64,000 nucleotides of DNA from Deltaproteobacteria bacterium CSP1-8 (GCA_001443455.1 LDXO01000001.1:205632-269631); one strand, 5' to 3'. Shown: positions 1-64,000, numbered from the stretch's first letter. Program-made: numbers and translations. Notes: generated from the sequence alone by a model not told the origin.

Positions 1-272
1 ATCCTCCCCCCGTCCTTCTCCCGGATATCCACGTCGAACTTGTCCGCCGGGCGTCCGGACTCGATGACTTCCGGCAACGGGCATCCCGTTTCGCAGAGGG
101 ATCCCCGGACCGCATCGCGGCACGGTTTTCCCACGATGTCGCCGAGTTGGTGCCCGGACCGGTCGAGAAACGACCGGTTGGCGAAGAGGATCCGGCCGTC
201 GAATGATACGGCCACCATGCCATCGGCCACGGATTCGACCATCAGGTTGTCGAAGTTCGTAGGTCCGCTCAT
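1..272 (-). CDS. PAS-domain sensor/regulator, N-terminal part (gene continues beyond the window start)
   Basis: A minus-strand ATG at 272-270 opens a frame with no stop down to position 1. It is absent from the ORF track because it is open-ended. Translation is MSGPTNFDNLMVESVADGMVAVSFDGRILFANRSFLDRSGHQLGDIVGKPCRDAVRGSLCETGCPLPEVIESGRPADKFDVDIREKDGG, a typical PAS S-box start. It is divergent from the cytochrome/molybdoenzyme cluster. Confidence 0.6.
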   Translation of the reverse strand, partial: MSGPTNFDNLMVESVADGMVAVSFDGRILFANRSFLDRSGHQLGDIVGKPCRDAVRGSLCETGCPLPEVIESGRPADKFDVDIREKDGGR

Positions 273-343
273 CGAATCTCCCCCTTGCACGTGAAGAGGC
301 GGTTTGCCCGGTTTCTTTTATGTTTCATGGATCGCGTTTCAAG

Positions 344-372
344 ATGTTAACCAATTAACGTTTCGTTAACAT
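344..372. promoter_or_regulatory. Perfect 8-bp inverted repeat ATGTTAAC-N13-GTTAACAT in an AT-rich divergent control region
   Basis: Read directly: ATGTTAAC at 344-351 and GTTAACAT at 365-372, with a third TTAAC at 355-359. It lies between the PAS regulator start (272) and the cluster start (620). The octamer ACGTTTCG recurs at 358-365, and in inverted orientation at about 571-579. Confidence 0.35.
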
Positions 373-619
373 CCGAAATCATGCAGATCAAAGTCTATAA
401 CTTGCTTGATCCAAATAGCAATATTTTTCTTGCCCATTTCCGGAATCCGCAGGCAAGAAACAAATCGTAACAACTTCCACTACCACCCCGCTTGTGCAAT
501 TTCTTGTAACCAACTGAATAACAAAAAGTTTCGTTGCCATGGAGCACCCCGGCACGAATTTCGAAACGTACCCATTCCAGAACCATACCTTTTCGATCAG
601 GACCGAAAGGAGGGAGCTC

Positions 620-2146
620 ATGAGACGAAGCGGGAAATCCCTATTGGCGGCAACCTGGTTGGCGGCCTTCCTCATTATTCCTTGCCTCTCGATGGCCGCG
701 GACCAGGACGTGCAACAGAAGCTCGACTCGATGGCGAAGGAGATCGAAGCGCTGAAGAAACAGGTCGCCTCCGCAACGCCCGAAAAAGCCTCTGGGAAAT
801 CGATCAGCGACTGGCTGACCATCGGCGGCGATTACCGGTTCCGGGTCGATTCGCTCCGGGGGAAGGTGCCCGATTATTGGCAGTTCGGTTTTGACCCCAC
901 TACCGGAAACCCCGTGTTTTTTCCCGTTTCGGAGTTCAAGGTGAAGAACGACGTCCTCTACACGAACCGGTTCGGCCTGGACCTCAAGGCGAAGGCTACC
1001 CGCAATGTCTCGGTGACGGCCCGCCTGCTGATGTACAAGTCGTTCGGCTTCCAGGACTCCGTGGATTCGGTCGGACCGTTCTTCGCCGACCGGACGGGCG
1101 TGTTTGACGGGACGCAGGGGCACGTCATCCCCGGGGACGGCAAGCTCATCGTCGACCAGGCCTACGCCACCTGGAGCAATCTCCTCGACCACCCGGTCTG
1201 GTTCTCCGTGGGGCGGCGTCCCTCCACCGGCGGGATCCCGACCCATCTCCGCCAGAACGAACCGAAGCCGGGATTAGGCGGCGTTCCGGGACTGCTCGTG
1301 GACTACGCCTTCGACGGAATGACCCTCGGATGGGCGCCCGACATCGAGGCTCTCCCGGGAGCCTATGCGAAGATCTGCTACGGCCGGGGTTTCGAGAACG
1401 GGCTCACGAGCACGTCCGGGAACGGGCAGCGCGACACCGACATGATCGGCGTCACCGTGGTTCCCTACGACACCGACCCGCTGTATGTGAACGTGCAGTG
1501 GAACCGGGGGATGAACATCTTCGACAGCCCCATCATGAAGAACACGGCGTTCGGCGACACGAGCCCCGGTTTCAACCTCGGCGACATCGACTGGTACGGG
1601 CTGGCCCTGCTCAGCACGCTGAAAGACGTCGGTCCCGGCAAGCTCAATGTCTTCGGGAGCGTAGGGATGAACGTGACTCATCCCAACGGCAATACCGTCG
1701 TGATCAACGGTTTTAACACGGGAGCCGGGCTGCTCTTTACGGGACAGAACGAATCGAAAACCGGATGGGGCGCCTATATCGGTGCCCGTTATGACATTAC
1801 CTCGACCCGGACCAAGCTCGGACTGGAATACAACCATGGATCGAAAGACTGGATCCCCTTCGTGCCGGCGGCGGACGACATCTGGACGAGCAAGCTCGGG
1901 ACCCGCGGGGACGTGTACGAGGTGTACCTGATCCAGGAGTTCAAACTGGCGCCGGTTTCCTCGTACACGAGCAAGACGTTCTTCAAGATCGGCTACCAGT
2001 ATTATGACTTCGCCTATACAGGCAGCAACAACTGGGTGGGCGCGCCGGTGAAAATCACCGAACTCAACAACCCGACGGCAGCGCAGATGCTCGTGCCGTT
2101 GAAGAACGCGCAGGACCTCTACGCCACGCTGGAGGTGAAGTTCTGA
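620..2146 (+). CDS. Outer-membrane beta-barrel protein with N-terminal coiled coil (DUF3373-like by my recollection)
   Basis: ORF 539-2146; the preferred start is ATG 620, which follows GGAGGGAG. There is a signal peptide (MRRSGKSLLAATWLAAFLIIPCLSMA/ADQ) and a heptad-like segment (QQKLDSMAKEIEALKKQV). A long Gly/aromatic-rich region with alternating pattern follows, and the protein ends ...LYATLEVKF, the terminal Phe typical of OMP barrels. Confidence 0.7.
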   Translation: MRRSGKSLLAATWLAAFLIIPCLSMAADQDVQQKLDSMAKEIEALKKQVASATPEKASGKSISDWLTIGGDYRFRVDSLRGKVPDYWQFGFDPTTGNPVFFPVSEFKVKNDVLYTNRFGLDLKAKATRNVSVTARLLMYKSFGFQDSVDSVGPFFADRTGVFDGTQGHVIPGDGKLIVDQAYATWSNLLDHPVWFSVGRRPSTGGIPTHLRQNEPKPGLGGVPGLLVDYAFDGMTLGWAPDIEALPGAYAKICYGRGFENGLTSTSGNGQRDTDMIGVTVVPYDTDPLYVNVQWNRGMNIFDSPIMKNTAFGDTSPGFNLGDIDWYGLALLSTLKDVGPGKLNVFGSVGMNVTHPNGNTVVINGFNTGAGLLFTGQNESKTGWGAYIGARYDITSTRTKLGLEYNHGSKDWIPFVPAADDIWTSKLGTRGDVYEVYLIQEFKLAPVSSYTSKTFFKIGYQYYDFAYTGSNNWVGAPVKITELNNPTAAQMLVPLKNAQDLYATLEVKF

Positions 2147-2274
2147 GAGGGTAGGGGAGGCGGGGGCCGCCGGTCCCCGCCCCTTCGGGATATCCGAAGC
2201 AAACGGGAAAAGAGAGGGTTCGGAAGGAAGGACAAGTTCGTAGTTCAAGGGTCATCCCGATGAGGAAGGAGACA

Positions 2275-2604
2275 ATGATGCGCAATACGATGCTGGTCGG
2301 GTGGGTAGCGGCAGCGGCAATTCTCTTCCTGTTGTTCGCCGGCGGAGTCGCGACGGCGGACGAGATGAAGATGGTGGGCGACGTCGTGAAGATCGAGATC
2401 TCCGGCCCCAATGCGAAAACGGCAAAGGCCACCCTCAAAGACACCAAGACGGGCAAACTGGTCACCGTCATCGTCAATGACGATCTTACGCTGGACAAGT
2501 TCAAGGACCACCGGATCGTCGTGGGCGACGAGATCCGCTGCAAGTACGAGGTCCAGGACGGAAAGAACGTCAGCAAGTATTTCCGGAAGACCGCGGGATG
2601 CTGA
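2275..2604 (+). CDS. Small secreted protein of unknown function with a C-terminal cysteine (..KTAGC-stop)
   Basis: ORF 2260-2604; AGGAAGGAG precedes the ATG ATG at 2275/2278. Signal peptide is MMRNTMLVGWVAAAAILFLLFAGGVATA/DE. The mature part is about 80 aa, Lys/Val/Asp-rich and beta-looking. Its only other Cys is in ..DEIRCKYE.. . It lies between the barrel and the cytochrome genes. Confidence 0.6.
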   Translation: MMRNTMLVGWVAAAAILFLLFAGGVATADEMKMVGDVVKIEISGPNAKTAKATLKDTKTGKLVTVIVNDDLTLDKFKDHRIVVGDEIRCKYEVQDGKNVSKYFRKTAGC

Positions 2605-2647
2605 TGGTCTTATCGGGTCAACCACGAGGGGCAAAAAGGGGCGCATC

Positions 2648-4021
2648 GTGAGAAAGGGATCGGGATCGGGTGTGCTCGTTGCGGCGATGCTCCTTGCGGG
2701 CGTGGCGGCAGCCAAGGAGCATCCGGGCAAGGAGTACATCGAGAGGAACGGATACCAGGGGCCGTCGACCTGCGAGGCGCAGGGGTGCCATCCGGGGACC
2801 GCCAAGGAGTTCCTCGACACCGTGCACTGGAAGCACGCCTCCCCGGTGCCGAATGTCGAAGGGTTGGAGCCGGGGAAAGAGTACGGGATGAAAAACCGGA
2901 TCTACACGATGTGCAACGGGAATGACATCGTGAACCACCTGAAGGAGATCCCGGCCAGCCCCGTGACGGGAAAGACCAAGTTCGCCGGTTGCAACACGTG
3001 CCATCCGGGAAACCACATCAGCGATGTCGGAAGCGTCGGAAAGGATGCGGAAAACGCGATCGACTGCCTGGTCTGCCACGCCTCGAAGTACGACTTCCGC
3101 CGGCGCAGAGCCTATAAGGACGAGACCGGCCGGGTGGTGATGGGCCAGGACCGGAGCAAGGAGGCGGCGCTTTCCGTCGGCAGGCCCGACGTGAGGAACT
3201 GCATGGTGTGCCACGAATCCGCGGGCGGCGGAGTCCTCATCAAGCGCGGGTTCGCCTATGCCAGGGAAACGGACGTCCATGCGAAGAACGGAATGGTGTG
3301 CGTGGACTGCCACGCGGCGAAGAACCACCGGATCCCCACGGGCTTCGACCCGAACAACTGGGCCAGCGACGGCATCCGGGTCTCCTGCGAGGACTGCCAC
3401 AAGGAGACGCCGCACAAGGACGGGGATCTCAACCGCCACGTGGCGCGGATCGCCTGCCAGACGTGCCACATCCCGCGCACCGGCGGCGCGATCGCCAAGG
3501 ACTTCACCCGGTGGACCCAGGGGGCCGACAAGTTCTACGAGCCGACGACGCTCAGCAAAGAGGCGAACGAGACGACGCCGGTCTACGCCTGGTACAACAA
3601 GACGGTGCGTAACGAACCGCACTTCATCGGCCCGAAGGGGAGCCGGGAGGAGATGGGGAGCAGGATCTATCCCTTCAAGATCTTCGAAGGGAAGGCGTTT
3701 TTTGACAAAAAGACCGGCAACCTCCTCTCGATGGATTTTGCCCCGCCCATGTCCACGGGCGACGCGCTGGCGGGAGTCGCCTCGGCCGCGAAGACCCTGG
3801 GAATCAAGGAATACGAGCCGGTGCCCGGCTGGCAGACCATCTACTTCGGCAGCACCCATCTCGTGACGAAGGAGAAGGCCCTGACCTGTTTCCATTGCCA
3901 CTCCCGGAACGGCGTCCTCAACTTCCGGGCGCTGGAGTACGCGGAAAAGGAAGAGGAAAAACTGACGAACGCTTCGATCTATTTCGACAAGATGGCCGAG
4001 CAGCAGAAAGAGGAATGGTAA
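2648..4021 (+). CDS. Periplasmic octaheme c-type cytochrome (resembles the tetrathionate-reductase-type octaheme family)
   Basis: This frame is the distal part of ORF 2411-4021; the likely start is GTG 2648 (VRKGSGSGVLVAAMLLAGVAAA signal). Eight heme-binding sites were read directly: CEAQGCH (CX4CH), CNTCH, CLVCH, CMVCH, CVDCH, CEDCH, CQTCH and CFHCH. Confidence 0.85.
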   Translation: MRKGSGSGVLVAAMLLAGVAAAKEHPGKEYIERNGYQGPSTCEAQGCHPGTAKEFLDTVHWKHASPVPNVEGLEPGKEYGMKNRIYTMCNGNDIVNHLKEIPASPVTGKTKFAGCNTCHPGNHISDVGSVGKDAENAIDCLVCHASKYDFRRRRAYKDETGRVVMGQDRSKEAALSVGRPDVRNCMVCHESAGGGVLIKRGFAYARETDVHAKNGMVCVDCHAAKNHRIPTGFDPNNWASDGIRVSCEDCHKETPHKDGDLNRHVARIACQTCHIPRTGGAIAKDFTRWTQGADKFYEPTTLSKEANETTPVYAWYNKTVRNEPHFIGPKGSREEMGSRIYPFKIFEGKAFFDKKTGNLLSMDFAPPMSTGDALAGVASAAKTLGIKEYEPVPGWQTIYFGSTHLVTKEKALTCFHCHSRNGVLNFRALEYAEKEEEKLTNASIYFDKMAEQQKEEW

Positions 4022-4148
4022 GCGGGAAGAGAATCCCCTCCTCTCCCTCCCGCGACCCCGGGGCTTCCCGCCCGATCCTCACAGGTTCCGCAGAGGCACG
4101 GGCGGGAAGACCGGTGCGTTTCTTTTCGCCCGGCAGGAGGTGCCACGA

Positions 4149-6347
4149 GTGAACTTCCGGATGTCGCGGAGAATGTTCCTGAAGGTGACCGGCACCGCCA
4201 CGGCCGGCCTCTCCCTCCCATCGGTGGTGCCCGAACGGTACCTCTCGTGGGCCGAGACGGCGCCGGAGGAGCTGAAACCGGTACCCACCTTCTGCGAGCT
4301 CTGCTTCTGGAACTGCGGACTGATCGCCAAGGTGCAGAACGGCAAAGTCGTCAAGATCGACGGCAACCCGCTGAGCGAACGGGGGCGCGGACGACTCTGC
4401 GGCCGGGGAAATGCGGCCCTGGGCTCCCTCTACGACCCGGACCGGCTCAAGTTTCCCATGATCAACACCGGCAGGCGGGGCCAGCCGGCATGGAAGCGGG
4501 CAAGCTGGGACGAGGCTTTGGGGCTGGTCGCACGCAAGCTCGAGGACATCAGGGAAAAACACGGGCCCGAGACGGTGGCCCTCTTCTCCCACGGGTGCGG
4601 CGGCGCATTCTGGAAGCACCTGATGAAGGCCTACGGCAGCCGCAGCCATGCCGCCCCCTCCGATGCCCAGTGCCGCGGGCCAAGGGACGTCGGCTTCACT
4701 CTCACCTTCGGTTCCGATGTCGGTTCGCCGGAATATTACGACTTCGGCGAGAGCCGCTACATCGTGCTCATCGGCTCCCACCTCGGCGAGAACGCACACA
4801 ACAGCCAGGTGCAGGATATCGTCACGGGGTTGGCGAAAGGGGCGAAGCTCGCCGTCGTCGACCCGCGCCTCTCGAACATCGCCGCGAAGGCCGACCACTG
4901 GCTCCCCATCAGGCCGGCCACCGACCTTGCACTCCTTCTGGCCTGGATCCGCCTCATCGTGAACGAGGAACTCTACGACGCGGACTACGTGAAGGCATAT
5001 GCCATCGGCCTCCCCGAGCTTACGGCCGCCGTGCAGGAGTACACCCCCGAATGGGCCGCCGGGGAGACCGAACTTCCGGTGGAGACCATCGCCCGGGTGG
5101 CCCGGGAGCTGGCCGCGCACAGGCCCAACGTCATCATCTCCGCCGGACGTTACAACTGCTGGTACGGAGACGACACGCAACGTTGCCGCGCCATCGCCAT
5201 CCTCAACGCCCTCCTCGGCTCCTGGGGACGTCCGGGAGGCATCTATCTTCCCGCCGGCGGAGGTGTCCCGGAATACCCCGACCTTCCGGTCTACCCCTCC
5301 GGCCGTGCCGGTCTTCCCGAGCTGGACGCGGCCTATCCGTTCGCCCTGTCGCAGACCACCACCTCCGTCAGGCAGGCGTCGATCACCGGGAAGCCACACC
5401 CGTTCAAGGCATGGCTGGTATACGGCTGCAATCTGATCAAGACCCTGCCGGGGCGGGACGAAACCGTCCGGGCGATCGACAACCTCGACCTTCTGGTCGC
5501 CATCGACATCCTTCCGGCCGACATCACCCGGTGGGCCGATGTGGTCCTCCCGGAATGCACCTATCTGGAGCGGCACGATGCCTTGAGCCTGGGCAGAGGC
5601 AAGAATTTCGAGGTGGCCATGCGGCAGCCCGCCGTCTCGCCCCTCTTCGAGAGCAAGCCCTCCTGGTGGATCACCAAGGAGCTGGCCATTAGACTGGGCC
5701 TGGGCGACTACTTCCCCTGGAAGGACGGCGAGGAATACCTGCGCGGACGCTGCCGGGCCGGCAATATCGACTACGACGAACTCCGCGGCAAGGGGGTCGT
5801 ACGCTTCTCCGGCAAATCGAGTCCCTATCTCTCCCCGCACGAAGAGCGGGAATTCGATACCCCTTCCGGGAAGATCGAGCTCTACTCCGGGCAGCTCGCC
5901 GATCGCGGGTTCGACCCGGTGCCGAAATACACGAGGCACGAGCAGCCTCCGGCCGGCTATTTCCGGGTCCTGTTCGGCCGCTCGCCGCTTCATACCTTCG
6001 CCCGGACCACGAACAATTTCCTCCTCGCGGACCTGGTTCCGGAGAACTCCTTATGGATCAACCGGAAGAAGGCGCGGGAGCTGGGTCTCGAGGACGGGGA
6101 ATACGTCCGCCTGGAAAACCAGGCCGGCTTTCTATCGCCGGGGAAAATCCGGGTCCGCCACACCCAACGGCTCCGCGAAGACTGCATCTACATGGTCCAC
6201 GGTTTCGGCGTCCACTCCGCGGAGCTTACAAGGGCCGACGGCAAGGGGATCGGAGACGAGGAGATGCTCGCCCGGTACTCGATCGACCCCATCATGGGAG
6301 GGACCGCCATGAGGTCCAACTTCGTCAGGGTCGTGAAGGAGGGGTAA
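4149..6347 (+). CDS. Tat-exported molybdopterin (Mo/W-bisPGD) oxidoreductase catalytic subunit, PsrA/PhsA/TtrA-like
   Basis: ORF 4140-6347. AGGAGG at 4135-4140 favours GTG 4149, with ATG 4161 as the alternative. There is a twin-arginine signal (MSRRMFLKVTGTATAGLSL) and an N-terminal FeS motif (CELCFWNCG...LCGRG). A candidate Mo-ligand Cys lies in ..APSDAQCRGPRD.. . The length and the C-terminal beta-barrel domain are typical of the DMSO reductase superfamily. Confidence 0.9.
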   Translation: MNFRMSRRMFLKVTGTATAGLSLPSVVPERYLSWAETAPEELKPVPTFCELCFWNCGLIAKVQNGKVVKIDGNPLSERGRGRLCGRGNAALGSLYDPDRLKFPMINTGRRGQPAWKRASWDEALGLVARKLEDIREKHGPETVALFSHGCGGAFWKHLMKAYGSRSHAAPSDAQCRGPRDVGFTLTFGSDVGSPEYYDFGESRYIVLIGSHLGENAHNSQVQDIVTGLAKGAKLAVVDPRLSNIAAKADHWLPIRPATDLALLLAWIRLIVNEELYDADYVKAYAIGLPELTAAVQEYTPEWAAGETELPVETIARVARELAAHRPNVIISAGRYNCWYGDDTQRCRAIAILNALLGSWGRPGGIYLPAGGGVPEYPDLPVYPSGRAGLPELDAAYPFALSQTTTSVRQASITGKPHPFKAWLVYGCNLIKTLPGRDETVRAIDNLDLLVAIDILPADITRWADVVLPECTYLERHDALSLGRGKNFEVAMRQPAVSPLFESKPSWWITKELAIRLGLGDYFPWKDGEEYLRGRCRAGNIDYDELRGKGVVRFSGKSSPYLSPHEEREFDTPSGKIELYSGQLADRGFDPVPKYTRHEQPPAGYFRVLFGRSPLHTFARTTNNFLLADLVPENSLWINRKKARELGLEDGEYVRLENQAGFLSPGKIRVRHTQRLREDCIYMVHGFGVHSAELTRADGKGIGDEEMLARYSIDPIMGGTAMRSNFVRVVKEG

Positions 6348-6350
6348 TCG

Positions 6351-7505
6351 ATGCGGTTCGACGGAATCGTTCTGCCGGATCGTGCCAGACTGCGGGAAGC
6401 CGTCGACGACATCCGGAAAGGGCGGGGGGGGATTTCGCTCTACCTCTCCCTCCTGGGGCTGTTGGCCGGTTTCCTCGCCATCGGGTGCATCTTCCTCCTG
6501 GGGCACGCCCATACCACGAACACCTCCGACCTCGTGCCGTGGGGGATCCAGATCACCACCTACGTCTACTTCGTCCTGATCAGCACCGGCTGCACCTTCG
6601 TAAACTTCTTCGGTGCGATCTTTTACGAGGAGGAATACAGTCCCTACGCGTCCCGCGTCATGTTCCTCGCGATCGTGACGGCCCTGGCCGCCTTCATCTC
6701 CCTGGCCACCGAGATGGGCCGGATCGACCGGATGTACTACTTCCTGATCTCGCCCAACCCCGCCTCCCCCATGTTCTGGATGTCGGTCTGGTACGCCGCC
6801 GACATTTTCATCATCGTCCTCGAGTACATCAACATCCGGCGGAGCCGGCACTCCCGGAAGGTCATGTGGGCCGCCTTCTTCGTCGCCGTCGTCACCTACG
6901 GCACGCTGGGGAGCCTCTTCGGGGCTGTCGGCTCGCGCGCCTACTACTACAGCGCCCTGTTGCCGATCTACTTCCTCTTCATGGCCTTCCTCACCGGCGG
7001 CGCGCTTTGCGCCCTCGTCGCCGCCGTCGAGGGGAGGAAGACCCCGGGGGACGGTTCTCCCCTTCCGGCCTTCTTCACGACCTTCCTGAAGATTGGCCTG
7101 GGGCTTGCGCTCTTTGCCACCTTCTGGCGACTCATGATCGGCCTGGCGGGGCACGTTCCCGGTTCCGAAGCCTTCGGCCTCACCCTCTTCGACACCCTCT
7201 TCTTCGGCATCTTCCTCGGAGTCGTCGTGCCGTTCCTCCTGCTCCTGGCGACCCGCGGTCCCGTCGGGCTGATCTTCACCGGCCTCCTGATCCTGGCCAC
7301 CCAGTTCAAGGGACGGATGGACCTGGTGGTCGGCGGCTTCCGGGTACCCGTCTTTCGTGCCTACGACATTCCTGCGGTGGTGCAGTACACCCCTTCGATC
7401 TTCGAAGTGCTGGTCCTGATCGCCTCGGTGTCGCTGGTTTCGTTCCTCTATCTGGTGTGCGACCGTTCCGGCCTTTTCGAGCCCATTCCGGGAAAGGAGG
7501 CCTGA
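6351..7505 (+). CDS. NrfD/PsrC-type integral membrane quinol-interacting subunit
   Basis: The 384-aa ORF starts 3 nt after the catalytic subunit stop. It has multiple hydrophobic helices and an NrfD-like N-terminal region (..HAHTTNTSDLVPWGIQITTYVYFVLISTG..). Confidence 0.85.
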   Translation: MRFDGIVLPDRARLREAVDDIRKGRGGISLYLSLLGLLAGFLAIGCIFLLGHAHTTNTSDLVPWGIQITTYVYFVLISTGCTFVNFFGAIFYEEEYSPYASRVMFLAIVTALAAFISLATEMGRIDRMYYFLISPNPASPMFWMSVWYAADIFIIVLEYINIRRSRHSRKVMWAAFFVAVVTYGTLGSLFGAVGSRAYYYSALLPIYFLFMAFLTGGALCALVAAVEGRKTPGDGSPLPAFFTTFLKIGLGLALFATFWRLMIGLAGHVPGSEAFGLTLFDTLFFGIFLGVVVPFLLLLATRGPVGLIFTGLLILATQFKGRMDLVVGGFRVPVFRAYDIPAVVQYTPSIFEVLVLIASVSLVSFLYLVCDRSGLFEPIPGKEA

Positions 7506-7509
7506 AGAA

Positions 7510-8220
7510 TTGGAGACCCGGGAGGACATCCTGGAGATCATGCGCGAGGATCTGAAGCGGGCTCTCCAGAAGACGCGCAGCGAACGCCGCTGGGGCATGG
7601 CCATCGACCTCAGGAGGTGCATCGGCTGCCACGCCTGCACCACCGGCTGCATGTCCGAGAACCTGACCCCGCCGGGAATGCGCTACCGGCCGGTGCGGGA
7701 AGAAGAGATCGGCCAGTTTCCGAACGTATCGCTCCGTTTCCTGCCCCGTCCCTGCATGCAGTGCGATTCGCCCACCTGCACCCCGGTCTGCCCGGTGAAG
7801 GCGACCTACAAACGGGACGACGGGATCGTCATGATCGACTACCGGAAGTGCATCGGATGCCGGTATTGCCTGGTGGCCTGCCCCTACGGCGCCCGCTCAG
7901 CCGACGTCGGCCATTATTACACCGGCGAAATGAAGAAACAGACCTACGAGGTGGAGAACTCCGGCGAGTACGGCAAGGTCTTCAAGAGAAAGACCCATTG
8001 GCATTCCCCCATCGGCAACGCCCGGAAGTGCCACTTCTGCATCCACCGGGTGGAGAAGGGGGAGTTGACCCGCTGCACCACCACCTGCCTGGGGCACGCC
8101 ACCTACTTCGGCGACCTCAACGACCCAAAAAGCCTGATCAACAAAGTGATCGCGAAGGCCAACGCCTTCCGGTACAGGGAGGAGCTGGGGACAGAGCCGA
8201 GGGTGATCTATATCGTCTGA
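7510..8220 (+). CDS. Four-cluster [4Fe-4S] ferredoxin subunit, PsrB/NrfC/HybA-like
   Basis: Four Cys groups were read: CIGCHACTTGC, CMQCDSPTCTPVCP, CIGCRYCLVACP and CHFC...CTTTC. No obvious signal peptide is present. Confidence 0.9.
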   Translation: METREDILEIMREDLKRALQKTRSERRWGMAIDLRRCIGCHACTTGCMSENLTPPGMRYRPVREEEIGQFPNVSLRFLPRPCMQCDSPTCTPVCPVKATYKRDDGIVMIDYRKCIGCRYCLVACPYGARSADVGHYYTGEMKKQTYEVENSGEYGKVFKRKTHWHSPIGNARKCHFCIHRVEKGELTRCTTTCLGHATYFGDLNDPKSLINKVIAKANAFRYREELGTEPRVIYIV

Positions 8221-8252
8221 TCCGCGATCGTCGGAACAACGATCCTCCGGGA

Positions 8253-8903
8253 TCAGTGCCCCCCCGCCTCCTTCCCCCACAGCTGCTGCAGCCTGTGGTC
8301 GCGCCCGCAGTTGTACCGGTAGATCTTGTACCGAACCGGGTTCTTCTTGTAGTAGTGCTGGTGATACTCCTCGGCGGGGTAGAACTCCGAGGCGGGGACG
8401 ATCTCGGTCACGATGGGGGACGAAAACCGCTTCGACTCCTCCAGGGCCTTTTTCGACGCCTCGGCAAGCTTTTTTTGCTCCTCGTCGTGGTAGAAGATCG
8501 CCGAGCGGTACTGCGTGCCGTGGTCGCAGAACTGGGCATCCCTGGTCAGCGGGTCCACGTTGCGCCAGAAGATGTCAAGCATCTTCGCATAGGAGATCTT
8601 CGCGGGGTCGTAAACGATCTGCACGGATTCGGTGTGTCCCGTCCCCCCGGCCGACACCTCCTCGTAGGTCGGGTTCTTCTTCTGTCCCCCCGCGTAGCCC
8701 ACGGTGACGGAGAGGACCCCGTCCTGCTTGTCGAAGGGCGACTCCATGCACCAGAAGCAACCGCCCGCGAACGTCGCCTTCGCGGAATTCCGGCCCTGCT
8801 TCGCCCCACCGCCGCGGTCCTCGGCGCCCGAAACCGTTGCAACCAGAAGCGGGATCATCAGCCACCCCAGAAATACCGCGTTCGTGAGCATATGGGTCTT
8901 CAT
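8253..8903 (-). CDS. msrA: Peptide-methionine (S)-S-oxide reductase MsrA with an N-terminal signal peptide
   Basis: The catalytic motif GGCFWCME and the region ..GTGHTESVQIVYDP..YHQHYY.. are present. The preferred start is MKTHMLTNAVFLGWLMIPLLVATVSGA at 8903. Confidence 0.9.
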   Translation of the reverse strand: MKTHMLTNAVFLGWLMIPLLVATVSGAEDRGGGAKQGRNSAKATFAGGCFWCMESPFDKQDGVLSVTVGYAGGQKKNPTYEEVSAGGTGHTESVQIVYDPAKISYAKMLDIFWRNVDPLTRDAQFCDHGTQYRSAIFYHDEEQKKLAEASKKALEESKRFSSPIVTEIVPASEFYPAEEYHQHYYKKNPVRYKIYRYNCGRDHRLQQLWGKEAGGH

Positions 8904-9066
8904 CGATTTTCCCCTGTCCCATGGAATAAGGTTCATCTTTCCTTAGATTCGCGATGGGGCTTCGAGATCCGCCCCGCGGGATTCCTGGTTTGCTCCCCAG
9001 GCACCCGGGGGGGGAGTACAGGGCCTTGACATATGGCGGTACCCCAATCCATGATGTTGGAACCGA

Positions 9067-9726
9067 TTGAGTGCTCACTCGGTAGGGGGGGTCGTGGGGG
9101 AGAAGAACAGGCGATCCGCCATCCTGGCGGTTGCCTCACACCTGTTCGCGGAAAAAGGGTACAGCAACACCACCACCGCGGAGATCGCCCAGGAGGCGGG
9201 GGTCGCCGAAGGGACGCTCTACCATCACTTCGGGAGCAAGGACGGGATCTTCCTCACCATCTTCGACGAGATGGCGGAGGAGTACCTGGCGGGGGCGGAA
9301 CGCCTGGCCGGGGACGGAAAGACCGGGGCGGAAACGCTGTCCGGCCTGATCCGATTCCACTTCGAATATCTCGAACGGAACAAGACCCGCTTCCTCGTGA
9401 TCCTTCGGGATTTTCCGAATCATCTCGCCGCCGATCGGGATGGTCGACCGGCGGAAATCCGGAACCGGTTCAGCCGCATGACCGACATTCTGTCCCTGGT
9501 CTTGACGAAAGGGTTCCATGACGGGACTCTACGCCCCAGCTTCCCTGTGCGGGATACGGCGGGTCTTCTCCGGGGAATCCTCTACGGGACCACGCGGCAC
9601 AGCATGCTCGGGATCATCGACGTGCCCCTTTCCCGACTTTCCCGCATGGTGGAAGGGTACTGCCTGCAGGCGCTCTCCCCCGACTCGCGTGCCGGGGGGA
9701 AGCGGGGGAAAGGTGGGAAAAAATGA
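9067..9726 (+). CDS. TetR/AcrR family transcriptional regulator
   Basis: The HTH region ILAVASHLFAEKGYSNTTTAEIAQEAGVAEGTLYHHFGSKDGIF is present. The gene is first in an efflux operon. An alternative start is GTG 9094. Confidence 0.85.
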   Translation: MSAHSVGGVVGEKNRRSAILAVASHLFAEKGYSNTTTAEIAQEAGVAEGTLYHHFGSKDGIFLTIFDEMAEEYLAGAERLAGDGKTGAETLSGLIRFHFEYLERNKTRFLVILRDFPNHLAADRDGRPAEIRNRFSRMTDILSLVLTKGFHDGTLRPSFPVRDTAGLLRGILYGTTRHSMLGIIDVPLSRLSRMVEGYCLQALSPDSRAGGKRGKGGKK

Positions 9727-11081
9727 CTTTCCGAAAAGGGTTTCCGACTGCGACAGCGGTGGCTTTCCTGATATGGATCGGGCACTTGCCCAGCCAGGCG
9801 CAGGAGCAGCCTCCGGGCCTTGCCTCTCCTCCCGCAGGAAGTCGCGGAGAGACTGCATCGGGGGGAAACGACAACACCGACCGGACCGGTATCCTGTGGA
9901 ACATGGACAATGTCGTCGGGATCGCGCTTTCCCGGCATCCCCTGATCGGTCAGGCCGACGCCGATACGACGGCCGCCATCGCGCGAAAAGGCCAAGCCGT
10001 ATCGGGGTATTACCCATCGATCAACCTGTCCACCGGATACGCGCGGTCCCGTTCGCTTTCCTCCCAGAGCCCGGAAAGCGTTACTTCTTCCGAAAGATTC
10101 ATCGAGGGAAACGTTTCCCAGATCATCACGGACTTCGGCCGGACGAGGGCCGGCGCAGACCGTGCGGGATCACTCGTATCCGCCGCTGCGGAAAGCGGGA
10201 AATCCAAGCGACAAGATGTTGCTTTCGCCTCGAAAATCGCCTATTTCAGCGTCCTCCGGGCGCAGAGGATCGTAGACATCCGCCGCGAGACGTTGCAGCA
10301 GCGCGAGTCGCTCCTGACCCAGGCGCAGGCCTTCTACGATGCGGGGGTCCGGGCGCGGATCGACGTGGCACGCGCGGAAGCCAACCTCTACCAGGCGCGC
10401 GCAGAGCTGACCGCCGCCTTGAACGAACTCCAGGTGGCGCGGATCACCCTGCTCAACCGCATGGGCATCGACGGGCCAAAGGATTTCGGCCTTATGGACA
10501 CCCTCGCCGTGGTGACGGTTCCGGGAACTCTCGACTCGTGGGTCGCCGAGGCGGAGGCGAACCGTCCGGAACTGAGCTCGATCCGGGAACGGGAACGGGC
10601 GGCGGAATACGGGCTTCGCGCGGCTCGAGCCGGCTATTATCCAATCCTCACGGGGGCCGGCGGGTACGGATATGCCGCGGAAGAACCGCCCCTGAAGCAG
10701 AACTACGACCTCACCGTCCTTCTGAATTTCCCAGTCTTCTCGGGATTCTCGACGAGGGAGCAGGTAAAGGAGGCACAGGCGTCGCTCGACTCGACGAGGT
10801 TCGCGGCAACGGAACTCCGGCGCCTGGTCCGCCTCGAGGTGGAGCAGGCGTCCCTCTCCGTCCGGGAAGCATACGAGCGCTCCGAAGCCCGCCGGAAGGA
10901 GCAGGAGGCGTCCCGGGAAAACCTGCGACTTGCGAGGGAACGGTACAAGGTGGGGGCGGGAGACATCATCGAAATGATCGATGCGCAGGTGCAGATGAGC
11001 CGGGCGGACACCGCCGTGATCGAGGCGCTCTACGATTCCAGCATCTCCGCGGCGACGCTCCTCCGGGCGCTGGGGAGATAG
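9723..11081 (+). CDS. TolC-family outer membrane efflux protein
   Basis: The ATG overlaps the tetR stop (ATGA). It has a signal peptide and the two-repeat coiled-coil OMF pattern (..AQAFYDAGVRARIDVARAEANLYQARAEL..). Confidence 0.85.
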   Translation: MTFRKGFPTATAVAFLIWIGHLPSQAQEQPPGLASPPAGSRGETASGGNDNTDRTGILWNMDNVVGIALSRHPLIGQADADTTAAIARKGQAVSGYYPSINLSTGYARSRSLSSQSPESVTSSERFIEGNVSQIITDFGRTRAGADRAGSLVSAAAESGKSKRQDVAFASKIAYFSVLRAQRIVDIRRETLQQRESLLTQAQAFYDAGVRARIDVARAEANLYQARAELTAALNELQVARITLLNRMGIDGPKDFGLMDTLAVVTVPGTLDSWVAEAEANRPELSSIRERERAAEYGLRAARAGYYPILTGAGGYGYAAEEPPLKQNYDLTVLLNFPVFSGFSTREQVKEAQASLDSTRFAATELRRLVRLEVEQASLSVREAYERSEARRKEQEASRENLRLARERYKVGAGDIIEMIDAQVQMSRADTAVIEALYDSSISAATLLRALGR

Positions 11082-11146
11082 GCCGGGGAAGCAGGGAAGG
11101 TCCGGCGAACCAAACAGGTTGCATCAAGCGTCTCAAGAGGAAACCG

Positions 11147-12322
11147 ATGAGCCCTCGATACCGTCCCGTTCGACCGGGACCAACCATAGCCCCTCTTTCC
11201 CTCGCGACTCTTCTTTGCGCTCTGGCCGCCGGTCCCCCGTTTCTCTCCGGGTGCTCCCAGGAGACTAACTCCAGGATGACGGGAGCGCAACAAAAGAGTG
11301 TCCCCGTAACCGTAGGCACGGCATCCAAAAAGGACTTCCCGGTCCAGGTCCGCGCCATCGGAACGGTGGAGGCGTTTTCCACCGTCACGATCAAGACCCT
11401 GGTGGCCGGACAGATCACCAAGGTGGCCTTCCGGGAGGGCCAGGACGTGAAAAGGGGGGACCTTCTGTTTGAGATCGATCCCGTTCCCTTCCAGGTGGCG
11501 CTGCAGGTGGCGGAAGCAACGCTGGCAAAGGATGTGGCGCTCAAGGAAAACGCCGAGAAGGAAGTGAAGCGGTACGCTCTGCTGATCGAGAAGGACCTGA
11601 TCCCGAGGCAGCAGTACGACCAGGTGATCGCCAATCTGGGGGCGCTTGAAGCCACGGTGCAGGCGGATGCCGCCCAGGTGGAGCAAAGCCGCGTGAAACT
11701 CGGATACTGCTACCTCCGGTCGCCCATCGACGGCAGGACGGGCGATCTCTCCGTGAACCGGGGAAACATCGTCAAGGAAAACGATACGAAGCTTCTGGTC
11801 ATCAACCAGATCACCCCCATCTACGTCACGTTTTCCGTGCCCGAGCAGCGCCTCGCGGAAATCCGACGGAACCAGGCCGAAGGAAACCTGGCGGTCGAGG
11901 CGGTTCTCCCCGGGGGAGGGGGCGATCCCATCGGGGGGAGCCTCGATTTCATCAGCAACGAGGTCGACAAGACCACGGGGACGATCCAGCTGAAGGGGAA
12001 ATTCGCCAACGCAGACAGGCGGCTCTGGCCCGGTCAGTTCGTGAACGTGTCGCTCACCCTCGCCGTCCGGCGCGACGCGGTCTTCGTCCCCTCCCAGGCG
12101 ATCCAGACGGGACAGGAAGGCCGGTACGTTTTCGTCATCAAGCAGGACCTCACCGCGGAGATGCGTCCCGTCACGGCCGGCCCGTCCCTGGGAGGGGATA
12201 CGGTCATCGAACAAGGCGTCCAGGCCGGAGAGCAGGTGGTCACCGACGGCCAGCTCGGCCTGGTTCCGGGTTCCAAGGTGGATGTGAAGAGCCCGGAGGC
12301 GGTCAGGGAGAAGGCCTCTTGA
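11147..12322 (+). CDS. RND efflux periplasmic adaptor (membrane fusion) lipoprotein
   Basis: This is the distal part of ORF 9518-12322, starting at ATG 11147. There is a lipobox (FLSGC) and the biotinyl-lipoyl/hairpin pattern ..GDLLFEIDPVPFQVAL.. . Confidence 0.85.
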   Translation: MSPRYRPVRPGPTIAPLSLATLLCALAAGPPFLSGCSQETNSRMTGAQQKSVPVTVGTASKKDFPVQVRAIGTVEAFSTVTIKTLVAGQITKVAFREGQDVKRGDLLFEIDPVPFQVALQVAEATLAKDVALKENAEKEVKRYALLIEKDLIPRQQYDQVIANLGALEATVQADAAQVEQSRVKLGYCYLRSPIDGRTGDLSVNRGNIVKENDTKLLVINQITPIYVTFSVPEQRLAEIRRNQAEGNLAVEAVLPGGGGDPIGGSLDFISNEVDKTTGTIQLKGKFANADRRLWPGQFVNVSLTLAVRRDAVFVPSQAIQTGQEGRYVFVIKQDLTAEMRPVTAGPSLGGDTVIEQGVQAGEQVVTDGQLGLVPGSKVDVKSPEAVREKAS

Positions 12323-15300
12323 ACATCCCGGAACAATTCATCCGCCGACCCGTCATGACGACCCTGGTGATGCTCGCCATCCTTCTGTTCGGCGTCATGG
12401 GGTACCGGCATCTTCCGGTAAGCGACCTGCCCAACGTCGATTTCCCGACCTTGCTGGTCACCGCGAACCTGCCGGGGGCTAGCCCGGAAACGATGGCCTC
12501 CTCCGTGGCCACCCCCCTGGAGAAGCAGTTTTCCACGATCGCCGGCGTCGATTCCATGACCTCCAGCAGCGGGATCGGGCTGACCCAGATCACGCTCACG
12601 TTCTCCTTGAGCCGCAACATCGACGCCGCCGCCCAGGACGTGCAGGCGGCCATCGCCAAGGCGGCCTCCCAGCTGCCGCGGGACATGCCCTCTCCTCCCT
12701 CCTACCAGAAGGTCAATCCCGCGGACCAGCCGATTCTGTACTTCGCCCTGTACTCCCCGACCCTTCCCCTTTCGACGGTGGACGAATACGCGCAGACGTT
12801 CATCGCGCAGCGGATTTCCATGATCAGCGGGGTCGCCCAGGTCCTCGTGTTCGGCTCCCAGAAATACGCCGTGCGCGTGCGACTCGACCCCGACAGCATG
12901 GCCGCGCGCGGGATCGGGATCGACGAGGTGGCCGGCGCGATCGAGCAGGGGAACGTGAATCTCCCCACGGGGACTCTCTCCGGCCCCCACCAGGCGTTCA
13001 CGGTGGAGACGCGCGGCCAGCTCATGGAGGCGGACGCCTACCGGCCACTGGTGGTCGCGTACCGCAACGGCTCCCCCGTGCGCCTTCAGGACATCGGAAC
13101 AGTCGTCGACAGCGTGGAAAACGACAAGGTGGCGAGCTGGTACAAGACCACGCGCGCCGTCGTCCTTGCCATCCAGCGGCAGCCGGGCACCAACACGGTG
13201 GAGGTGGTGGATTCGATCCATCGGCTCCTTCCGACGTTCCGCGTCCAGATGCCGGCCTCGATCGAGCTCGCCATCCTCTACGACCGGTCCGTGTCGATCC
13301 GCGACTCGGTGAACGACGTGCAGTTCACCCTGTTCCTGGCGATCTGCCTCGTCGTCCTCGTGATCTTCCTCTTCCTGCGCAACCTTTCGGCAACGTTGAT
13401 CCCGAGCCTCGCGGTGCCGATGTCGGTCGTGGGGACCTTCGCCGTCATGTACCTGATGGGATACAGCCTGGACAACCTGTCCCTCATGGCCCTGACCCTC
13501 TCGGTGGGTTTCGTGGTGGACGACGCCATCGTGATGCTGGAGAACATCGTCCGTCACATGGAACGGGGGGAGGACGCGCGGACGGCGGCCTTCCGGGGAT
13601 CCAAGGAGATCGGCTTCACCATCCTGTCGATGACCCTGTCGCTTGTGGCCGTCTTCATCCCCGTGCTCTTCATGGGGGGGGTTGTAGGGCGGCTGCTCCA
13701 CGAGTTCGCCGTCACGATCGGCGCGGCGATCCTGGTCTCCGGTTTCGTGTCCCTGACCCTGACCCCCATGCTCTGCAGCCGCTTCCTGCGCCCGCCGGGG
13801 GAGGAGAAGCACGGCCGCGTCTACCAGGCCTCGGAGCGCGTCTTCGTCGGCATGCTCTCGTTCTACGACCGGAGCCTCCGATGGGTATTGCGGTACCGCC
13901 GCGCCACGATCGTGTTTTCCGCCCTTTTGCTCATCGTGACGGCGTACCTGTTCGTCGTCATCCCCAAGGGGTTCCTCCCGGCCGAGGACACCGGGATGAT
14001 CTTCGGCTTCACCGAGGCGGCCCAGGGGATCTCCTTCGATTCGATGAAGGAGCACCAGCAGGCGCTTGCCGCCGTCGTCGCCGCCGACCCGAACGTGGAG
14101 TCCTTCATGTCGAGCATCGGCCCGAGCGGGCCGAACGTGGCCGGCAACTCGGGGCGAATCTTCATCCGGCTCAAACCCCGCAAGGAGCGCGATCTGAGCT
14201 CGGACGAGATCATCCAGGCCCTGCGTCCGAAGATCTCGAAGATCCCCGGCATCCGGGCGTTCCTGCAGAATCTTCCCCCGATCCGGATCGGCGGGCAGCT
14301 GACGAAGAGCCAGTACCAGCTGACGCTGCAAAGCCCGGACACGGGGGACCTCTACCGCATGGCTCCGGTGCTCGAGGCAAGGATGAGGGAGATCGCGGGA
14401 CTCCAGGATGTGACGAGCGACCTGCAGATCAAGAACCCGCAGGTCAACGTGAAGATCGAACGGGACAAGGCGAAGTCGATGGGCATCACCGCGCAGCAGA
14501 TCGAGGACGCCCTTTTCAGCGCCTACGGTTCGCGGCAGATCTCCACCATCTTCACCCCGAACAACACCTACAAGGTCATCATGGAGGTGGAACCCCGATA
14601 CCAGACCGACCCGGAGGCCCTCTCCCGGCTCTACGTCCGTTCCTCCGCCGGCGGCCTTGTCCCCTTGAACGCCGTGGCCACGATGACGCCGGGGGTGGGC
14701 CCCCTCCTCGTGAACCATCTCGGCCAGCTGCCTTCGGTCACCATCTCCTTCAACCTCCAGCCCGGAATTTCCCTGGGGCAGGCGGTGGCGGCGGTGGACA
14801 AGGTCGCGCGCGTCACGCTCCCCGCCTCCATCACCACCAGTTTCCAGGGAACCGCCCAGGCCTTCCAGGCGTCGCTCCAGGGGATGGGGATCCTGCTCGT
14901 GATGGCCATCCTGGTCATCTATCTCGTGCTGGGAATCCTCTACGAAAGCTTCATCCACCCCCTGACGATCCTGTCCGGCCTTCCCGCCGCCGGGATCGGG
15001 GCCCTGGTGGCGCTCATGATCTTCCGGATGGATCTCTCCCTCTACGCCTTCGTGGGCGTCATCATGCTGGTGGGGATCGTGAAGAAGAACGCCATCATGA
15101 TGATCGACTTCGCCCTCGAGGCGGAGCGCAAGGAGGGGAAAAGCCCCGCGGAGGCGATCTACGAAGGGTGTCTCGTCCGGTTCCGCCCCATCATGATGAC
15201 CACGATGTCCGCCCTGATGGCGACCCTGCCGATCGCCATCGGCTTCGGCGCAGGGGCGGAAGCCCGCAGGCCGATGGGGATCGCCGTCGTGGGCGGGCTT

Positions 15301-15459
15301 CTCTTTTCCCAGATCATCACGCTCTACATCACGCCGGTGATCTACACGTTCCTGGACGGGTTCCAGGCCGTTCTCCAGGGATGGCTGCAACGGCTCCGCG
15401 AAACCGTCGGGGGCAGGAGGGCAAAACCGGCACTCCCGCTCGATCCCGCCGCCGGCTGA
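12319..15459 (+). CDS. RND family efflux permease (AcrB/MexB type)
   Basis: 1046 aa, beginning MNIPEQFIRRPVMTTLVMLAILLFG, with the typical 12-TM / two-large-loop organisation. The start overlaps the adaptor stop. Confidence 0.95.
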   Translation: MNIPEQFIRRPVMTTLVMLAILLFGVMGYRHLPVSDLPNVDFPTLLVTANLPGASPETMASSVATPLEKQFSTIAGVDSMTSSSGIGLTQITLTFSLSRNIDAAAQDVQAAIAKAASQLPRDMPSPPSYQKVNPADQPILYFALYSPTLPLSTVDEYAQTFIAQRISMISGVAQVLVFGSQKYAVRVRLDPDSMAARGIGIDEVAGAIEQGNVNLPTGTLSGPHQAFTVETRGQLMEADAYRPLVVAYRNGSPVRLQDIGTVVDSVENDKVASWYKTTRAVVLAIQRQPGTNTVEVVDSIHRLLPTFRVQMPASIELAILYDRSVSIRDSVNDVQFTLFLAICLVVLVIFLFLRNLSATLIPSLAVPMSVVGTFAVMYLMGYSLDNLSLMALTLSVGFVVDDAIVMLENIVRHMERGEDARTAAFRGSKEIGFTILSMTLSLVAVFIPVLFMGGVVGRLLHEFAVTIGAAILVSGFVSLTLTPMLCSRFLRPPGEEKHGRVYQASERVFVGMLSFYDRSLRWVLRYRRATIVFSALLLIVTAYLFVVIPKGFLPAEDTGMIFGFTEAAQGISFDSMKEHQQALAAVVAADPNVESFMSSIGPSGPNVAGNSGRIFIRLKPRKERDLSSDEIIQALRPKISKIPGIRAFLQNLPPIRIGGQLTKSQYQLTLQSPDTGDLYRMAPVLEARMREIAGLQDVTSDLQIKNPQVNVKIERDKAKSMGITAQQIEDALFSAYGSRQISTIFTPNNTYKVIMEVEPRYQTDPEALSRLYVRSSAGGLVPLNAVATMTPGVGPLLVNHLGQLPSVTISFNLQPGISLGQAVAAVDKVARVTLPASITTSFQGTAQAFQASLQGMGILLVMAILVIYLVLGILYESFIHPLTILSGLPAAGIGALVALMIFRMDLSLYAFVGVIMLVGIVKKNAIMMIDFALEAERKEGKSPAEAIYEGCLVRFRPIMMTTMSALMATLPIAIGFGAGAEARRPMGIAVVGGLLFSQIITLYITPVIYTFLDGFQAVLQGWLQRLRETVGGRRAKPALPLDPAAG

Positions 15460-15509
15460 GCGCGAAACCGCCCCCGTTCCGGATCTTGTCCGGGGATGCA
15501 GCGTATTGA

Positions 15510-15539
15510 TTGACATCGATATGAAGGGGGGGGTATAGT
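15510..15539 (+). promoter_or_regulatory. Sigma70-like promoter: TTGACA-18 nt-TATAGT
   Basis: TTGACA at 15510-15515 and TATAGT at 15534-15539. The spacer contains a G8 homopolymer at 15526-15533. The promoter lies about 350 nt upstream of terC. Confidence 0.45.
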
Positions 15540-15890
15540 TGGGTTGAAGGCGCGTTGGCAGGTCAACCACCCGGTCGATTAGAAAAAAGCAGGACGGCGG
15601 CAGGCAACCCACGGACATCCGTTCCTCTGAGGCAGCAGAGAGAGTGAAATGAACTTTCTCTCTCCAGGAACGGTTTCTCTTTCCCTCCCTCCCATACGGC
15701 GGTGTCCGGAGAAATTCAATCTCCGCATGGCCCGGGTGTCCGCCAGGCCGCCCGGGAAGGCGGAGGACGAAGGATCGGCTCCCGCGCGCCGCGGGATCGC
15801 ATTGCCCCCCCCGAGCGGGAAGCGATTGGGCCCGGCCCCAGGTGAGGTACCGGAGACGCGGACCCCGGCGGGCTGCACCGGAAGGGAGGG

Positions 15891-16904
15891 ATGATGGAAC
15901 AATGGTGGATGTGGGCGGTCTTCGGTGTCGTGGTCATGACGACGCTCATGATCGACCTCCTGGTGTTTCACCGGAAACCCCATGCCATGTCCCTCCGCGA
16001 GGCCTCCGCCTGGACCGGGGTCTGGGTTTCCCTGGCCGCGCTGTTTGCCGGCGCCGTCTTCGCCACGGAGGGATCGGGCAAGGGTCTGGAGTTTGTCACG
16101 GGCTACATCATCGAGTGGTCCTTAAGCGTGGACAATCTTTTCGTGTTCCTCGTGATCTTCTCGTACTTCGCCGTCCCGCTGGCCTTTCAACACCGGGTGC
16201 TCTTCTGGGGAATCATGGGGGCGGTGATCATGCGGGGAATCTTCATCGCCGCCGGCGTGGGCCTGCTGGCGTGGTTCCACTGGATGATCTATGTTTTCGG
16301 GGCCTTTCTGGTTTTCACGGGGATCAAGATCCTGCGCCAGGGTGAGTTGCAGGTCGAGCCCCAGAAGAATCCGCTTCTCCGGTTCTTCACCCGCATCATG
16401 CCGGTCGACCCGGCCTACGACAAGCAGAACTTCTTTGTGCGGCGGGAGGGGCGGCTGGTGGCAACCGCTCTCGTGCCGGTCCTGATCGTGGTGGAGACGA
16501 CCGACGTCATGTTCGCGACGGATTCGGTACCCGCCATCCTCGCCATCACCCGCGATCCCTTCATCGTGTACACGTCCAACGTGTTCGCCATCCTCGGATT
16601 GCGCGCCATGTTCTTCCTGCTGGCGGGAATCATGGGACTGTTCCGGTACTTGAAGGTCGGGCTCTGCATCGTCCTCATGTTCGTGGGGGTCAAGATGCTG
16701 ATCTCCGATATTTATAAGATCCCCATCGCGGTGTCCTTGGGCATGGTGGTCTCCATACTGGCATCCTCGGTCCTGGCTTCCGTCATTTTCCCTCCCGCGG
16801 AAGGGAATGCCGCCGTACGGAGCGACGGGGGCATAGCGGCCCCGGCGGGCCGGGTCGAGGAGGAGGAGACGATGGAACATCGGAGGAAAAGTCACATAGC
16901 CTAG
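15891..16904 (+). CDS. terC: TerC/Alx family integral membrane protein
   Basis: Begins MMEQWWMWAVFGVVVMTTLMIDLLVFHRK and contains ..EWSLSVDNLFVF.. and ..DSVPAILAIT.. motifs characteristic of the TerC family. GGAGGG precedes the start. Confidence 0.9.
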   Translation: MMEQWWMWAVFGVVVMTTLMIDLLVFHRKPHAMSLREASAWTGVWVSLAALFAGAVFATEGSGKGLEFVTGYIIEWSLSVDNLFVFLVIFSYFAVPLAFQHRVLFWGIMGAVIMRGIFIAAGVGLLAWFHWMIYVFGAFLVFTGIKILRQGELQVEPQKNPLLRFFTRIMPVDPAYDKQNFFVRREGRLVATALVPVLIVVETTDVMFATDSVPAILAITRDPFIVYTSNVFAILGLRAMFFLLAGIMGLFRYLKVGLCIVLMFVGVKMLISDIYKIPIAVSLGMVVSILASSVLASVIFPPAEGNAAVRSDGGIAAPAGRVEEEETMEHRRKSHIA

Positions 16905-16934
16905 CCGGAGCACTGGGCAGGAAAGAGGGGAAAA

Positions 16935-17477
16935 ATGGATTTTGTACGAAGAAGCAAGATAAATTGGTTTCTCGGTGTTGTATGCTCAGGAGTCCTGGCA
17001 AGCTTGCTCTATCTTTACGTATATATTTATGTCGTTCATATCCCGTTAAGCAAAAATTACATCAGCGGCATCATAGGTTTCGTTGGCGTTATATTCTTTG
17101 CGACAATACCCATTTTCGGAATTTATAAATATTTCCTTCACGGAAGTCGGCAACAAAAAATATTATCTATTGATGAGTCTGGAATCAAATTCTATTCCGG
17201 CGCCAGATTTACCTTGTCTTGGCATGATATTGAATCAATCAGTAAAGAAAGCGCCGGCCAAGGGAAGGGCCAGGCGTTGGCAATACATTTGAAGCATGGT
17301 GACGGCAAACTGTTCAACAAGAAACGTAAAGCGAAGTTGTTATATTTCCCGGACAAGAAATATGCTGGCCCCGGAGATATCACCATAGCATTTCATGGCG
17401 TATCCCCGAGTCTGGACGATGCCATTGCGGAGATTAACAAATATCGTTCCAAGGCAGTCAATGACGTTGCTGTCTGA
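16935..17477 (+). CDS. Hypothetical membrane-anchored protein (two N-terminal TM helices plus a soluble domain), low-GC orphan
   Basis: A clean 180-aa ORF sits in a conspicuously AT-rich block between GC-rich neighbours. GGGGAAAA precedes the ATG. The TM segments are FLGVVCSGVLASLLYLYVYIYVV and IIGFVGVIFFATIPIFGIY. Confidence 0.6.
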   Translation: MDFVRRSKINWFLGVVCSGVLASLLYLYVYIYVVHIPLSKNYISGIIGFVGVIFFATIPIFGIYKYFLHGSRQQKILSIDESGIKFYSGARFTLSWHDIESISKESAGQGKGQALAIHLKHGDGKLFNKKRKAKLLYFPDKKYAGPGDITIAFHGVSPSLDDAIAEINKYRSKAVNDVAV

Positions 17478-17554
17478 TTTCTTCGGGATCGTTGCGCGCG
17501 AACGGCTCCTTCGATTCCCGTTTCCCGGCCGGTTCCATGGGGCCCGAAGGGCCG

Positions 17555-19306
17555 TCACACCTTTCGTCGGAGGGATCGCACGTCCGGATTCCGTCCGGAT
17601 CGCAACCGCTTGAGCAGGTTCTTGCAGGACAAGGTGTTGAGGACGTCGGCCGCTACCGCCCACCCCCTCCTCGCGACGGCCACCCCGTACTCCATGTAGT
17701 CGAAGTTGGCGGTGACGTGGGTGTCCGTGCTGATGACGAGGGGGATCCCGTATCGTTTCGCCATCCGCACGTGGTGGTCGGAAAGGTCCAGCCGGGCGGG
17801 ATACGCGTTGACCTCCATCGCCACGCCGAGGGCGGCCGCTTCCCGGAACAACGCATCGATGTCGACGTCGTACGGGTCCCGCTCCCCGATGAGCCTGCCG
17901 GAGGGGTGGGCGATGATGCCGACAAGGGGATTCCGGACGGCCGACAGGAGACGTGCCGTAATCTGCTCCCGGGACTGCCGGAACCCGGAGTGGATGGAGG
18001 CGATGACGATATCGAGTTCTCCGAGGACGTCGTCGGCCAAATCCAGCGTCCCGTCCCCGCGGATATCCACCTCCACGCCCGTCAGGATGCGAAAGCCCCG
18101 CAGGGTTCGGTTCGCCTCGTCGATCTGCGCGATCTGCTCGCGCAGCCTTTTCTCGTCCAGTCCGCGGGCGACCCCGAGCCCCTTCGAGTGGTCGGTGATC
18201 GCGATGTACTGGTACCCTTTCCTCCTCGCGGCCCGGACCAGCGCGTCGAGGTCGTGGGCGCCGTCCGACCATTTCGTGTGGACGTGGAGATCCCCCCGGA
18301 TGTCCTCGACGGTCAGCAAATCCGGAAGGACGCCGCCCTGCGCCGCCTCGATCTCCCCCGTGTCCTCGCGCAGTTCGGGCGGGATGAAGGGGAGGCCCAG
18401 CGACTTGTAGACCTCTCCCTCGAGTTTCCCCCCGATCCGTTTCCCGTCGCTCTCCCGGAACACGCCGTACTCGTTGATCTTTAAGCCCGCGCGCGAAGCC
18501 ATATCCCGGAGCTTGATGTTGTGCTCCTTGCTGCCCGTGAGGTACTGGAGCGCGGCGCCGAAGGAGCTTTCCTCCACCACCCGAAGGTCGACCTCTATCC
18601 CGTCCGCCGTGAGGATGGAGGACTTCGTGGTCCCGTGCGCCAGGACCTCCTGGACGATCGGCAGGTTCGCGAAGGCCTCCATGACCTTCGCCGGCTTTAC
18701 CGAAGTGGCCAGGATGTCGATATCCTTGACCGTCTCCTTCCACCGCCGGATGCTGCCCGCCACGGCGATCCTGCCCAAGGGGGCTTTGGCCCTCAGTTTC
18801 CGGACGATGTCGTCGGCGACGGGCATCGCCCGCCCCAGGGGGTGCCGTTCCCGCCCCTTCCGCAGGGTGTCGATTCCCCTGCGGATGTTCTCTTCCGTCT
18901 TCTTCTGGATTCCCGGCAGTCCCGCCAGCTTCCCCTCCCGGGTGAGCGCTTCGAGGTCGTCCAGGCTTCGCACGCCCGCCTTCTCGTACAGCGTCTTTGC
19001 GGTCTTCGGCCCGACACCCGGGATCCGGAGGATGACGAGCAGCCCCGCAGGGATCTCCTTCTTCAGGTCCTCATGCAGGTCGACACGCCCCGTCCCGAGA
19101 AATTGCCGGATCTTTCCGACGAGGTCCGGCCCGATCCCGGGGACGGCGCGAAGTTCCAAATCGGTCATCTCGGCGACATCCCGGGCCAGGGCCCCGATGT
19201 TCAGCGCCGCCCGCTGGTAGGCCCGGATGCGGAACGGATTCTCCCCCCTAAGTTCCAGGAGGGAGGCGATTTCGTCGAAAACGGTGGCGATCTGCCGGTT
19301 CTTCAT
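17555..19306 (-). CDS. polX: DNA polymerase X family protein with C-terminal PHP phosphoesterase domain (PolX)
   Basis: Starts MKNRQIATVFDEIASLLELRGENPFRIRAYQRAA at 19306. Helix-hairpin-helix repeats are present, along with ..VAGSIRRWKETVKDIDIL.. and the PHP motif ..GDLHVHTKWSDG.. . Confidence 0.9.
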   Translation of the reverse strand: MKNRQIATVFDEIASLLELRGENPFRIRAYQRAALNIGALARDVAEMTDLELRAVPGIGPDLVGKIRQFLGTGRVDLHEDLKKEIPAGLLVILRIPGVGPKTAKTLYEKAGVRSLDDLEALTREGKLAGLPGIQKKTEENIRRGIDTLRKGRERHPLGRAMPVADDIVRKLRAKAPLGRIAVAGSIRRWKETVKDIDILATSVKPAKVMEAFANLPIVQEVLAHGTTKSSILTADGIEVDLRVVEESSFGAALQYLTGSKEHNIKLRDMASRAGLKINEYGVFRESDGKRIGGKLEGEVYKSLGLPFIPPELREDTGEIEAAQGGVLPDLLTVEDIRGDLHVHTKWSDGAHDLDALVRAARRKGYQYIAITDHSKGLGVARGLDEKRLREQIAQIDEANRTLRGFRILTGVEVDIRGDGTLDLADDVLGELDIVIASIHSGFRQSREQITARLLSAVRNPLVGIIAHPSGRLIGERDPYDVDIDALFREAAALGVAMEVNAYPARLDLSDHHVRMAKRYGIPLVISTDTHVTANFDYMEYGVAVARRGWAVAADVLNTLSCKNLLKRLRSGRNPDVRSLRRKV

Positions 19307-20520
19307 CTGGTGAACGCCACCGACGCGAAGCTGACGGCCGACCGGGTCGGCTCCTCGTGCCATACCTCGTAGTCCAATACCGCCCCGCGAACTCCCGGCA
19401 GGACGGCCAGGAGGGTCCACAGCGCCGAGAATCCGCAGATCCGGTACCGGTTCTGCACGCGGGCTCCCGCCTGGAACAAGGCGGTGGGGTCTCCCGCTTC
19501 GAGGGCATCCAGGATCTCCCTGTCGAAGGCGCGGAAGGCAGGCTCGAGCGACACCCCCGGATGGGGATCCCCGAACTTCGGCCCCACGTGAGAGAGGTCG
19601 ACGCCCGCCACGACGAGTTTCCCCTCCGGCGGGTCGGAAAGCCAGGAGGAAACCGACTCTACGAACGGCGCGACGCCCGGCGCCTCGAGCGGGGACCGTA
19701 CCTGCCCGAACAGGTCTTCCATCTGCCCGCACAGGACGGGGAGGACCGGGATCTTCTCCATCGGGAAGATCCGTTGGAGAAACAGAAGCGGAAACTCGAT
19801 CGAATGCTCGGTCCGGTGGGCGAAGTCGTCGGGGGAGAGCGCCTCCTTCGCATTCCCGCGGATGTGCTCCACCGCATCCCGGTCCGCCGGGACACGGCCC
19901 AGGGGCGTCGTGAAGGTTTTGGCCGAGAGGCAGTAGCGGGTCTGCCCGAGGGAGTGGCCGGTCCCGAGGAGAAGAACGGCGGAGGGGGCGGGGCCCCGGA
20001 TCGCCCGGTAGGCCGCAGCGTAGGTTCGCTCCGCCACCCGGAGGTCGATATGGGGGGACGCCAGCGCGCAGGGAGGACCGGGAAGACGGCCGGCGGGAGG
20101 AACCGGGAGGGATAGGATCCGGTCGAGCAGGGCGGCAAGAGCAGAAGGGTCCGCGGGGTAGGCGTTCCCGGCGAGAGCCGCCGTCCGCTCGGGGCTGGCC
20201 GCAAACTCCCGGACGATCCGCTCCTTCGCCTCGCGGTACGCCTCCGTCTGCAGGATTCCCAGCCGGGAAAACTCCCCAACGATCCGCTCCGCTTCCGAAC
20301 GGAAGACGAGGGAGCCGCCCTGGCGTCGCATCATGACGATCTGCAGGTCGTCGACCGTCGAGGAACCGTTGAACAGCGGCAGGTACGGGACGACCTCCCC
20401 GGATAGGGCGGCGCTCGGCGCGACGATCCCCAGCGGGTCCCGGACGAGGAACACGTCCCGCCCTTCAAAGCGGGCGGGCAACAGATCGATGTCGGCGCGA
20501 AGCGCGGGGAGCATGTCCAT
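19303..20520 (-). CDS. MEMO1/AmmeMemoRadiSam-system-protein-B-like protein with an extra N-terminal domain of about 120 aa
   Basis: Starts MDMLPALRADIDLL at 20520. The MEMO-type core is ..LASPHIDLRVAERTYAAAY..LLLGTGH..GVDLSHVGPKFGD.. . The stop overlaps the polX ATG (ATGA). Confidence 0.8.
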   Translation of the reverse strand: MDMLPALRADIDLLPARFEGRDVFLVRDPLGIVAPSAALSGEVVPYLPLFNGSSTVDDLQIVMMRRQGGSLVFRSEAERIVGEFSRLGILQTEAYREAKERIVREFAASPERTAALAGNAYPADPSALAALLDRILSLPVPPAGRLPGPPCALASPHIDLRVAERTYAAAYRAIRGPAPSAVLLLGTGHSLGQTRYCLSAKTFTTPLGRVPADRDAVEHIRGNAKEALSPDDFAHRTEHSIEFPLLFLQRIFPMEKIPVLPVLCGQMEDLFGQVRSPLEAPGVAPFVESVSSWLSDPPEGKLVVAGVDLSHVGPKFGDPHPGVSLEPAFRAFDREILDALEAGDPTALFQAGARVQNRYRICGFSALWTLLAVLPGVRGAVLDYEVWHEEPTRSAVSFASVAFTR

Positions 20521-20699
20521 GACCACAATTGTACCGCCTGTTGCCGAGATCCGATACGTGCCGTCGTAGGATCTGCCCCTCGCCCATCCCGGAGGAAGAC
20601 GGTGACGCCTGGAATGGGGATGAGGAGAAAGAGAGGGAGCCGTCCCTTCCCTTACGCCCGGCTCCCGGAGGAGTCGGGGAACGGTACGGCTCCCGTCGG

Positions 20700-21155
20700 T
20701 TACGCGGCCTTGAGGTCCGACGTGCAGTGGCCGCACTTCTTCGCCTGGATCGGAATCGTCGACAGGCAGTGCGGGCACTCCTTCGTCGTCGGCACGGCGG
20801 GCGGGGCCTCCTCCTTCTTCTTGAGCTGGTTGATGCTGCGCACGACGAAGAAGATGGCGAACGCGATGATGAGGAAGTTCACGATGGTGTTCACGAACAG
20901 GCCGTAATTCAGCGTGACCGCCCCCGCTCCCTTTGCCGCGGCGATCGTCGCATGGGGACCAAGGGTCTTTCCTTCCTTGAGCACCAGGAAGAGGTTCGAA
21001 AAGTCGACGTTGCCCAGCAACAGCCCGAGCGGCGGCATCAGCACGTCGGAAACCAGCGATCCGACGATCGCCCCGAAGGCTGCTCCTACGATGATCCCCA
21101 CCGCCATGTCGACCATGTTGCCTTTCACGGCGAATTCCTTGAATTCCTTCAGCAC
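20700..21155 (-). CDS. mscL: Large-conductance mechanosensitive channel MscL with a C-terminal zinc-ribbon extension
   Basis: GTG start at 21155 follows AAAGGAGGA. The sequence (M)[45 protein letters not shown] aligns to canonical MscL. The tail carries CPHC-x10-CGHC. Confidence 0.9.
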
Positions 21156-21393
21156 GTCCGTCCTCCTTTTTCGTCGGTTGAATGCATACGGAGCGGCGGC
21201 GACCTGCCGCATAGGAGTGTTCCCGGTGAGACGGGTGCCTCCCCACGATGATTCATTGTATTGCCGGAATTTGCCTTTTGATGCAACCCTTCGCAGGTGG
21301 ATTCCGGAATATCCCGCGGGAGGAGGGCCCGGCAGAAAACCGGACGAACGGAATGGTAAAGAAATCCTGCAGGATGTCCGATAGGAGGACGGA

Positions 21394-23712
21394 GTGTTCC
21401 TTTCCTTGGAGGGGGGGGAAGATCGGTTGGAAAACCGCTTGCCGACCGGCGACTGGCGTCACATCCTGAACACCATCCAGGACATGGTCATGATTCTCGA
21501 CGATTGCCAACGGGTCGTCTGGGCGAACCGGTCCCTGCTCAAGTTTTTGTCCCTTCCGGAGGAGGACGTCATCGGCCGTCCCTGTCATCACCTGCTGCAC
21601 GGCGGCGCCGAGCACGGAAGCGAGTGCCCCTGCGCCCGGATCGGCAGGGACGGGAAGCGGGAATCATTCGAGATGGATCTCCCGGACCGGGACCTCCGGG
21701 TCAGGGTCACCGTCGACCCGTTCCTTGGCGAGAACGGAACCGTCGTGGGGCAGATCTTGTTCGTCGCGCGCCGGGAGCGGGGGCTCCGGGAGCAGGAGGA
21801 GCTCGGCGGACGGCTCCTCTCCCTGATGAACAACGTGCCCGGAGTGGTATACCGGGGCCTTCGGGACTGGTCCATCACCTTCCTGGGCGCCGAGGTGGAG
21901 CATCTTACCGGGTACGCCGCGGAAGATTTCCTGCGGGGATCCGTCAAGTGGCAGGAGATCGTCCACACGGAGGACCTGCCGTCCGTGAAGATGTCCTACC
22001 GGAACGCGGTGGGGGAGAGGAGAAAGGTCCTGCGCGTCGAATACCGCGTATTGCACCGGGATGGGCATTGGCGGTGGCTCGAGGACAGGCGGCAACTCAT
22101 GTACGGTCCGAATGGCTCGTTCGATTACGTGGACGGCCTGCTGCTCGATATCACGGACCATAAACGCACGGAGGAGGAACTGCGGGCGACGAACCAGAAG
22201 CTTCAGGCCCTGGTCGAGGCCTCGCCGCTCGCCATCATGGCCATCGACAAGGAGGGACACGTCACCCTGTGGAATTCCGCCGCGGAGCGGACCTTCGGCT
22301 GGACGAGGGACGAGGTGATCGGACGGCTGAACCCGGTCGTGCCGGAAGAGAAGATGGGGGAGTTCCACGAGTTGCGCGAGCGCGTCCTGCGGGAAGGGGG
22401 GTTTTCCGGGATGGAGCTGACGCGGCAAATGAAGGGGGGCTTCCCGATCGAAATCAGCCTGTCCACCGCGCCGATGCGGGACGCCCTGGGGAACATCACG
22501 GGGATCATGTCCGTCATGGCGGACATCACGGAACGCAAGCAGATCGAGGAGGCCCTGAAACAAAGCGAGAACCAGCTGCGGCAGTCGCAGAAAATGGAAG
22601 CGGTGGGGAGGCTGGCCGGCGGGGTCGCCCACGACTTCAACAACCTCCTTACAGCGATCCAGGGATACTCCGACCTGCTGCTGCAGCGCCTCGACGCCCG
22701 CTCACCGTACCGGAAGGAGGTGGAGGAGATCCACAAGGCGGGGGAGCGCGCCTCCTCGCTCACCCAGCAGTTGCTCGCCTTCAGCCGGAAGCAGGTTTTG
22801 CAGCCGAAAGTCCTGGACCTGAACGACGTGGTGGCCGGCATGGAGGAGATGGTCCGGCGCATGATCGGGGAGAACATCGACCTGGTCACGGTGCTCCGGC
22901 CGGACCTGTGGAGCGTCCAGGTGGACCCGGGGCAGATCGAACAGGTGGTCATGAACCTCGTGGTGAACGCGCGGGACGCCATCTCGATGGGAGGGAAGAT
23001 CACCATCGAGACGGGAAACGTATACCTGGACGATGACGACGTGCACCACCGCCCGCCCATGTCGCCCGGCGCGTACGCCATGCTCGCGGTGAGCGACACC
23101 GGGTGCGGCATGGACGAGGAGACGCAGGCGCGCCTGTTCGAGCCGTTCTTCACCACCAAGGAAACGGGGAAGGGGACGGGGCTTGGCCTGTCCACCGTCT
23201 ACGGCATCGTCAAGCAGAGCAACGGGTACATCTGGGTGTACAGCGAACCGCACCACGGGTCGACATTCAAGATCTACATTCCCCGTCACGAAGCCCCGGG
23301 AGCCGAAGCGAAGTCCGAGGGGTCTTCCCGGACCGTTCCCCGGGGCCATGAGACCATCCTCCTCGTGGAGGACGAGGAGCTGGTGCGGGTGCTCGCGCGT
23401 GATGTTCTCCGGGACCACGGATACGTGGTTCTCGAGGCGAGCGACGGGGCCGATGCGATGGGGGTCGCCGTGAGCCACCGCGGACCGATCCACCTGATGA
23501 TCACGGACGTGGTGATGCCGAACATGGGCGGCCGGGAGGTGGCGGTTGCCCTGGCGCCCCTGCTGCGCGATATGAGGGTCGTGTACATGTCCGGATACAC
23601 CGACGACGCCATCGTGCACCACGGCATCCTGAGCCCGGGGAGCCGGTTCCTCCAGAAACCGTTTCGACTCGACGCCCTGCTTCGCAAGGTCCGCGAGGTG
23701 CTGGACGAATAA
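21394..23712 (+). CDS. Multi-PAS hybrid sensor histidine kinase with C-terminal receiver domain
   Basis: GTG 21394 follows AGGAGG. PAS repeats are followed by HisKA (..[16 protein letters not shown]..), HATPase (..DTGCGMD..GTGLGLS..) and a receiver (..[20 protein letters not shown]..). Confidence 0.9.
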
Positions 23713-23834
23713 GGGGGGGGACGGGCGTGCGGGGCGCCCGGGTCGGGATCGGTTTCGGGAAGATGGCAAAGGAGCAGAAAAAAGAGCGGGCAACGGATCC
23801 CGGCGGCCCGCCGGGGGATATGCGGTATTCTTAA

Positions 23835-23870
23835 GGGGTTGCGCCGGCAGACGCGACCCCCGTTTTTTTT
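23835..23870 (+). terminator. Rho-independent terminator after the histidine kinase gene
   Basis: GGGGTTGCG-ccggcaga-CGCGACCCC (9-bp stem with one G-U pair) is followed by T8 at 23863-23870. Confidence 0.6.
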
Positions 23871-23897
23871 CTCGGGGGGGTCAGGGGAGAATGGTCC

Positions 23898-24404
23898 ATG
23901 CTGATCGGATACCACGGCATCGTCCCGAAGTGCCACGCAAGCGTGTTTGTGGCGGAGGGGGCGATGGTGATCGGGGACGTGGAGATCGGGGAGGATTCCA
24001 GCGTCTGGTTCCACACCGTCATCCGGGGGGACATCCACCGCATCCGGATCGGGAAAAGGACCAACGTGCAGGACCATTCCACCCTGCACGTCACGAGGAA
24101 AGAACCGCTGGTCGTGGGGGACGGGATAACGATTGGCCACGGTGCCGTGGTGCACGGCTGCACGGTGGAGGACCTGTGCCTCATCGGGATCGGTGCGGTC
24201 GTGCTGGACGGGGCGGTCATCGGGAGGGGGAGCGTGATCGGGGCCGGGGCCGTCGTGTCCCCCGGGACGATCGTCCCGCCGCACTCCCTCGTGCTGGGAG
24301 TCCCGGGGAAAGTGGTCAAGGATCTCGGCCCTGGCTCGGCGGACGGCAACCGGGTCACCGCCGAAAACTACGTGGAACTGGCCAGGGCCTACCGGAAACG
24401 ATAA
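23898..24404 (+). CDS. Gamma-class carbonic anhydrase-like / hexapeptide-repeat protein (YrdA/PaaY type)
   Basis: Left-handed beta-helix repeats are present (..VIGDVEIGEDSSVWFHTVIRGD..IGKRTNVQDHSTLH..). Confidence 0.85.
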   Translation: MLIGYHGIVPKCHASVFVAEGAMVIGDVEIGEDSSVWFHTVIRGDIHRIRIGKRTNVQDHSTLHVTRKEPLVVGDGITIGHGAVVHGCTVEDLCLIGIGAVVLDGAVIGRGSVIGAGAVVSPGTIVPPHSLVLGVPGKVVKDLGPGSADGNRVTAENYVELARAYRKR

Positions 24405-24415
24405 GGAGAACGGCG

Positions 24416-24862
24416 ATGGGACGCATCGGCGAGATCTGGGAGGGGGACCGGCTGATCCAGGACTTCGGGATGAAACTGCTCGAGGCCCGGGAGGGGTACG
24501 CGAAGGTGTCGGTGGAGGTGAAGGGGCGGTTCCTCAACGCCCACGGGATCGGGCACGGGGTGCTCCTCTTCGCCGTCGCCGACGCGGCGTTCGCCCTCTC
24601 GGTCAACGCGGTGGTCGACGCCGTGGGGGTCCAGTGGAGCCTGAACGTTTTCCGCGCGGCGAAACCGGGCGAGGAGGTGATCGGGGAGTCGAAGATCATC
24701 CACCGGGGCCGTCAGTCGATGGTCTGCGAACTCACGGTTACCGCCGGGGACGGACGGGTCCTCGCGCGGGGACAATCCACCGCGCTTCCCGTAGGGCGGG
24801 GGACGCACGCGGGCTCGGCGCCCCCCGACGTCCGCAAGGAGGGGCCACCCACGGCGGAATGA
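24416..24862 (+). CDS. PaaI-family hotdog-fold thioesterase
   Basis: ATG 24416 follows AAGGAGA. Contains ..LNAHGIGHGVLLFAVADAAFA.. and ..SMVCELTVT.. . Confidence 0.8.
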   Translation: MGRIGEIWEGDRLIQDFGMKLLEAREGYAKVSVEVKGRFLNAHGIGHGVLLFAVADAAFALSVNAVVDAVGVQWSLNVFRAAKPGEEVIGESKIIHRGRQSMVCELTVTAGDGRVLARGQSTALPVGRGTHAGSAPPDVRKEGPPTAE

Positions 24863-24894
24863 GAGCGGGGCTTTGCCTTCTCCCCGGGAACCCT

Positions 24895-25377
24895 TCAGGG
24901 CGTCCCCGACAGGATCGCCTCGCGCTCGCAGACCCTCGGCTGTTCGGCCGCGAGATAGTCGCTCACCCGGATCCGCACGATCTCCCGGTGGGTCCCCGCG
25001 GTGAAGGCGATCTCCGCGATCGAAGCGAGCTCGTGGGACACGAGCACCGGAACGTTATAGAGGGACCCGAAGATCGGCATCGCCCCGATGTCGCAGTCGG
25101 TGAACAGGGGCGCAAACTCCGCCTCGCTCGCGAGGCGTGCCTTTTTCGCCCCGAGGCAGGCCTGCACGCGCTTCAGGTCGACCCGCTCCGTCGCGGGGAC
25201 GACGGCCATCCAGATCGCTCCGTCGACGTTCACGATGACCGATTTCGCGAAGGCCCTGCCCGGCACGTGCGATGCCTGGGCGACCTGCTGGGCGGTGAAC
25301 GCCTCGGGGTGCGTCTCCGTCTGGAACGGGATCTTCCGCTCCTCGAACAGGTGGACCAGTTTCTGGGGGATGCTCAT
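24895..25377 (-). CDS. YbaK/ProX-type aminoacyl-tRNA deacylase domain protein
   Basis: Starts MSIPQKLVHLFEERKIPFQTETHPEAFTAQQVA at 25377, after AGGAGG. The domain pattern ..KSVIVNVDG..AMPIFGSLYN.. is present. Confidence 0.8.
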   Translation of the reverse strand: MSIPQKLVHLFEERKIPFQTETHPEAFTAQQVAQASHVPGRAFAKSVIVNVDGAIWMAVVPATERVDLKRVQACLGAKKARLASEAEFAPLFTDCDIGAMPIFGSLYNVPVLVSHELASIAEIAFTAGTHREIVRIRVSDYLAAEQPRVCEREAILSGTP

Positions 25378-25426
25378 CGAAAAACCTCCTGTGGCCGGGA
25401 AAGGGGCGGGCCACCCCCCCGGTCGG

Positions 25427-25729
25427 TTATTTGGACGCGTCCTTGGCCAGTTCGACGAACCGGTCCCACGGCGTGGCGACCCACGTCTCCGTGGTGCCGT
25501 GCCCGTAGGAGCGGACCAGAAGGGCGACCTTGGTTGCTGACTCCGCGTCCGGCGCCTCGAAGATGTCAAGGTAGTCGTAGGGGCCCAGGATCGAGTAACT
25601 GCCGATCCACTTGACCTCCGGACAGTTCTTCCTGATCCGGTCAGCGACCTTCTTTTCGAGTTTCTCGACGAATTTCGGTCCGGAGACCGCCTCGGGGGAG
25701 ATCCGGGTGAGCATGATGTAGGTGGCCAT
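25427..25729 (-). CDS. GYD domain protein
   Basis: 100 aa, MATYIMLTRISPEAV...ILGPYDYLDIFEAPDAESATKVAL, the classic GYD family pattern. Confidence 0.8.
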   Translation of the reverse strand: MATYIMLTRISPEAVSGPKFVEKLEKKVADRIRKNCPEVKWIGSYSILGPYDYLDIFEAPDAESATKVALLVRSYGHGTTETWVATPWDRFVELAKDASK

Positions 25730-25881
25730 CGGGGGTTCCTCCTGTTTCCGAAAGGTTCACCGCGAATGGCGCTCTTCTTGCCGGCAGGTCTGGTAAAGGA
25801 GTGAACGAACGACGGGTCCGGAAGTAGTTCCAGTATACCGCAATCCCGCCGGGGAAAGGCAATCTCCCTGCCCGGGGAGGT

Positions 25882-27468
25882 TCAGTGCCCGGGCGGTGGG
25901 GGACCGTTCTGGTGGTCCGGTCGTCGCATCAGGAGGAGAAGGGGGAGTACGCACGCCATGAGGACCGACAGAATCCAGAAGACGTCGTTGAATCCCATCG
26001 CCGTCGCCTGCCGGACGGCCTGCCCGTAGATCATCTTCATCGACGTCCCCTCGGCGGAGACTTCCGGGATTCCCCTTCCCGGCAGCATCGCCCGCCCCCG
26101 CGCCACAGCGTCCTGGAATCCCCGGTCGAACCAGGTCAGGTGCTCGGTGAGGTGGCTCTGGTGGAGCTGGGCCCGCCGGGAGAACATGGTCGTGGAGAAC
26201 GCCACGCCGAACGACCCCCCGAGGTTCCGGAGCAGGTTGTAGATGGAGGTCGCGTTCCCCATCTGGGGCTTGGGGATCGAGGAGAGGGTGAGGGTCGTCA
26301 GCGGGATGAACAGGAGCCCCATCCCGATCCCGAGGTAGATCCGAGGCCACATGAGGGACGAAAAATCCGATGCGAGGTTGAACCCCGCCATCTGGCGCGT
26401 GGAGAAGGCGCACACCAGGACCCCCAGCGCAAGGAGGTACTTCGGGTTCTGCTTCACGATGAGCTTTCCCACGACAGGCATCGTGAGGAGCGTGGCGACC
26501 CCGCCGGGGGAGAGCACGAGCCCCGCGAGCGTCGCCGTGTAGCCGAGCAGGATCTGGGCATACAGCGGCAGAAGGACGATGCTCCCGAGCAGGTTGAAAA
26601 AGGCGACGAACATCACGATGTTGCCCGAGGTGAACGGGATGTTCTTGAATGCGCGCAGGTCGACGATCGGGTGCTCGGCGAAGAAGAGCTCGACGATGAC
26701 AAACGCCGCAAGCGACAGGACGGAGATCGCGGAGAAGATCAGGATGAAGTCGGAGTGGAACCAGTCCTCGCGCTGCCCCTTGTCCAGCACGATCTGCAGG
26801 GCGCCGATCCCCACCGTCAGAAGCGCGATTCCCCAGGTGTCCACCCGGACCTTCTCCGTCCGTTTCATGTAGGGGGGGTCGACGATGAACATCGTGACCA
26901 TCATGACTGCGAAAAGCCCGATGGGAATGTTGACGTAGAAGATCCACCGCCAGGAAAGCGTGTCCGTGATGTAGCCGCCCATCAGGGGCCCCGCGATCGG
27001 CCCGAACATGATGCCGATCCCGAACATGGCCATTGCCATCCCGTGCTCCCTGGGAGGAAACGTCTCCAGGAGGATCGCCTGGGAGAGAGGCTGGAGCGCC
27101 CCGCCGCCGATTCCCTGGAGGATCCGGAAGAAGACGAGCATTCCCAGGCTGGTGGACGCCCCGCATAAAAAAGACGCCGCGGTGAAGAGGAGGATCGAGA
27201 AGATGAGGTAATGCTTCCGTCCAAAGGTGCGGGCGAGCCACCCGGTCATGGGAATGATGATGGCGTTGGATACGAGGTAGGACGTGAGGACCCAGGACGC
27301 CTCGTCGATCCCCGCGGAGAGGGAACCGCGGATGTGGTCGAGCGAAACGTTGGCGACGCTGATGTCGATGATCTCGATCAGCGTCGGCAGCATCACGGTG
27401 ACGGCGACGATCCACTTGCTCCCGCGCATCGCGTCGACCGCGTTGTCGAACCGTCTCTCCCCGTTCAT
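25882..27468 (-). CDS. emrB: MFS DHA2-family efflux permease (EmrB/QacA type, 14 TM)
   Basis: Contains ..MLPTLIEIIDISVANVSL..GWLARTFGRK..FRILQGIGGGAL.. . It starts 5 nt after the end of emrA. Confidence 0.9.
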   Translation of the reverse strand: MNGERRFDNAVDAMRGSKWIVAVTVMLPTLIEIIDISVANVSLDHIRGSLSAGIDEASWVLTSYLVSNAIIIPMTGWLARTFGRKHYLIFSILLFTAASFLCGASTSLGMLVFFRILQGIGGGALQPLSQAILLETFPPREHGMAMAMFGIGIMFGPIAGPLMGGYITDTLSWRWIFYVNIPIGLFAVMMVTMFIVDPPYMKRTEKVRVDTWGIALLTVGIGALQIVLDKGQREDWFHSDFILIFSAISVLSLAAFVIVELFFAEHPIVDLRAFKNIPFTSGNIVMFVAFFNLLGSIVLLPLYAQILLGYTATLAGLVLSPGGVATLLTMPVVGKLIVKQNPKYLLALGVLVCAFSTRQMAGFNLASDFSSLMWPRIYLGIGMGLLFIPLTTLTLSSIPKPQMGNATSIYNLLRNLGGSFGVAFSTTMFSRRAQLHQSHLTEHLTWFDRGFQDAVARGRAMLPGRGIPEVSAEGTSMKMIYGQAVRQATAMGFNDVFWILSVLMACVLPLLLLMRRPDHQNGPPPPGH

Positions 27469-27472
27469 CGGG

Positions 27473-28663
27473 TTACCGGACGTTCACCGTGGGCACGACG
27501 GACATCCCGATCCGCAGCACGTGCTCCGGGTCTTCCCCCCGGTCGAGCACGATCTTCACCGGGACCCGCTGCACGACCTTGACGTAGTTCCCCGTGGCGT
27601 TCTCGGGGGGGAAGAGGGAAAAGGCGGACCCCGTCCCCGCCATGATGCTTTCCACCTTCCCGTGGAACTTCTTCCCCGCGAACGTGTCGATGCGGATGGT
27701 GACCGGATGGCCGGGGCGGATCTTCTCGATCTGGGTCTCCTTGTAGTTCGCCACCACCCACACGCCCGACAGGTCGGCGATCGCGAGCAGCGGCTGGCCC
27801 GGGGAGACGACCTGCCCCACCTCCACTCCCTTCCGTGTCACATACCCGTCGGCGGGGGCGGCGACCTCCGCGTATTGCCGGTAGAGCTTCGCCTCCGCGA
27901 GGACGGACTCCCGCTGGCGGACGACGGCGCTTTGCTGTCCCACCCTCGCCTCGCGCTGCGATAGCGCCGCCTGCCGCTGGGCCAGGATGGCATTCTTCTG
28001 GGAGATCTGCGCCTCCTGGGTGGGGATGGCCGCCTCGGCGAGCCGAAGTTCCTCCTTCGCGAGGTCGTGGCGGGCCCTGCCCACATCCAGCTCGGTCTGG
28101 GCCTTCTCGAACCGCTCCTTGCTGATCGACTGCCGCTCGTACAGGCTTTTTGCCCGGTCCGCGTCCCGGATGGCCTGGGCAAGCTGCGCCCCGGCAAGGG
28201 TCACCCGGGACCGGGCCGCATCGACGGCAAGCCGGGCCTGGTCGAGCTGGGCCCGGGACGCCGCCAGGTCCTGGCGGGCCGCCTGGATGTCGGCTTTCCC
28301 GGCGGTGATGTCCGACTTGGCCCCGCTCAGGTCCGCCGTCGCGGCCGAGACGGCGGAACCGGCGGCGGCCTCCCGGACGGTGTACGGCTCCGGGTCGATC
28401 CGCAACAGCGGCTCCCCCTGTTTCACCGGCTGGTTGTCCACCACGAGCACCTCCACGACCGTCCCCTGGATGCGGGCGGCGACCGGATGGATCCGCCCCT
28501 CCACGTAGGCGTCGTCCGTCGCTATGTGGGTCTGACGGTACCACCAGTAGAACAGGCCGGACCCCACCGTCACGAGGGCGGCGACGGCGAACAGCATCAT
28601 CGCCTTTCTGCGCCGGGAGTTTTTCGGCTGGCCCGCGACGCTTCCGTTTCGTTCCTCACCCAT
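27473..28663 (-). CDS. emrA: HlyD/EmrA-family membrane fusion protein
   Basis: There is a single N-terminal TM, ..ATDDAYVEGRIHPVAARIQGTV.., a long Ala/Gln-rich coiled coil, and ..APADGYVTRKGVEVGQVV.. . Confidence 0.9.
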   Translation of the reverse strand: MGEERNGSVAGQPKNSRRRKAMMLFAVAALVTVGSGLFYWWYRQTHIATDDAYVEGRIHPVAARIQGTVVEVLVVDNQPVKQGEPLLRIDPEPYTVREAAAGSAVSAATADLSGAKSDITAGKADIQAARQDLAASRAQLDQARLAVDAARSRVTLAGAQLAQAIRDADRAKSLYERQSISKERFEKAQTELDVGRARHDLAKEELRLAEAAIPTQEAQISQKNAILAQRQAALSQREARVGQQSAVVRQRESVLAEAKLYRQYAEVAAPADGYVTRKGVEVGQVVSPGQPLLAIADLSGVWVVANYKETQIEKIRPGHPVTIRIDTFAGKKFHGKVESIMAGTGSAFSLFPPENATGNYVKVVQRVPVKIVLDRGEDPEHVLRIGMSVVPTVNVR

Positions 28664-28705
28664 TGCTTCTCTCCTTGCCCCGGTTCTTCGTCATGATGGG
28701 GTATT

Positions 28706-29125
28706 CTATTCCAATCCCATGCGGTCCAGTAACTCCCGGGCGTTCCCGTATAGGATTTTCCCGGAGGCGGGGGTCGGCCGGGGACAATCCCATCATCATG
28801 GGGTGCAGCTTGATCCCCTTGAGGCCAAGGGTGCGCAGGGCTTCGTTCGCGACGGCGGCCGGGTCGGCGTCGTCCTGGTGCACCGTCCCGAGCGGGATCA
28901 TCTCCGGGATCTCGCGGGCCAGGGAGGCGTTGAACCGGTTCCGTTCCCTTGCCTCTTCGGGCGCAAGTGGGAAGACCGCGGAAAAGAACCTTTCCGCGCC
29001 TGCGGCACCGTGACGTCCGCGGGAACGGGGTGCCCCCCCGGAATTTCCCGGTGGACCCGGCGCATGAGCCCTCCGAGTCGTCTTTCCGGGTACAGGGGGA
29101 CGTGAACGTCGATGATCCGTCTCAC
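28706..29125 (-). pseudogene. Decayed amidohydrolase-2 family gene (two frame changes plus an internal deletion)
   Basis: Three minus-strand frames each carry a recognisable piece:
- V/MRRIIDVHVPLYPE, with its GTG at 29125 overlapping the MFS stop.
- ..ERFFSAVFPLAPEEARERNRFNASLAREIPEMIPLGTVHQDDADPAAVANEALRTLGLKGIKLHPMMMG..
- ..GKILYGNARELLDRMGLE-stop, ending at 28706.
A C7/G7 run at 29034-29040 lies at the first shift. The middle of the enzyme is missing. Confidence 0.6.
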
Positions 29126-30297
29126 GCCGCCGTCGCCAGGCCAGCTTTCCAGGGGATCGGGAGCATCGCCGCGAGCAGCGCTCCGAAGGCCGGCAGGAAA
29201 TTGATCAGGTGTACCGCGGCGGGGACCCCGTACCCGTCGGCCACCGCCCCGAGGAGGGTTACGCCGATCCCTCCCGTCCCGATGGCGAATCCCGCGATGG
29301 TCCCGGAAGCGGTCGCCATGCGGCGGGGGAACAGCTCCTGTGCCATCACGATGGTCACCGAGAAGGTCGACACGATCGTCGCCCCGACCGCGGCTGCCAG
29401 CGGGAAAACAGCCCACCCCTGCGCGGAGAGAAAGAGGGAGATGAGCGGGACCTGGAGGGCCAGCGAGAAAAAGAGCATCCGGCGGTGGCCGATCCGGTCG
29501 GCGATCGGCCCCCCCGCCAGCGTTCCGACCGTGCCGGCGCCGAGGAACAGGAAGAGGAGGGAGGCCACGAACCCGGGGTTTCTCGCAAGTTCCTCCCGGT
29601 ACAGGAACGGGAGGAATGCGGCGAGACCGAGCTGCGTCCACGTGCGGAACACGACGATGAGGACGATCAGCGAGACCGCGTACACGGGGTGCCGGACCCT
29701 GTTTTCGTTGGGGGGGAGCGGTCGCATGGCTACCGCCGCGATACGCTCCCGGATCGGGGGAAGGGCCGGCACGAAGAGGGCAGCGGCGGCTGCCGCGGGG
29801 ATGATCAGGACGGCAACCCCCGTTAGGCCGTACCGGGAAACGAGGAAGATGGCGGCGGGCGCGCCGATGGCGAACCCGAGGTTCCCCCCCACGGAGAAGA
29901 AGGACATCCCCGTCGCGCGCTTCACCGAGGCGATGCAGGCGGTTGCCTTGAATCCTTCCGGGTGAAAGGCGGCCGTGCCGAATCCCAGGAACATCACGGT
30001 GGCGATAAGCCACGGAAAACTCGGCGAGTGCGGGAGCAGGGCGACGCCGATGCCGGAAATCAGGCATCCCAGCGGGAGGAGCACCGGGAACGGCCTGCGG
30101 TCGGTCATGTACCCGAACAGAGGCTGGATGACGGAGGAGGTCAGGTGCGCCGCGAGCAGGATCGAACCGGTGACGGTGTAGGAGAGGGAGAATTGGTCCT
30201 TCAGGTACGGGAGGAGCGCGGGGAGGGCTCCCTGCACCAGGTCGGTGCACAGGTGTCCGAACGAGAGAACGAAGAGAAGCAGAGCCCCGTTGTTCAT
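29122..30297 (-). CDS. MFS transporter (Fsr/fosmidomycin-resistance-like)
   Basis: The preferred start is MNNGALLLFVLSFGHLCTDLVQGALPALLPYL at 30297, which overlaps the epmA stop (ATGA). It has 12-TM hydrophobic periodicity. Confidence 0.85.
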   Translation of the reverse strand: MNNGALLLFVLSFGHLCTDLVQGALPALLPYLKDQFSLSYTVTGSILLAAHLTSSVIQPLFGYMTDRRPFPVLLPLGCLISGIGVALLPHSPSFPWLIATVMFLGFGTAAFHPEGFKATACIASVKRATGMSFFSVGGNLGFAIGAPAAIFLVSRYGLTGVAVLIIPAAAAAALFVPALPPIRERIAAVAMRPLPPNENRVRHPVYAVSLIVLIVVFRTWTQLGLAAFLPFLYREELARNPGFVASLLFLFLGAGTVGTLAGGPIADRIGHRRMLFFSLALQVPLISLFLSAQGWAVFPLAAAVGATIVSTFSVTIVMAQELFPRRMATASGTIAGFAIGTGGIGVTLLGAVADGYGVPAAVHLINFLPAFGALLAAMLPIPWKAGLATAA

Positions 30298-31286
30298 AAG
30301 CAGGTCACGTCCGCGATCGTCTCTTTCCCCAGCAGGAGCATCACCAGCCGGTCCATTCCCAGCGCCGCCCCGGAACACGGCGGGAGTCCCGCCCGCAGGG
30401 CGTCAAGAAGGTCCGGGTCGACCGGCAACCGCACCCCCGTTTGACGCTCGTGGCGCGCGGACAGTTCCACGAGTCGCTCCTCTTGCTCCCGGGGGTCGGT
30501 CAACTCCTCATATCCGTTCACGATTTCGACCCCGGCGACGTACCCTTCGAACCGTTCCGAGATGCCTGCTTCCCTCTCTCGCCTCCTGGCCATCCCGGCG
30601 AGCGCCGCGGGGAACCCCGTCAGGAAGACGGCCCCCATTCTTTTCAGAACCGGTTCGATCACGTCCAGGATGGCCCGAAAGAAGAGGTCCTCCCACGTCT
30701 CGGCCGGTGCGGGACGTATCCCTTTCCCGGAGAGGCCGGTACGCAGCGCCTCCGTGTCCCCGATCGGGCTATCGAGGAGTTCCGCGAACGCCTCCGTCAG
30801 CTCCCACCGCCTCCACCGGTGGGGAAGGGGAATCCGTTTCCCACCGTGGCGGATTTCCTCCGTCCCCGTCGTCCGGCGGGCCAGGTGCCGGAGGAGGTCC
30901 TCGACGTCCTTCATCACCGCGGCGGCCGGCTCCCCCACCCGGTACCACTCGAGCATCGTGAACTCCGGGCGGTGAAGAGGGGAGCCCTCCCGGTTCCGGA
31001 ACACCTTGCCGAGGTAAAAGATGTTTCCCGAACCCGCAGCGAGGAGTTTCTTCATCGACGGCTCCGGGGAGGCGTGGAGGTAGAGGCCGGACGTCCGCCC
31101 CGCCGCGTCGGAGACCTGCACCGGGAAGACGTTGGGGTCGATGTTCGGATACGGCTGCGCGATCGGCGGATCGACCTCGAGAAACCCCCTTTCCCGGAAG
31201 AAGGCCCGGGTCCATTCGAGAATGCGGGAGCGGCACCGCAGCGTTTCCCAGGAGAGCTCGCCTCTTGCCAGCCTGCGCCACGTCAT
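30294..31286 (-). CDS. epmA: EF-P lysine beta-lysyltransferase EpmA (PoxA/GenX, class II LysRS paralog)
   Basis: Class II aaRS motifs match the EpmA pattern: ..FRNREGSPLHRPEFTMLEWY.., ..ERFEGYVAGVEIVNGYEELTDPREQ.., ..PPCSGAALGMDRLVMLLLG.. . There is no anticodon-binding domain. Confidence 0.8.
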   Translation of the reverse strand: MTWRRLARGELSWETLRCRSRILEWTRAFFRERGFLEVDPPIAQPYPNIDPNVFPVQVSDAAGRTSGLYLHASPEPSMKKLLAAGSGNIFYLGKVFRNREGSPLHRPEFTMLEWYRVGEPAAAVMKDVEDLLRHLARRTTGTEEIRHGGKRIPLPHRWRRWELTEAFAELLDSPIGDTEALRTGLSGKGIRPAPAETWEDLFFRAILDVIEPVLKRMGAVFLTGFPAALAGMARRREREAGISERFEGYVAGVEIVNGYEELTDPREQEERLVELSARHERQTGVRLPVDPDLLDALRAGLPPCSGAALGMDRLVMLLLGKETIADVTCL

Positions 31287-31432
31287 GGAATGGTTGCTGC
31301 CGTCTCCCCGCCTGCGTTTCCCGCAAGCGCTGATTACCCTATCCTATGCCATTTCCCCCCCGGGGCGAAAGAGAGCGCGGTGGATATCGCCGGGATAACC
31401 GTGCAATATAGGCGGGAAAGGAGGGAAAAACG

Positions 31433-32707
31433 ATGCCGTTTCCGAGCTGGGGAGAGACCGAGGAAGGGCGGGACATGCTGCAAGAGGCGGCGGAACAACT
31501 GGTCCAGGCCGCAAAGCTTCTCAACCTGGACCCGAACCTGGCGAACCGGCTCCGGTTCCCGAAACGCGCGCTCATCGTGACCGTACCGGTCCGGCTGGAC
31601 GACGGGAGGGTCGTCACGTACACGGGGTACCGCGTCCACCACAACATCACACTCGGGCCGGGAAAGGGGGGGATCCGGTACAGCCCCACCGTATCCCTCG
31701 AGGAGACGACCGCCCTCGCCATGTGGATGACGTGGAAGTGCGCTCTCATGAACATCCCCTTCGGGGGGGCCAAGGGGGGCGTCTGCTGCAATCCCCTCGA
31801 GATGTCCCGCCGAGAGCTTCAGGCGCTTACCCGGCGGTTCACCTCCGAGATCGTGATGCTGATCGGGCCGGAGAAGGATATCCCGGCGCCGGACATGTAC
31901 ACCAACGAGCAGACGATGTCGTGGATCATGGACACCTACTCGATGCAGGTGGGGTACTCCGTTCCGGGAGTGGTGACCGGCAAGCCGCTCGTCGTCGGGG
32001 GCTCCGTGGGGCGCCGCGAGGCGACCGGGCGCGGGCTGGTCAACCTCATCATCGCCGCCGTCGAGCGGCTGGGGCTTGTCCCCGAAAAGCTCACCGCGGT
32101 GGTCCAGGGGTTCGGGAACGTCGGTTCCGTCGCGGCGCAGGAGCTCGCGGAAAAGAAGGTGAAGGTGATCGGGGTGAGCGACGTGTACGGAGGCGCGCAC
32201 AACCCCGGCGGACTTCCGGTGGACGACCTGATCCGGCACGTGGAGGCGGGGGGAAAAGTATCGGAGTTCCCGGGCGTTATCCCGGTGTCGAACAAGGACC
32301 TCCTGGAGATCCCGTGCGACATCCTCGCGCCGTGCGCCACGGCGGGGCAGATCACACGGGAGAACGTGGAGCGGGTCCGATGCCGCATCCTGGCCGAAGG
32401 GGCGAACGGCCCGACCACGCTGGAAGCCGACGCGATCCTGCAACAGAGGGGGGTGTTCATCATCCCGGACGTCCTGGGGAACGCCGGCGGGGTGACGGCC
32501 TCCTACTTCGAATGGGTGCAGGACACGCAGAAGTTCTTCTGGGACATCGGGGAAGTGAACCGGCAGCTGCAGCGGATCATGCTCGGGGCGTTTCAGGAAG
32601 TGCTCTCCCTTGCGCACGGCAAAGGGGTGTCGCACCGGATGGCCGCGCTCATGATCGGCATTTCGCGGGTGGCGCAGGCGATGCGGTTCCGGGGGCTCTA
32701 CCCCTAA
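31433..32707 (+). CDS. gdhA: Glutamate dehydrogenase (Glu/Leu/Phe/Val dehydrogenase family)
   Basis: Contains ..LGPGKGGIRYSP..WMTWKCALMNIPFGGAKGG.. and the Rossmann motif ..VQGFGNVGS.. . AAAGGAGGG precedes the ATG. Confidence 0.9.
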   Translation: MPFPSWGETEEGRDMLQEAAEQLVQAAKLLNLDPNLANRLRFPKRALIVTVPVRLDDGRVVTYTGYRVHHNITLGPGKGGIRYSPTVSLEETTALAMWMTWKCALMNIPFGGAKGGVCCNPLEMSRRELQALTRRFTSEIVMLIGPEKDIPAPDMYTNEQTMSWIMDTYSMQVGYSVPGVVTGKPLVVGGSVGRREATGRGLVNLIIAAVERLGLVPEKLTAVVQGFGNVGSVAAQELAEKKVKVIGVSDVYGGAHNPGGLPVDDLIRHVEAGGKVSEFPGVIPVSNKDLLEIPCDILAPCATAGQITRENVERVRCRILAEGANGPTTLEADAILQQRGVFIIPDVLGNAGGVTASYFEWVQDTQKFFWDIGEVNRQLQRIMLGAFQEVLSLAHGKGVSHRMAALMIGISRVAQAMRFRGLYP

Positions 32708-32744
32708 GAACAGGGACGTCTAAGAACTCTTTCTCCCCCCCCGG
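32705..32744 (+). repeat. Variant copy of the dispersed GGGACG/TAAGAAC repeat, starting on the gdh stop codon
   Basis: TAAGAACAGGGACGTCTAAGAACTCTTTCTCCCCCCCCGG aligns with the copy at 54819-54849 (CAGGGACGT..AACT.TTTC.TCCCCCCGG). Confidence 0.5.
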
Positions 32745-33156
32745 CGTGCGCCGCGGTCGTGCGCCCGGGGGGAAGTGCCGGATCCCGGGCCCCTGGCTCG
32801 CGGAGGGGTCCCCTTAGGCTACGCTCGCGACCTTGCGCCCGCTCGCTGCCGGTTCCGCTCGACGCGATTTCTTCCTCGCTCCACAGGCCGCCTCGTCGAC
32901 CCCCCCGCATCGCCTAAGGGTCCCCGGTTGCCGGCGCAGCAAGCCGAAGGAGTGGGGGCGCAGTGAGACCGGCCTCCAGGAGTCCATTCCCGTAAGATCC
33001 CGGCATTCGAGGGCCGCTGCATCCGCTCCCGCTTCGTTGCGCTTCTTCACCATACTCAACGGTATGCCTCAGTCGCGCGCCTTGCTGGCGCGGCGCATCG
33101 ACGCTCTCGGTGCGTCAAGCTATTTACGAGACGGTACACTAGGCCCAGCGCCGCCG

Positions 33157-33840
33157 TCAGGCTTCCTCGACGCTTAAGTATTCGGCCAGGCGCGGCCGGT
33201 TCACGATGATCCGCCGCCCCTTCCGGCGGATCATCCCCATCTCCTCGAACTTGTGCAGCTGGATGGTGACGGTTTCCCGCGCGGTTCCGATCAGGTTCGA
33301 CAGTTCCTCGTGGGTGAGGTGCAGGGGGATCAGGGTCCCCGCGGGAGTCTCCACCCCCAGGTCCTCCGACAGGTGGAGAAGCTCCCGGGCGAGGCGATGA
33401 TAGGCCCACGCGTGGAGGAGCCCGGCGAACTCCTTTTCCACCCGGACGAGACGTGTGGAAAGCATCTTCGTGAAATTGCGCGAAAAGGAGGGGTGGGAGG
33501 AAAGCAGATCGAGGAGATCTTTCCTTTTCAGGATGGCAACGGTGACGTCCGTCACGGCGACGGCCGTGAAGGGCCGCTTTTCCTCATTGACGATCAGTTC
33601 CCCGAAGACATCTCCGGGACGGAGGATGTGCAGGATCGACTCCGTCCCCCTCTCCGAGAGGGAGGTGAGCTTTACCAGGCCGGTTCTTACGATGAAGAGC
33701 GCTTCGGCTGCGTCTCCCTCACGGAAGATCGCCGCATCGCGCGGGAACTCCCGTTCGGTGCAAAGATCCAGGATCTTCCGCGTCTCCCCTTCGGGAATCC
33801 TTCGGAAAAGTTCCTCCGATGTCTGGAAGGGCAGCGGCAT
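33157..33840 (-). CDS. Crp/Fnr family transcriptional regulator
   Basis: Has a cNMP-binding-like barrel (..IFREGDAAEALFIVRTGLVKL..PGDVFGEL..) and a C-terminal HTH (..THEELSNLIGTARETVTIQLHKFEEMGMI..). Confidence 0.9.
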   Translation of the reverse strand: MPLPFQTSEELFRRIPEGETRKILDLCTEREFPRDAAIFREGDAAEALFIVRTGLVKLTSLSERGTESILHILRPGDVFGELIVNEEKRPFTAVAVTDVTVAILKRKDLLDLLSSHPSFSRNFTKMLSTRLVRVEKEFAGLLHAWAYHRLARELLHLSEDLGVETPAGTLIPLHLTHEELSNLIGTARETVTIQLHKFEEMGMIRRKGRRIIVNRPRLAEYLSVEEA

Positions 33841-34099
33841 GATATCGCCCCCTGCGGTGATCGGATGGCGCCTTGCCGAACTTGTCCCATTCTATCCCCG
33901 CCGGGGGAATTCTTCCACCCGTGCCCCGAAGGGCCGCGCCGCTCCGGCCACGGTACATAAAAAAACGCCCGGCGGATCCTCCGGGAGGGGGATTCCGCGG
34001 GCGGTCGCTCCGCCACCCCCCTTTCGGGCACGGAGCCCCGCGATGGGACGTGGCAGGCCCTATGGGTTCCCTGGAGCAGGGCCGGAATGCGCCGGGCGG

Positions 34100-34312
34100 T
34101 CAGGCGGCAAGACGCACCTTTTCCTCCCTGGGAGGAGCGGGTTCGGCCGTCTCGGGAAGAGGCCATTCTGCCCAAGCAAAGCGGGCCCCCGCCTCCTCCT
34201 CTGTGGCCATCCAGGCCAGGAAAGTCCCCGTGACCGCAGCGACCAAGATGAGGAACGCGGCGATCGCGATGTCGAAGCCGACTGTCATGCCCTCGAGGAC
34301 GATGCCTTCCAT
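34100..34312 (-). CDS. Possible small single-TM protein (70 aa)
   Basis: ATG 34312 follows GGGGGTGAG. The sequence is MEGIVLEGMTVGFDIAIAAFLILVAAVTGTFLAWMATEEE... . No recognisable family. Confidence 0.3.
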   Translation of the reverse strand: MEGIVLEGMTVGFDIAIAAFLILVAAVTGTFLAWMATEEEAGARFAWAEWPLPETAEPAPPREEKVRLAA

Positions 34313-34495
34313 GTTTCTCACCCCCTTTCACTTCCCACTATAGGGAAGGGAGAGGGATTCTTCCGTGAGAAATCTAACAATCGGAATTTATCGATTCATT
34401 CGCCTCACGGCAAGGGGAACGCGAAGGTCGTCCGCTTTTTTGGCGCCTCCCCGGAAGGGAAGGGGAAACGGTACTGGTTCCCGGGGGGTTGAATT

Positions 34496-34807
34496 CTACT
34501 TGTTTTCCAGAGGTTTCACGACCTCGCCCGTGTCGACGCGCACGACGCTGCCGTCTTCCCGCGTCATGGTCCATCCTCTGGTTCGTTCGTGCCTCGGCGA
34601 TTCGGCGGAAGGGATCAGGACGAGTTTCCCGCTGATGACTTCCAGCTTCACTCCGGAAAGGGATGACCTCCTTCTCTCCGGGTTTCTCCCCTGCCCGCGG
34701 CCGGCCAACCCTTTCTGCCGCCTCTTCTCGATTTCCTGCTCTCTCTCCATGTCGGAGGAAGCGATTCTTGCCGAAACCATAGCCAGCCCGATGTCCAGTT
34801 CGCCCAT
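34496..34807 (-). CDS. Hypothetical protein
   Basis: ORF 34496-34825; the internal ATG at 34807 has the better purine-rich upstream sequence. No family was recognised. Confidence 0.4.
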   Translation of the reverse strand: MGELDIGLAMVSARIASSDMEREQEIEKRRQKGLAGRGQGRNPERRRSSLSGVKLEVISGKLVLIPSAESPRHERTRGWTMTREDGSVVRVDTGEVVKPLENK

Positions 34808-34908
34808 GTATTTCACCCCCCCCATCGGAATTAGTACCCGTTAGATGAAACGGGGTAGGGAATCGATTCCGCGCAGGTGCCGAAGGATTTTTTTCTTTCC
34901 GAGGGTAC

Positions 34909-35688
34909 TTACCTCGGCCCCCCGACCAGCAGGGAAACAAAGAAGCGCACCACCAGGTATCCCACCCCGCCCGCGAGAAACAGCCATAGAACCACGAGAG
35001 CGATGTCGAAAACCCCGGGAAGCGAGGGGTGAAAGTACCTGGCGCCGGACCGCGGCCTGCGGGAGGAGGAGCTGCGGGAATGCCGTTTTTCCGGAGGGGA
35101 TGAGGAGGAAACCGCGCCGTGCAGGGGGAGAATCCCTTCTTTCTGCCAGGTGACCTGCCTGTCGAGGAGACTCCCCGGTGTTACACCTTTCTCCGGCGGT
35201 GCGGAGGACGGGGTCTTCGCGGGGGGGACCGGTCCGGGTTTCGCAAGAGGAGCAGCGGGCTCCGGGCGGATGTACCCGGAGATGTCGTAACCGCCGGTGG
35301 GCAATCTCCTGGGACGTGCCTCCCGGAAGAGGTCAAGGGAGTAGACGTTGTCGGGGACGGCCTCCGCCGGGATTTCCACTTCCGCAAGCGACGTTCGGGG
35401 TTGAGTCATCGCCTCCGCCTGCGGCAGGCCGCGACGGGTTTGTCCCGGAGGGGAATCCTCCCGTCCGGCCGGGGTCCCGTCTTTTTCCTTCGGGGGAGGC
35501 GGCCCGCGATGGCTGCCCGTTCTTTCCCCCCGATCCGCCGGCTGCGGATACCCGGGGACCGTCTCCGGGGCCAGGACGACGATCGTCCCGCCGCACCTGC
35601 GGCAGCGCACCTCCGCCCCCTTGAACCCCTGCATCATCGATTCCCGCATCCGGTAGCGCACCTGGCATATGCTGCACTCGATTACCAT
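34909..35688 (-). CDS. MJ0042-type zinc-ribbon protein with Pro-rich linker and C-terminal TM anchor
   Basis: Starts MVIECSICQVRYRMRESMMQGFKGAEVRCRRCGGTIVVL at 35688. A long Pro/Gly/Ser linker follows. The C-terminal helix is IALVVLWLFLAGGVGYLVVRFFV. Confidence 0.7.
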   Translation of the reverse strand: MVIECSICQVRYRMRESMMQGFKGAEVRCRRCGGTIVVLAPETVPGYPQPADRGERTGSHRGPPPPKEKDGTPAGREDSPPGQTRRGLPQAEAMTQPRTSLAEVEIPAEAVPDNVYSLDLFREARPRRLPTGGYDISGYIRPEPAAPLAKPGPVPPAKTPSSAPPEKGVTPGSLLDRQVTWQKEGILPLHGAVSSSSPPEKRHSRSSSSRRPRSGARYFHPSLPGVFDIALVVLWLFLAGGVGYLVVRFFVSLLVGGPR

Positions 35689-35973
35689 CGCCTTCCCCCG
35701 TATGGCGGGTTCGTTGGATGCGCCGGTACGATTCTTGACGCCATCGTCTTCCCGTTTTCGATGGATGAAAAGGTAGTGAGAAAAAGGTATCGCTTTGGCG
35801 AACCATTGACAAGAAATGAAACGCGTCGCCGCGGAAACCGCAGTCTCGGGTTGCGGATGTCCACTTTCTGTGGGAGGTGCGGCGGACGCCATCTATCCTC
35901 TTCCTCCCGGATCGTATATTGTAGAGAGGATGATGGGAAGCCACATCGGGTCCCGGGCAGGAGGACAGGGACA

Positions 35974-36120
35974 ATGGTACATGCGGGGATTGCCGAATAT
36001 GCTGCCATTCTCACGGGTATCGGGGGGACCACCCTGTCAAGCGGTGAACCTACCATGACGGTTATTGCGGTCGTTGGCGGCATCATCTTCCTGTTCTGGC
36101 TGGTCGTCTTCAAATTGTAA
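35974..36120 (+). CDS. Possible 48-aa hydrophobic mini-protein
   Basis: AGGAGG lies 9 nt upstream of ATG 35974. The sequence is MVHAGIAEYAAILTGIGGTTLSSGEPTMTVIAVVGGIIFLFWLVVFKL. This frame is the tail of an otherwise implausible 333-aa ORF. Confidence 0.25.
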   Translation: MVHAGIAEYAAILTGIGGTTLSSGEPTMTVIAVVGGIIFLFWLVVFKL

Positions 36121-36422
36121 TCCCGCGGTCCCCCCCTTCCGGGTTCCTACCGCGGGAAATTGGAGGACACTCCCCTCTTCTCCCGGCCCCCCATTTCCGC
36201 CGGTAAAGGCCGATCCGTTCGGCCTGCGTGAGAACGTGTTCTTGCGACACGGGGCAGGTCCGTTGCCCGTGTTGATATGAATGATAGCGGTCGTCATGCC
36301 TGCTCCCTCCCGCTCCTTCCCGCGACATGAAAAATGCCCGATTTCTGCAACCCGATGGCGTTCCGGTGAATCAGACAAGAAAATCGGGAACCGATCCCGG
36401 TACCTGAACAGGAGGAGGAGAG

Positions 36423-37016
36423 ATGCGACGATTCCGGATCATGGGTATTACCGCCCTGCTTCTGACGCTTCCTGCGGCTGCTCCCGCGGCAACGTGGGAA
36501 TTCGACCCCGCACACACGGGAGTCCAATTCAAGGTGCGTCATCTGATGGTTTCCCATGTGCGCGGGGATTTTGAAAAAGTATCGGGAAAAATCGTATACG
36601 ACGAGCAGGACATCTCCAGGTCCTCGGCGGACATCACCATCGATGCCGCCTCCATCAACACCCGCGTGGCCAAACGTGACGAACATCTGAAAAGCCCCGA
36701 TTTCCTGGATGCCGCAAAGTATCCCTCCCTGGTATTCAAATCGAAGAAGGTGGAACAAGCAGGCGACGGGAAACTCAAGATGACCGGGGACCTGACCATC
36801 CGCGGGGTGACCAAAGAGATCGTGCTGGACATCGAGGGGCCGACCCCTTCCATCAGGGATCTCGAGGGGAAGACGCGGGTCGGGGGAGTCGCGTCCACGA
36901 AAATCAACCGGAAGGATTTCGGGCTCACCTGGAACAAGGCGATCGAGACCGGGGGAGTGGTCGTGGGCGACGAGGTGGAAATCACCATCGACACCGAGAT
37001 TTTCAAGGAGCGGTAA
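36423..37016 (+). CDS. yceI: YceI family periplasmic protein
   Basis: Has a signal peptide and the YceI pattern ..WEFDPAHTGVQFKVRHLMVSHVRGDF..LTIRGVTKEI..INRKDFGLTWN.. . Confidence 0.9.
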   Translation: MRRFRIMGITALLLTLPAAAPAATWEFDPAHTGVQFKVRHLMVSHVRGDFEKVSGKIVYDEQDISRSSADITIDAASINTRVAKRDEHLKSPDFLDAAKYPSLVFKSKKVEQAGDGKLKMTGDLTIRGVTKEIVLDIEGPTPSIRDLEGKTRVGGVASTKINRKDFGLTWNKAIETGGVVVGDEVEITIDTEIFKER

Positions 37017-37176
37017 GCCCCGGGAGTCAACGGTATCGGCCCCGGGATGGCCGGCGGGAGGATCAAAGCAGAAGGATGGGGAGAGGGAAGCAGGATTCCT
37101 GTCCTGGTCATCTACATTTTCTTCAAAGAAAAGAAACTTCATGGTAAAAGGAAACCATGCAAACCGGTCTTTTCGA

Positions 37177-37353
37177 TTATTTCGGATTTCTCATACGTAC
37201 CGTGGAAGGTAGCGTAACGAGGCTGTCCTTGTGGGTCGGCATGGACATGACCTGGCCCTTGTTCATTTTGGTAGGGATTGCGTTTTTCCTCTTAATATCT
37301 TCCCCGAGCAGGTGAATCCGGGGAAGCTCCCCAACCGCACAAAGCCGGATCAT
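37177..37353 (-). CDS. Possible small hypothetical protein (58 aa) in an AT-richer spacer
   Basis: GGGAGAAGGG precedes ATG 37353. The sequence is MIRLCAVGELPRIHLLGEDIKRKNAIPTKMNKGQVMSMPTHKDSLVTLPSTVRMRNPK. No family was recognised. Confidence 0.25.
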   Translation of the reverse strand: MIRLCAVGELPRIHLLGEDIKRKNAIPTKMNKGQVMSMPTHKDSLVTLPSTVRMRNPK

Positions 37354-37556
37354 GATCCCTTCTCCCGCACCAGTCCAGCATTTTGGATGTTGCCCAAGAC
37401 CCCTGCGATGACTCTGCGCTCTTGCCGACTTGCTCCGGCGCATGAGGTGAACGCGCCAGCAGTCCTCGCGGTGCTACCATAGGGAGATCGGGTGGGTAGG
37501 GAGGAGAAGTCCTCGCGGCCTTGCCTGATGTTGGTTGATAGGCGTAGACTGAAAAA

Positions 37557-38786
37557 ATGTGTAATCAATTACCGGGAAAGAGGAGGAACAACGGGGTCGC
37601 GCTGATCGGGGTCTCGGTCCTTCTCGTGGCCGGCACGGCATGCCAGCGGGGTACGCCGGCTGCAGACGCGTCGCGCGCCACCATGGTCCAGGAGCCGCGC
37701 CCGGTGTACGTCGCAGCGGCCGTGGAGGGGCGTCTGCCACGCACGGTGATCGTCACCGGCACGCTCGCCGCCGACGAGGAGGTCAGCGCGGGCTTCAAGG
37801 TCGCCGGGCGGGTGAGCGAAATCGCGGTCGACCTCGGCACCAAGGTGCGGAAAGGGCAGATCCTGGCACGCCTCGACCCGACGGATTTCCGGTTCCGCGT
37901 CGAGCAGGCCGAGGCAGCCCTCCGCCAGGTGCGCGCGGGGCTGGGACTTCCCCCGGAAGGCCCGGACGAGCGCGTAGACACCGAGAAGACCGCGCAGGTT
38001 CGGGAAGCGCGGGCGGTGCTCGAGGAGGCGCGCCTGAACCGGGATCGCATGACGCAGCTTTGGGAGAAAGATCTCGTTGCGCGGGCCGAGTTTGACGCGG
38101 CCCTGTCACGACTGCTGGTTGCCGAGGGCCGCTATCAGGCCGCCGTCGAAGAGGTCCGGAACCGTCAGGAGATCCTGGCCGAGCGGCGCTCGGCCCTCTC
38201 GCTGGCGCGTCAGCAACTCGCCGACACCGTGTTGGTCGCCCCCATCGGGGGCGCCGTCCGGGAACGCCGGGCCTCGGTGGGCGAGTTTTTGGCTGCCGGC
38301 TCGCTGGTGGTCAGCCTGGTCCGGATTCACCCGCTTCGGCTGCGGGTAGCGGTCCCGGAACGGGACGCCCCCGCCATCCGGATCGGCCAGGAAATTACGG
38401 TACGGTTGGAGGGAGACCCCGCTCTGCATGCCGGACGCGTGGCCCGTCTGAGTCCGGCCATCCAGGAGCAGAACCGCACGCTGGCCGTGGAGGCCGAGGT
38501 GGCGAACCCGCAGGGGATGCTCCGGCCCGGTGCTTTTGCGCGGGCCGAGATCGTGGTCGAAGCCGCTCGTCCCGCCGTCCTGGTGCCCGACAAGGCGATC
38601 GTGACCTTCGCCGGACTGGAGAGGGTGTTCGGTGTAAAAGACGGTCTCGCCGTGGAAAAGCGGATCCGCACGGGACGGCGCGTGGGCGACCGGGTGGAAG
38701 TCCTCGAGGGGCTTGCCGCGGGCGAGCAGGTTGTGGTCGAGCCCGGAAATCTTACCGGCGGGCAGCCTGTCATTCTGAAGCAGTAG
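37557..38786 (+). CDS. RND efflux periplasmic adaptor subunit
   Basis: There is a signal/lipoprotein-like N-terminus, ..GRVSEIAVDLGTKVRKGQILARLDP.., a coiled-coil hairpin, and ..APIGGAVRERRASVGEF.. . Confidence 0.85.
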   Translation: MCNQLPGKRRNNGVALIGVSVLLVAGTACQRGTPAADASRATMVQEPRPVYVAAAVEGRLPRTVIVTGTLAADEEVSAGFKVAGRVSEIAVDLGTKVRKGQILARLDPTDFRFRVEQAEAALRQVRAGLGLPPEGPDERVDTEKTAQVREARAVLEEARLNRDRMTQLWEKDLVARAEFDAALSRLLVAEGRYQAAVEEVRNRQEILAERRSALSLARQQLADTVLVAPIGGAVRERRASVGEFLAAGSLVVSLVRIHPLRLRVAVPERDAPAIRIGQEITVRLEGDPALHAGRVARLSPAIQEQNRTLAVEAEVANPQGMLRPGAFARAEIVVEAARPAVLVPDKAIVTFAGLERVFGVKDGLAVEKRIRTGRRVGDRVEVLEGLAAGEQVVVEPGNLTGGQPVILKQ

Positions 38787-38793
38787 GCCGTCC

Positions 38794-41700
38794 TTGCAGA
38801 AACTCGCAGAAGTATGCATCCGCCGCCCGGTCTTTGCAGCGATGCTCATTCTTGCGCTGGTCGTCGTCGGGGCCGCCAGCTACGTCCGTCTCGGAGTCGA
38901 CCGGTTCCCCTCGGTGGACCTGCCCACCGTCTCTGTCCGCACCCAGCTGCCCGGCGCGTCCACCGAAGAGGTGGAGACCGAAATCTCGAAGCGGATCGAG
39001 GAGGCGGTCAACAGCGTCGAGGGGATCGACGAGCTTCGGTCGATCTCGGGTCCGGGTGCCTCCGTCGTCATCGTCACCTTCAACCTCAACCGGGACATCG
39101 ATACGGCGGCCCAGGATGTGCGGGACCGAGTCGCGGCCGTCCTTCGGGACCTGCCGAAGGATGCAACGGTCCCCCTGATCTCGAAGGTCGACAACGACCA
39201 GCAGCCGGTCCTGACGGTGGCCCTGGCCGGGGACCGGCCTCTTCGCGAACTGACCGAGCTGGCCGACAAGGTGGTGAAGATCCGCCTGGAGAGATCCGCG
39301 GGCGTGGGCGAGGTGCGGATCGTCGGCGGGCTGGAGCGCGCGGTCAGCGTGTGGGTGGATGCGGACCGGCTGGCTGCCTACCAGATCCCGATCACCGCGG
39401 TGCGCGATGCGATCGCCCGGCAAAATACGGACGCCTCCGGCGGCAATGTCACTCGCGGCGCCCGGGAGGAGACGCTCCGGACGATCGGACGTCTGACCGA
39501 CCCGCGCGCATTCGACGACCTGGTGGTCGCCACGATCGGCGGGTCGCCCGTCCGCGTGCGGGACCTCGGGTGGGCGGAGGACGGCACCCGGGAACAGCGA
39601 TCGACTGCCCGGCTCAACGGAGTCCCCACCGTGGTCCTCGAGGTGCGGCGCCAGTCGGGGGCCAACACCGTCGCCGTCATCGAGGAGGCCAAACGAAGCA
39701 TCGCAGCTGCCGCCAGGGAGCTGCCGGCAGGGGTCAGCCTCACGGAGATCCAGGACCAGTCCCGCTACATATACGCCGCTTTGCACGAGATCAACGTGCA
39801 CCTGATCCTCGGAAGCATTCTGGCCTCCCTCGTCGTTTTCGTGTTCATGCGCAGCTGGCGGTCGACCGCGATCGCCGCAGTGGCCATCCCCGCGTCGGTG
39901 GTCTCGACCTTCGGCATGATGTGGGCGCTCCACTTCACGCTCAACACCGTGACGATGCTCGCCCTCGTCCTGATGGTCGGGATCGTGATCGACGACGCGA
40001 TCGTCGTGCTCGAGAACATCTTCCGGTTTGTCGAGGAGAAGGGGATGTCGCCGTTTGCGGCCGCACGGGCCGCGACGGCCGACATCGGCCTGGCCGTGAT
40101 GGCGACGACCTTCTCGCTGGTGATCATCTTCATCCCGGTGTCGTTCATGTCGAGCATCTCCGGCCGCTTTCTCTACCAGTTCGGCATCACGGCGGCCGTG
40201 GCGGTCCTGGTGAGCCTTCTCGTCTCCTTCAGCCTGACCCCCATGATGAGCGCACGGCTTCTGGGGAGCGCGGCAATGGAGCCGCACGACCCGACCGGGG
40301 CGCCCCGTTCCCGGCGCGGGTTCTACCGCCGGCTCGACGCGGGATACACGCGAGCGCTTTCCTTCACCCTCCGCCACCGGCGGGCGGTCGCGTTGTTCTC
40401 GCTGGGCGTCATGCTGTCGGCGGTCCCCCTGTACGGGCTGATCCGCCAGGACTACCTCCCGGGCAACGTGGACGAGGGGGAGTTCTTCGTGACCGTGAGC
40501 GCCCCCCAGGGCACGAGCCTGGGCAGCATGGACGATATCATGCGCGCCATCGCGGACGAGGTGCGGTCCTTGCCCGGCGTGCGGCTGGTGCTCGCGACGG
40601 CCGGGGGCGGGTTCATCGGATCGGTGAACGAGGGACGGGCATATGTCCAGCTCGCGCCCCACGGGGAGCGCGTCTTCTCCCTCTCCCGGTTGGTACGGGG
40701 GGTCTTAAGCGGTGACCCGCTCCTTGCGTTCCGGGGGAACCGCTCCCAGCGCGAAGTGATGCAGGAGGTGCGCGGGAGGGTCCGCAAGTACCGGGATCTC
40801 CGGATCGCGGCCCGGAACATTGCCGGGTTCAACATCGGCGGCGGGAGCTTCGAGGTCGACTTCGTCCTCCGGGGACCGGATCTTCAGGTGCTCTCGGCCT
40901 ACGCCGAGCGGCTGCGGGACCGCCAGGAGTCCCTCGGGCTCGTCGACGCCGACACGACGCTCAAGCTCGACAAGCCCGAGCTTCGGGTCCAGGTGGACCG
41001 GGCCCGCGCCGCCGACCTCCGGGTCGATCCCGAACGGATCGGTACGGCGGTCCGGCTCATGGTCGGCGGGGACGAGGAGGTCTCGCGCTTCACCGACCCT
41101 TCCGTCAACGAGGACTACAAGGTCCAGCTGCGGCTTCGCGAGGAGGACCGGGCCGACCCCGAAACGATCGGACGGCTGTACGTCTCCCGGGAGGACGGGG
41201 GACTGGTGCAGCTCAGCAGCGTCGCGCGGATCGAGCAGGTGCAAAGCGCCTCGCGGATCGACCGCCTCGACCGGCAGAGGGAGGTCCGCCTCCGGTCGTC
41301 CGTCGCGCCCGGGTTCGCACTCGCGGACCGGCTCGAGGCGCTCAGGGCCGCGGTAGCCGGGATGAACCTTCCGGCCGGCTACACGACGCGCGTTTCCGGC
41401 CGGGGACGGGAACTCGAGCGGACGTTCGGCGAGTTCGTCTGGGCCTTCGCCCTGTCGATCGTGTTCATGTACATGATTCTCGCCTCCCAGTTCGAGAACC
41501 TGGTACACCCCTTCACGATCCTGCTCTCCCTGCCGATCTCGGTTCCCTTCGCTCTCCTGTCGATCTGGCTCGCCGGCCACACCCTGAATCTCTACTCGGC
41601 GCTCGGGATCCTCGTGCTCTTCGGCGTCGTCAAGAAGAACGCGATCCTGCAGATCGACCACATGAACAACCTGCGGGAGGCCGGTCTGGACCGGACGGCG

Positions 41701-42036
41701 GCGATCCTCCAGGGGAACCGCGACCGGCTCCGCCCGATCCTCATGACCACGCTCACGTTCGTGGCCGGCATGCTTCCCCTGGCAGTCGGCACCGGCCCGG
41801 GCGCCGAGGAACGCCGCGTGATCGCCGTGGTCGTGATCGGCGGCCAGACGCTCTCGCTGCTGCTCACGCTGCTGGCCACGCCGGTCGTCTACTCGCTCCT
41901 CGACGATCTGGGCTTCGCTTTCCGGCGACGGCGCTCGGCCGTGCCGGTTCCGGTCGATCCCACCCCGGAAACGGCGGCCTCCGGGAGAGTCGACGAAAAA
42001 TATGATCGGGCTTCGAGCGACGAGGGCCGGCGGTAA
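38794..42036 (+). CDS. RND family efflux permease
   Basis: 1080 aa, beginning MQKLAEVCIRRPVFAAMLILALVVVG, with typical AcrB-type architecture. Confidence 0.95.
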   Translation: MQKLAEVCIRRPVFAAMLILALVVVGAASYVRLGVDRFPSVDLPTVSVRTQLPGASTEEVETEISKRIEEAVNSVEGIDELRSISGPGASVVIVTFNLNRDIDTAAQDVRDRVAAVLRDLPKDATVPLISKVDNDQQPVLTVALAGDRPLRELTELADKVVKIRLERSAGVGEVRIVGGLERAVSVWVDADRLAAYQIPITAVRDAIARQNTDASGGNVTRGAREETLRTIGRLTDPRAFDDLVVATIGGSPVRVRDLGWAEDGTREQRSTARLNGVPTVVLEVRRQSGANTVAVIEEAKRSIAAAARELPAGVSLTEIQDQSRYIYAALHEINVHLILGSILASLVVFVFMRSWRSTAIAAVAIPASVVSTFGMMWALHFTLNTVTMLALVLMVGIVIDDAIVVLENIFRFVEEKGMSPFAAARAATADIGLAVMATTFSLVIIFIPVSFMSSISGRFLYQFGITAAVAVLVSLLVSFSLTPMMSARLLGSAAMEPHDPTGAPRSRRGFYRRLDAGYTRALSFTLRHRRAVALFSLGVMLSAVPLYGLIRQDYLPGNVDEGEFFVTVSAPQGTSLGSMDDIMRAIADEVRSLPGVRLVLATAGGGFIGSVNEGRAYVQLAPHGERVFSLSRLVRGVLSGDPLLAFRGNRSQREVMQEVRGRVRKYRDLRIAARNIAGFNIGGGSFEVDFVLRGPDLQVLSAYAERLRDRQESLGLVDADTTLKLDKPELRVQVDRARAADLRVDPERIGTAVRLMVGGDEEVSRFTDPSVNEDYKVQLRLREEDRADPETIGRLYVSREDGGLVQLSSVARIEQVQSASRIDRLDRQREVRLRSSVAPGFALADRLEALRAAVAGMNLPAGYTTRVSGRGRELERTFGEFVWAFALSIVFMYMILASQFENLVHPFTILLSLPISVPFALLSIWLAGHTLNLYSALGILVLFGVVKKNAILQIDHMNNLREAGLDRTAAILQGNRDRLRPILMTTLTFVAGMLPLAVGTGPGAEERRVIAVVVIGGQTLSLLLTLLATPVVYSLLDDLGFAFRRRRSAVPVPVDPTPETAASGRVDEKYDRASSDEGRR

Positions 42037-42050
42037 GGCTGATAAGGAAA

Positions 42051-42080
42051 GGACGGAGCCAAAGGCTCCGCCCTTCTTTG
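42051..42080 (+). terminator. Putative intrinsic terminator after the second RND permease
   Basis: GGACGGAGCC-aaa-GGCTCCGCCC is followed by TTCTTT. Confidence 0.45.
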
Positions 42081-42212
42081 GGAATGCTACCCCCTGTCCT
42101 CCGGAACAAACCCGACGGGGAACGGAAGTTCCGTGCCCCTGAGCTCGAACCCGGGGAGGAAAGACTCAGGCAGGGTTCCGGTCATCCGGGGCGTTAGTTG
42201 CGAATGCCCCGT

Positions 42213-42401
42213 TTATGTGGCTTTCTTCTCGTCGCGGATGAGCCGATGCAACTTCTTCCTCAGGTTCTTTGGTATTTCATGGACGTTGTGGGCGGATTTG
42301 GAGTGCTCGGAAGCCTGTCGAATGATGGTTTCCTCGGTTTCGCCGCGGAACACGGCATTGCAGCCGGATACCAACTCGCTGCATTTCAGGACCTTCCCCA
42401 T
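42213..42401 (-). CDS. DUF1059 domain protein
   Basis: MGKVLKCSELVSGCNAVFRGETEETIIRQASEHSKSAHNV... matches the family pattern as I remember it. Confidence 0.75.
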   Translation of the reverse strand: MGKVLKCSELVSGCNAVFRGETEETIIRQASEHSKSAHNVHEIPKNLRKKLHRLIRDEKKAT

Positions 42402-42640
42402 GGAGCACCTCCGACCCTTCCGCTTGTGGTCCGGAAGATTGGCAGGTTTTCAATGCGTGGTTGACGGGTGACAGGCCGGGGGTCTTCGGTACTCCACCTC
42501 ATCATAGATGATTATTTTCCCAATGGCTTCAGAAAAGGAGAACGTGAACCTTGACCGAACCTCGCGGAGGAGGGGAAGCGGAGGATGGTTGTTCCCTAAA
42601 CGGGGAACGATCGGGTGTCCGCCAAGTAGGTGAAAAAACG

Positions 42641-42717
42641 TGGCGCGCCTGGAGAGATTCGAACTCCCGACCCGCTGCTTAGAAGGCAGCTGCTCTATCC
42701 ACCTGAGCTACAGGCGC
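42641..42717 (-). tRNA. tRNA-Arg (anticodon TCT), CCA encoded
   Basis: The reverse complement folds as GCGCCTG-TA-GCTC-AGGTGGATA-GAGC-A-GCTGC-CTTCTAA-GCAGC-GGGTC-GGGAG-TTCGAAT-CTCTC-CAGGCGC-G-CCA. Confidence 0.9.
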
Positions 42718-42730
42718 GCGAAATGATAGG

Positions 42731-42739
42731 ATTATAGCA
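42731..42739 (-). promoter_or_regulatory. Extended -10 element (TGCTATAAT) for tRNA-Arg(TCT)
   Basis: The reverse complement of 42731-42739 reads TGCTATAAT, 14 nt upstream of the tRNA 5' end. Confidence 0.4.
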
Positions 42740-42805
42740 ATAAACCCCGTCGGCTGTTCCTGCCATTTGAGACGGGCGGGGAATTTTTATCGTCGATAAA
42801 CCGTG

Positions 42806-45340
42806 ATGGCTGAACAAAAGGTAATCAATTGCGCGGCCCTGCACGTGCCGCCGGAATCGTCCGTACCGCCGTCCGGGAGGGAGGTGAGGTGGACCTTCCC
42901 GGTGGAGGGGATGACCTGCGCCTCCTGCGTCGCCCGGGTGGAAAAAAGCCTCTCCCGAGTGGAAGGCGTAACCGAAGCTTCCGTCAATCTGGCCACGAAG
43001 ACCGCGACGGTTACGGTTGATCCGCATCGGGCCGGGCCGGGGAGACTGGTCTCCGCGATCCGCGACACCGGGTACGAGGTCCCCGTGCAAAGGACGGAGT
43101 TCCCTGTGGAAGGGATGACCTGCGCCTCCTGCGTCGCAAGGGTGGAGAAGGCCCTCGCCTCGGTGCCCGGCGTCCTCTCCGCGAGCGTCAACCTGGCCAC
43201 GCAGTCCGGGACGGTGAGTTTCCTCCCGGGGGTTGCGGACATGGGGGCGGTTCGGGCCGCAGTCGAAAGCGCGGGGTACGCCGTCCCGGAGGTCAGGGCG
43301 GAGGAAGACCCCGTCGCCCGGCAGGTGAGGATGCAGCGCGAGGAGGAGCGGTCGCTGCTCACGAGGCTTCGCGTGGGATTCCTGCTCGGCGTTCCGCTGT
43401 TTCTCCTCGCGCAGTGGGAGATGATCGCCGGCCCCGCCGGATTCCCGCTTTCCCCGTTCGCGAGCGCCCTTCTCCAGCTTGCCCTGGTGACCCCGATCCA
43501 GTTCTACGTCGGCTCCCGGTTCTACCGCGGCGCCTGGGCCACGGCGAAGCACGGGACGACCGACATGAACACGCTGGTCGCTTTGGGAACGACGGTGGCC
43601 TACGCGTACAGCCTCGTCGCCACCTTCTTCCCCGGGCTGTTCGCCGTTCCGGGGGCTGCCCCCCACGTCTATTTCGACACCTCCGCGGCGATCATCTCCC
43701 TCATCCTCCTCGGGCGGTATTTCGAGACGCGGGCGAAGGGGAAGACGTCCGAGGCCGTGAAGAGACTGATCGGCCTGCAACCGAAGACGGCGCGGGTGAT
43801 CCGCGACGGCGGGGAGGTGGACATCCCTCTCGAGGAGGTCATGGCCGGGGAACGGGTCGTTGTCCGGCCCGGGGAGAAGGTCCCGGTGGACGGCGCCGTG
43901 GAGGAGGGGACAAGCTCGGTCGACGAGTCGATGATGACGGGCGAGCCTGTCCCGAAGGACAAGGGGCAGGGCGACGCCGTGACAGGCGGGACGATGAACG
44001 TCAACGGCCGGCTCGTCGTGCGCGCCACCCATGTGGGAAAGGACACGGTCCTGGCCCGGATCGTCCGGATGGTGCAGGAAGCGCAGGGGAGCAAGCCGCC
44101 GATCGGGCGCCTGGCGGACGTCATCGCGTCGTACTTTGTTCCTTCGGTGATCGGTGTAGCCCTGCTTACCTTCGCCGCCTGGTGGGCCTTCGGTCCGCAG
44201 CCGCGGCTCACCTACGCCATGCTGAGCGCGATCTCGGTCCTCATCATCGCCTGCCCCTGCGCGCTCGGGCTCGCCACCCCCACGTCGATCATGGTGGGCA
44301 CGGGGAAGGGGGCGGAGCTGGGCATCCTGATCCGGAGCGGGGCCGCGCTGGAGACGGCGCACAAGGTAGACACCGTCATCCTCGACAAGACCGGGACGGT
44401 CACCCGCGGGCGGCCGGAGCTTTCCTGGGTCCGATCCGCGTCCCACGGCCCCTTCCAGGGGGAGAAAGGGGAGCGGGACCTGCTCCGGCTCGCCGCCTCC
44501 GCCGAGACCGGGTCGGAACACCCTCTGGCGGACGCGGTGGTCCGGGGCGCGAAAGAAAGAGGACTTTCCCTGGAATCTCCCGGGGAGTTTCACGCCCGGC
44601 CGGGCCACGGGATCCGCGCCACGGTTGCGGGACGGCGGATCCACGTGGGCAGCGAAAGGTGGCTCGAGGAGGAAGGGATCGATGCGTCCCTTCTCCTTAC
44701 CGCCGCGAAGGAACTGTCGGAGTCGGGATCCACGGTTATCTTCGTCGCCGTGGACGGAAAGGCCGCCGGGGTCGTGGCGGTTGCAGACGAGATCAAGGAG
44801 GGGGCCCCGGAAGCGATCGGGGTCCTGCGCGGGATGGGGCTCGATGTCGTGATGCTGACCGGCGACAACCCGAGGACGGCGAAGGCGATGGCCGCTCGGG
44901 CCGGGATCGCGCGCGTGCGTGCCGAGGTCCTCCCCGACCAGAAGGCGGAGGTAGTCCGCAGGATCCAGGCGGAAGGAAAGGTCGTCGCGATGGTGGGGGA
45001 CGGGATCAACGACGCCCCGGCACTCGCCCAGGCCGACGTCGGGATGGCGATCGGCACCGGTACGGACATCGCGATCGAATCGGGGGACATCGTCCTGATG
45101 AGCGGGGAGTTGAAGGGGGTGGCGACGGCGATCGCCTTAAGCCGGGCCACCCTCCGGAACATCCGCCAGAACCTGTTCTGGGCGTTCGCCTACAACGTGG
45201 TGCTCATCCCGGTGGCTGCGGGAGTCCTGTACCCGCATTTCCGGGTGATGCTCTCCCCCATCCTCGCCGCCGCGGCGATGGGGCTGTCCTCCGTTACCGT
45301 CGTGTCGAACGCCCTCCGTCTCCGTCGGTTCCGGGCGTAG
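42806..45340 (+). CDS. copA: Copper-translocating P1B-type ATPase with two N-terminal HMA domains
   Basis: Two [13 protein letters not shown] motifs are present, together with the CPC motif ([13 protein letters not shown]), DKTGT, TGDN and [11 protein letters not shown] 42803 is an alternative start. Confidence 0.95.
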
Positions 45341-45414
45341 CAAAGCAAAGGGACGCAAAGCAAAGGGACGTTCTTATGCTTTCCGGGGAGATAAAAAGTT
45401 TTAAGAACGTCCCC
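45341..45414. repeat. Tandem 15-mer duplication plus a tail-to-tail pair of the dispersed GGGACGTTCTTA repeat
   Basis: CAAAGCAAAGGGACG occurs twice (45341-45355, 45356-45370). GGGACGTTCTTA is at 45365-45376 and its exact reverse complement TAAGAACGTCCC is at 45402-45413. The element sits between the convergent copA and bfr genes. Confidence 0.8.
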
Positions 45415-45432
45415 GAACTTTGTCCCCGGACT

Positions 45433-45870
45433 TTACGGCAGTTTCTTTCCCGTCTTCTTGAGGATCGTCTCCCACATGTCGGCGTGCTTCTCCTCCTCGG
45501 CGACGATCTCCTCCATCATGAGGCGGGTGGTGGAGTCCCCCGCCTCGTCGGCTAACTTGATGACCGTCTTGTAGAACTCGATCGCCTCGTACTCGCCTTC
45601 GAGGTCGTCCTGCATCATCTTTTTCAGATCGCCGCCCTTTTTGATGGGGGCAGGCTTCGTGGAAGGGTCCCCTTCGAGGAAGTTGATCCGCTCGGCGACC
45701 CGCTCGGCATGCTTCATCTCATCCATGGACGTCTTCTCGAAGAGGGGGAGGATCGCGGCGCTCTCCATCCCGTCGCCGGTCCAGTGGTGGTGCAGGTACT
45801 GCAGGATGGCGCCGATCTCCAGCTCAAGGACCTTGTTCAACGCCTCGATGATGCGCGGGTTCCCTTTCAT
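45433..45870 (-). CDS. bfr: Bacterioferritin
   Basis: Starts MKGNPRIIEALNKVLELEIGAILQYLHH at 45870, after GGAGGT. Contains ..SMDEMKHAERVAERINFLEG.. (heme-Met context) and ..EEEKHADMWE.. . Confidence 0.85.
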   Translation of the reverse strand: MKGNPRIIEALNKVLELEIGAILQYLHHHWTGDGMESAAILPLFEKTSMDEMKHAERVAERINFLEGDPSTKPAPIKKGGDLKKMMQDDLEGEYEAIEFYKTVIKLADEAGDSTTRLMMEEIVAEEEKHADMWETILKKTGKKLP

Positions 45871-46005
45871 GGCATACCTCCGTTCGTTCGAGGATAGGGC
45901 TGTACGATAAGACCCCTCGGGTTTGGGTGAGTCGTAAATCATCATAGCAACTGGACGAGGGGGCGAAAACGATTTTGCAGCAATGCGATGCAGAGCCGTT
46001 TCCCG

Positions 46006-46034
46006 TTGACCCCCCACGCCCCGGTTTGTATAAT
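46006..46034 (+). promoter_or_regulatory. Sigma70-like promoter for the tRNA operon: TTGACC-17 nt-TATAAT
   Basis: TTGACC at 46006-46011 and TATAAT at 46029-46034. The tRNA-His 5' end is at 46057. Confidence 0.55.
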
Positions 46035-46056
46035 TATAATTTGCCGTTTGCCGGGT

Positions 46057-46133
46057 GGTGAGTGTAGCTCAGTTGGCAGAGCACCAGGTTGTGGCCCTGG
46101 TGGCCGCGGGTTCAATCCCCGTCACTCACCCCA
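46057..46133 (+). tRNA. tRNA-His (anticodon GTG) with encoded G-1 and CCA
   Basis: G-GTGAGTG-TA-GCTC-AGTTGGC-AGAGC..CCAGG-TTGTGGC-CCTGG..GCGGG-TTCAATC-CCCGT-CACTCAC-C-CCA. Confidence 0.9.
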
Positions 46134-46151
46134 TCTCTTGCGATCAGAAGG

Positions 46152-46226
46152 GCGCCTGTAGCTCAGGGGATAGAGCACCGGCCTCCGGAGCCGGGTGCGG
46201 AGGTTCGATTCCTCCCAGGCGCGCCA
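46152..46226 (+). tRNA. tRNA-Arg (anticodon CCG), CCA encoded
   Basis: GCGCCTG-TA-GCTC-AGGGGATA-GAGC-A-CCGGC-CTCCGGA-GCCGG-GTGC-GGAGG-TTCGATT-CCTCC-CAGGCGC-G-CCA. Confidence 0.9.
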
Positions 46227-46237
46227 AAAAAAGCAAA

Positions 46238-46258
46238 GGGACGTTCTTAAACTTTTTC
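46238..46258 (+). repeat. Copy of the dispersed repeat (GGGACGTTCTTAAACTTTTTC) in the tRNA-Arg/tRNA-Lys spacer
   Basis: The 12-mer core is an exact match, with the same A-rich GCAAAG lead-in as the copy at 45356-45376. Confidence 0.7.
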
Positions 46259-46335
46259 GGGCCACTAGCTCAACCCGGCAGAGCAGCTGACTCTTAATCA
46301 GGAGGTTGAAGGTTCGAATCCTTCGTGGCCCACCA
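46259..46335 (+). tRNA. tRNA-Lys (anticodon CTT), CCA encoded
   Basis: GGGCCAC-TA-GCTC-AACCCGGC-AGAGC-A-GCTGA-CTCTTAA-TCAGG-AGGTT-GAAGG-TTCGAAT-CCTTC-GTGGCCC-A-CCA. Confidence 0.9.
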
Positions 46336-46339
46336 ATGA

Positions 46340-46546
46340 AAACGAGGGGTTAGGCGATTCCGCTTGGCCCCTTTTTTGTTCCTGGCGCGCCGGGGGCGCA
46401 TTTTCGAGCATCGCGGCAAGCCGGTTGACGGCTTGCCGGTTCGCCCCGGGGATCAAGTGCCCGTAGTTATCGACGGTGATCTGAATGGAGTGGTGTCCTC
46501 ATTGCTCCTTGACATAGGCGAGGGATTCCCCGCAAATAGGCAGCAT
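46340..46546 (-). pseudogene. Tyrosine recombinase (phage integrase family) C-terminal fragment with in-frame stops
   Basis: The minus-strand frame reads MLPICGESLAYVKEQ-stop-GHHSIQITVDNYGHLIPGANRQAVNRLAAML. This is the conserved ..GESL.YV..QLGHSSIQ.T.D.YGHL.. end of integrases (catalytic Tyr context), interrupted by TGA. Nothing recognisable lies upstream. Confidence 0.65.
46346..46377 (+). terminator. Intrinsic terminator after tRNA-Lys
   Basis: GGGGTTAG...TTGGCCCC stem (with G-U pairs), followed by T6. Confidence 0.55.
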
Positions 46547-46667
46547 CTGCGTCTTTCAACTGTTCTGCGATTGTCGGAATAGCCAGCGATATATGAAACA
46601 AGATGATGAGTAAACCGACCGTCAGATATCGATACACCTTTGCGCTCCCGCACCTTGACGCCCATGC

Positions 46668-46865
46668 TCACCCCTCCTTTTCCTTCCATTCGCCGCACCA
46701 ATCATCAGGAGTAACGAAGGGAAAGATGTGATCTCCCCACGATCCCCGGAGTGCGTATTGGGGGGGAAAACGTCTGCAGAATCCCTTGAGGAGTGTAACC
46801 ATTTCATCGTACTCGTTCTTTCTTGTAAATTCCGAATACCTGCAACTCTTGCAATTTCTTTCCAT
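46668..46865 (-). CDS. Small Cys-rich hypothetical protein (65 aa)
   Basis: MERNCKSCRYSEF...GFCRRFPP...PDDWCGEWKEKEG has a CxxC...C...C arrangement. It sits in the AT-richer island remnant. Confidence 0.4.
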   Translation of the reverse strand: MERNCKSCRYSEFTRKNEYDEMVTLLKGFCRRFPPQYALRGSWGDHIFPFVTPDDWCGEWKEKEG

Positions 46866-46977
46866 CCCTCACGCCCCCTTTCCGGGTTTGCGCTTCGTTC
46901 GCCGCTTCGGTTCCTTCTCCTTGAGGTAGGTGTCGATCCGCCGGAGCCACTCGCTGAACGTGATCCCTTCGTCCAAC

Positions 46978-47055
46978 AAGGGAGTCCCCGGCGGCGAGGA
47001 AGCGAAAAGGAAGGCCGCATCACTCCTCCATTTCCCGTACCCAAGGGTGGGATAA
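46978..47055 (+). pseudogene. Last ~25 codons of an integrase gene (remnant)
   Basis: KGVPGGEEAKRKAASLLHFPYPRVG-stop. At the nucleotide level it is homologous to the end of the fragment at 47375-47551. Confidence 0.5.
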
Positions 47056-47097
47056 AAATATCCAGAGGGGCGCTCGCTCGCCTAGTCGGTGGCGACC

Positions 47098-47292
47098 CTA
47101 TCCCCCCGTATCCTGGTAATGTTCGTTTGGGATTAATTCCGTTTCTGTGCATCCGAACGGACATTGAAACGCGCCCTCGTTGAACCATCCATCTGGTCGT
47201 GTAGGGGGATACCAAACCTCCTTACATATCTGGCACTCAACCTTGCCGCTGTCGATATCAAGTAGTTTTCCTGTCCCTTTCGAATCCGTCAT
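47098..47292 (-). CDS. Small zinc-ribbon-like hypothetical protein (64 aa)
   Basis: GGAGAAAG precedes ATG 47292. The sequence is MTDSKGTGKLLDIDSGKVECQICKEVWYPPTRPDGWFNEGAFQCPFGCTETE... (CxxC...CxxxC). Confidence 0.45.
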   Translation of the reverse strand: MTDSKGTGKLLDIDSGKVECQICKEVWYPPTRPDGWFNEGAFQCPFGCTETELIPNEHYQDTGG

Positions 47293-47374
47293 TTTTCTTT
47301 CTCCATTGCTTTGAGGGTTCCGAGTACCATACACCTTTCTTATGAGGTAACAACATGAAATCAGTTTCTCTTTG

Positions 47375-47551
47375 ATTTGGCGGTGCACGTTTGCCTCCGA
47401 GATGCTCGATGCGGGAGCCGATATCGCCACGGTGCAGAAGATGATGAAACGCGCCGACCCTTCTACAACGGCCCGGTATGACGGTCGTGGCGAGGAAGCG
47501 AAAAAGAAGGCCGCATCGCTCTTACATTTCATGTATACAAGGAGGGGATGA
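47375..47551 (+). pseudogene. Tyrosine recombinase C-terminal fragment (about the last 55 codons)
   Basis: ..LIWRCTFASEMLDAGADIATVQKMMKRADPSTTARYDGRGEEAKKKAASLLHF.. carries the R-x-x-FAS and ..ARYD.. (catalytic Tyr) boxes. The frame opens only at 47351, after a stop. It points toward the duplicated att site. Confidence 0.7.
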
Positions 47552-47744
47552 AAGAAGCCCTGAAGGGCGCGCCCTTGTCGGGTCGCGTACCCTATCCCCG
47601 GAAGCCGTTGGCTACCTGCTCACCGCCGGAAACTCCGTTCGCATCCGGATCGCATCCGGTTGTCGTCAGCATGCACTTTTTAGCACATCCTGTCTGCCCT
47701 AAAATGCTGAAAACATTATATTTCACGGGCACTTGGAGCACCCA

Positions 47745-47785
47745 TTAATAAGAGGTTGAAGGTTCGGATCCTTCGTGGCCCACCA
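47745..47785 (+). repeat. Direct repeat of the tRNA-Lys 3' half (att-like site)
   Basis: TTAATAAGAGGTTGAAGGTTCGGATCCTTCGTGGCCCACCA compares with the tRNA sequence TTAATCAGGAGGTTGAAGGTTCGAATCCTTCGTGGCCCACCA (two substitutions, one indel). Confidence 0.85.
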
Positions 47786-47795
47786 AGATTTTCAG

Positions 47796-47827
47796 GGGGT
47801 TATCCGGTAACGGGTAGCCCCTTTTTT
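47796..47827 (+). terminator. Duplicated copy of the tRNA-Lys terminator
   Basis: GGGGTTA...TAGCCCC followed by T6. Its position after the CCA matches that of 46346-46377. Confidence 0.5.
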
Positions 47828-47870
47828 GTTGCACTGCATCGTTTTTGTATCGCGGGATTCGAGTCGGGGT

Positions 47871-48320
47871 TCAGGTTCTGAAAAACGTGATTGCATCCGC
47901 AAGCTCCTGACCGATGCCAGCCAGCACGCGTTTTCCCACCTGGGTGAAGGCAAGGGAGACGGATCCTCCAAAAAGAAGGAGGATCAAGCAGACAAAGGGA
48001 ATGAGGAAGGACCATTTGAACATGCGTCGACGGCGGATCTTGGCCGGGGATTTGGGGAATGGCGGATAGAGCACGAGAGGTTCGTGAACATGTTCTTTCT
48101 TGGCAAGGGAAACGGCAGGTTCGGTACTTCTTTTGTCGGAATGATCCCGTGAGGCAGACACCTGGTTCAACACGGACATGCCCGATGTAATTTCCGCGGG
48201 ATTCAAAATGAAAATAAAATTCCCGCAACTGCGGCATCGGACCTGCATCCCTTTGGATCCCTTGAACATCGCTTCGTCCAGACGGTAACGCGCCCGGCAG
48301 TTATTGCAATCGACGTTCAT
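47871..48320 (-). CDS. MJ0042-type zinc-ribbon protein with C-terminal TM anchor (paralog of 34909-35688)
   Basis: MNVDCNNCRARYRLDEAMFKGSKGMQVRCRSCGNFIFIL has the same architecture as 34909-35688. The TM helix is WSFLIPFVCLILLLFGGSVSLAF. Confidence 0.65.
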   Translation of the reverse strand: MNVDCNNCRARYRLDEAMFKGSKGMQVRCRSCGNFIFILNPAEITSGMSVLNQVSASRDHSDKRSTEPAVSLAKKEHVHEPLVLYPPFPKSPAKIRRRRMFKWSFLIPFVCLILLLFGGSVSLAFTQVGKRVLAGIGQELADAITFFRT

Positions 48321-48818
48321 TGGCGAATCTCCGTATTGCTCAAATGGGAAACCTTCTGCCTTATGGAAAAAATCTGCAACATGTATACCGGCCAGAGAGA
48401 GAATTAATTGCTCAATTAGAAAGAAGATTTTATTTATTCCGAAAGATGAAAGGAAATATTATGGAAACCATGGGAAAAACTTTACCCTGTTTATTCTTTT
48501 CTCCCCCCTCTCCCTTGCAGATACCGCAGAGAATTTATGAGATTTCGGCGTCTTCCCGTTCCATATCGACTGATACCTGTATCCCCAATTCCCCGTTTTC
48601 CCAGGGAAGTATGGATATTCAACCATCGCGGCAAGAAGTGGGTCTCTAGATCGAGTGCACTCGAATGGAATCCTGCCCGGGCGCAAGGCGAAAGAGCAAG
48701 GCCGAAAAAGACAGGTGCGCCGGGAGTGCTTCCCTTCGCTAAGGCCGTAAGGTGTTCCTGCCGAAATAACCAGTATTGATGATTCCGGGGGTAGCTTTTG
48801 CAAGCTGCAGAGAAGCGC

Positions 48819-49376
48819 ATGAAATGGATTTCTCTGTTCCTGATCTCGATTGTGCTGGCGTCCCTGTGGGGTTGCGGTGGAGGGGATTCGGGAACCGTTT
48901 CCCCCTCGGCACCTCCCCCAGGGAGTCCGGGCACAGGGATCCCGGGGATCGATTCGATCCGCCAGGAGTTTCTCGACGACGTCAACCAGGCCCGTTCCGG
49001 GGAACGTATGTGCGGGAACACGTCCTATCCCGCCGCCCCCCCCGTAGCGTGGAACGATTCCCTGGCCATGGCCGCCTACCTTCATTCCGAGGACATGGCC
49101 ACCAATCAGTTCTTCTCGCACACAGGATCGGACGGGAGCTCTCCGGGGGACCGAATCACGCGTGAAGGGTATGCCTGGTGGACCTACGGCGAGAATATCG
49201 CCGTGGGCTACCCGACGGTTTCCGCCGTGATGCAAGGGTGGCTGGGAAGCGATGGGCACTGCAGGAACATCATGAACCCCGCCTTCCGCGAGATCGGCGC
49301 CGCCTATGCGGAAGGGCCGTACCTGGGCAATTCCTCCGCCCCCTACTGGACCTTCGACCTCGCGGCGCCCCGGTAG
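48819..49376 (+). CDS. CAP/SCP/PR1-like domain lipoprotein (YkwD type)
   Basis: Has a lipobox (MKWISLFLISIVLASLWGC) and CAP motifs (..FFSHTGSDGSSPGDRI..GENIA..WLGSDGHCRNIM..). Confidence 0.85.
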   Translation: MKWISLFLISIVLASLWGCGGGDSGTVSPSAPPPGSPGTGIPGIDSIRQEFLDDVNQARSGERMCGNTSYPAAPPVAWNDSLAMAAYLHSEDMATNQFFSHTGSDGSSPGDRITREGYAWWTYGENIAVGYPTVSAVMQGWLGSDGHCRNIMNPAFREIGAAYAEGPYLGNSSAPYWTFDLAAPR

Positions 49377-49660
49377 GACCGGTTCGCCTCACCCCACCCC
49401 GATACCGACCGCGCCACCGGGAATGACGAGGCTGCTCAAGTTTACCCCACCCCACTGGAGGTCGACCGGCAGTCCGGGCAGGAAGACGAGGTTCGCCGTA
49501 AATCGATCATTCCCCCAAGGAAAAAACCGGTTCCTGTGTCAAAATCATTTTGTCGGGTCATGCAGTCCGACGATGGGGAACGTATCTTCCAACACGGCAG
49601 GTGCAAGATGGGAAAATCGCTCCCCCTGCGCGGGGTCCAGCAGCTGCTGGAGACGCCCGA

Positions 49661-51850
49661 GTGACGGCGGCCTCGACCAGGGAGACGCGCTGGCTCGAAC
49701 GGCTGGCGCACGCGTACGGCGTCCAGACCGCCTATTCCGACATCACGCACCGGAGGATCCGGGTTTCTCCGCAGACCCTCCTGGCGGTCCTCAAGGCGCT
49801 CGGGGCGCCGCTCGAGAAGGCGGAAGACGCCCGGGACGCGCTGCGGGAGCATGAACAGGCGCGGTGGCGCCGTCCTTGCAACCCGGTCGTCGTGGCGTGG
49901 GACGGCGGTTCCGCGGAGCTTTCGCTTCGACTCCCGCGCACGCTGTCGGATACCCGGATCGGCCTTCATCTCCGCCTCGAGGACGGGGGCGTGCTGCATC
50001 TTCCGTGCGACCTGTCGCTTCTCCCCGCTGCGCAGGGGGCGCAGGTCGAGGGTGAACGGTATGTGGTGAAGACGGTCGATTTGCCGGAGGGGATTCCCTT
50101 GGGGTACCACCGCCTGACGGCGGAGATCGGGGGGAATACCATGGAAACCGTGGTCATCGCCGCCCCCCGGAAGGCCTGCGAATCCCGGAAAGGTGCCGGG
50201 GGAAGGACATGGGGCGTCTTCCTTCCCCTCTACGCGCTCAACTCCCGGAGGAGCCTGGGAAGCGGCGACCTCACCGACCTTGCGGCTCTCATGGAATGGG
50301 TTTCCGGACTGGGGGGAAGGGCGGTGGGAACCCTGCCTCTCCTCGCCGCGTTTCTCTCCGAGCCGTTCAACCCGAGTCCTTATGCGCCGGCGAGCCGTCT
50401 CTTCTGGAACGAGTTCTACCTCGACGTCGCCCGGGCCCCCGAATTCTCCACGTGCACTCCGGCACGGGAGCTGATGTCTTCCCCCGGGTTCCGGGAGGAG
50501 GTCGAGGCGCTGCGGGCCTCTCCGCTGGTGGACTACCGGCGCGGAATGGCCCTCAAGCGCAGGGTCATCAAGGAGTTGGCCCTGTCCTTCTTCTCGGGGA
50601 ACGATCCCGGGCGGCAAGGAGCGTTCCGGGAGTTCCTGGCGGCGAACCCCGAGTTGGAGGAATACGCCGTCTTCCGCGCGACGGGGGAGACGCAGCGGTC
50701 CCCCTGGCCGGCGTGGCCCGAGTCGCTTCGGGACCGGGTGATCACGCCGGAGGCATACGAGGACGAGGCGAAGCGGTACCACCTCTATGCGCAATTTGTC
50801 TTCGACGAGCAGTTCGGCGCGATATCGAAGCGCTTCCGGGAAAGGGGGGAGGTTCTCTACCTGGACCTGCCGCTCGGGGTAAGCTACGACAGCTACGATG
50901 TCTGGCGCAACCGCGACCTGTTCGTCCTGGACGTTTCTTCGGGGGCGCCTCCCGACGACTTTTTCACCCAGGGGCAGGACTGGGGTTTCCCCCCGATGCA
51001 CCCGGAGAGAAGCCGCGAGGAAGGATTCCGGTACTACCGCGCTTGCCTGCGCCACCAGTTCCGGCATGCGGGGATCCTGCGGATCGACCATGTGATGGGC
51101 CTGCATCGATTCTTCTGGGTCCCGAAGGGGATGACCGCCCGGGAGGGGACCTACGTCGGGTACCCGGCCGAGGAGTTCTACGCCGTCCTCACCCTCGAGT
51201 CGCACAGGAACGGGGTACGGGTCGTGGGGGAGGACCTGGGGACCGTTCCCCCGTACGTCCGGCCGGCGATGGCAAGGCACGGACTTGCCCGGATGTTCGT
51301 CGTCCAGTTCGGTCTTTCCCCGGATCCCGGAAAGACGTTGCGGCCGGTCCCGGCGGAATCCCTGGGGTGCGTGAACACGCACGACATGCCCCCCTTTGCC
51401 TCCTTCTGGGGAGGGCTCGATATCGACGACAGGGTCGACCTCGGGCTGCTCGACGAGGAAGGGGCCCGGGAGGAACGAGAGAAGCGGCTCAGGGTGAAGA
51501 AAGCCCTTGCGTCGTTTCTGCGGCGCACAGGGTGGCTCGGGAAGGACCGTCCGGGGGCGCAGGAGGTCCTCGCGGCGGTCCTTTCCTACCTCGCGGCAAG
51601 CAAAGCCGGCGTCGTCATTGTCAACCTCGAGGACCTGTACCTGGAGACCGATCCCCAGAACGTGCCCGGAACCTGGAAGGAGCGGCCGAACTGGCTCAGG
51701 AAGGCGCGGCACGGGTTCGAGGCATTCCCCGAGATGCCCCAGGTGATCCGCATCCTCCGGGAAATGGACCGTCTTCGGAGGGCAGAGAAAGCTCGCCGGG
51801 GGAAGCCCCGGGGGCAGGAAACCAAGCCGACAAGGGAGGAGGTAGGATAG
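49661..51850 (+). CDS. malQ: 4-alpha-glucanotransferase (amylomaltase, GH77), long form
   Basis: Contains ..[18 protein letters not shown].., ..[17 protein letters not shown].., ..[16 protein letters not shown].. and ..[10 protein letters not shown].. . The start is uncertain (GTG 49661 preferred, TTG 49550 possible). Confidence 0.85.
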
Positions 51851-51854
51851 AGCC

Positions 51855-53768
51855 ATGCGATACGACGTGTCCCTTCTTGCCGACCAGGACCTGTACCTCT
51901 TCAACGAGGGAAGCCACTTCCGGCTGTACGAAAAGCTGGGATCCCACTTCATGACCGTGGACGGGGAGGAGGGTACCTACTTCGCCGTATGGGCCCCCAA
52001 CGCCGAGAACGTATATGTCACGGGGAGCTTCAACGGATGGAACAAAAGCTCCCACTCCCTCAGGACGAAGGGGGTGTCCGGGATCTGGGAGGGATTCATC
52101 CCCGGGGTGATGCGGGGGACCGCCTACAAGTACCACGTCGTCTCCCGCTGGAACGGGTACCGGTTCGACAAGGCCGACCCCTTCGCCTTCCACGGGGAGG
52201 CCCCCCCGGACACCGGGTCCGTCGTGTGGGACCTCTGGTTCGAGTGGGGGGACGGGGAGTGGATGAAGGACCGGATCCTTCGCAACGGCGCCGACAGCCC
52301 CATCTCCATCTACGAGGCGCACCTGGGATCATGGATGCGGGTCCCGGAAGAGGGGAACCGGATGCTCTCCTACCGGGAGCTGGCGCCGCGCCTGGTCGAG
52401 TACCTCACGCGGCTGAACTTCACCCACGTGGAGTTCCTCCCCGTGATGGAGCACCCCTTCTATGGCTCCTGGGGATACCAGATCACGGGATTCTTCGCCC
52501 CCACCAGCCGGTACGGGACGCCGCAGGACTTCATGTTCCTCATCGACACCCTGCACCGCCACGGCATCGGGGTGATCCTCGACTGGGTCCCTTCCCACTT
52601 CACCAAGGACGGCCACGGGCTCAACTACTTCGACGGGACCCACCTCTTCGAGCACGCCGACCCGCGGCAGGGGCACCACCCCGACTGGGACACGCAGATC
52701 TTCAACTACGGCCGCCACGAGGTGCAGAGCTTCCTTCTCTCCGGTGCCTGCTACTGGCTTGACGTCTTCCACGTCGACGGTCTGCGCGTCGATGCCGTGG
52801 CGTCGATGCTTTACCTCGACTACTCGCGCAAGGAAGGGGAGTGGATCCCGAACCAGTACGGCGGGAGGGAGAACATCGAGGCGATCGACTTCCTTCAGCG
52901 TTTCAACGAGGACGTGTACAAGGAACGCCCGGACATCATCACGATCGCCGAGGAGTCCACCGCCTGGCCCATGGTCTCCCGGCCGACCTACCTCGGGGGC
53001 TTGGGGTTCGGCATGAAGTGGGACATGGGATGGATGCACGACACGCTCGCATTCATGGGACATGACCCCGTGCACCGGAAATACCACCACGACAAGCTCT
53101 CCTTCCGGATGGTGTACGCCTTCACGGAGAACTTCGTTCTCCCCCTCTCCCACGACGAGGTGGTCCACGGGAAGGGGTCGCTGATCGGCCAGATGCCGGG
53201 GGACACCTGGCAGAAATTCGCCAACCTGCGTGCCCTCTACGGGTACATGTACGGCCAGCCGGGCAAGAAGCTCCTCTTCATGGGCGGGGAGTTCGGCCAG
53301 TGGCGGGAGTGGAACCACGACGAAAGCCTCGACTGGCACCTCCTTGCGGACCCCGCGCACGCGGGACTCTCCCGCTGGGTGCAGGAGATGAACGCCCTCT
53401 ACCGCAGGGAACCGGCGCTGCACGAGCTTGACTTCGACCCGGCCGGGTTCGAGTGGGTCGACCGCCACGACGCCGAGCAGAGCATCCTGGCGTTCCTGCG
53501 GAAAGGGAAGTCCACGGGCGACATCTTCCTCGTCGTCTGCAACTTCACCCCCGTCCCCCGGCACAACTACCGCGTGGGGGTGCCCCGCGGCGGGTTCTGG
53601 CGGGAGGTGCGAAACAGCGACGCCCGGGAGTACGGCGGAAGCGGACAGGGCAACGCCGGCGGAGTTACGGCCGCGCCGGTCTCCGCTCATGGCCGCCTGC
53701 ACGCCCTGACCGTCGTCGTCCCTCCCCTGGCCGCGGTGTTCTTCAAGAGCGAGGCGAAAAAGGCGTGA
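51855..53768 (+). CDS. glgB: 1,4-alpha-glucan branching enzyme
   Basis: Contains ..[22 protein letters not shown].., ..[11 protein letters not shown].., ..[12 protein letters not shown].. and ..IAEESTAWP.. . It starts 5 nt after malQ ends. Confidence 0.95.
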
Positions 53769-53986
53769 GCGGCCCCATCGACCCGGATCTCGGCGCGACT
53801 CCCCTCGGCGACGGCCGCTGCCGATTCCAGTCCCGGGGCGTCCACGGCCCCTCCCGGGTCGTCGGCCGGAACGAATGATCTCCGCCGGGTGCCACGCGCC
53901 CGACGCCGCCTCCCGCATGCTGGAGGGGGAGGACAGGATAGTGAACCGGGAGTAGCGCCGGAGGTCCGGCCGGGGAGGAGGCCTGA

Positions 53987-54808
53987 ATGCCCACGCTGAA
54001 AGGGAAAACGCTCTTCATCACCGGGGCCAGCCGCGGCATCGGCAAGGCGATCGCCCTCCGGGCGGCCGCCGACGGCGCGAACGTCGTCGTCGCGGCCAAG
54101 ACCGTTACACCCCATCCGAAGCTCCCCGGGACGATCCACACGGCCGCCGAGGAGATCGAGGCGGCGGGCGGCAGGGCCCTGCCTGTCCCCGTCGACGTGC
54201 GCTTCGAGGACCGGATCGCCGCCGCGGCCGCGCAGGCCGCGGAGACGTTCGGCGGGATCGACATCCTGGTGAACAACGCCAGCGCCATCAGTCTCACCGG
54301 GACGCTTGCGACGCCGATGAAGCGGTTCGACCTGATGTTCGGCGTCAACGTGCGCGGGACCTACGCCTGCTCCCAGGTCTGCATCCCGTACCTTCGGAAG
54401 TCCATCAACCCGCACATCCTGACCATCAGCCCCCCCCTGGCCATGGACCCGAAATGGTTCCGGAACCACTGCGCCTATACGATGGCGAAATACGGGATGA
54501 GCATGTGCGTCCTGGGGATGGCCGAGGAGTTCCGCGAGGCGGGGATCGGCGTCAACGCCCTGTGGCCCCGGACCGTGATCGCCACGGCGGCGGTCGCGAT
54601 GCTGGGCGGGGCGGTCGACCTTTCAAACTGCCGAAAGCCGGAGATCGTGGCCGACGCGGCCCGCGCGATCCTCACGCGCGACAGCCGAACATGTACGGGG
54701 AACTTCTTCATCGACGAGGAAGTTCTCGCGGCGGAGGGAATTACGGATTTTACCCCCTATGCGTACGAACCCGGCGCATCCCTTCTCCCGGACCTGTTCC
54801 TCGACTGA
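53987..54808 (+). CDS. SDR family oxidoreductase (HSDL2-like)
   Basis: Contains TGASRGIGKAIA, NNAS and YTMAKYG motifs. Confidence 0.9.
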   Translation: MPTLKGKTLFITGASRGIGKAIALRAAADGANVVVAAKTVTPHPKLPGTIHTAAEEIEAAGGRALPVPVDVRFEDRIAAAAAQAAETFGGIDILVNNASAISLTGTLATPMKRFDLMFGVNVRGTYACSQVCIPYLRKSINPHILTISPPLAMDPKWFRNHCAYTMAKYGMSMCVLGMAEEFREAGIGVNALWPRTVIATAAVAMLGGAVDLSNCRKPEIVADAARAILTRDSRTCTGNFFIDEEVLAAEGITDFTPYAYEPGASLLPDLFLD

Positions 54809-54818
54809 AAAAAGCCCA

Positions 54819-54849
54819 GGGACGTTCTTACAACTTTTCATCCCCCCGG
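54819..54849 (+). repeat. Copy of the dispersed repeat (GGGACGTTCTTACAACTTTTCATCCCCCCGG), 11 nt after the SDR stop codon
   Basis: The 12-mer core matches exactly, and the AACTTTT..C-run..GG tail is shared with the copies at 45383-45414 (reverse complement) and 32705-32744. Confidence 0.75.
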
Positions 54850-55174
54850 CGCTCGCTTCGTGGGAACGCCCCGTTGCGAAGGCTCGTAGAATCAACTCCG
54901 CTTCCGGGGTCCCCGTTCGCAATCCGCTCCTTCGCGGTAGCCCTTTTCCGGGGGCTCGGGAGCAAGTTCGCTTCCTCGGAGGGGGGCTTCGACCCGCTCT
55001 ATGCGAATCCGTATTCGGGAAACGGTGCTCAGAAACGTTTTTTCAGGATCCGGACGGAAAAAGGGGGGCCGCCCTGCCACGCGCGGCCCCCCTCTTCCAT
55101 GCTCACCAATCGGAGGGAAATGATGAGTACTGGTGGTTAGACGCACGATCTGCGGAAAAGGTTCCCGGCTAAAC

Positions 55175-55909
55175 CTAATACCCCAGTTCCCCGAGAAAAT
55201 ACGGCATCTGTTTCCGCCACCACGGCCAGTCGTGGTTCACGTCGTGACCCCAAAAATCGACCCAGGCGGGGATTTTCTTCTCCGCGAGGATCCGCCCCAG
55301 GGCCCGGGTGTCCGCCACCATCTCGTCCTCCCATGCGCCTTGTCCGACGCAGATCACGATCCGGTTCTTCCGGTACCGGTCGAGGTACCACGGGTCGGAC
55401 AGGGCGGGAAGGTAGGCGAGCGGGACGTGGAAGTAGACGTTTTCGTCCATGTAGTCCCCGATGAATCCGCCCAGCTGGTAGACGCCGCTCAGGGCGATGA
55501 CGGCGTCGAAGACGTCCGGGTGGCGGAAGAAGAAGTTCGCGCTGTGGTATCCCCCCATGCTGCAGCCGGACGCCAGGATTCCCCGACGGAAGCCGCGATC
55601 CCGGATGAAGGGGACGACCTCGGACACGACGTACCGGTCGTATTCGTTGTGCCGGCGTACGCGATCGGCCGGGTGGGCCCCGTGATTCAGGAAGGACTCG
55701 TTGTCCATGCTGTCCACGGTAAAAAGAACGATCCTGCCCCCCTCGAGGAACGGCCGGCAGGCCGTAACCATCCCGAAATCCTCGTACTCGTAGAACCGTC
55801 CCCCCGCAGCCGGGAACACGAGGACGGGCTTCCCCGCGTGGCCGTAGACTTTCAGCTCCATCTCCCGGTTCAGGTTCCCGCTCCGCCACCGGTGGTACTC
55901 GACGTTCAC
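55175..55909 (-). CDS. Esterase family alpha/beta hydrolase (putative esterase / esterase-D-like fold)
   Basis: Contains ..MELKVYGHAGKPVLVFPAAGGRFYEYEDFGMV.. and the nucleophile elbow GCSMGG. Confidence 0.8.
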   Translation of the reverse strand: MNVEYHRWRSGNLNREMELKVYGHAGKPVLVFPAAGGRFYEYEDFGMVTACRPFLEGGRIVLFTVDSMDNESFLNHGAHPADRVRRHNEYDRYVVSEVVPFIRDRGFRRGILASGCSMGGYHSANFFFRHPDVFDAVIALSGVYQLGGFIGDYMDENVYFHVPLAYLPALSDPWYLDRYRKNRIVICVGQGAWEDEMVADTRALGRILAEKKIPAWVDFWGHDVNHDWPWWRKQMPYFLGELGY

Positions 55910-55937
55910 GGCTGTTTCCCTTTTTCCACGGGAGTTT

Positions 55938-57101
55938 CTATTTCAGTTGCAGGATGAACCCGGCCACCTCGCGGATCTCCCCCAGGTCGGGCGAGCGCAC
56001 CAGGTAGCCGTAATCGCCGATCGCGGCGCGAAAGATCGAATCGATCTTCTCGTGGTGGAGGATCCGATGCCCGTAGGCCCCAAGGATCTCCTCGTGGGAG
56101 TGCGCGTATTCCTTCCGGAGTTTCCTCCCGATGTAGCAGCAGTGGTAGGGCCTCGACCAGGCGTCGGTAAACCGGTTGTGGACGACCACGTTCGCCCACT
56201 CTCCGTAGATGTCGATATCGTTGGCGTAATTGAACATGTCCGTGGTAAGGCCCCCCGGCGGCCGCATGTTGACCTCGAGCGCGACGATCCGCTCGTCCCG
56301 GTCCCTCCGGAAGAACTCGATGTGGAAGAACCGCTCCCGCACCGAGAACTCCTTCAAGACCCTGCGCCCGGCCTCCTCCAGGTCCGGCGGGATCTCCCTC
56401 AGCGAATAGTAGTACAGGTGATCGTCCGCGTTGACCGTCTCCATGATCCCCTGGCTGAAGGCATGGGACGTGAAAAACACCGGGTTGCCGTCCCGGTCCG
56501 CGAGCCCGTCGAAGGAGAAGAGGCGCCCCGCGATGAATTCTTCCAGGAGGAAGTCCCCCGGGGGCTTGCTCGCGAAGAAGCGTTGTAACTCCCCGTCGCC
56601 TTCGATCTTGAATGTCGTCGCCGCCCCGACGCCGATGTCCGGTTTTGCCACCACCGGGTAGCCGATTTCCGCGACGAGCCGCCTTCCTTCCTCGAGAGAC
56701 CGGACCACCTCGCCCCGGGCCACGGCGACGCCCGCCTGCACGAATTTCCGCTTCATCCGCGACTTGCTCTTGATCTCGTCGATCTCGCCCGCCTGGATGC
56801 CGAACACGTGGAAGTCCGTACGAAGGCGGGCCTCCGTCTCCAGCCAGTACTCGCTGTGGGAGTCGATCCGGTCGATCTTTCCGTACCGGTGGGTGAAGTA
56901 CCCGCAGGCGCGAAGGAGCTGCCCGTAATCGTGCAGGTCGTCCACCCGGTAATATTCCGTCAGCGCCTCCCGCAGTTCGGGCCGAAGCGTTTCGTACGGC
57001 GCGTCGGCAAGGCCCAAGACGTTCACCCCCCGATCCTTGAGCCGGGCGCAAAACGGGTAGTAATTGGGGGGGAAGTGGGGGGACAGGGAGACAAAATTCA
57101 T
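55938..57101 (-). CDS. ATP-grasp domain protein (carboxylate-amine ligase type), unknown substrate
   Basis: Contains ..KSRMKRKFVQAGVAVARG..IGYPVVAKPDIGVGA..LLEEFIAG.. and ..ALEVNMRPPGG.. . It is 29 nt upstream of the esterase gene. Confidence 0.8.
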   Translation of the reverse strand: MNFVSLSPHFPPNYYPFCARLKDRGVNVLGLADAPYETLRPELREALTEYYRVDDLHDYGQLLRACGYFTHRYGKIDRIDSHSEYWLETEARLRTDFHVFGIQAGEIDEIKSKSRMKRKFVQAGVAVARGEVVRSLEEGRRLVAEIGYPVVAKPDIGVGAATTFKIEGDGELQRFFASKPPGDFLLEEFIAGRLFSFDGLADRDGNPVFFTSHAFSQGIMETVNADDHLYYYSLREIPPDLEEAGRRVLKEFSVRERFFHIEFFRRDRDERIVALEVNMRPPGGLTTDMFNYANDIDIYGEWANVVVHNRFTDAWSRPYHCCYIGRKLRKEYAHSHEEILGAYGHRILHHEKIDSIFRAAIGDYGYLVRSPDLGEIREVAGFILQLK

Positions 57102-57241
57102 CCTTGTACGTTAGCCCCGGCAGGTCGAAACGTAAAGCGCCGCGGGAAAAAATGTTGAACCATCCGGGCTCCGGTCTTGTCAATGGGGGTAGGAAGGGCG
57201 GCCGCCCCCGAAAAAAAACCGGCGAAGAAAGGAGAAATCCC

Positions 57242-58102
57242 GTGAAACGAAAATGCGCCCGCGTCCTCCCGGGGCGGCAATCCCTCTGGATGTGCTCGAT
57301 GGTCCTGTTGTTCGCATGGACGACGGCGGCTTCGGCCGCCACCGTGGACGTGGAGCTCGTCTCCGACCGCAAGGGCGCGCTCCCGCTCTACCGGGCCGGG
57401 ACGGCCGGCCGGCACGACACCTACCGGGCCTACGTCGAGGCGGAAAAAGGAGAGCAGTACGGCGTCAGGATTCGCAACAACACGGGACGGCGCGTAGGCG
57501 TCGTCGTGGCCGTGGACGGGCGGAACATCATCTCCGGCGAAAAATCGCACCTGCGGAACAACGAGCGTATGTATATCCTGGGGCCGTACGAGTCGGAGAC
57601 CTACGACGGGTGGCGCACGGCACGGGACACGATCAACCGGTTCTACTTCACGGAGCCCGGGGACTCGTATGCCGGCTCCTTTGGCGACCACTCGGCGATG
57701 GGGGTGGTCGCGGTCGCGGTGTACCGGGAGAAGGATGTCCCTCCCCCCCGCAGCACCTACAACCGGGAAAAGGAAGAGTTCAGGGGGGAGGACAGGAGCG
57801 GGGCCCGCGAACCCGGACCGATGGGCGCGCAGGAGGGGGCGGCGGGAAAACTTGCCCCGGAGAGAAGCGGGGATATCGCGGGCACCGGGTTCGGGGACGA
57901 GAAATATTCCCCGTCGGTCCGCGTCCGATTTGCCCCGGAGTATCGGGCGGCCGAGCGCCATTTCATGAAGTACGAGTGGCGGGACACGCTCTGCCGGAAG
58001 GGAGTCATTGATTGCCGCTTTACCCGAAACCGGTTCTGGGACGACGCCGACGACGGATACGCCCCGTATCCGCCCGGCGTGCGCCGGGGCAGGTTCGAGT
58101 AG
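57242..58102 (+). CDS. Secreted hypothetical protein
   Basis: GTG 57242 follows AAAGGAGAA. The signal peptide ends ..LLFAWTTAASAA/TVD. No family was recognised. It is divergent from the ATP-grasp gene. Confidence 0.55.
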   Translation: MKRKCARVLPGRQSLWMCSMVLLFAWTTAASAATVDVELVSDRKGALPLYRAGTAGRHDTYRAYVEAEKGEQYGVRIRNNTGRRVGVVVAVDGRNIISGEKSHLRNNERMYILGPYESETYDGWRTARDTINRFYFTEPGDSYAGSFGDHSAMGVVAVAVYREKDVPPPRSTYNREKEEFRGEDRSGAREPGPMGAQEGAAGKLAPERSGDIAGTGFGDEKYSPSVRVRFAPEYRAAERHFMKYEWRDTLCRKGVIDCRFTRNRFWDDADDGYAPYPPGVRRGRFE

Positions 58103-58324
58103 GTGGGACGCCGCGGAAAGACCCGATCGCGTCGCAATGATAAAAACGGTGAACCCGGTTGGGGGCCGGCCGGTTCCGCCGGTCCCCTCGTGGGTGCCGA
58201 ATGGTCGGGGATTTCGTTTTGCCGGTGGAATTGCCCGCCCGGGTTCGATATGATGCCTTTTCTCCAGCATGTCCCGACGGAGAACAGCTCCGGGGGAAAG
58301 AACCGGCAAACCGAGAGGGCAGGG

Positions 58325-58750
58325 ATGGGATTCGACCCCGACAGGTTCCTGACGCGATACGCCGACGCCTACAACGGGCGGGACCCCGAGAAACTTCGGA
58401 CGTTTTTCGCGCTCGATGATCCCCGGTTCGCGGTGTTCGAGGACTTCTCGGAGGATCTCTTTGACGGAGAGACCTACGCGGCCATCCTCGAGGGGGCATT
58501 CGACGCCTCCGGGGAGATGTCGTTCGAGTTGCTGCGATGCGACCGCTTCGACGACTTCGCGATCATCCACGCCATTCAGAAGATCATCGACGAGGGCGAG
58601 GAGGGGGAAGGCGTGTTCACGGAGGTCCTGGTCCGGGCCACGATGTGGGTGACCGTCTCGGGGGAGGAGGCCCATGTCGTCGCGGCCCACTTTTCCTCCC
58701 TGCCCTCCGCCGCCTCCAACGAACCTCTCGCGGCCATCAGTACGGGATAG
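58325..58750 (+). CDS. NTF2-like (SnoaL/DUF4440-type) protein
   Basis: Starts MGFDPDRFLTRYADAYNGRDPEKLRTFFALDDP... at 58325. Upstream in-frame starts are possible. Confidence 0.55.
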   Translation: MGFDPDRFLTRYADAYNGRDPEKLRTFFALDDPRFAVFEDFSEDLFDGETYAAILEGAFDASGEMSFELLRCDRFDDFAIIHAIQKIIDEGEEGEGVFTEVLVRATMWVTVSGEEAHVVAAHFSSLPSAASNEPLAAISTG

Positions 58751-58753
58751 AGC

Positions 58754-58829
58754 GCGCCCTTAGCTCAACGGATAGAGCTCCTGACTTCGGATCAGGCGGC
58801 TGGGGGTTCGAATCCCTCAGGGCGCGCCA
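58754..58829 (+). tRNA. tRNA-Arg (anticodon TCG), CCA encoded
   Basis: GCGCCCT-TA-GCTC-AACGGATA-GAGC-T-CCTGA-CTTCGGA-TCAGG-CGGCT-GGGGG-TTCGAAT-CCCTC-AGGGCGC-G-CCA. Confidence 0.9.
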
Positions 58830-58971
58830 GTCTTTTCCCGCATCGCGATATGGGATTCGAACCGGAGGCGGCGCCGACGGTGGGCGGGGACACCCCTCTC
58901 CCTTATCCCGAAGATGAATCAGGAATGTCCCCGATGAGAGAGGCGCGTCAGCCGCCGACGAGGCTCACCGG

Positions 58972-58993
58972 GCGAATCCCTCAGGGTGCGCCA
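58972..58993 (+). repeat. Direct repeat of the tRNA-Arg(TCG) 3' end (att-like)
   Basis: GCGAATCCCTCAGGGTGCGCCA compares with the tRNA sequence TTCGAATCCCTCAGGGCGCGCCA (one substitution within the shared 21 nt). It lies 143 nt downstream of the tRNA. Confidence 0.6.
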
Positions 58994-59184
58994 CTTTTCA
59001 TTTTATTCATCACATAGTTGCAAGGCAGGCATTTCGCCACACGCACCCGGACTCTTGTCTGGTTGCGCCTGGGTTCCGGATTTGGCCGAATTTCCTTTAT
59101 CGATTTAAAGAATCAGCGGCGATGGCTATCCGTATTGTTCCTGCAGACAGGGGAGCGTCGACGACCGTCGCGCTCGTCTTGACG

Positions 59185-59203
59185 TACATACGAATAGTAT
59201 GTA
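59185..59203. promoter_or_regulatory. Perfect palindrome TACATAC-GAATA-GTATGTA overlapping the brnT start codon (candidate operator)
   Basis: Read directly. The ATG at 59199 lies inside the right arm, and TTGACG sits just upstream at about 59179-59184. Confidence 0.35.
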
Positions 59204-59492
59204 TCCTTGGAACGTGGAGTTCCGATGGGACGAGAAGAAGAACCGGGAGAACCTGCAAAAGCACGGCTTGAGCTTCGAAGACGCCCACCTGGTCTTCGTG
59301 GGGGAGACGGTCACCTTCCTCGATGACCGCATCGATTACGGGGAGAAACGGTACATAACGCTCGGGGAACTGCTCGGGCGGGTCGCCGTTATCGTCCATA
59401 CGCTGAGAGGGGAAACGATCCGAATCATCTCGATGAGAAAGGCGAACGGACGTGAAAAAAAAATCTATCAAGAGCGACTTGAAAAGGGTTGA
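59199..59492 (+). CDS. brnT: BrnT family toxin (DUF497)
   Basis: MYPWNVEFRWDEKKNRENLQKHGLSFEDAHLVF...YGEKRYITLG...VVHTLRGETIRIISMRKANGREKKIY is the canonical BrnT pattern. Confidence 0.85.
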   Translation: MYPWNVEFRWDEKKNRENLQKHGLSFEDAHLVFVGETVTFLDDRIDYGEKRYITLGELLGRVAVIVHTLRGETIRIISMRKANGREKKIYQERLEKG

Positions 59493-59712
59493 TGCAATGA
59501 AGGATCGGGATATCGATTACTCCGATATCCCCCGGCTTGATGACTCCTTCTTCAAACGCCCACTTGCCGAGCTGCCCAAGCCGAAGAAACCGATCACTAT
59601 CCGGATCGATCCCGAAGTACTGGAGTGGTTCCAGTCCAAAGGGCCGCGGTACCAGACCCGGATCAACGCGGTGCTGAAGGCTTACGTCCAGACTCACAGG
59701 AAGGCGTCGTAA
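59452..59712 (+). CDS. brnA: BrnA family antitoxin
   Basis: ..DLKRVDAMKDRDIDYSDIPRLDDSFFK..ITIRIDPEVLEWFQSKGPRYQTRINAVLKAY.. is the canonical BrnA pattern. It overlaps brnT by 41 nt. ATG 59497 is an alternative start. Confidence 0.8.
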   Translation: MKKKSIKSDLKRVDAMKDRDIDYSDIPRLDDSFFKRPLAELPKPKKPITIRIDPEVLEWFQSKGPRYQTRINAVLKAYVQTHRKAS

Positions 59713-59936
59713 GAGAAGAGCATCCTCCTCCTTCCTATGGATAAGATCTTTCCCGACGTGATCCGGAGGACTTTCCGTAAACGTACTTGAAGGCGGGGGT
59801 GGCCTCATTCCGGAGGATTTCGAGTTCCTCCTTGGAAAGATGTATCTCCTCGATGGACGTTGAAGAGGTCACAAATGAATTTTTCCTGAAGATGGTAGCC
59901 ACGAATAATACCGGATTTTCGGGCGGGACATTCCGT

Positions 59937-60641
59937 CTAAGGTTTTCGGGCTGGTATCGCCACGTAATCGCCGCGATCAAAGCCGGTCACCGGTTCTTCC
60001 ACCAGGTAATCGGAATATTTCGGATGGCGGGTTAGCGTCTGGGCAAATTCAAGATTCACAAACCCGGCTTGAAGAAGCAGGTTGACCTTCTCCTCCGTGG
60101 TCCTCCAAATCGCGGCTTTTGTGAATTCCACCGGGTAGGGGTGCTCGGGCGCGATCTTTTTGAGATACGGATCATCCCACGAATCCGATGATTTCGCGAG
60201 CCGATAAAGGAGTCCGTAGGAACTTTCCGCCGGTACATCTACCACCAAAATATTGCCCCCCGGTTTGAGCACACGAAACGCTTCATCGAATGATTTCCCC
60301 AGATCGTTGATATAGCTCGGGGTTCCATTCATCAGGACCGTGTCAAATTCCGCGTCTTCATAAGGCAGGTCTTCCGCGATACCGGACTTTACCTTCATGC
60401 CGCGTTTTTCCGCAATTTGCGCCATTCCTTCTGATGGTTCGACGCCAAAACGAATATCAATTTCGTGCTCCGTACGCAAGATATGCTCGAATAGTCCGCT
60501 CCCACATCCGACACTGAGGCTTTTCCCCGGTGATTTCAGGAAGTGTTTCAGCAAAAGAACTTCCGATTCGAGTACCTTTCGATTTTTGAGAAACCAGGAA
60601 TCGTACCGTTCCGCATGTCCGTCAAAGGGTTTCTTCGGCAT
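59937..60641 (-). CDS. Class I SAM-dependent methyltransferase
   Basis: Motif I is SLSVGCGSGLF. ..FDTVLMNGT.. and ..LKPGGNILVVD.. are also present. Confidence 0.85.
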   Translation of the reverse strand: MPKKPFDGHAERYDSWFLKNRKVLESEVLLLKHFLKSPGKSLSVGCGSGLFEHILRTEHEIDIRFGVEPSEGMAQIAEKRGMKVKSGIAEDLPYEDAEFDTVLMNGTPSYINDLGKSFDEAFRVLKPGGNILVVDVPAESSYGLLYRLAKSSDSWDDPYLKKIAPEHPYPVEFTKAAIWRTTEEKVNLLLQAGFVNLEFAQTLTRHPKYSDYLVEEPVTGFDRGDYVAIPARKP

Positions 60642-60794
60642 ATCCGTTTCCCCGGGAATTTCCTTTTCCCCCCGGCGGGCAGGAGGTTCTATAAACCCTT
60701 CCGGTCGTCGCGTTTCGGGGGCATTGCGGACCGCCCGCCTCCCGGAACGGTGCGAGCCGCTCCACGCGGTCGCATACCATCATCATCGATGTCG

Positions 60795-61676
60795 CTACGG
60801 CCGCCCGAGCATGGTGTTCGCTCTGGCCCTGCCGAGCTCGATGAGTTCGCGGGCACGGTACATTTCGTACACGCTGCAGACGTCCCGGGGAATCTCGATG
60901 ACGACGTCGGGGGAGTAGGCGGCCAGCTGGAACCTGGCAATCAGATCCTGCATGGTGTCCATCGACCGGGACAAGATATCGAACAATCCCATCTCTTCTT
61001 TCTTGACCTTCCTTCGGTGGGTGAGTTCGGCGATGAACTTGACGATGCGTTGGCGATAGATCCCCGTCGCGTCATCGTCCGGATCCTCTCCCAGAAGGGG
61101 TGTCGCAAGGTCACCTGCCGGTGGTGCGCTGGCATTGACGACGACCGTCAGATCCGTGCGATCGCGAAGGGTCGGCGCGATCGGGATCGGATTGACCAGG
61201 CCGCCATCGACAAGTTGCCGTCCCTCGATCGTGTGGGGGGTGAAGATGGTGGGGATCGCCATCGAGGCGCGGATAGCGTCAAACAGGGGGCCCCGGGATA
61301 ACCAGACCTCTTTCCCGTTCTGGATATCCGTGGCCACCGCCGTGAAAGGAACGGGAAGATCCTCGATGTTGCGATCCCCGATCAACTCCTTGAGCACGCC
61401 GATCACCCGCTCGCCCTTGAACAGTCCGGTGCTTCCGAAGGAAAGGTCCAGCAGACGGATCACGTCCAGACGCTGCAGGGCCAAGACCCAGCGGGTATAT
61501 ACGTCAAGCTTGCCCGCCGCATAGATGCCTCCGATCATCGCACCCATGGAGGAACCGGCGATGGAGCGGATTTCGTATCCATTCTCCGTGAGCCAGTCGA
61601 TGACTCCGATGTGCGCAAGGCCTCTGGCACCGCCGCTGCCCAGCACAAGCGAAACTGTACGGTTGGGGTGCGCCAT
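60795..61676 (-). CDS. Patatin-like phospholipase (RssA type)
   Basis: Has the oxyanion motif LGSGGARG, the nucleophile motif GSSMG, and the catalytic Asp context ..LVDGGLVNPIP.. . Confidence 0.9.
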   Translation of the reverse strand: MAHPNRTVSLVLGSGGARGLAHIGVIDWLTENGYEIRSIAGSSMGAMIGGIYAAGKLDVYTRWVLALQRLDVIRLLDLSFGSTGLFKGERVIGVLKELIGDRNIEDLPVPFTAVATDIQNGKEVWLSRGPLFDAIRASMAIPTIFTPHTIEGRQLVDGGLVNPIPIAPTLRDRTDLTVVVNASAPPAGDLATPLLGEDPDDDATGIYRQRIVKFIAELTHRRKVKKEEMGLFDILSRSMDTMQDLIARFQLAAYSPDVVIEIPRDVCSVYEMYRARELIELGRARANTMLGRP

Positions 61677-61873
61677 GGTCCGGTCTCCGGGAAACTGCGG
61701 CCAGCCGCGAGAACCATCACGCGTCTTCTCTCCGTTGAAACCCGGGTGGGCGCCCTCATTCCCGGTTTATCCGGTTGCGCCCGGGTTGCATCGGGTGCAT
61801 CAACGATATCCCATTCCGTTCATATTCTGTAGTGGTAATTCCCGGAACCCATTGATTTTCCTGCGGAGCCCTC

Positions 61874-62272
61874 CTATTTTCCAAACACATCCTTGAAAAA
61901 CGTCTGCATCTCGGCCCACGATTTTTTGTCCGCGTCGGCGTTGTACCCGAGCGGAAGGTTGAATTTCTTTGCGTAGTGGTCGGCGTCGGGATGCTGCGCC
62001 TGCTTTCCCTCGCCGTACATGTCCACCGCGAGGGCGACATACCCCAGTTCGGCCAGCATCCGGGCGCGCCTTCTCGCATACTCGTCATGGCCCCACCACT
62101 CGTGGACCACCAGAATGCCCGGCCGTTTGCCCGAAAAACCGTCGTCGTAGGCCAGATACCCCTTCAGCGTCGTATCCCCGGCAACGTAATCCACCGGTTC
62201 CCCCCGGATCTCACCCTGGGCAGATGCAACGATCGTCATCAGGAAAAACAGAGCCCCGATCATGCGTATCAT
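61874..62272 (-). CDS. Dienelactone hydrolase family protein with an in-frame internal deletion (probably inactive relic)
   Basis: ATG 62272 follows AAAGGAGG, and a signal peptide is present. The N-terminal third (..GILVVHEWWGHDEYARRRARMLAELGYVALAVDMYGEGK..) joins directly to the family C-terminus (..PDADHYAKKFNLPLGYNADADKKSWAEMQTFF..). The nucleophile-containing core is absent. Confidence 0.6.
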   Translation of the reverse strand: MIRMIGALFFLMTIVASAQGEIRGEPVDYVAGDTTLKGYLAYDDGFSGKRPGILVVHEWWGHDEYARRRARMLAELGYVALAVDMYGEGKQAQHPDADHYAKKFNLPLGYNADADKKSWAEMQTFFKDVFGK

Positions 62273-62611
62273 ATCGCCTCCTTTCTGACCCATTTGGTTC
62301 CATTGGGATGAAGGTGTGTTTTGGCGGATTCATTTTCCCACATGTACGAACAGGGGGCCGGAAACGGGATCCTTCGACCACTCCGGATTCCCCGAACGGT
62401 GTAAAGGCCGATGAATTTTATTAATGTTTTTAAAAAAAATGCCGATTAATAAGAAGGAAAGGCAGATACGGATCGTGTCGGCCCCTCTTCGAACGAGCAC
62501 AGGGGAAGGGGAAATTCGAGGAAGAAGAGGAAGAATGAGGATGCCCTATGGTCCTTGTCCGGGTAGGTCGGTGAACAGGCGAGGAGATTCCCGGCGTGGT
62601 GTGTGCAGAAA

Positions 62612-63172
62612 ATGACCGGCCGGCAATACCGGATCATCCGGCAAATGGTGGCGCTGGTCCTCTTTCTCCTCCCGGGTTTCCTCTTCCCGGCGGCCTTGGC
62701 CGGGTCGGTACCCGGGGAGACCGAGGTCAAGGCCGCCTTCCTCCTAAACTTCATCAAGTTCGTGGAATGGCCCGACTCCGCGTTCGGATCCCCCGAGGAC
62801 CCCTATCTGATCTCCGTAGTGGGGAACGACTCCATCGAGGAGGCTCTCAAGGGAATAAGCGGGAAGACGGTCTCCGGGAGGCGCGTTGTCGTCCGGAAGG
62901 TGCCAGGCCTCTCGTCGCTTGAGCGATGCCACATTCTCTTCGTGGGCGAATCCGAGCGAGGAAAGGTCGACCAGGTCCTCGGGGCCGTGAAAAAGTGGCC
63001 CGTACTGACGGTTGCCGACATCGAAGGTTTCGCGCGCCGGGGCGGGACCATCGGGTTCATCCGGGAGGAAAACCGCGTCAGGTTCGAGATCAACGATGAG
63101 TCCGCCGAAAAGGCAGGACTGAAGCTCAACGCGAAGCTCCTCTACCTCGGAAAGATCGTCCGGAGCCGATAG
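62612..63172 (+). CDS. yfiR: YfiR family (DUF4154) periplasmic protein
   Basis: Has a signal peptide and ..EVKAAFLLNFIKFVEWP.., ..ILFVGESE.. and ..VLTVADIEGFARRGGTIGF.. motifs. GTG 62603 is an alternative start. Confidence 0.8.
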   Translation: MTGRQYRIIRQMVALVLFLLPGFLFPAALAGSVPGETEVKAAFLLNFIKFVEWPDSAFGSPEDPYLISVVGNDSIEEALKGISGKTVSGRRVVVRKVPGLSSLERCHILFVGESERGKVDQVLGAVKKWPVLTVADIEGFARRGGTIGFIREENRVRFEINDESAEKAGLKLNAKLLYLGKIVRSR

Positions 63173-63182
63173 GAGGAAAGAG

Positions 63183-64000
63183 ATGATTCGATCATTCCAG
63201 GACGCCCCCATCCAGAGAAAGCTCGTGGCGGTCATCCTGTTGACCAGCGGGCTCGTCCTGGCCGGCTCCACGATCGCCCACGTGATCAACGAGGCGGTCT
63301 CCTTCCGGACGGAGGCCCAGAAAAATCTTCAATCGACCGCCACCGTCATCGGGAACAACAGCATCGCGGCGCTGCTGTTCCGGGACAAGAAAGTGGCTGA
63401 CGAGTCGATCTCGGCGCTCCGGAAAAACGAGTCGATCATTGCTGCCTATCTGATAACTGCCGACCACGAAGTGATAGCCAGTTACGCCGCCCCAAACGCC
63501 GTTCCGGGGAATTTGCCCTTAGGAGACTTGCGAGACGCACGCAACAGAACGGTGGACCCCAATGCGCTGGAGGTTCTCCGCAGCCAGGTGGGCTCCTATT
63601 GGAACTTCCGCACCATTGACGCGGTGTCGGACATCGTGATGGATCGCCAGCGGGTCGGCACGGTGGTCCTGCGGTCCTCGTTCCAGCAGCTCGGGGACCG
63701 TATGAACCGGTACCTCCTCCTCTCCGCCCTGGTCCTGCTGGGTTCCTTCTTCGGGGCGTACCTGCTCTCCAGACGTCTCGCCCCCGTGGTCTCCCGACCC
63801 ATCGTAGAGCTGGCCCGAACGATGAAGTCCGTCTCGAAGGACAAGAATTTCGGGGTTCGCTGCGAAAAGCACGGCGAAGATGAGATCGGGGACCTGTTCG
63901 AGGGGTTCAACGAGATGCTGGGGCACATTCAGGCCCGGGACGAGATGCTTCTCAGGCACCAGGAGGGGCTCGAGGCGGAGGTGGCACGCCGGACTGCCGA
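63183..64000 (+). CDS. CHASE8/HAMP sensor protein (YfiN-like N-terminus), 5' part; continues beyond the window end
   Basis: AGGAGG precedes ATG 63183. The frame stays open to 64000 and is absent from the ORF track. It reads MIRSFQDAPIQRKLVAVILLTSGLVLAGST..., then a second TM, the HAMP region (..RPIVELARTMKSVSKDKNFGVRCEKHGEDEIGDLFEGFNEML..) and a coiled coil. Confidence 0.75.
   Translation, partial: MIRSFQDAPIQRKLVAVILLTSGLVLAGSTIAHVINEAVSFRTEAQKNLQSTATVIGNNSIAALLFRDKKVADESISALRKNESIIAAYLITADHEVIASYAAPNAVPGNLPLGDLRDARNRTVDPNALEVLRSQVGSYWNFRTIDAVSDIVMDRQRVGTVVLRSSFQQLGDRMNRYLLLSALVLLGSFFGAYLLSRRLAPVVSRPIVELARTMKSVSKDKNFGVRCEKHGEDEIGDLFEGFNEMLGHIQARDEMLLRHQEGLEAEVARRTA

What the first reader, a model, noticed from the sequence alone, without database searches (positions are those of the whole stretch)
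273..8220. Six-gene cluster coupling an outer-membrane barrel and an octaheme cytochrome to a Psr-like Mo/NrfD/FeS complex
What the sequence shows:
- The genes are tightly spaced and all on the plus strand. In order they are an OM beta-barrel (620-2146), a small secreted Cys-tail protein (2275-2604), an octaheme cytochrome (2648-4021), a Tat-signal Mo-bisPGD subunit (4149-6347), an NrfD-type subunit (6351-7505) and a 4x[4Fe-4S] subunit (7510-8220).
- The cluster is divergent from a PAS regulator.

What established knowledge adds:
- The last three genes form a classic complex-iron-sulfur-molybdoenzyme (Psr/Phs/Ttr) module, but in A-C-B order rather than the usual A-B-C or B-C-A.

What I infer:
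- I know of no characterised Psr/Phs/Ttr operon that also carries a dedicated OM barrel and a multiheme cytochrome.
- The nearest architectural analogies are Shewanella DmsEFAB (OM barrel + multiheme + Mo enzyme), Geobacter porin-cytochrome conduits, and Qrc/ACIII (cytochrome + Mo-like + FeS + NrfD).
- One reading is a quinol-linked periplasmic reductase for a sulfur or metalloid oxyanion, whose substrate enters through the barrel.
- The other reading is a trans-outer-membrane electron conduit wired to a molybdoenzyme.
- The substrate is unknown.
Basis: partly seen in the sequence, partly recalled or inferred. Interest (0 to 1): 0.72.

Follow-up and report, generated by a model that had tools for sequence, protein, structure and literature searches.

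The report
Sulfur-reductase operon with channel and carrier
A real, recurrent but unstudied gene cluster joins a polysulfide-reductase-type molybdenum enzyme to an outer-membrane channel, a small secreted protein ending in a cysteine, and a divergent eight-heme cytochrome; it most likely imports and reduces sulfur compounds rather than wiring electrons to the outside of the cell.

Summary
The window comes from the Rifle MAG "Deltaproteobacteria bacterium CSP1-8".

- **Two modules.** Module 1 is a DUF3373 barrel, an OB-fold protein ending in an invariant ...KTAGC, and an Otr-like octaheme cytochrome. It keeps the same order in about 70 of 80 genome loci, usually without Psr.
- **Module 2.** This is a PsrA-NrfD-FeS set in A-C-B order that forms its own uncharacterised clade. 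Of 18 loci in this clade with enough upstream sequence, 13-14 carry the barrel and small protein. Six of them lack the octaheme cytochrome.
- **Link to known Otr.** Shewanella's characterised Otr also sits beside a DUF3373 gene.
- **Divergent cytochrome.** It is only 29-32% identical to Otr, and Otr's heme-ligand Lys56 is replaced by an invariant Met.
- **Sulfur signals.** Relatives add triple-rhodanese, YeeE and DsrC-like genes. Published Desulfurivibrio proteomics shows a DUF3373 protein rising together with Psr on elemental sulfur.

Best reading (about 0.5): a quinol-linked periplasmic sulfur/polysulfide reductase with a dedicated channel and a Cys-tail carrier. The trans-outer-membrane conduit reading is not supported. 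I rate it a new variant of a known kind, interest 0.64.

The parts
1..272 (-). N-terminus of the divergently transcribed regulator. It is a PAS domain with a CX9CX3C motif, and the rest lies off the window.
   Evidence: Translation. The full-length 92%-identical homologue in L091 is a 582-aa PAS-PAS-sigma54 AAA+-HTH protein, and both of its PAS domains carry CX9CX3C. The same regulator lies divergently upstream of the barrel in L005, L007, L008, L010, L012 and L087-L091.
343..373 (.). Inverted repeat with GTTAAC-containing arms in the divergent intergenic region. It is a candidate activator-binding site (inferred).
   Evidence: I2: 12-nt arms, 92% complementary. It is conserved in sister contigs.
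550..564 (+). Sigma-54-type promoter-like element, CGGCACGAATTTCGA, about 55 nt upstream of the barrel ATG.
   Evidence: This is the only block conserved between the window lineage and the more distant L005/L008, which read TGGCATGCT(C/T)TTCGC (GG-N10-GC). The window copy has GA instead of GC at -12, and the pattern alone is not significant genome-wide. It fits the sigma54-type activator next door.
620..2146 (+). Outer-membrane beta-barrel of family DUF3373, made of a signal peptide, a short coiled-coil segment and the barrel. It has one invariant Cys (Cys253, KICYGRGFE) and a C-terminal Phe.
   Evidence: Pfam PF11853, E 8e-147. TCDB family 1.B.62 is predicted to have 18 strands (PMC4827864). 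The Cys is invariant in 90 of 90 homologues and also present in the Shewanella DUF3373 protein. No PDB sequence homologue was found.
2275..2604 (+). Small secreted OB-fold protein (about 80 aa when mature) with an invariant C-terminal tail, ...(R/K/V)KTAGC.
   Evidence: AF2 model with core pLDDT of about 90. Foldseek hits are OB folds. The tail is invariant in 78 of 78 and 31 of 31 homologues. Among remote relatives of 85-135 aa, 69 of 100 also end in Cys. There is no Pfam or NCBIfam family and no PDB homologue.
2648..4021 (+). Periplasmic octaheme c-type cytochrome from a divergent subfamily of the Otr (octaheme tetrathionate reductase) family.
   Evidence: TIGR04315 scores 158.5 bits against a cutoff of 375. 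PDB 1SP3 matches at E 1e-24. Identity to true Otr is 29-32%. Otr Lys56 aligns with Met81 and Otr Cys64 with Cys89; both are invariant in 98 of 98 homologues.
4140..6347 (+). Tat-exported Mo/W-bisPGD catalytic subunit of the Psr/Phs type.
   Evidence: Thermus PsrA (2VPW) scores 709 bits, with 47% identity over 721 aa. The Mo-ligand Cys173 aligns with Cys178. NCBIfam PhsA scores 484 bits against a cutoff of 694. It falls in a monophyletic 'A-C-B' clade separate from Thermus PsrA.
6351..7505 (+). NrfD-family integral membrane quinol-interacting subunit (384 aa, about 9-10 hydrophobic segments).
   Evidence: Pfam NrfD scores 69.7 bits. The best NCBIfam hit is DsrP at 43 bits. No PDB chain matches at E<=1, not even Thermus PsrC. 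Hydropathy scan.
7510..8220 (+). Four-cluster [4Fe-4S] ferredoxin subunit with no signal peptide of its own.
   Evidence: Fer4_11 and related Pfam families. DsrO scores 181 bits and TtrB 168 bits, both below cutoff. Thermus PsrB matches only the N-terminal half, whereas ACIII ActB-type proteins match the full length.

Best explanation
The cluster encodes a respiratory system for a reduced or zero-valent sulfur substrate, most likely polysulfide derived from elemental sulfur and possibly thiosulfate or tetrathionate. It is built from two modules that also occur separately.

Shown by the evidence:
- The DUF3373 barrel and the OB-fold Cys-tail protein form a fixed pair.
- That pair is joined either to an Otr-like octaheme cytochrome, or to a PsrA-NrfD-FeS molybdoenzyme, or, as here, to both.

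Inferred mechanism:
- The barrel is an outer-membrane channel that admits the sulfur substrate.
- The small protein takes up sulfane sulfur on its terminal thiol. Its flexible ...TAGC tail then presents the sulfur to a terminal reductase, in the way the SoxY swinging arm or the Sud sulfurtransferase does.
- PsrA reduces the sulfur at its Mo centre. Electrons run from menaquinol through NrfD and the four-cluster ferredoxin.
- The octaheme cytochrome is a second periplasmic reductase, or an electron donor fed by the periplasmic cytochrome pool.
- The invariant lone cysteines in the barrel (Cys253), the carrier (C-terminus) and the cytochrome (Cys89) could form a thiol relay.
- Expression is probably sigma-54 dependent and controlled by the divergent PAS-PAS activator, whose Cys-rich PAS domains may sense redox state or sulfur.
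For: Module structure:
- The trio keeps the same order and strand in about 70 of 80 genome loci.
- The six-gene layout recurs in L015, L039, L065, L067, L069, L071, L073, L076, L078 and L081, partly in L070 and L079, and in L087-L091, L097, L098, L110, L112, L124 and L160.
- Reverse test: of 18 A-C-B-clade PsrA loci with at least 5 kb upstream, 13 have the barrel, 14 the small protein and 7 the octaheme. Six have the barrel and small protein without the octaheme. Only 2 of 14 loci in the neighbouring PsrA clade have the trio.

Evidence for sulfur:
- PsrA homology, with the Mo-ligand Cys conserved.
- Otr homology.
- A monoheme protein with three rhodanese domains is inserted in many clusters.
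- YeeE, YeeE-rhodanese and DsrC-like genes lie in the Acidobacteria version.
- In Desulfurivibrio dismutans grown by S0 disproportionation, the top up-regulated proteins are a 114-aa hypothetical protein in the psr operon (log2FC 8.9), a DUF3373 protein (8.1), PsrA (7.8), PsrB (7.6) and the rhodanese (7.5) (supplement of PMC12142623).
- A DUF3373 protein is among the most abundant proteins in Dissulfuribacter under thiosulfate disproportionation (PMC13490349).

Evidence for a carrier:
- The C-terminal Cys is invariant.
- A second, unrelated Lys-rich secreted protein that also ends in ...GC follows the FeS gene in 32 related loci.

Precedent:
- The Geobacter extHIJKL 'porin-cytochrome' cluster turned out to encode a periplasmic multiheme polysulfide reductase. 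The route of polysulfide across the outer membrane is stated there to be unknown (PMC13510729).

Channel, not sheath:
- DUF3373 is a predicted 18-strand porin family.
- The barrel occurs with Psr without any multiheme cytochrome.
Against: - There is no experimental datum for any protein of this exact cluster, and every complete six-gene example is a MAG or a metagenome contig.
- The role of the C-terminal Cys is inferred only from its conservation and from analogy. The fold is OB, not the SoxY fold.
- The barrel could not be modelled (pLDDT 31), so pore size and the position of Cys253 are unknown.
- Most trio-bearing genomes lack an adjacent Psr, so the trio must also work on its own.
- The octaheme cytochrome lacks Otr's Lys ligand (Met instead), so it may be a pure electron carrier rather than a reductase.
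- Otr itself also reduces nitrite and hydroxylamine in vitro (PMC13510729), so homology does not fix the substrate.
- The D. dismutans DUF3373 gene is not next to psr. I could not check whether its 114-aa protein is a homologue of the small protein here.
Confidence: 0.5

Rival explanations
1. The architecture and logic are the same, but the physiological substrate is another chalcogen or metalloid species, such as selenite, tellurite, selenate or arsenate, rather than sulfur.
For: - Geobacter ExtI is a selenite-uptake porin, and MccSep also turns over selenite (PMC13510729).
- The cytochrome has weak similarity to the ExtM/N/O 'selenite/tellurite reduction operon' models (E 1e-6 to 1e-4, far below cutoff).
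- The trio is present in the arsenate-respiring isolates Geobacter sp. OR-1 and Anaeromyxobacter sp. PSR-1 (the physiology is from my own knowledge).
- Thiol and rhodanese carriers also handle selenium.
Against: - ArrA (122 bits against a cutoff of 1600) and the YnfE/F selenate reductase models score far lower than PhsA or Thermus PsrA.
- The YeeE and DsrC-like neighbours and the S0-specific induction of DUF3373 and Psr in D. dismutans point to sulfur.
Confidence: 0.13
2. The window holds two independent units that merely lie side by side: an Otr-type module (barrel, small protein, cytochrome) and a Psr-type reductase. They act on different substrates and do not interact physically or metabolically.
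For: - The trio occurs alone in most genomes, for example Geotalea uraniireducens Rf4 and the window's own closest relatives L005 and L008.
- The octaheme cytochrome is dispensable in many Psr clusters.
- A 118-nt gap separates the cytochrome and psrA genes.
Against: - The barrel and small protein are found immediately upstream of A-C-B PsrA in 13-14 of 18 loci, against 2 of 14 in the neighbouring clade.
- At least three different Psr architectures have recruited the trio.
- All genes share one strand, and no terminator-like site lies between them.
- DUF3373 and Psr are co-induced in D. dismutans even though they are unlinked there.
Confidence: 0.15
3. The cluster is a trans-outer-membrane electron conduit (porin-cytochrome complex). 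The barrel sheathes the octaheme cytochrome and passes electrons from the quinol-oxidising NrfD/FeS module to an extracellular acceptor or to the Mo enzyme.
For: - The gene order of barrel, small periplasmic protein and multiheme cytochrome superficially resembles the Geobacter Ext/Pcc clusters.
- The host lineages (Geobacteraceae, MBNT15) are rich in extracellular electron-transfer cytochromes (PMC9386147).
Against: - The barrel is DUF3373, a predicted 18-strand porin family. It is not MtrB/PioB, and no NCBIfam hit was found.
- The cytochrome is homologous to soluble, crystallised Otr. It scores 26.9 bits against a cutoff of 192 for the DmsE/MtrA family.
- No extracellular cytochrome gene is present.
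- The barrel and small protein occur with Psr and no multiheme cytochrome.
- The analogous extHIJKL cluster proved to encode a periplasmic reductase, not a conduit.
Confidence: 0.05
4. The system runs oxidatively. Sulfide, polysulfide or thiosulfate is oxidised in the periplasm on a carrier cysteine, as in Sox, and the electrons enter the quinone pool or the periplasmic cytochromes.
For: - A carrier with a C-terminal Cys combined with a c-type cytochrome is the logic of SoxYZ/SoxXA and TsdA (own knowledge; the parallel is noted in PMC13510729).
- The Lys-to-Met change in the cytochrome would suit a higher-potential heme.
- Sulfur disproportionators use Psr-like enzymes in mixed redox schemes.
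Against: - The hosts are mainly anaerobic Fe(III) and S0 reducers.
- Psr/Phs-type enzymes with menaquinol-oxidising NrfD subunits are known as reductases (own knowledge).
- The D. dismutans authors assign Psr to the reductive branch.
Confidence: 0.08

Closest known systems
Thermus thermophilus polysulfide reductase PsrABC (PDB 2VPW-2VPZ), and the Wolinella/Salmonella Psr/Phs group
   Same: - The catalytic subunit is 47% identical over 721 aa (709 bits).
- It shares the Tat signal, the FS0 cysteine motif and the Mo-ligand Cys (Cys173 aligns with Cys178).
- Both have a four-cluster ferredoxin and an NrfD-type anchor.
   Different: - The gene order is A-C-B, not A-B-C.
- The anchor is 384 aa with about 9-10 hydrophobic segments and shows no detectable similarity to Thermus PsrC.
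- The ferredoxin resembles PsrB only in its N-terminal half and is otherwise DsrO/ActB-like.
- The PhsA equivalog cutoff is not reached.
- It forms a separate clade.
- It is accompanied by the barrel, the Cys-tail protein and the octaheme cytochrome.
Shewanella oneidensis octaheme tetrathionate reductase Otr (SO_4144, PDB 1SP3)
   Same: - Both have eight hemes and the same overall family (E 1e-24).
- The non-heme Cys64 equivalent is conserved.
- The gene lies immediately next to a DUF3373 barrel gene in both.
   Different: - Identity is only 29-32%, and the protein scores below the family cutoff (158 against 375 bits).
- The heme-2 ligand Lys56 (PMC3769277) is replaced by an invariant Met.
- There is a 20-25-residue insertion before the heme-2 motif.
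- The small partner is an OB-fold Cys-tail protein instead of a monoheme cytochrome c.
Geobacter sulfurreducens ExtHIJKL cluster, which includes MccSep (ExtKL), a periplasmic pentaheme selenoprotein polysulfide reductase
   Same: - The operon logic matches: outer-membrane barrel, small periplasmic protein, rhodanese, and a catalytic multiheme cytochrome acting on chalcogens.
- The catalysis relies on cysteine or selenocysteine (PMC13510729).
   Different: - There is no detectable homology. The barrel and small protein hit no Ext models, and the cytochrome has eight hemes and no Sec.
- This cluster also carries a molybdoenzyme, which ExtHIJKL lacks.
SoxYZ thiosulfate-oxidation carrier (and Wolinella Sud)
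   Same: It is a small periplasmic protein whose conserved cysteine sits on a short Gly-containing C-terminal arm. This is the proposed basis for carrying sulfur between enzymes (an analogy from my own knowledge).
   Different: - The fold is OB, not the SoxY immunoglobulin-like fold.
- The Cys is the very last residue.
- There is no SoxZ partner.
- The proposed direction is reductive.
- Sulfur loading has not been tested.
Desulfurivibrio dismutans psr operon (RS06465-06490)
   Same: - It is a Psr operon with a triple-rhodanese sulfurtransferase and a highly induced small (114 aa) hypothetical protein.
- A DUF3373 protein is co-induced on S0.
   Different: - The gene order is A-B-C.
- The DUF3373 gene is unlinked.
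- No octaheme cytochrome lies in the operon.
- Homology of its small protein to the one here was not tested.

Membership tests
Psr/Phs-type complex iron-sulfur molybdoenzyme (catalytic subunit) | Tat signal, N-terminal [4Fe-4S] Cys motif and the three molybdopterin-oxidoreductase domains | tested here: met
   The Tat motif is SRRMFLK. The cluster motif is C52-x2-C55-x3-C59...C87. PF04879, PF00384 and PF01568 all score above cutoff.
Psr/Phs-type complex iron-sulfur molybdoenzyme (catalytic subunit) | Cysteine ligand to Mo (Thermus PsrA Cys173) | tested here: met
   It aligns with window Cys178.
Psr/Phs-type complex iron-sulfur molybdoenzyme (catalytic subunit) | Reaches the curated equivalog score for PhsA (NF012032), or nests in a characterised clade | tested here: not met
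   It scores 484 bits against a cutoff of 694. The NJ tree puts it in a separate A-C-B clade, away from Thermus PsrA.
Psr/Phs-type complex iron-sulfur molybdoenzyme (whole complex) | Four-cluster ferredoxin subunit plus an NrfD/PsrC-type quinol-oxidising anchor | tested here: met
   Pfam Fer4_11 and related families, and NrfD at 69.7 bits. The anchor and the C-terminal half of the ferredoxin are nevertheless of a different subtype from Thermus PsrBC.
Psr/Phs-type complex iron-sulfur molybdoenzyme (whole complex) | Polysulfide or thiosulfate reductase activity | not testable with these tools
   This needs enzyme assays.
Otr, tetrathionate reductase family octaheme cytochrome (TIGR04315) | Eight c-type heme-binding motifs in the Otr arrangement | tested here: met
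   There are 7 CXXCH motifs plus 1 CX4CH, and all align with the Otr motifs.
Otr, tetrathionate reductase family octaheme cytochrome (TIGR04315) | Score above the family's curated cutoff | tested here: not met
   It scores 158.5 bits against 375.
Otr, tetrathionate reductase family octaheme cytochrome (TIGR04315) | Lysine (Lys56) ligand of the active-site heme 2 | tested here: not met
   Lys56 (PMC3769277) aligns with Met81, which is invariant in 98 of 98 homologues. The neighbouring Lys82 is present in only 87 of 98. This rests on a sequence alignment only.
DUF3373 (PF11853) outer-membrane barrel | Full-length match to the Pfam model | tested here: met
   E 8.4e-147, covering model positions 1-409 of 409.
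Porin-cytochrome electron conduit (MtrAB/DmsEF/Pcc type) | MtrB/PioB-type large barrel and an MtrA/DmsE-type periplasmic decaheme | tested here: not met
   The barrel matches only DUF3373. The cytochrome scores 26.9 bits against 192 for the DmsE family.
Porin-cytochrome electron conduit (MtrAB/DmsEF/Pcc type) | Partner extracellular cytochrome encoded in the cluster | tested here: not met
   No further cytochrome ORF lies in 273-8220.
Qrc / Alternative Complex III | Cofactor-less Mo-like subunit (QrcB/ActB) together with a multiheme subunit | tested here: not met
   QrcB scores 127.6 bits against a cutoff of 440. The Mo-ligand Cys and 47% identity to a true Mo enzyme are retained.
SoxY-type sulfur carrier | Immunoglobulin-like SoxY fold with a GGCGG arm and a SoxZ partner | tested here: not met
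   The fold is OB, the tail is ...TAGC, and no SoxZ-like gene is present. Only the principle of a C-terminal Cys arm is shared.

The most novel reading that the evidence does not exclude
The DUF3373 barrel and the Cys-tail proteins form a previously unrecognised thiol-relay uptake system for insoluble or polymeric sulfur. The Cys-tail proteins are the OB-fold ...TAGC protein and, in relatives, a disordered Lys-rich ...GC protein. In this reading, an outer-membrane channel with an invariant cysteine hands sulfane sulfur to a carrier whose terminal thiol then inserts into either a molybdenum or a heme reductase. That would make it a reductive counterpart of the Sox swinging-arm carrier. It would also supply the missing outer-membrane step of elemental-sulfur respiration and give a physiological context for the long-orphaned Otr enzyme family.
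Probability: 0.22. Interest if true: 0.85.

Novelty: new variant of a known kind. Interest (0 to 1): 0.64.

Why it matters
- **An open question becomes testable.** How elemental sulfur or polysulfide crosses the outer membrane and reaches periplasmic reductases is explicitly unresolved, even in the newest work on Geobacter sulfur respiration (PMC13510729). This cluster names concrete candidates: a channel family (DUF3373) and a carrier family (an OB-fold protein with a C-terminal Cys). Both are widespread, unannotated and genetically tied to two kinds of sulfur reductase.
- **Otr gains a context.** Otr was crystallised in 2004 but still has no clear physiological role. Here it has a conserved partner barrel and a sister subfamily with a different heme ligand.
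- **A distinct Psr clade.** The A-C-B clade has DsrP/DsrO-like electron-input subunits, and annotation pipelines currently lump it with thiosulfate reductases.
- **Environmental relevance.** The hosts (MBNT15/Deferrimicrobia, Geobacteraceae, Acidobacteriota) are abundant in aquifers, peat and paddy soils, so a cryptic sulfur cycle there could run through this system.

Tried and rejected
- AF2 model of the barrel from a single sequence gave pLDDT 31 and was unusable. A home-made alternating-hydrophobicity scan gave roughly 18-20 strand-like segments, but it is unvalidated.
- Profile-profile comparison of the small protein with the N-terminal domain of the rhodanese fusion gave probability 3.5%, so homology is not shown.
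- PDB sequence searches for the barrel, the small protein and NrfD found nothing meaningful.
- Three literature leads led nowhere. 'PpcF/OTR' refers to an unrelated triheme protein. GSU2201-2204 are OmcK and an MtrB-like protein, not this trio. Papers mentioning SO_4143/4144 say nothing about the barrel.
- The listing of cluster members on remote small-protein relatives returned no names or accessions. I therefore could not check whether D. dismutans RS06490 is a homologue.
- The Rfam scan of 1-9200 found nothing, including no Moco riboswitch.
- The sigma-70 promoter and terminator scan gave counts at chance level.
- The sigma-54 consensus search over the whole window was not enriched. The promoter call rests on cross-lineage conservation only.
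- I considered and rejected a Qrc/ACIII-type cofactor-less complex, an MtrAB-type conduit, and membership of ArrA or TtrA.

Full report
**Observation.**
- The barrel (620-2146) is a full-length member of Pfam DUF3373 (E 8e-147).
- The small ORF (2275-2604) has a signal peptide, belongs to no known family and ends in ...RKTAGC.
- The cytochrome (2648-4021) has seven CXXCH motifs and one CX4CH.
- The next three genes are a Tat-signal Mo-bisPGD subunit (4140-6347), an NrfD protein (6351-7505) and a four-cluster ferredoxin (7510-8220).
- Gaps between genes are 3-128 nt, and the scan found no + strand terminator-like site in this region.
- A PAS-domain ORF starts at 272 on the opposite strand. In a 92%-identical sister contig it is a PAS-PAS-sigma54 AAA+-HTH activator, and both PAS domains carry a CX9CX3C motif.
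- The only intergenic block conserved between this lineage and more distant relatives is a sigma-54-like GGCAYG-N4-TTCG element at 550-564. This favours the ATG at 620 over the one at 539.
- The organism is the Rifle aquifer MAG 'Deltaproteobacteria bacterium CSP1-8' (100% match), a member of the MBNT15/Deferrimicrobia group.

**The cluster is two modules.** I scanned one genome per species with an alignment of the cytochrome and obtained 150 relatives, of which the best 80 loci were kept. I then searched those loci with the six window proteins by tblastn.
- About 70 of the 80 loci have barrel, small protein and cytochrome in the same order and on the same strand. Most of the rest are cut by contig ends.
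- In most cultured carriers (Geotalea uraniireducens Rf4, Geobacter, Geomonas, Citrifermentans, Anaeromyxobacter) the trio stands alone among housekeeping genes.
- The full six-gene layout, with psrA-nrfD-fes directly behind the cytochrome, recurs in about 12 Geobacteraceae, Desulfuromonadaceae and Pelobacter MAGs.
- A different Psr-like set is joined to the trio in Acidobacteriota. There it lies upstream, together with YeeE, YeeE-rhodanese, NrfD and a DsrC-like gene. The same kind of alternative set occurs in two Geobacter MAGs.
- So at least three Psr architectures have come to lie next to the trio.

**The reverse test.** I scanned metagenome contigs with PsrA.
- PsrA relatives of at least 60% identity always have nrfD directly after psrA. 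I call this the A-C-B clade.
- Of 18 such loci with at least 5 kb upstream, 13 have the barrel, 14 the small protein, 14 a rhodanese fusion and only 7 the octaheme cytochrome.
- Six have the barrel and small protein but no octaheme.
- In the neighbouring 45-54% clade (order A-B-YeeE-YeeE/rhodanese), only 2 of 14 carry the trio.
- The constant partners of this Psr clade are therefore the barrel and the small protein. The cytochrome is an optional second partner.
- The window's nearest genome relatives (L005, L008) have the trio and the PAS regulator but no Psr. The six-gene form is thus patchily distributed even within the lineage.

**The molybdoenzyme.**
- PsrA is 47% identical to Thermus thermophilus PsrA over 721 residues (709 bits), and the Mo-ligand Cys173 aligns with Cys178.
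- It scores 484 bits on NCBI's PhsA model (cutoff 694) and far lower on ArrA, TtrA, DmsA and QrcB.
- A neighbour-joining tree of 84 sequences shows the A-C-B clade as monophyletic. Its sister is the two trio-linked Geobacter A-B sequences, and Thermus PsrA sits on a separate long branch.
- The partner subunits are not Thermus-like. The NrfD protein is 384 aa with about 9-10 hydrophobic segments, matches no PDB chain at E<=1 and is nearest to DsrP.
- The ferredoxin matches PsrB only in its N-terminal half, but matches DsrO and ACIII ActB types along its full length.
- My conclusion is that this is a genuine Mo/W enzyme of the Psr/Phs group, in an uncharacterised clade with a different electron-input module.

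**The cytochrome.**
- It belongs to the Otr family (PDB 1SP3, E 1e-24) but scores 158 bits against a cutoff of 375. It is 29-32% identical to true Otr.
- In Otr, heme 2 is bound by C74xxC77H78 and ligated by Lys56 (PMC3769277). I confirmed the numbering against the PDB chain.
- In the alignment, Lys56 corresponds to Met81, which is invariant in 98 of 98 homologues. Otr Cys64 corresponds to the invariant Cys89.
- Some Geomonas loci carry a true Otr-type paralogue between the small protein and this cytochrome.
- I reconstructed Shewanella Otr from the PDB alignment and looked up its orthologues. In S. psychrotolerans the order is monoheme cytochrome c, then DUF3373, then Otr.
- That Shewanella barrel is 30% identical to the window's barrel.
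- The DUF3373-Otr pairing is therefore old and extends to the characterised enzyme. I found no paper that comments on it.

**The small protein and the cysteines.**
- The small protein has 925 clusters of close relatives, all annotated as hypothetical and without a Pfam domain.
- AF2 gives a confident OB fold (core pLDDT about 90), and Foldseek matches only OB-fold proteins.
- The tail (R/K/V)KTAGC is invariant in 78 of 78 and 31 of 31 homologues.
- In a search of 1.84 billion representatives, 69 of 100 remote relatives of similar length also end in Cys, mostly as xGC.
- The barrel has a single cysteine, Cys253 in KICYGRGFE. It is invariant in 90 of 90 homologues and conserved in Shewanella.
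- In 32 related Psr loci, a second and unrelated small secreted protein follows the ferredoxin gene. It is Lys-rich and disordered and ends in ...AKPAAKGKKE(V/L)SGC. The window lacks it.
- Two unrelated secreted proteins ending in Gly-Cys, together with lone invariant cysteines in the barrel and the cytochrome, suggest thiol chemistry. This is an inference.

**Substrate.** Several lines point to sulfur.
- Many clusters insert a protein of about 467 aa with one CXXCH motif and three rhodanese domains.
- The Acidobacteria version carries YeeE, rhodanese and DsrC-like genes.
- In the supplementary proteome of Desulfurivibrio dismutans, the proteins most increased on S0 disproportionation are a 114-aa hypothetical protein in the psr operon (log2FC 8.9), a DUF3373 protein encoded elsewhere (8.1), PsrA (7.8), PsrB (7.6) and the triple-rhodanese protein (7.5). 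The authors discuss Psr and the rhodanese but not DUF3373.
- A DUF3373 protein is also among the most abundant proteins in Dissulfuribacter under thiosulfate disproportionation.
- The Geobacter extHIJKL cluster (porin, small protein, rhodanese, multiheme cytochrome) was recently shown to encode a periplasmic polysulfide reductase. Its authors state that the outer-membrane route of polysulfide is unknown (PMC13510729).

**Mechanism proposed (confidence about 0.5).** The barrel admits a sulfur species. The Cys-tail protein carries it as a persulfide or polysulfide. PsrA reduces it with electrons that run from menaquinol through NrfD and the ferredoxin. The octaheme cytochrome is a second reductase or an electron donor. 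A sigma-54 activator with Cys-rich PAS domains controls expression.
- Shown: the gene content, the co-conservation pattern, the homologies and the conserved residues.
- Inferred: channel function, sulfur loading of the Cys, the substrate, the direction of the reaction and the regulation.

**Rivals.**
- Another chalcogen or metalloid as substrate (0.13).
- Two independent units lying side by side (0.15).
- An oxidative direction (0.08).
- A trans-outer-membrane conduit (0.05).

The conduit reading is weakest for three reasons. The barrel is not MtrB/PioB-like and belongs to a family predicted to have 18 strands. The cytochrome is related to a soluble enzyme and not to MtrA/DmsE. The barrel also occurs with Psr in the absence of any multiheme cytochrome.

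**Novelty and limits.**
- The parts belong to known superfamilies, but several findings appear to be undescribed: the A-C-B Psr clade, the Met-for-Lys Otr subfamily, the OB-fold Cys-tail family, the DUF3373-Otr and DUF3373-Psr linkage, and the modular cluster as a whole.
- DUF3373 occurs in the main text of only three papers in the library, none about its function. The MBNT15 genome paper only counts 'thiosulfate and tetrathionate reductases'.
- All complete examples are MAGs or contigs, and no protein of the cluster has been studied.
- The barrel could not be modelled.
- The tree lacks the Wolinella, Salmonella and Shewanella references.
- The Lys-to-Met inference rests on a sequence alignment.

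Noticed in passing
L065:15638-15877, L015:15651-15926, L107:9749-10018, L142:12203-12466 and about 28 other related loci; absent from the window: A second small secreted protein is encoded directly after the FeS gene in most A-C-B Psr clusters of Geobacteraceae. It has a signal peptide and a Lys/Glu-rich disordered region and ends in ...AKPAAKGKKE(V/L)SGC. In 34 of 35 extracted copies the last two residues are Gly-Cys.
   Followed up: partly
L065:8401-9804, L067:8414-9826, L073:4958-6361, L071:11436-12827: A gene of about 467 aa encodes one N-terminal CXXCH motif plus three rhodanese domains. It is inserted between the small protein and the cytochrome or psrA in many relatives: 19 of 84 genome loci and 14 of 18 A-C-B metagenome loci. 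The window lineage lacks it.
   Followed up: partly
L087, L088, L089, L091 (sister contigs from the same kind of sample) compared with window 620-8220: Strain-level mosaicism. In L087 and L088 the cytochrome, PsrA and FeS are 98-100% identical to the window, but the barrel is only 72-73% identical, the small protein 75% and NrfD 87%. In L091 the small protein is 96% identical and the barrel 72%. This suggests recombination or diversifying selection on the surface-exposed barrel.
   Followed up: no
window 2771-2791: The first heme-binding motif is CEAQGCH (CX4CH) in the window lineage and in one close relative (P0014). All other family members have the canonical CEECH.
   Followed up: no
window 1-272 (- strand); L091:2381-4129: Both PAS domains of the divergent sigma-54 activator contain a C-x9-C-x3-C motif (GKPCRDAVRGSLCETGCP and GRKCTEVFRSDFCEAGCP). 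This could bind a metal or an Fe-S cluster, or sense thiol or sulfur status.
   Followed up: no
L045:8186-9685, also L052, L056, L059, L061, L063 and L017: Geomonas and one Geobacter MAG carry a true Otr-type octaheme gene between the small-protein gene and the Met-type cytochrome gene. It retains the YGK...FC and CHFYGGGGDAVK signatures. Both Otr subfamilies therefore sit in one cluster.
   Followed up: partly
Supplement of PMC12142623 (Desulfurivibrio dismutans): P0N66_RS06490, P0N66_RS02895: The two proteins most strongly increased under S0 disproportionation are an undiscussed 114-aa hypothetical protein at the head of the psr operon and an unlinked DUF3373 protein. Whether the 114-aa protein is a Cys-tail homologue could not be checked.
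   Followed up: partly
window 8253-8936 (- strand): A peptide-methionine sulfoxide reductase MsrA with an N-terminal hydrophobic signal-like segment lies convergent with the end of the cluster. It may be an exported MsrA.
   Followed up: no
window 9067-15459: A TetR-family regulator is followed by an outer-membrane factor, a membrane-fusion protein and an RND pump, which together look like an efflux operon. Two further efflux-type gene sets lie at 25882-28663 and 37557-42036.
   Followed up: no
P0431 (1653 aa), P0473 (1235 aa), P0467 (1046 aa), P0488 (1071 aa): A few very large proteins contain 5-10 tandem stretches that match the small-protein OB-domain profile. P0425 and P0449 (422 and 466 aa) have the domain at the N-terminus, followed by unrelated sequence.
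   Followed up: no
L132:2395-2640 and 5265-5498; L133:2552-2797 and 5422-5655: Two copies of the small Cys-tail gene (70% and 52% identical to the window's) lie in one cluster that joins the trio to an A-B-YeeE-YeeE/rhodanese Psr set.
   Followed up: no
window 343-373 and 421-465: Two inverted repeats lie in the divergent intergenic region, one with GTTAAC-containing arms and one reading ATATTTTTCTTGCC/GGCAAGAAACAAAT. Both are conserved in sister contigs and are possible regulator binding sites.
   Followed up: no
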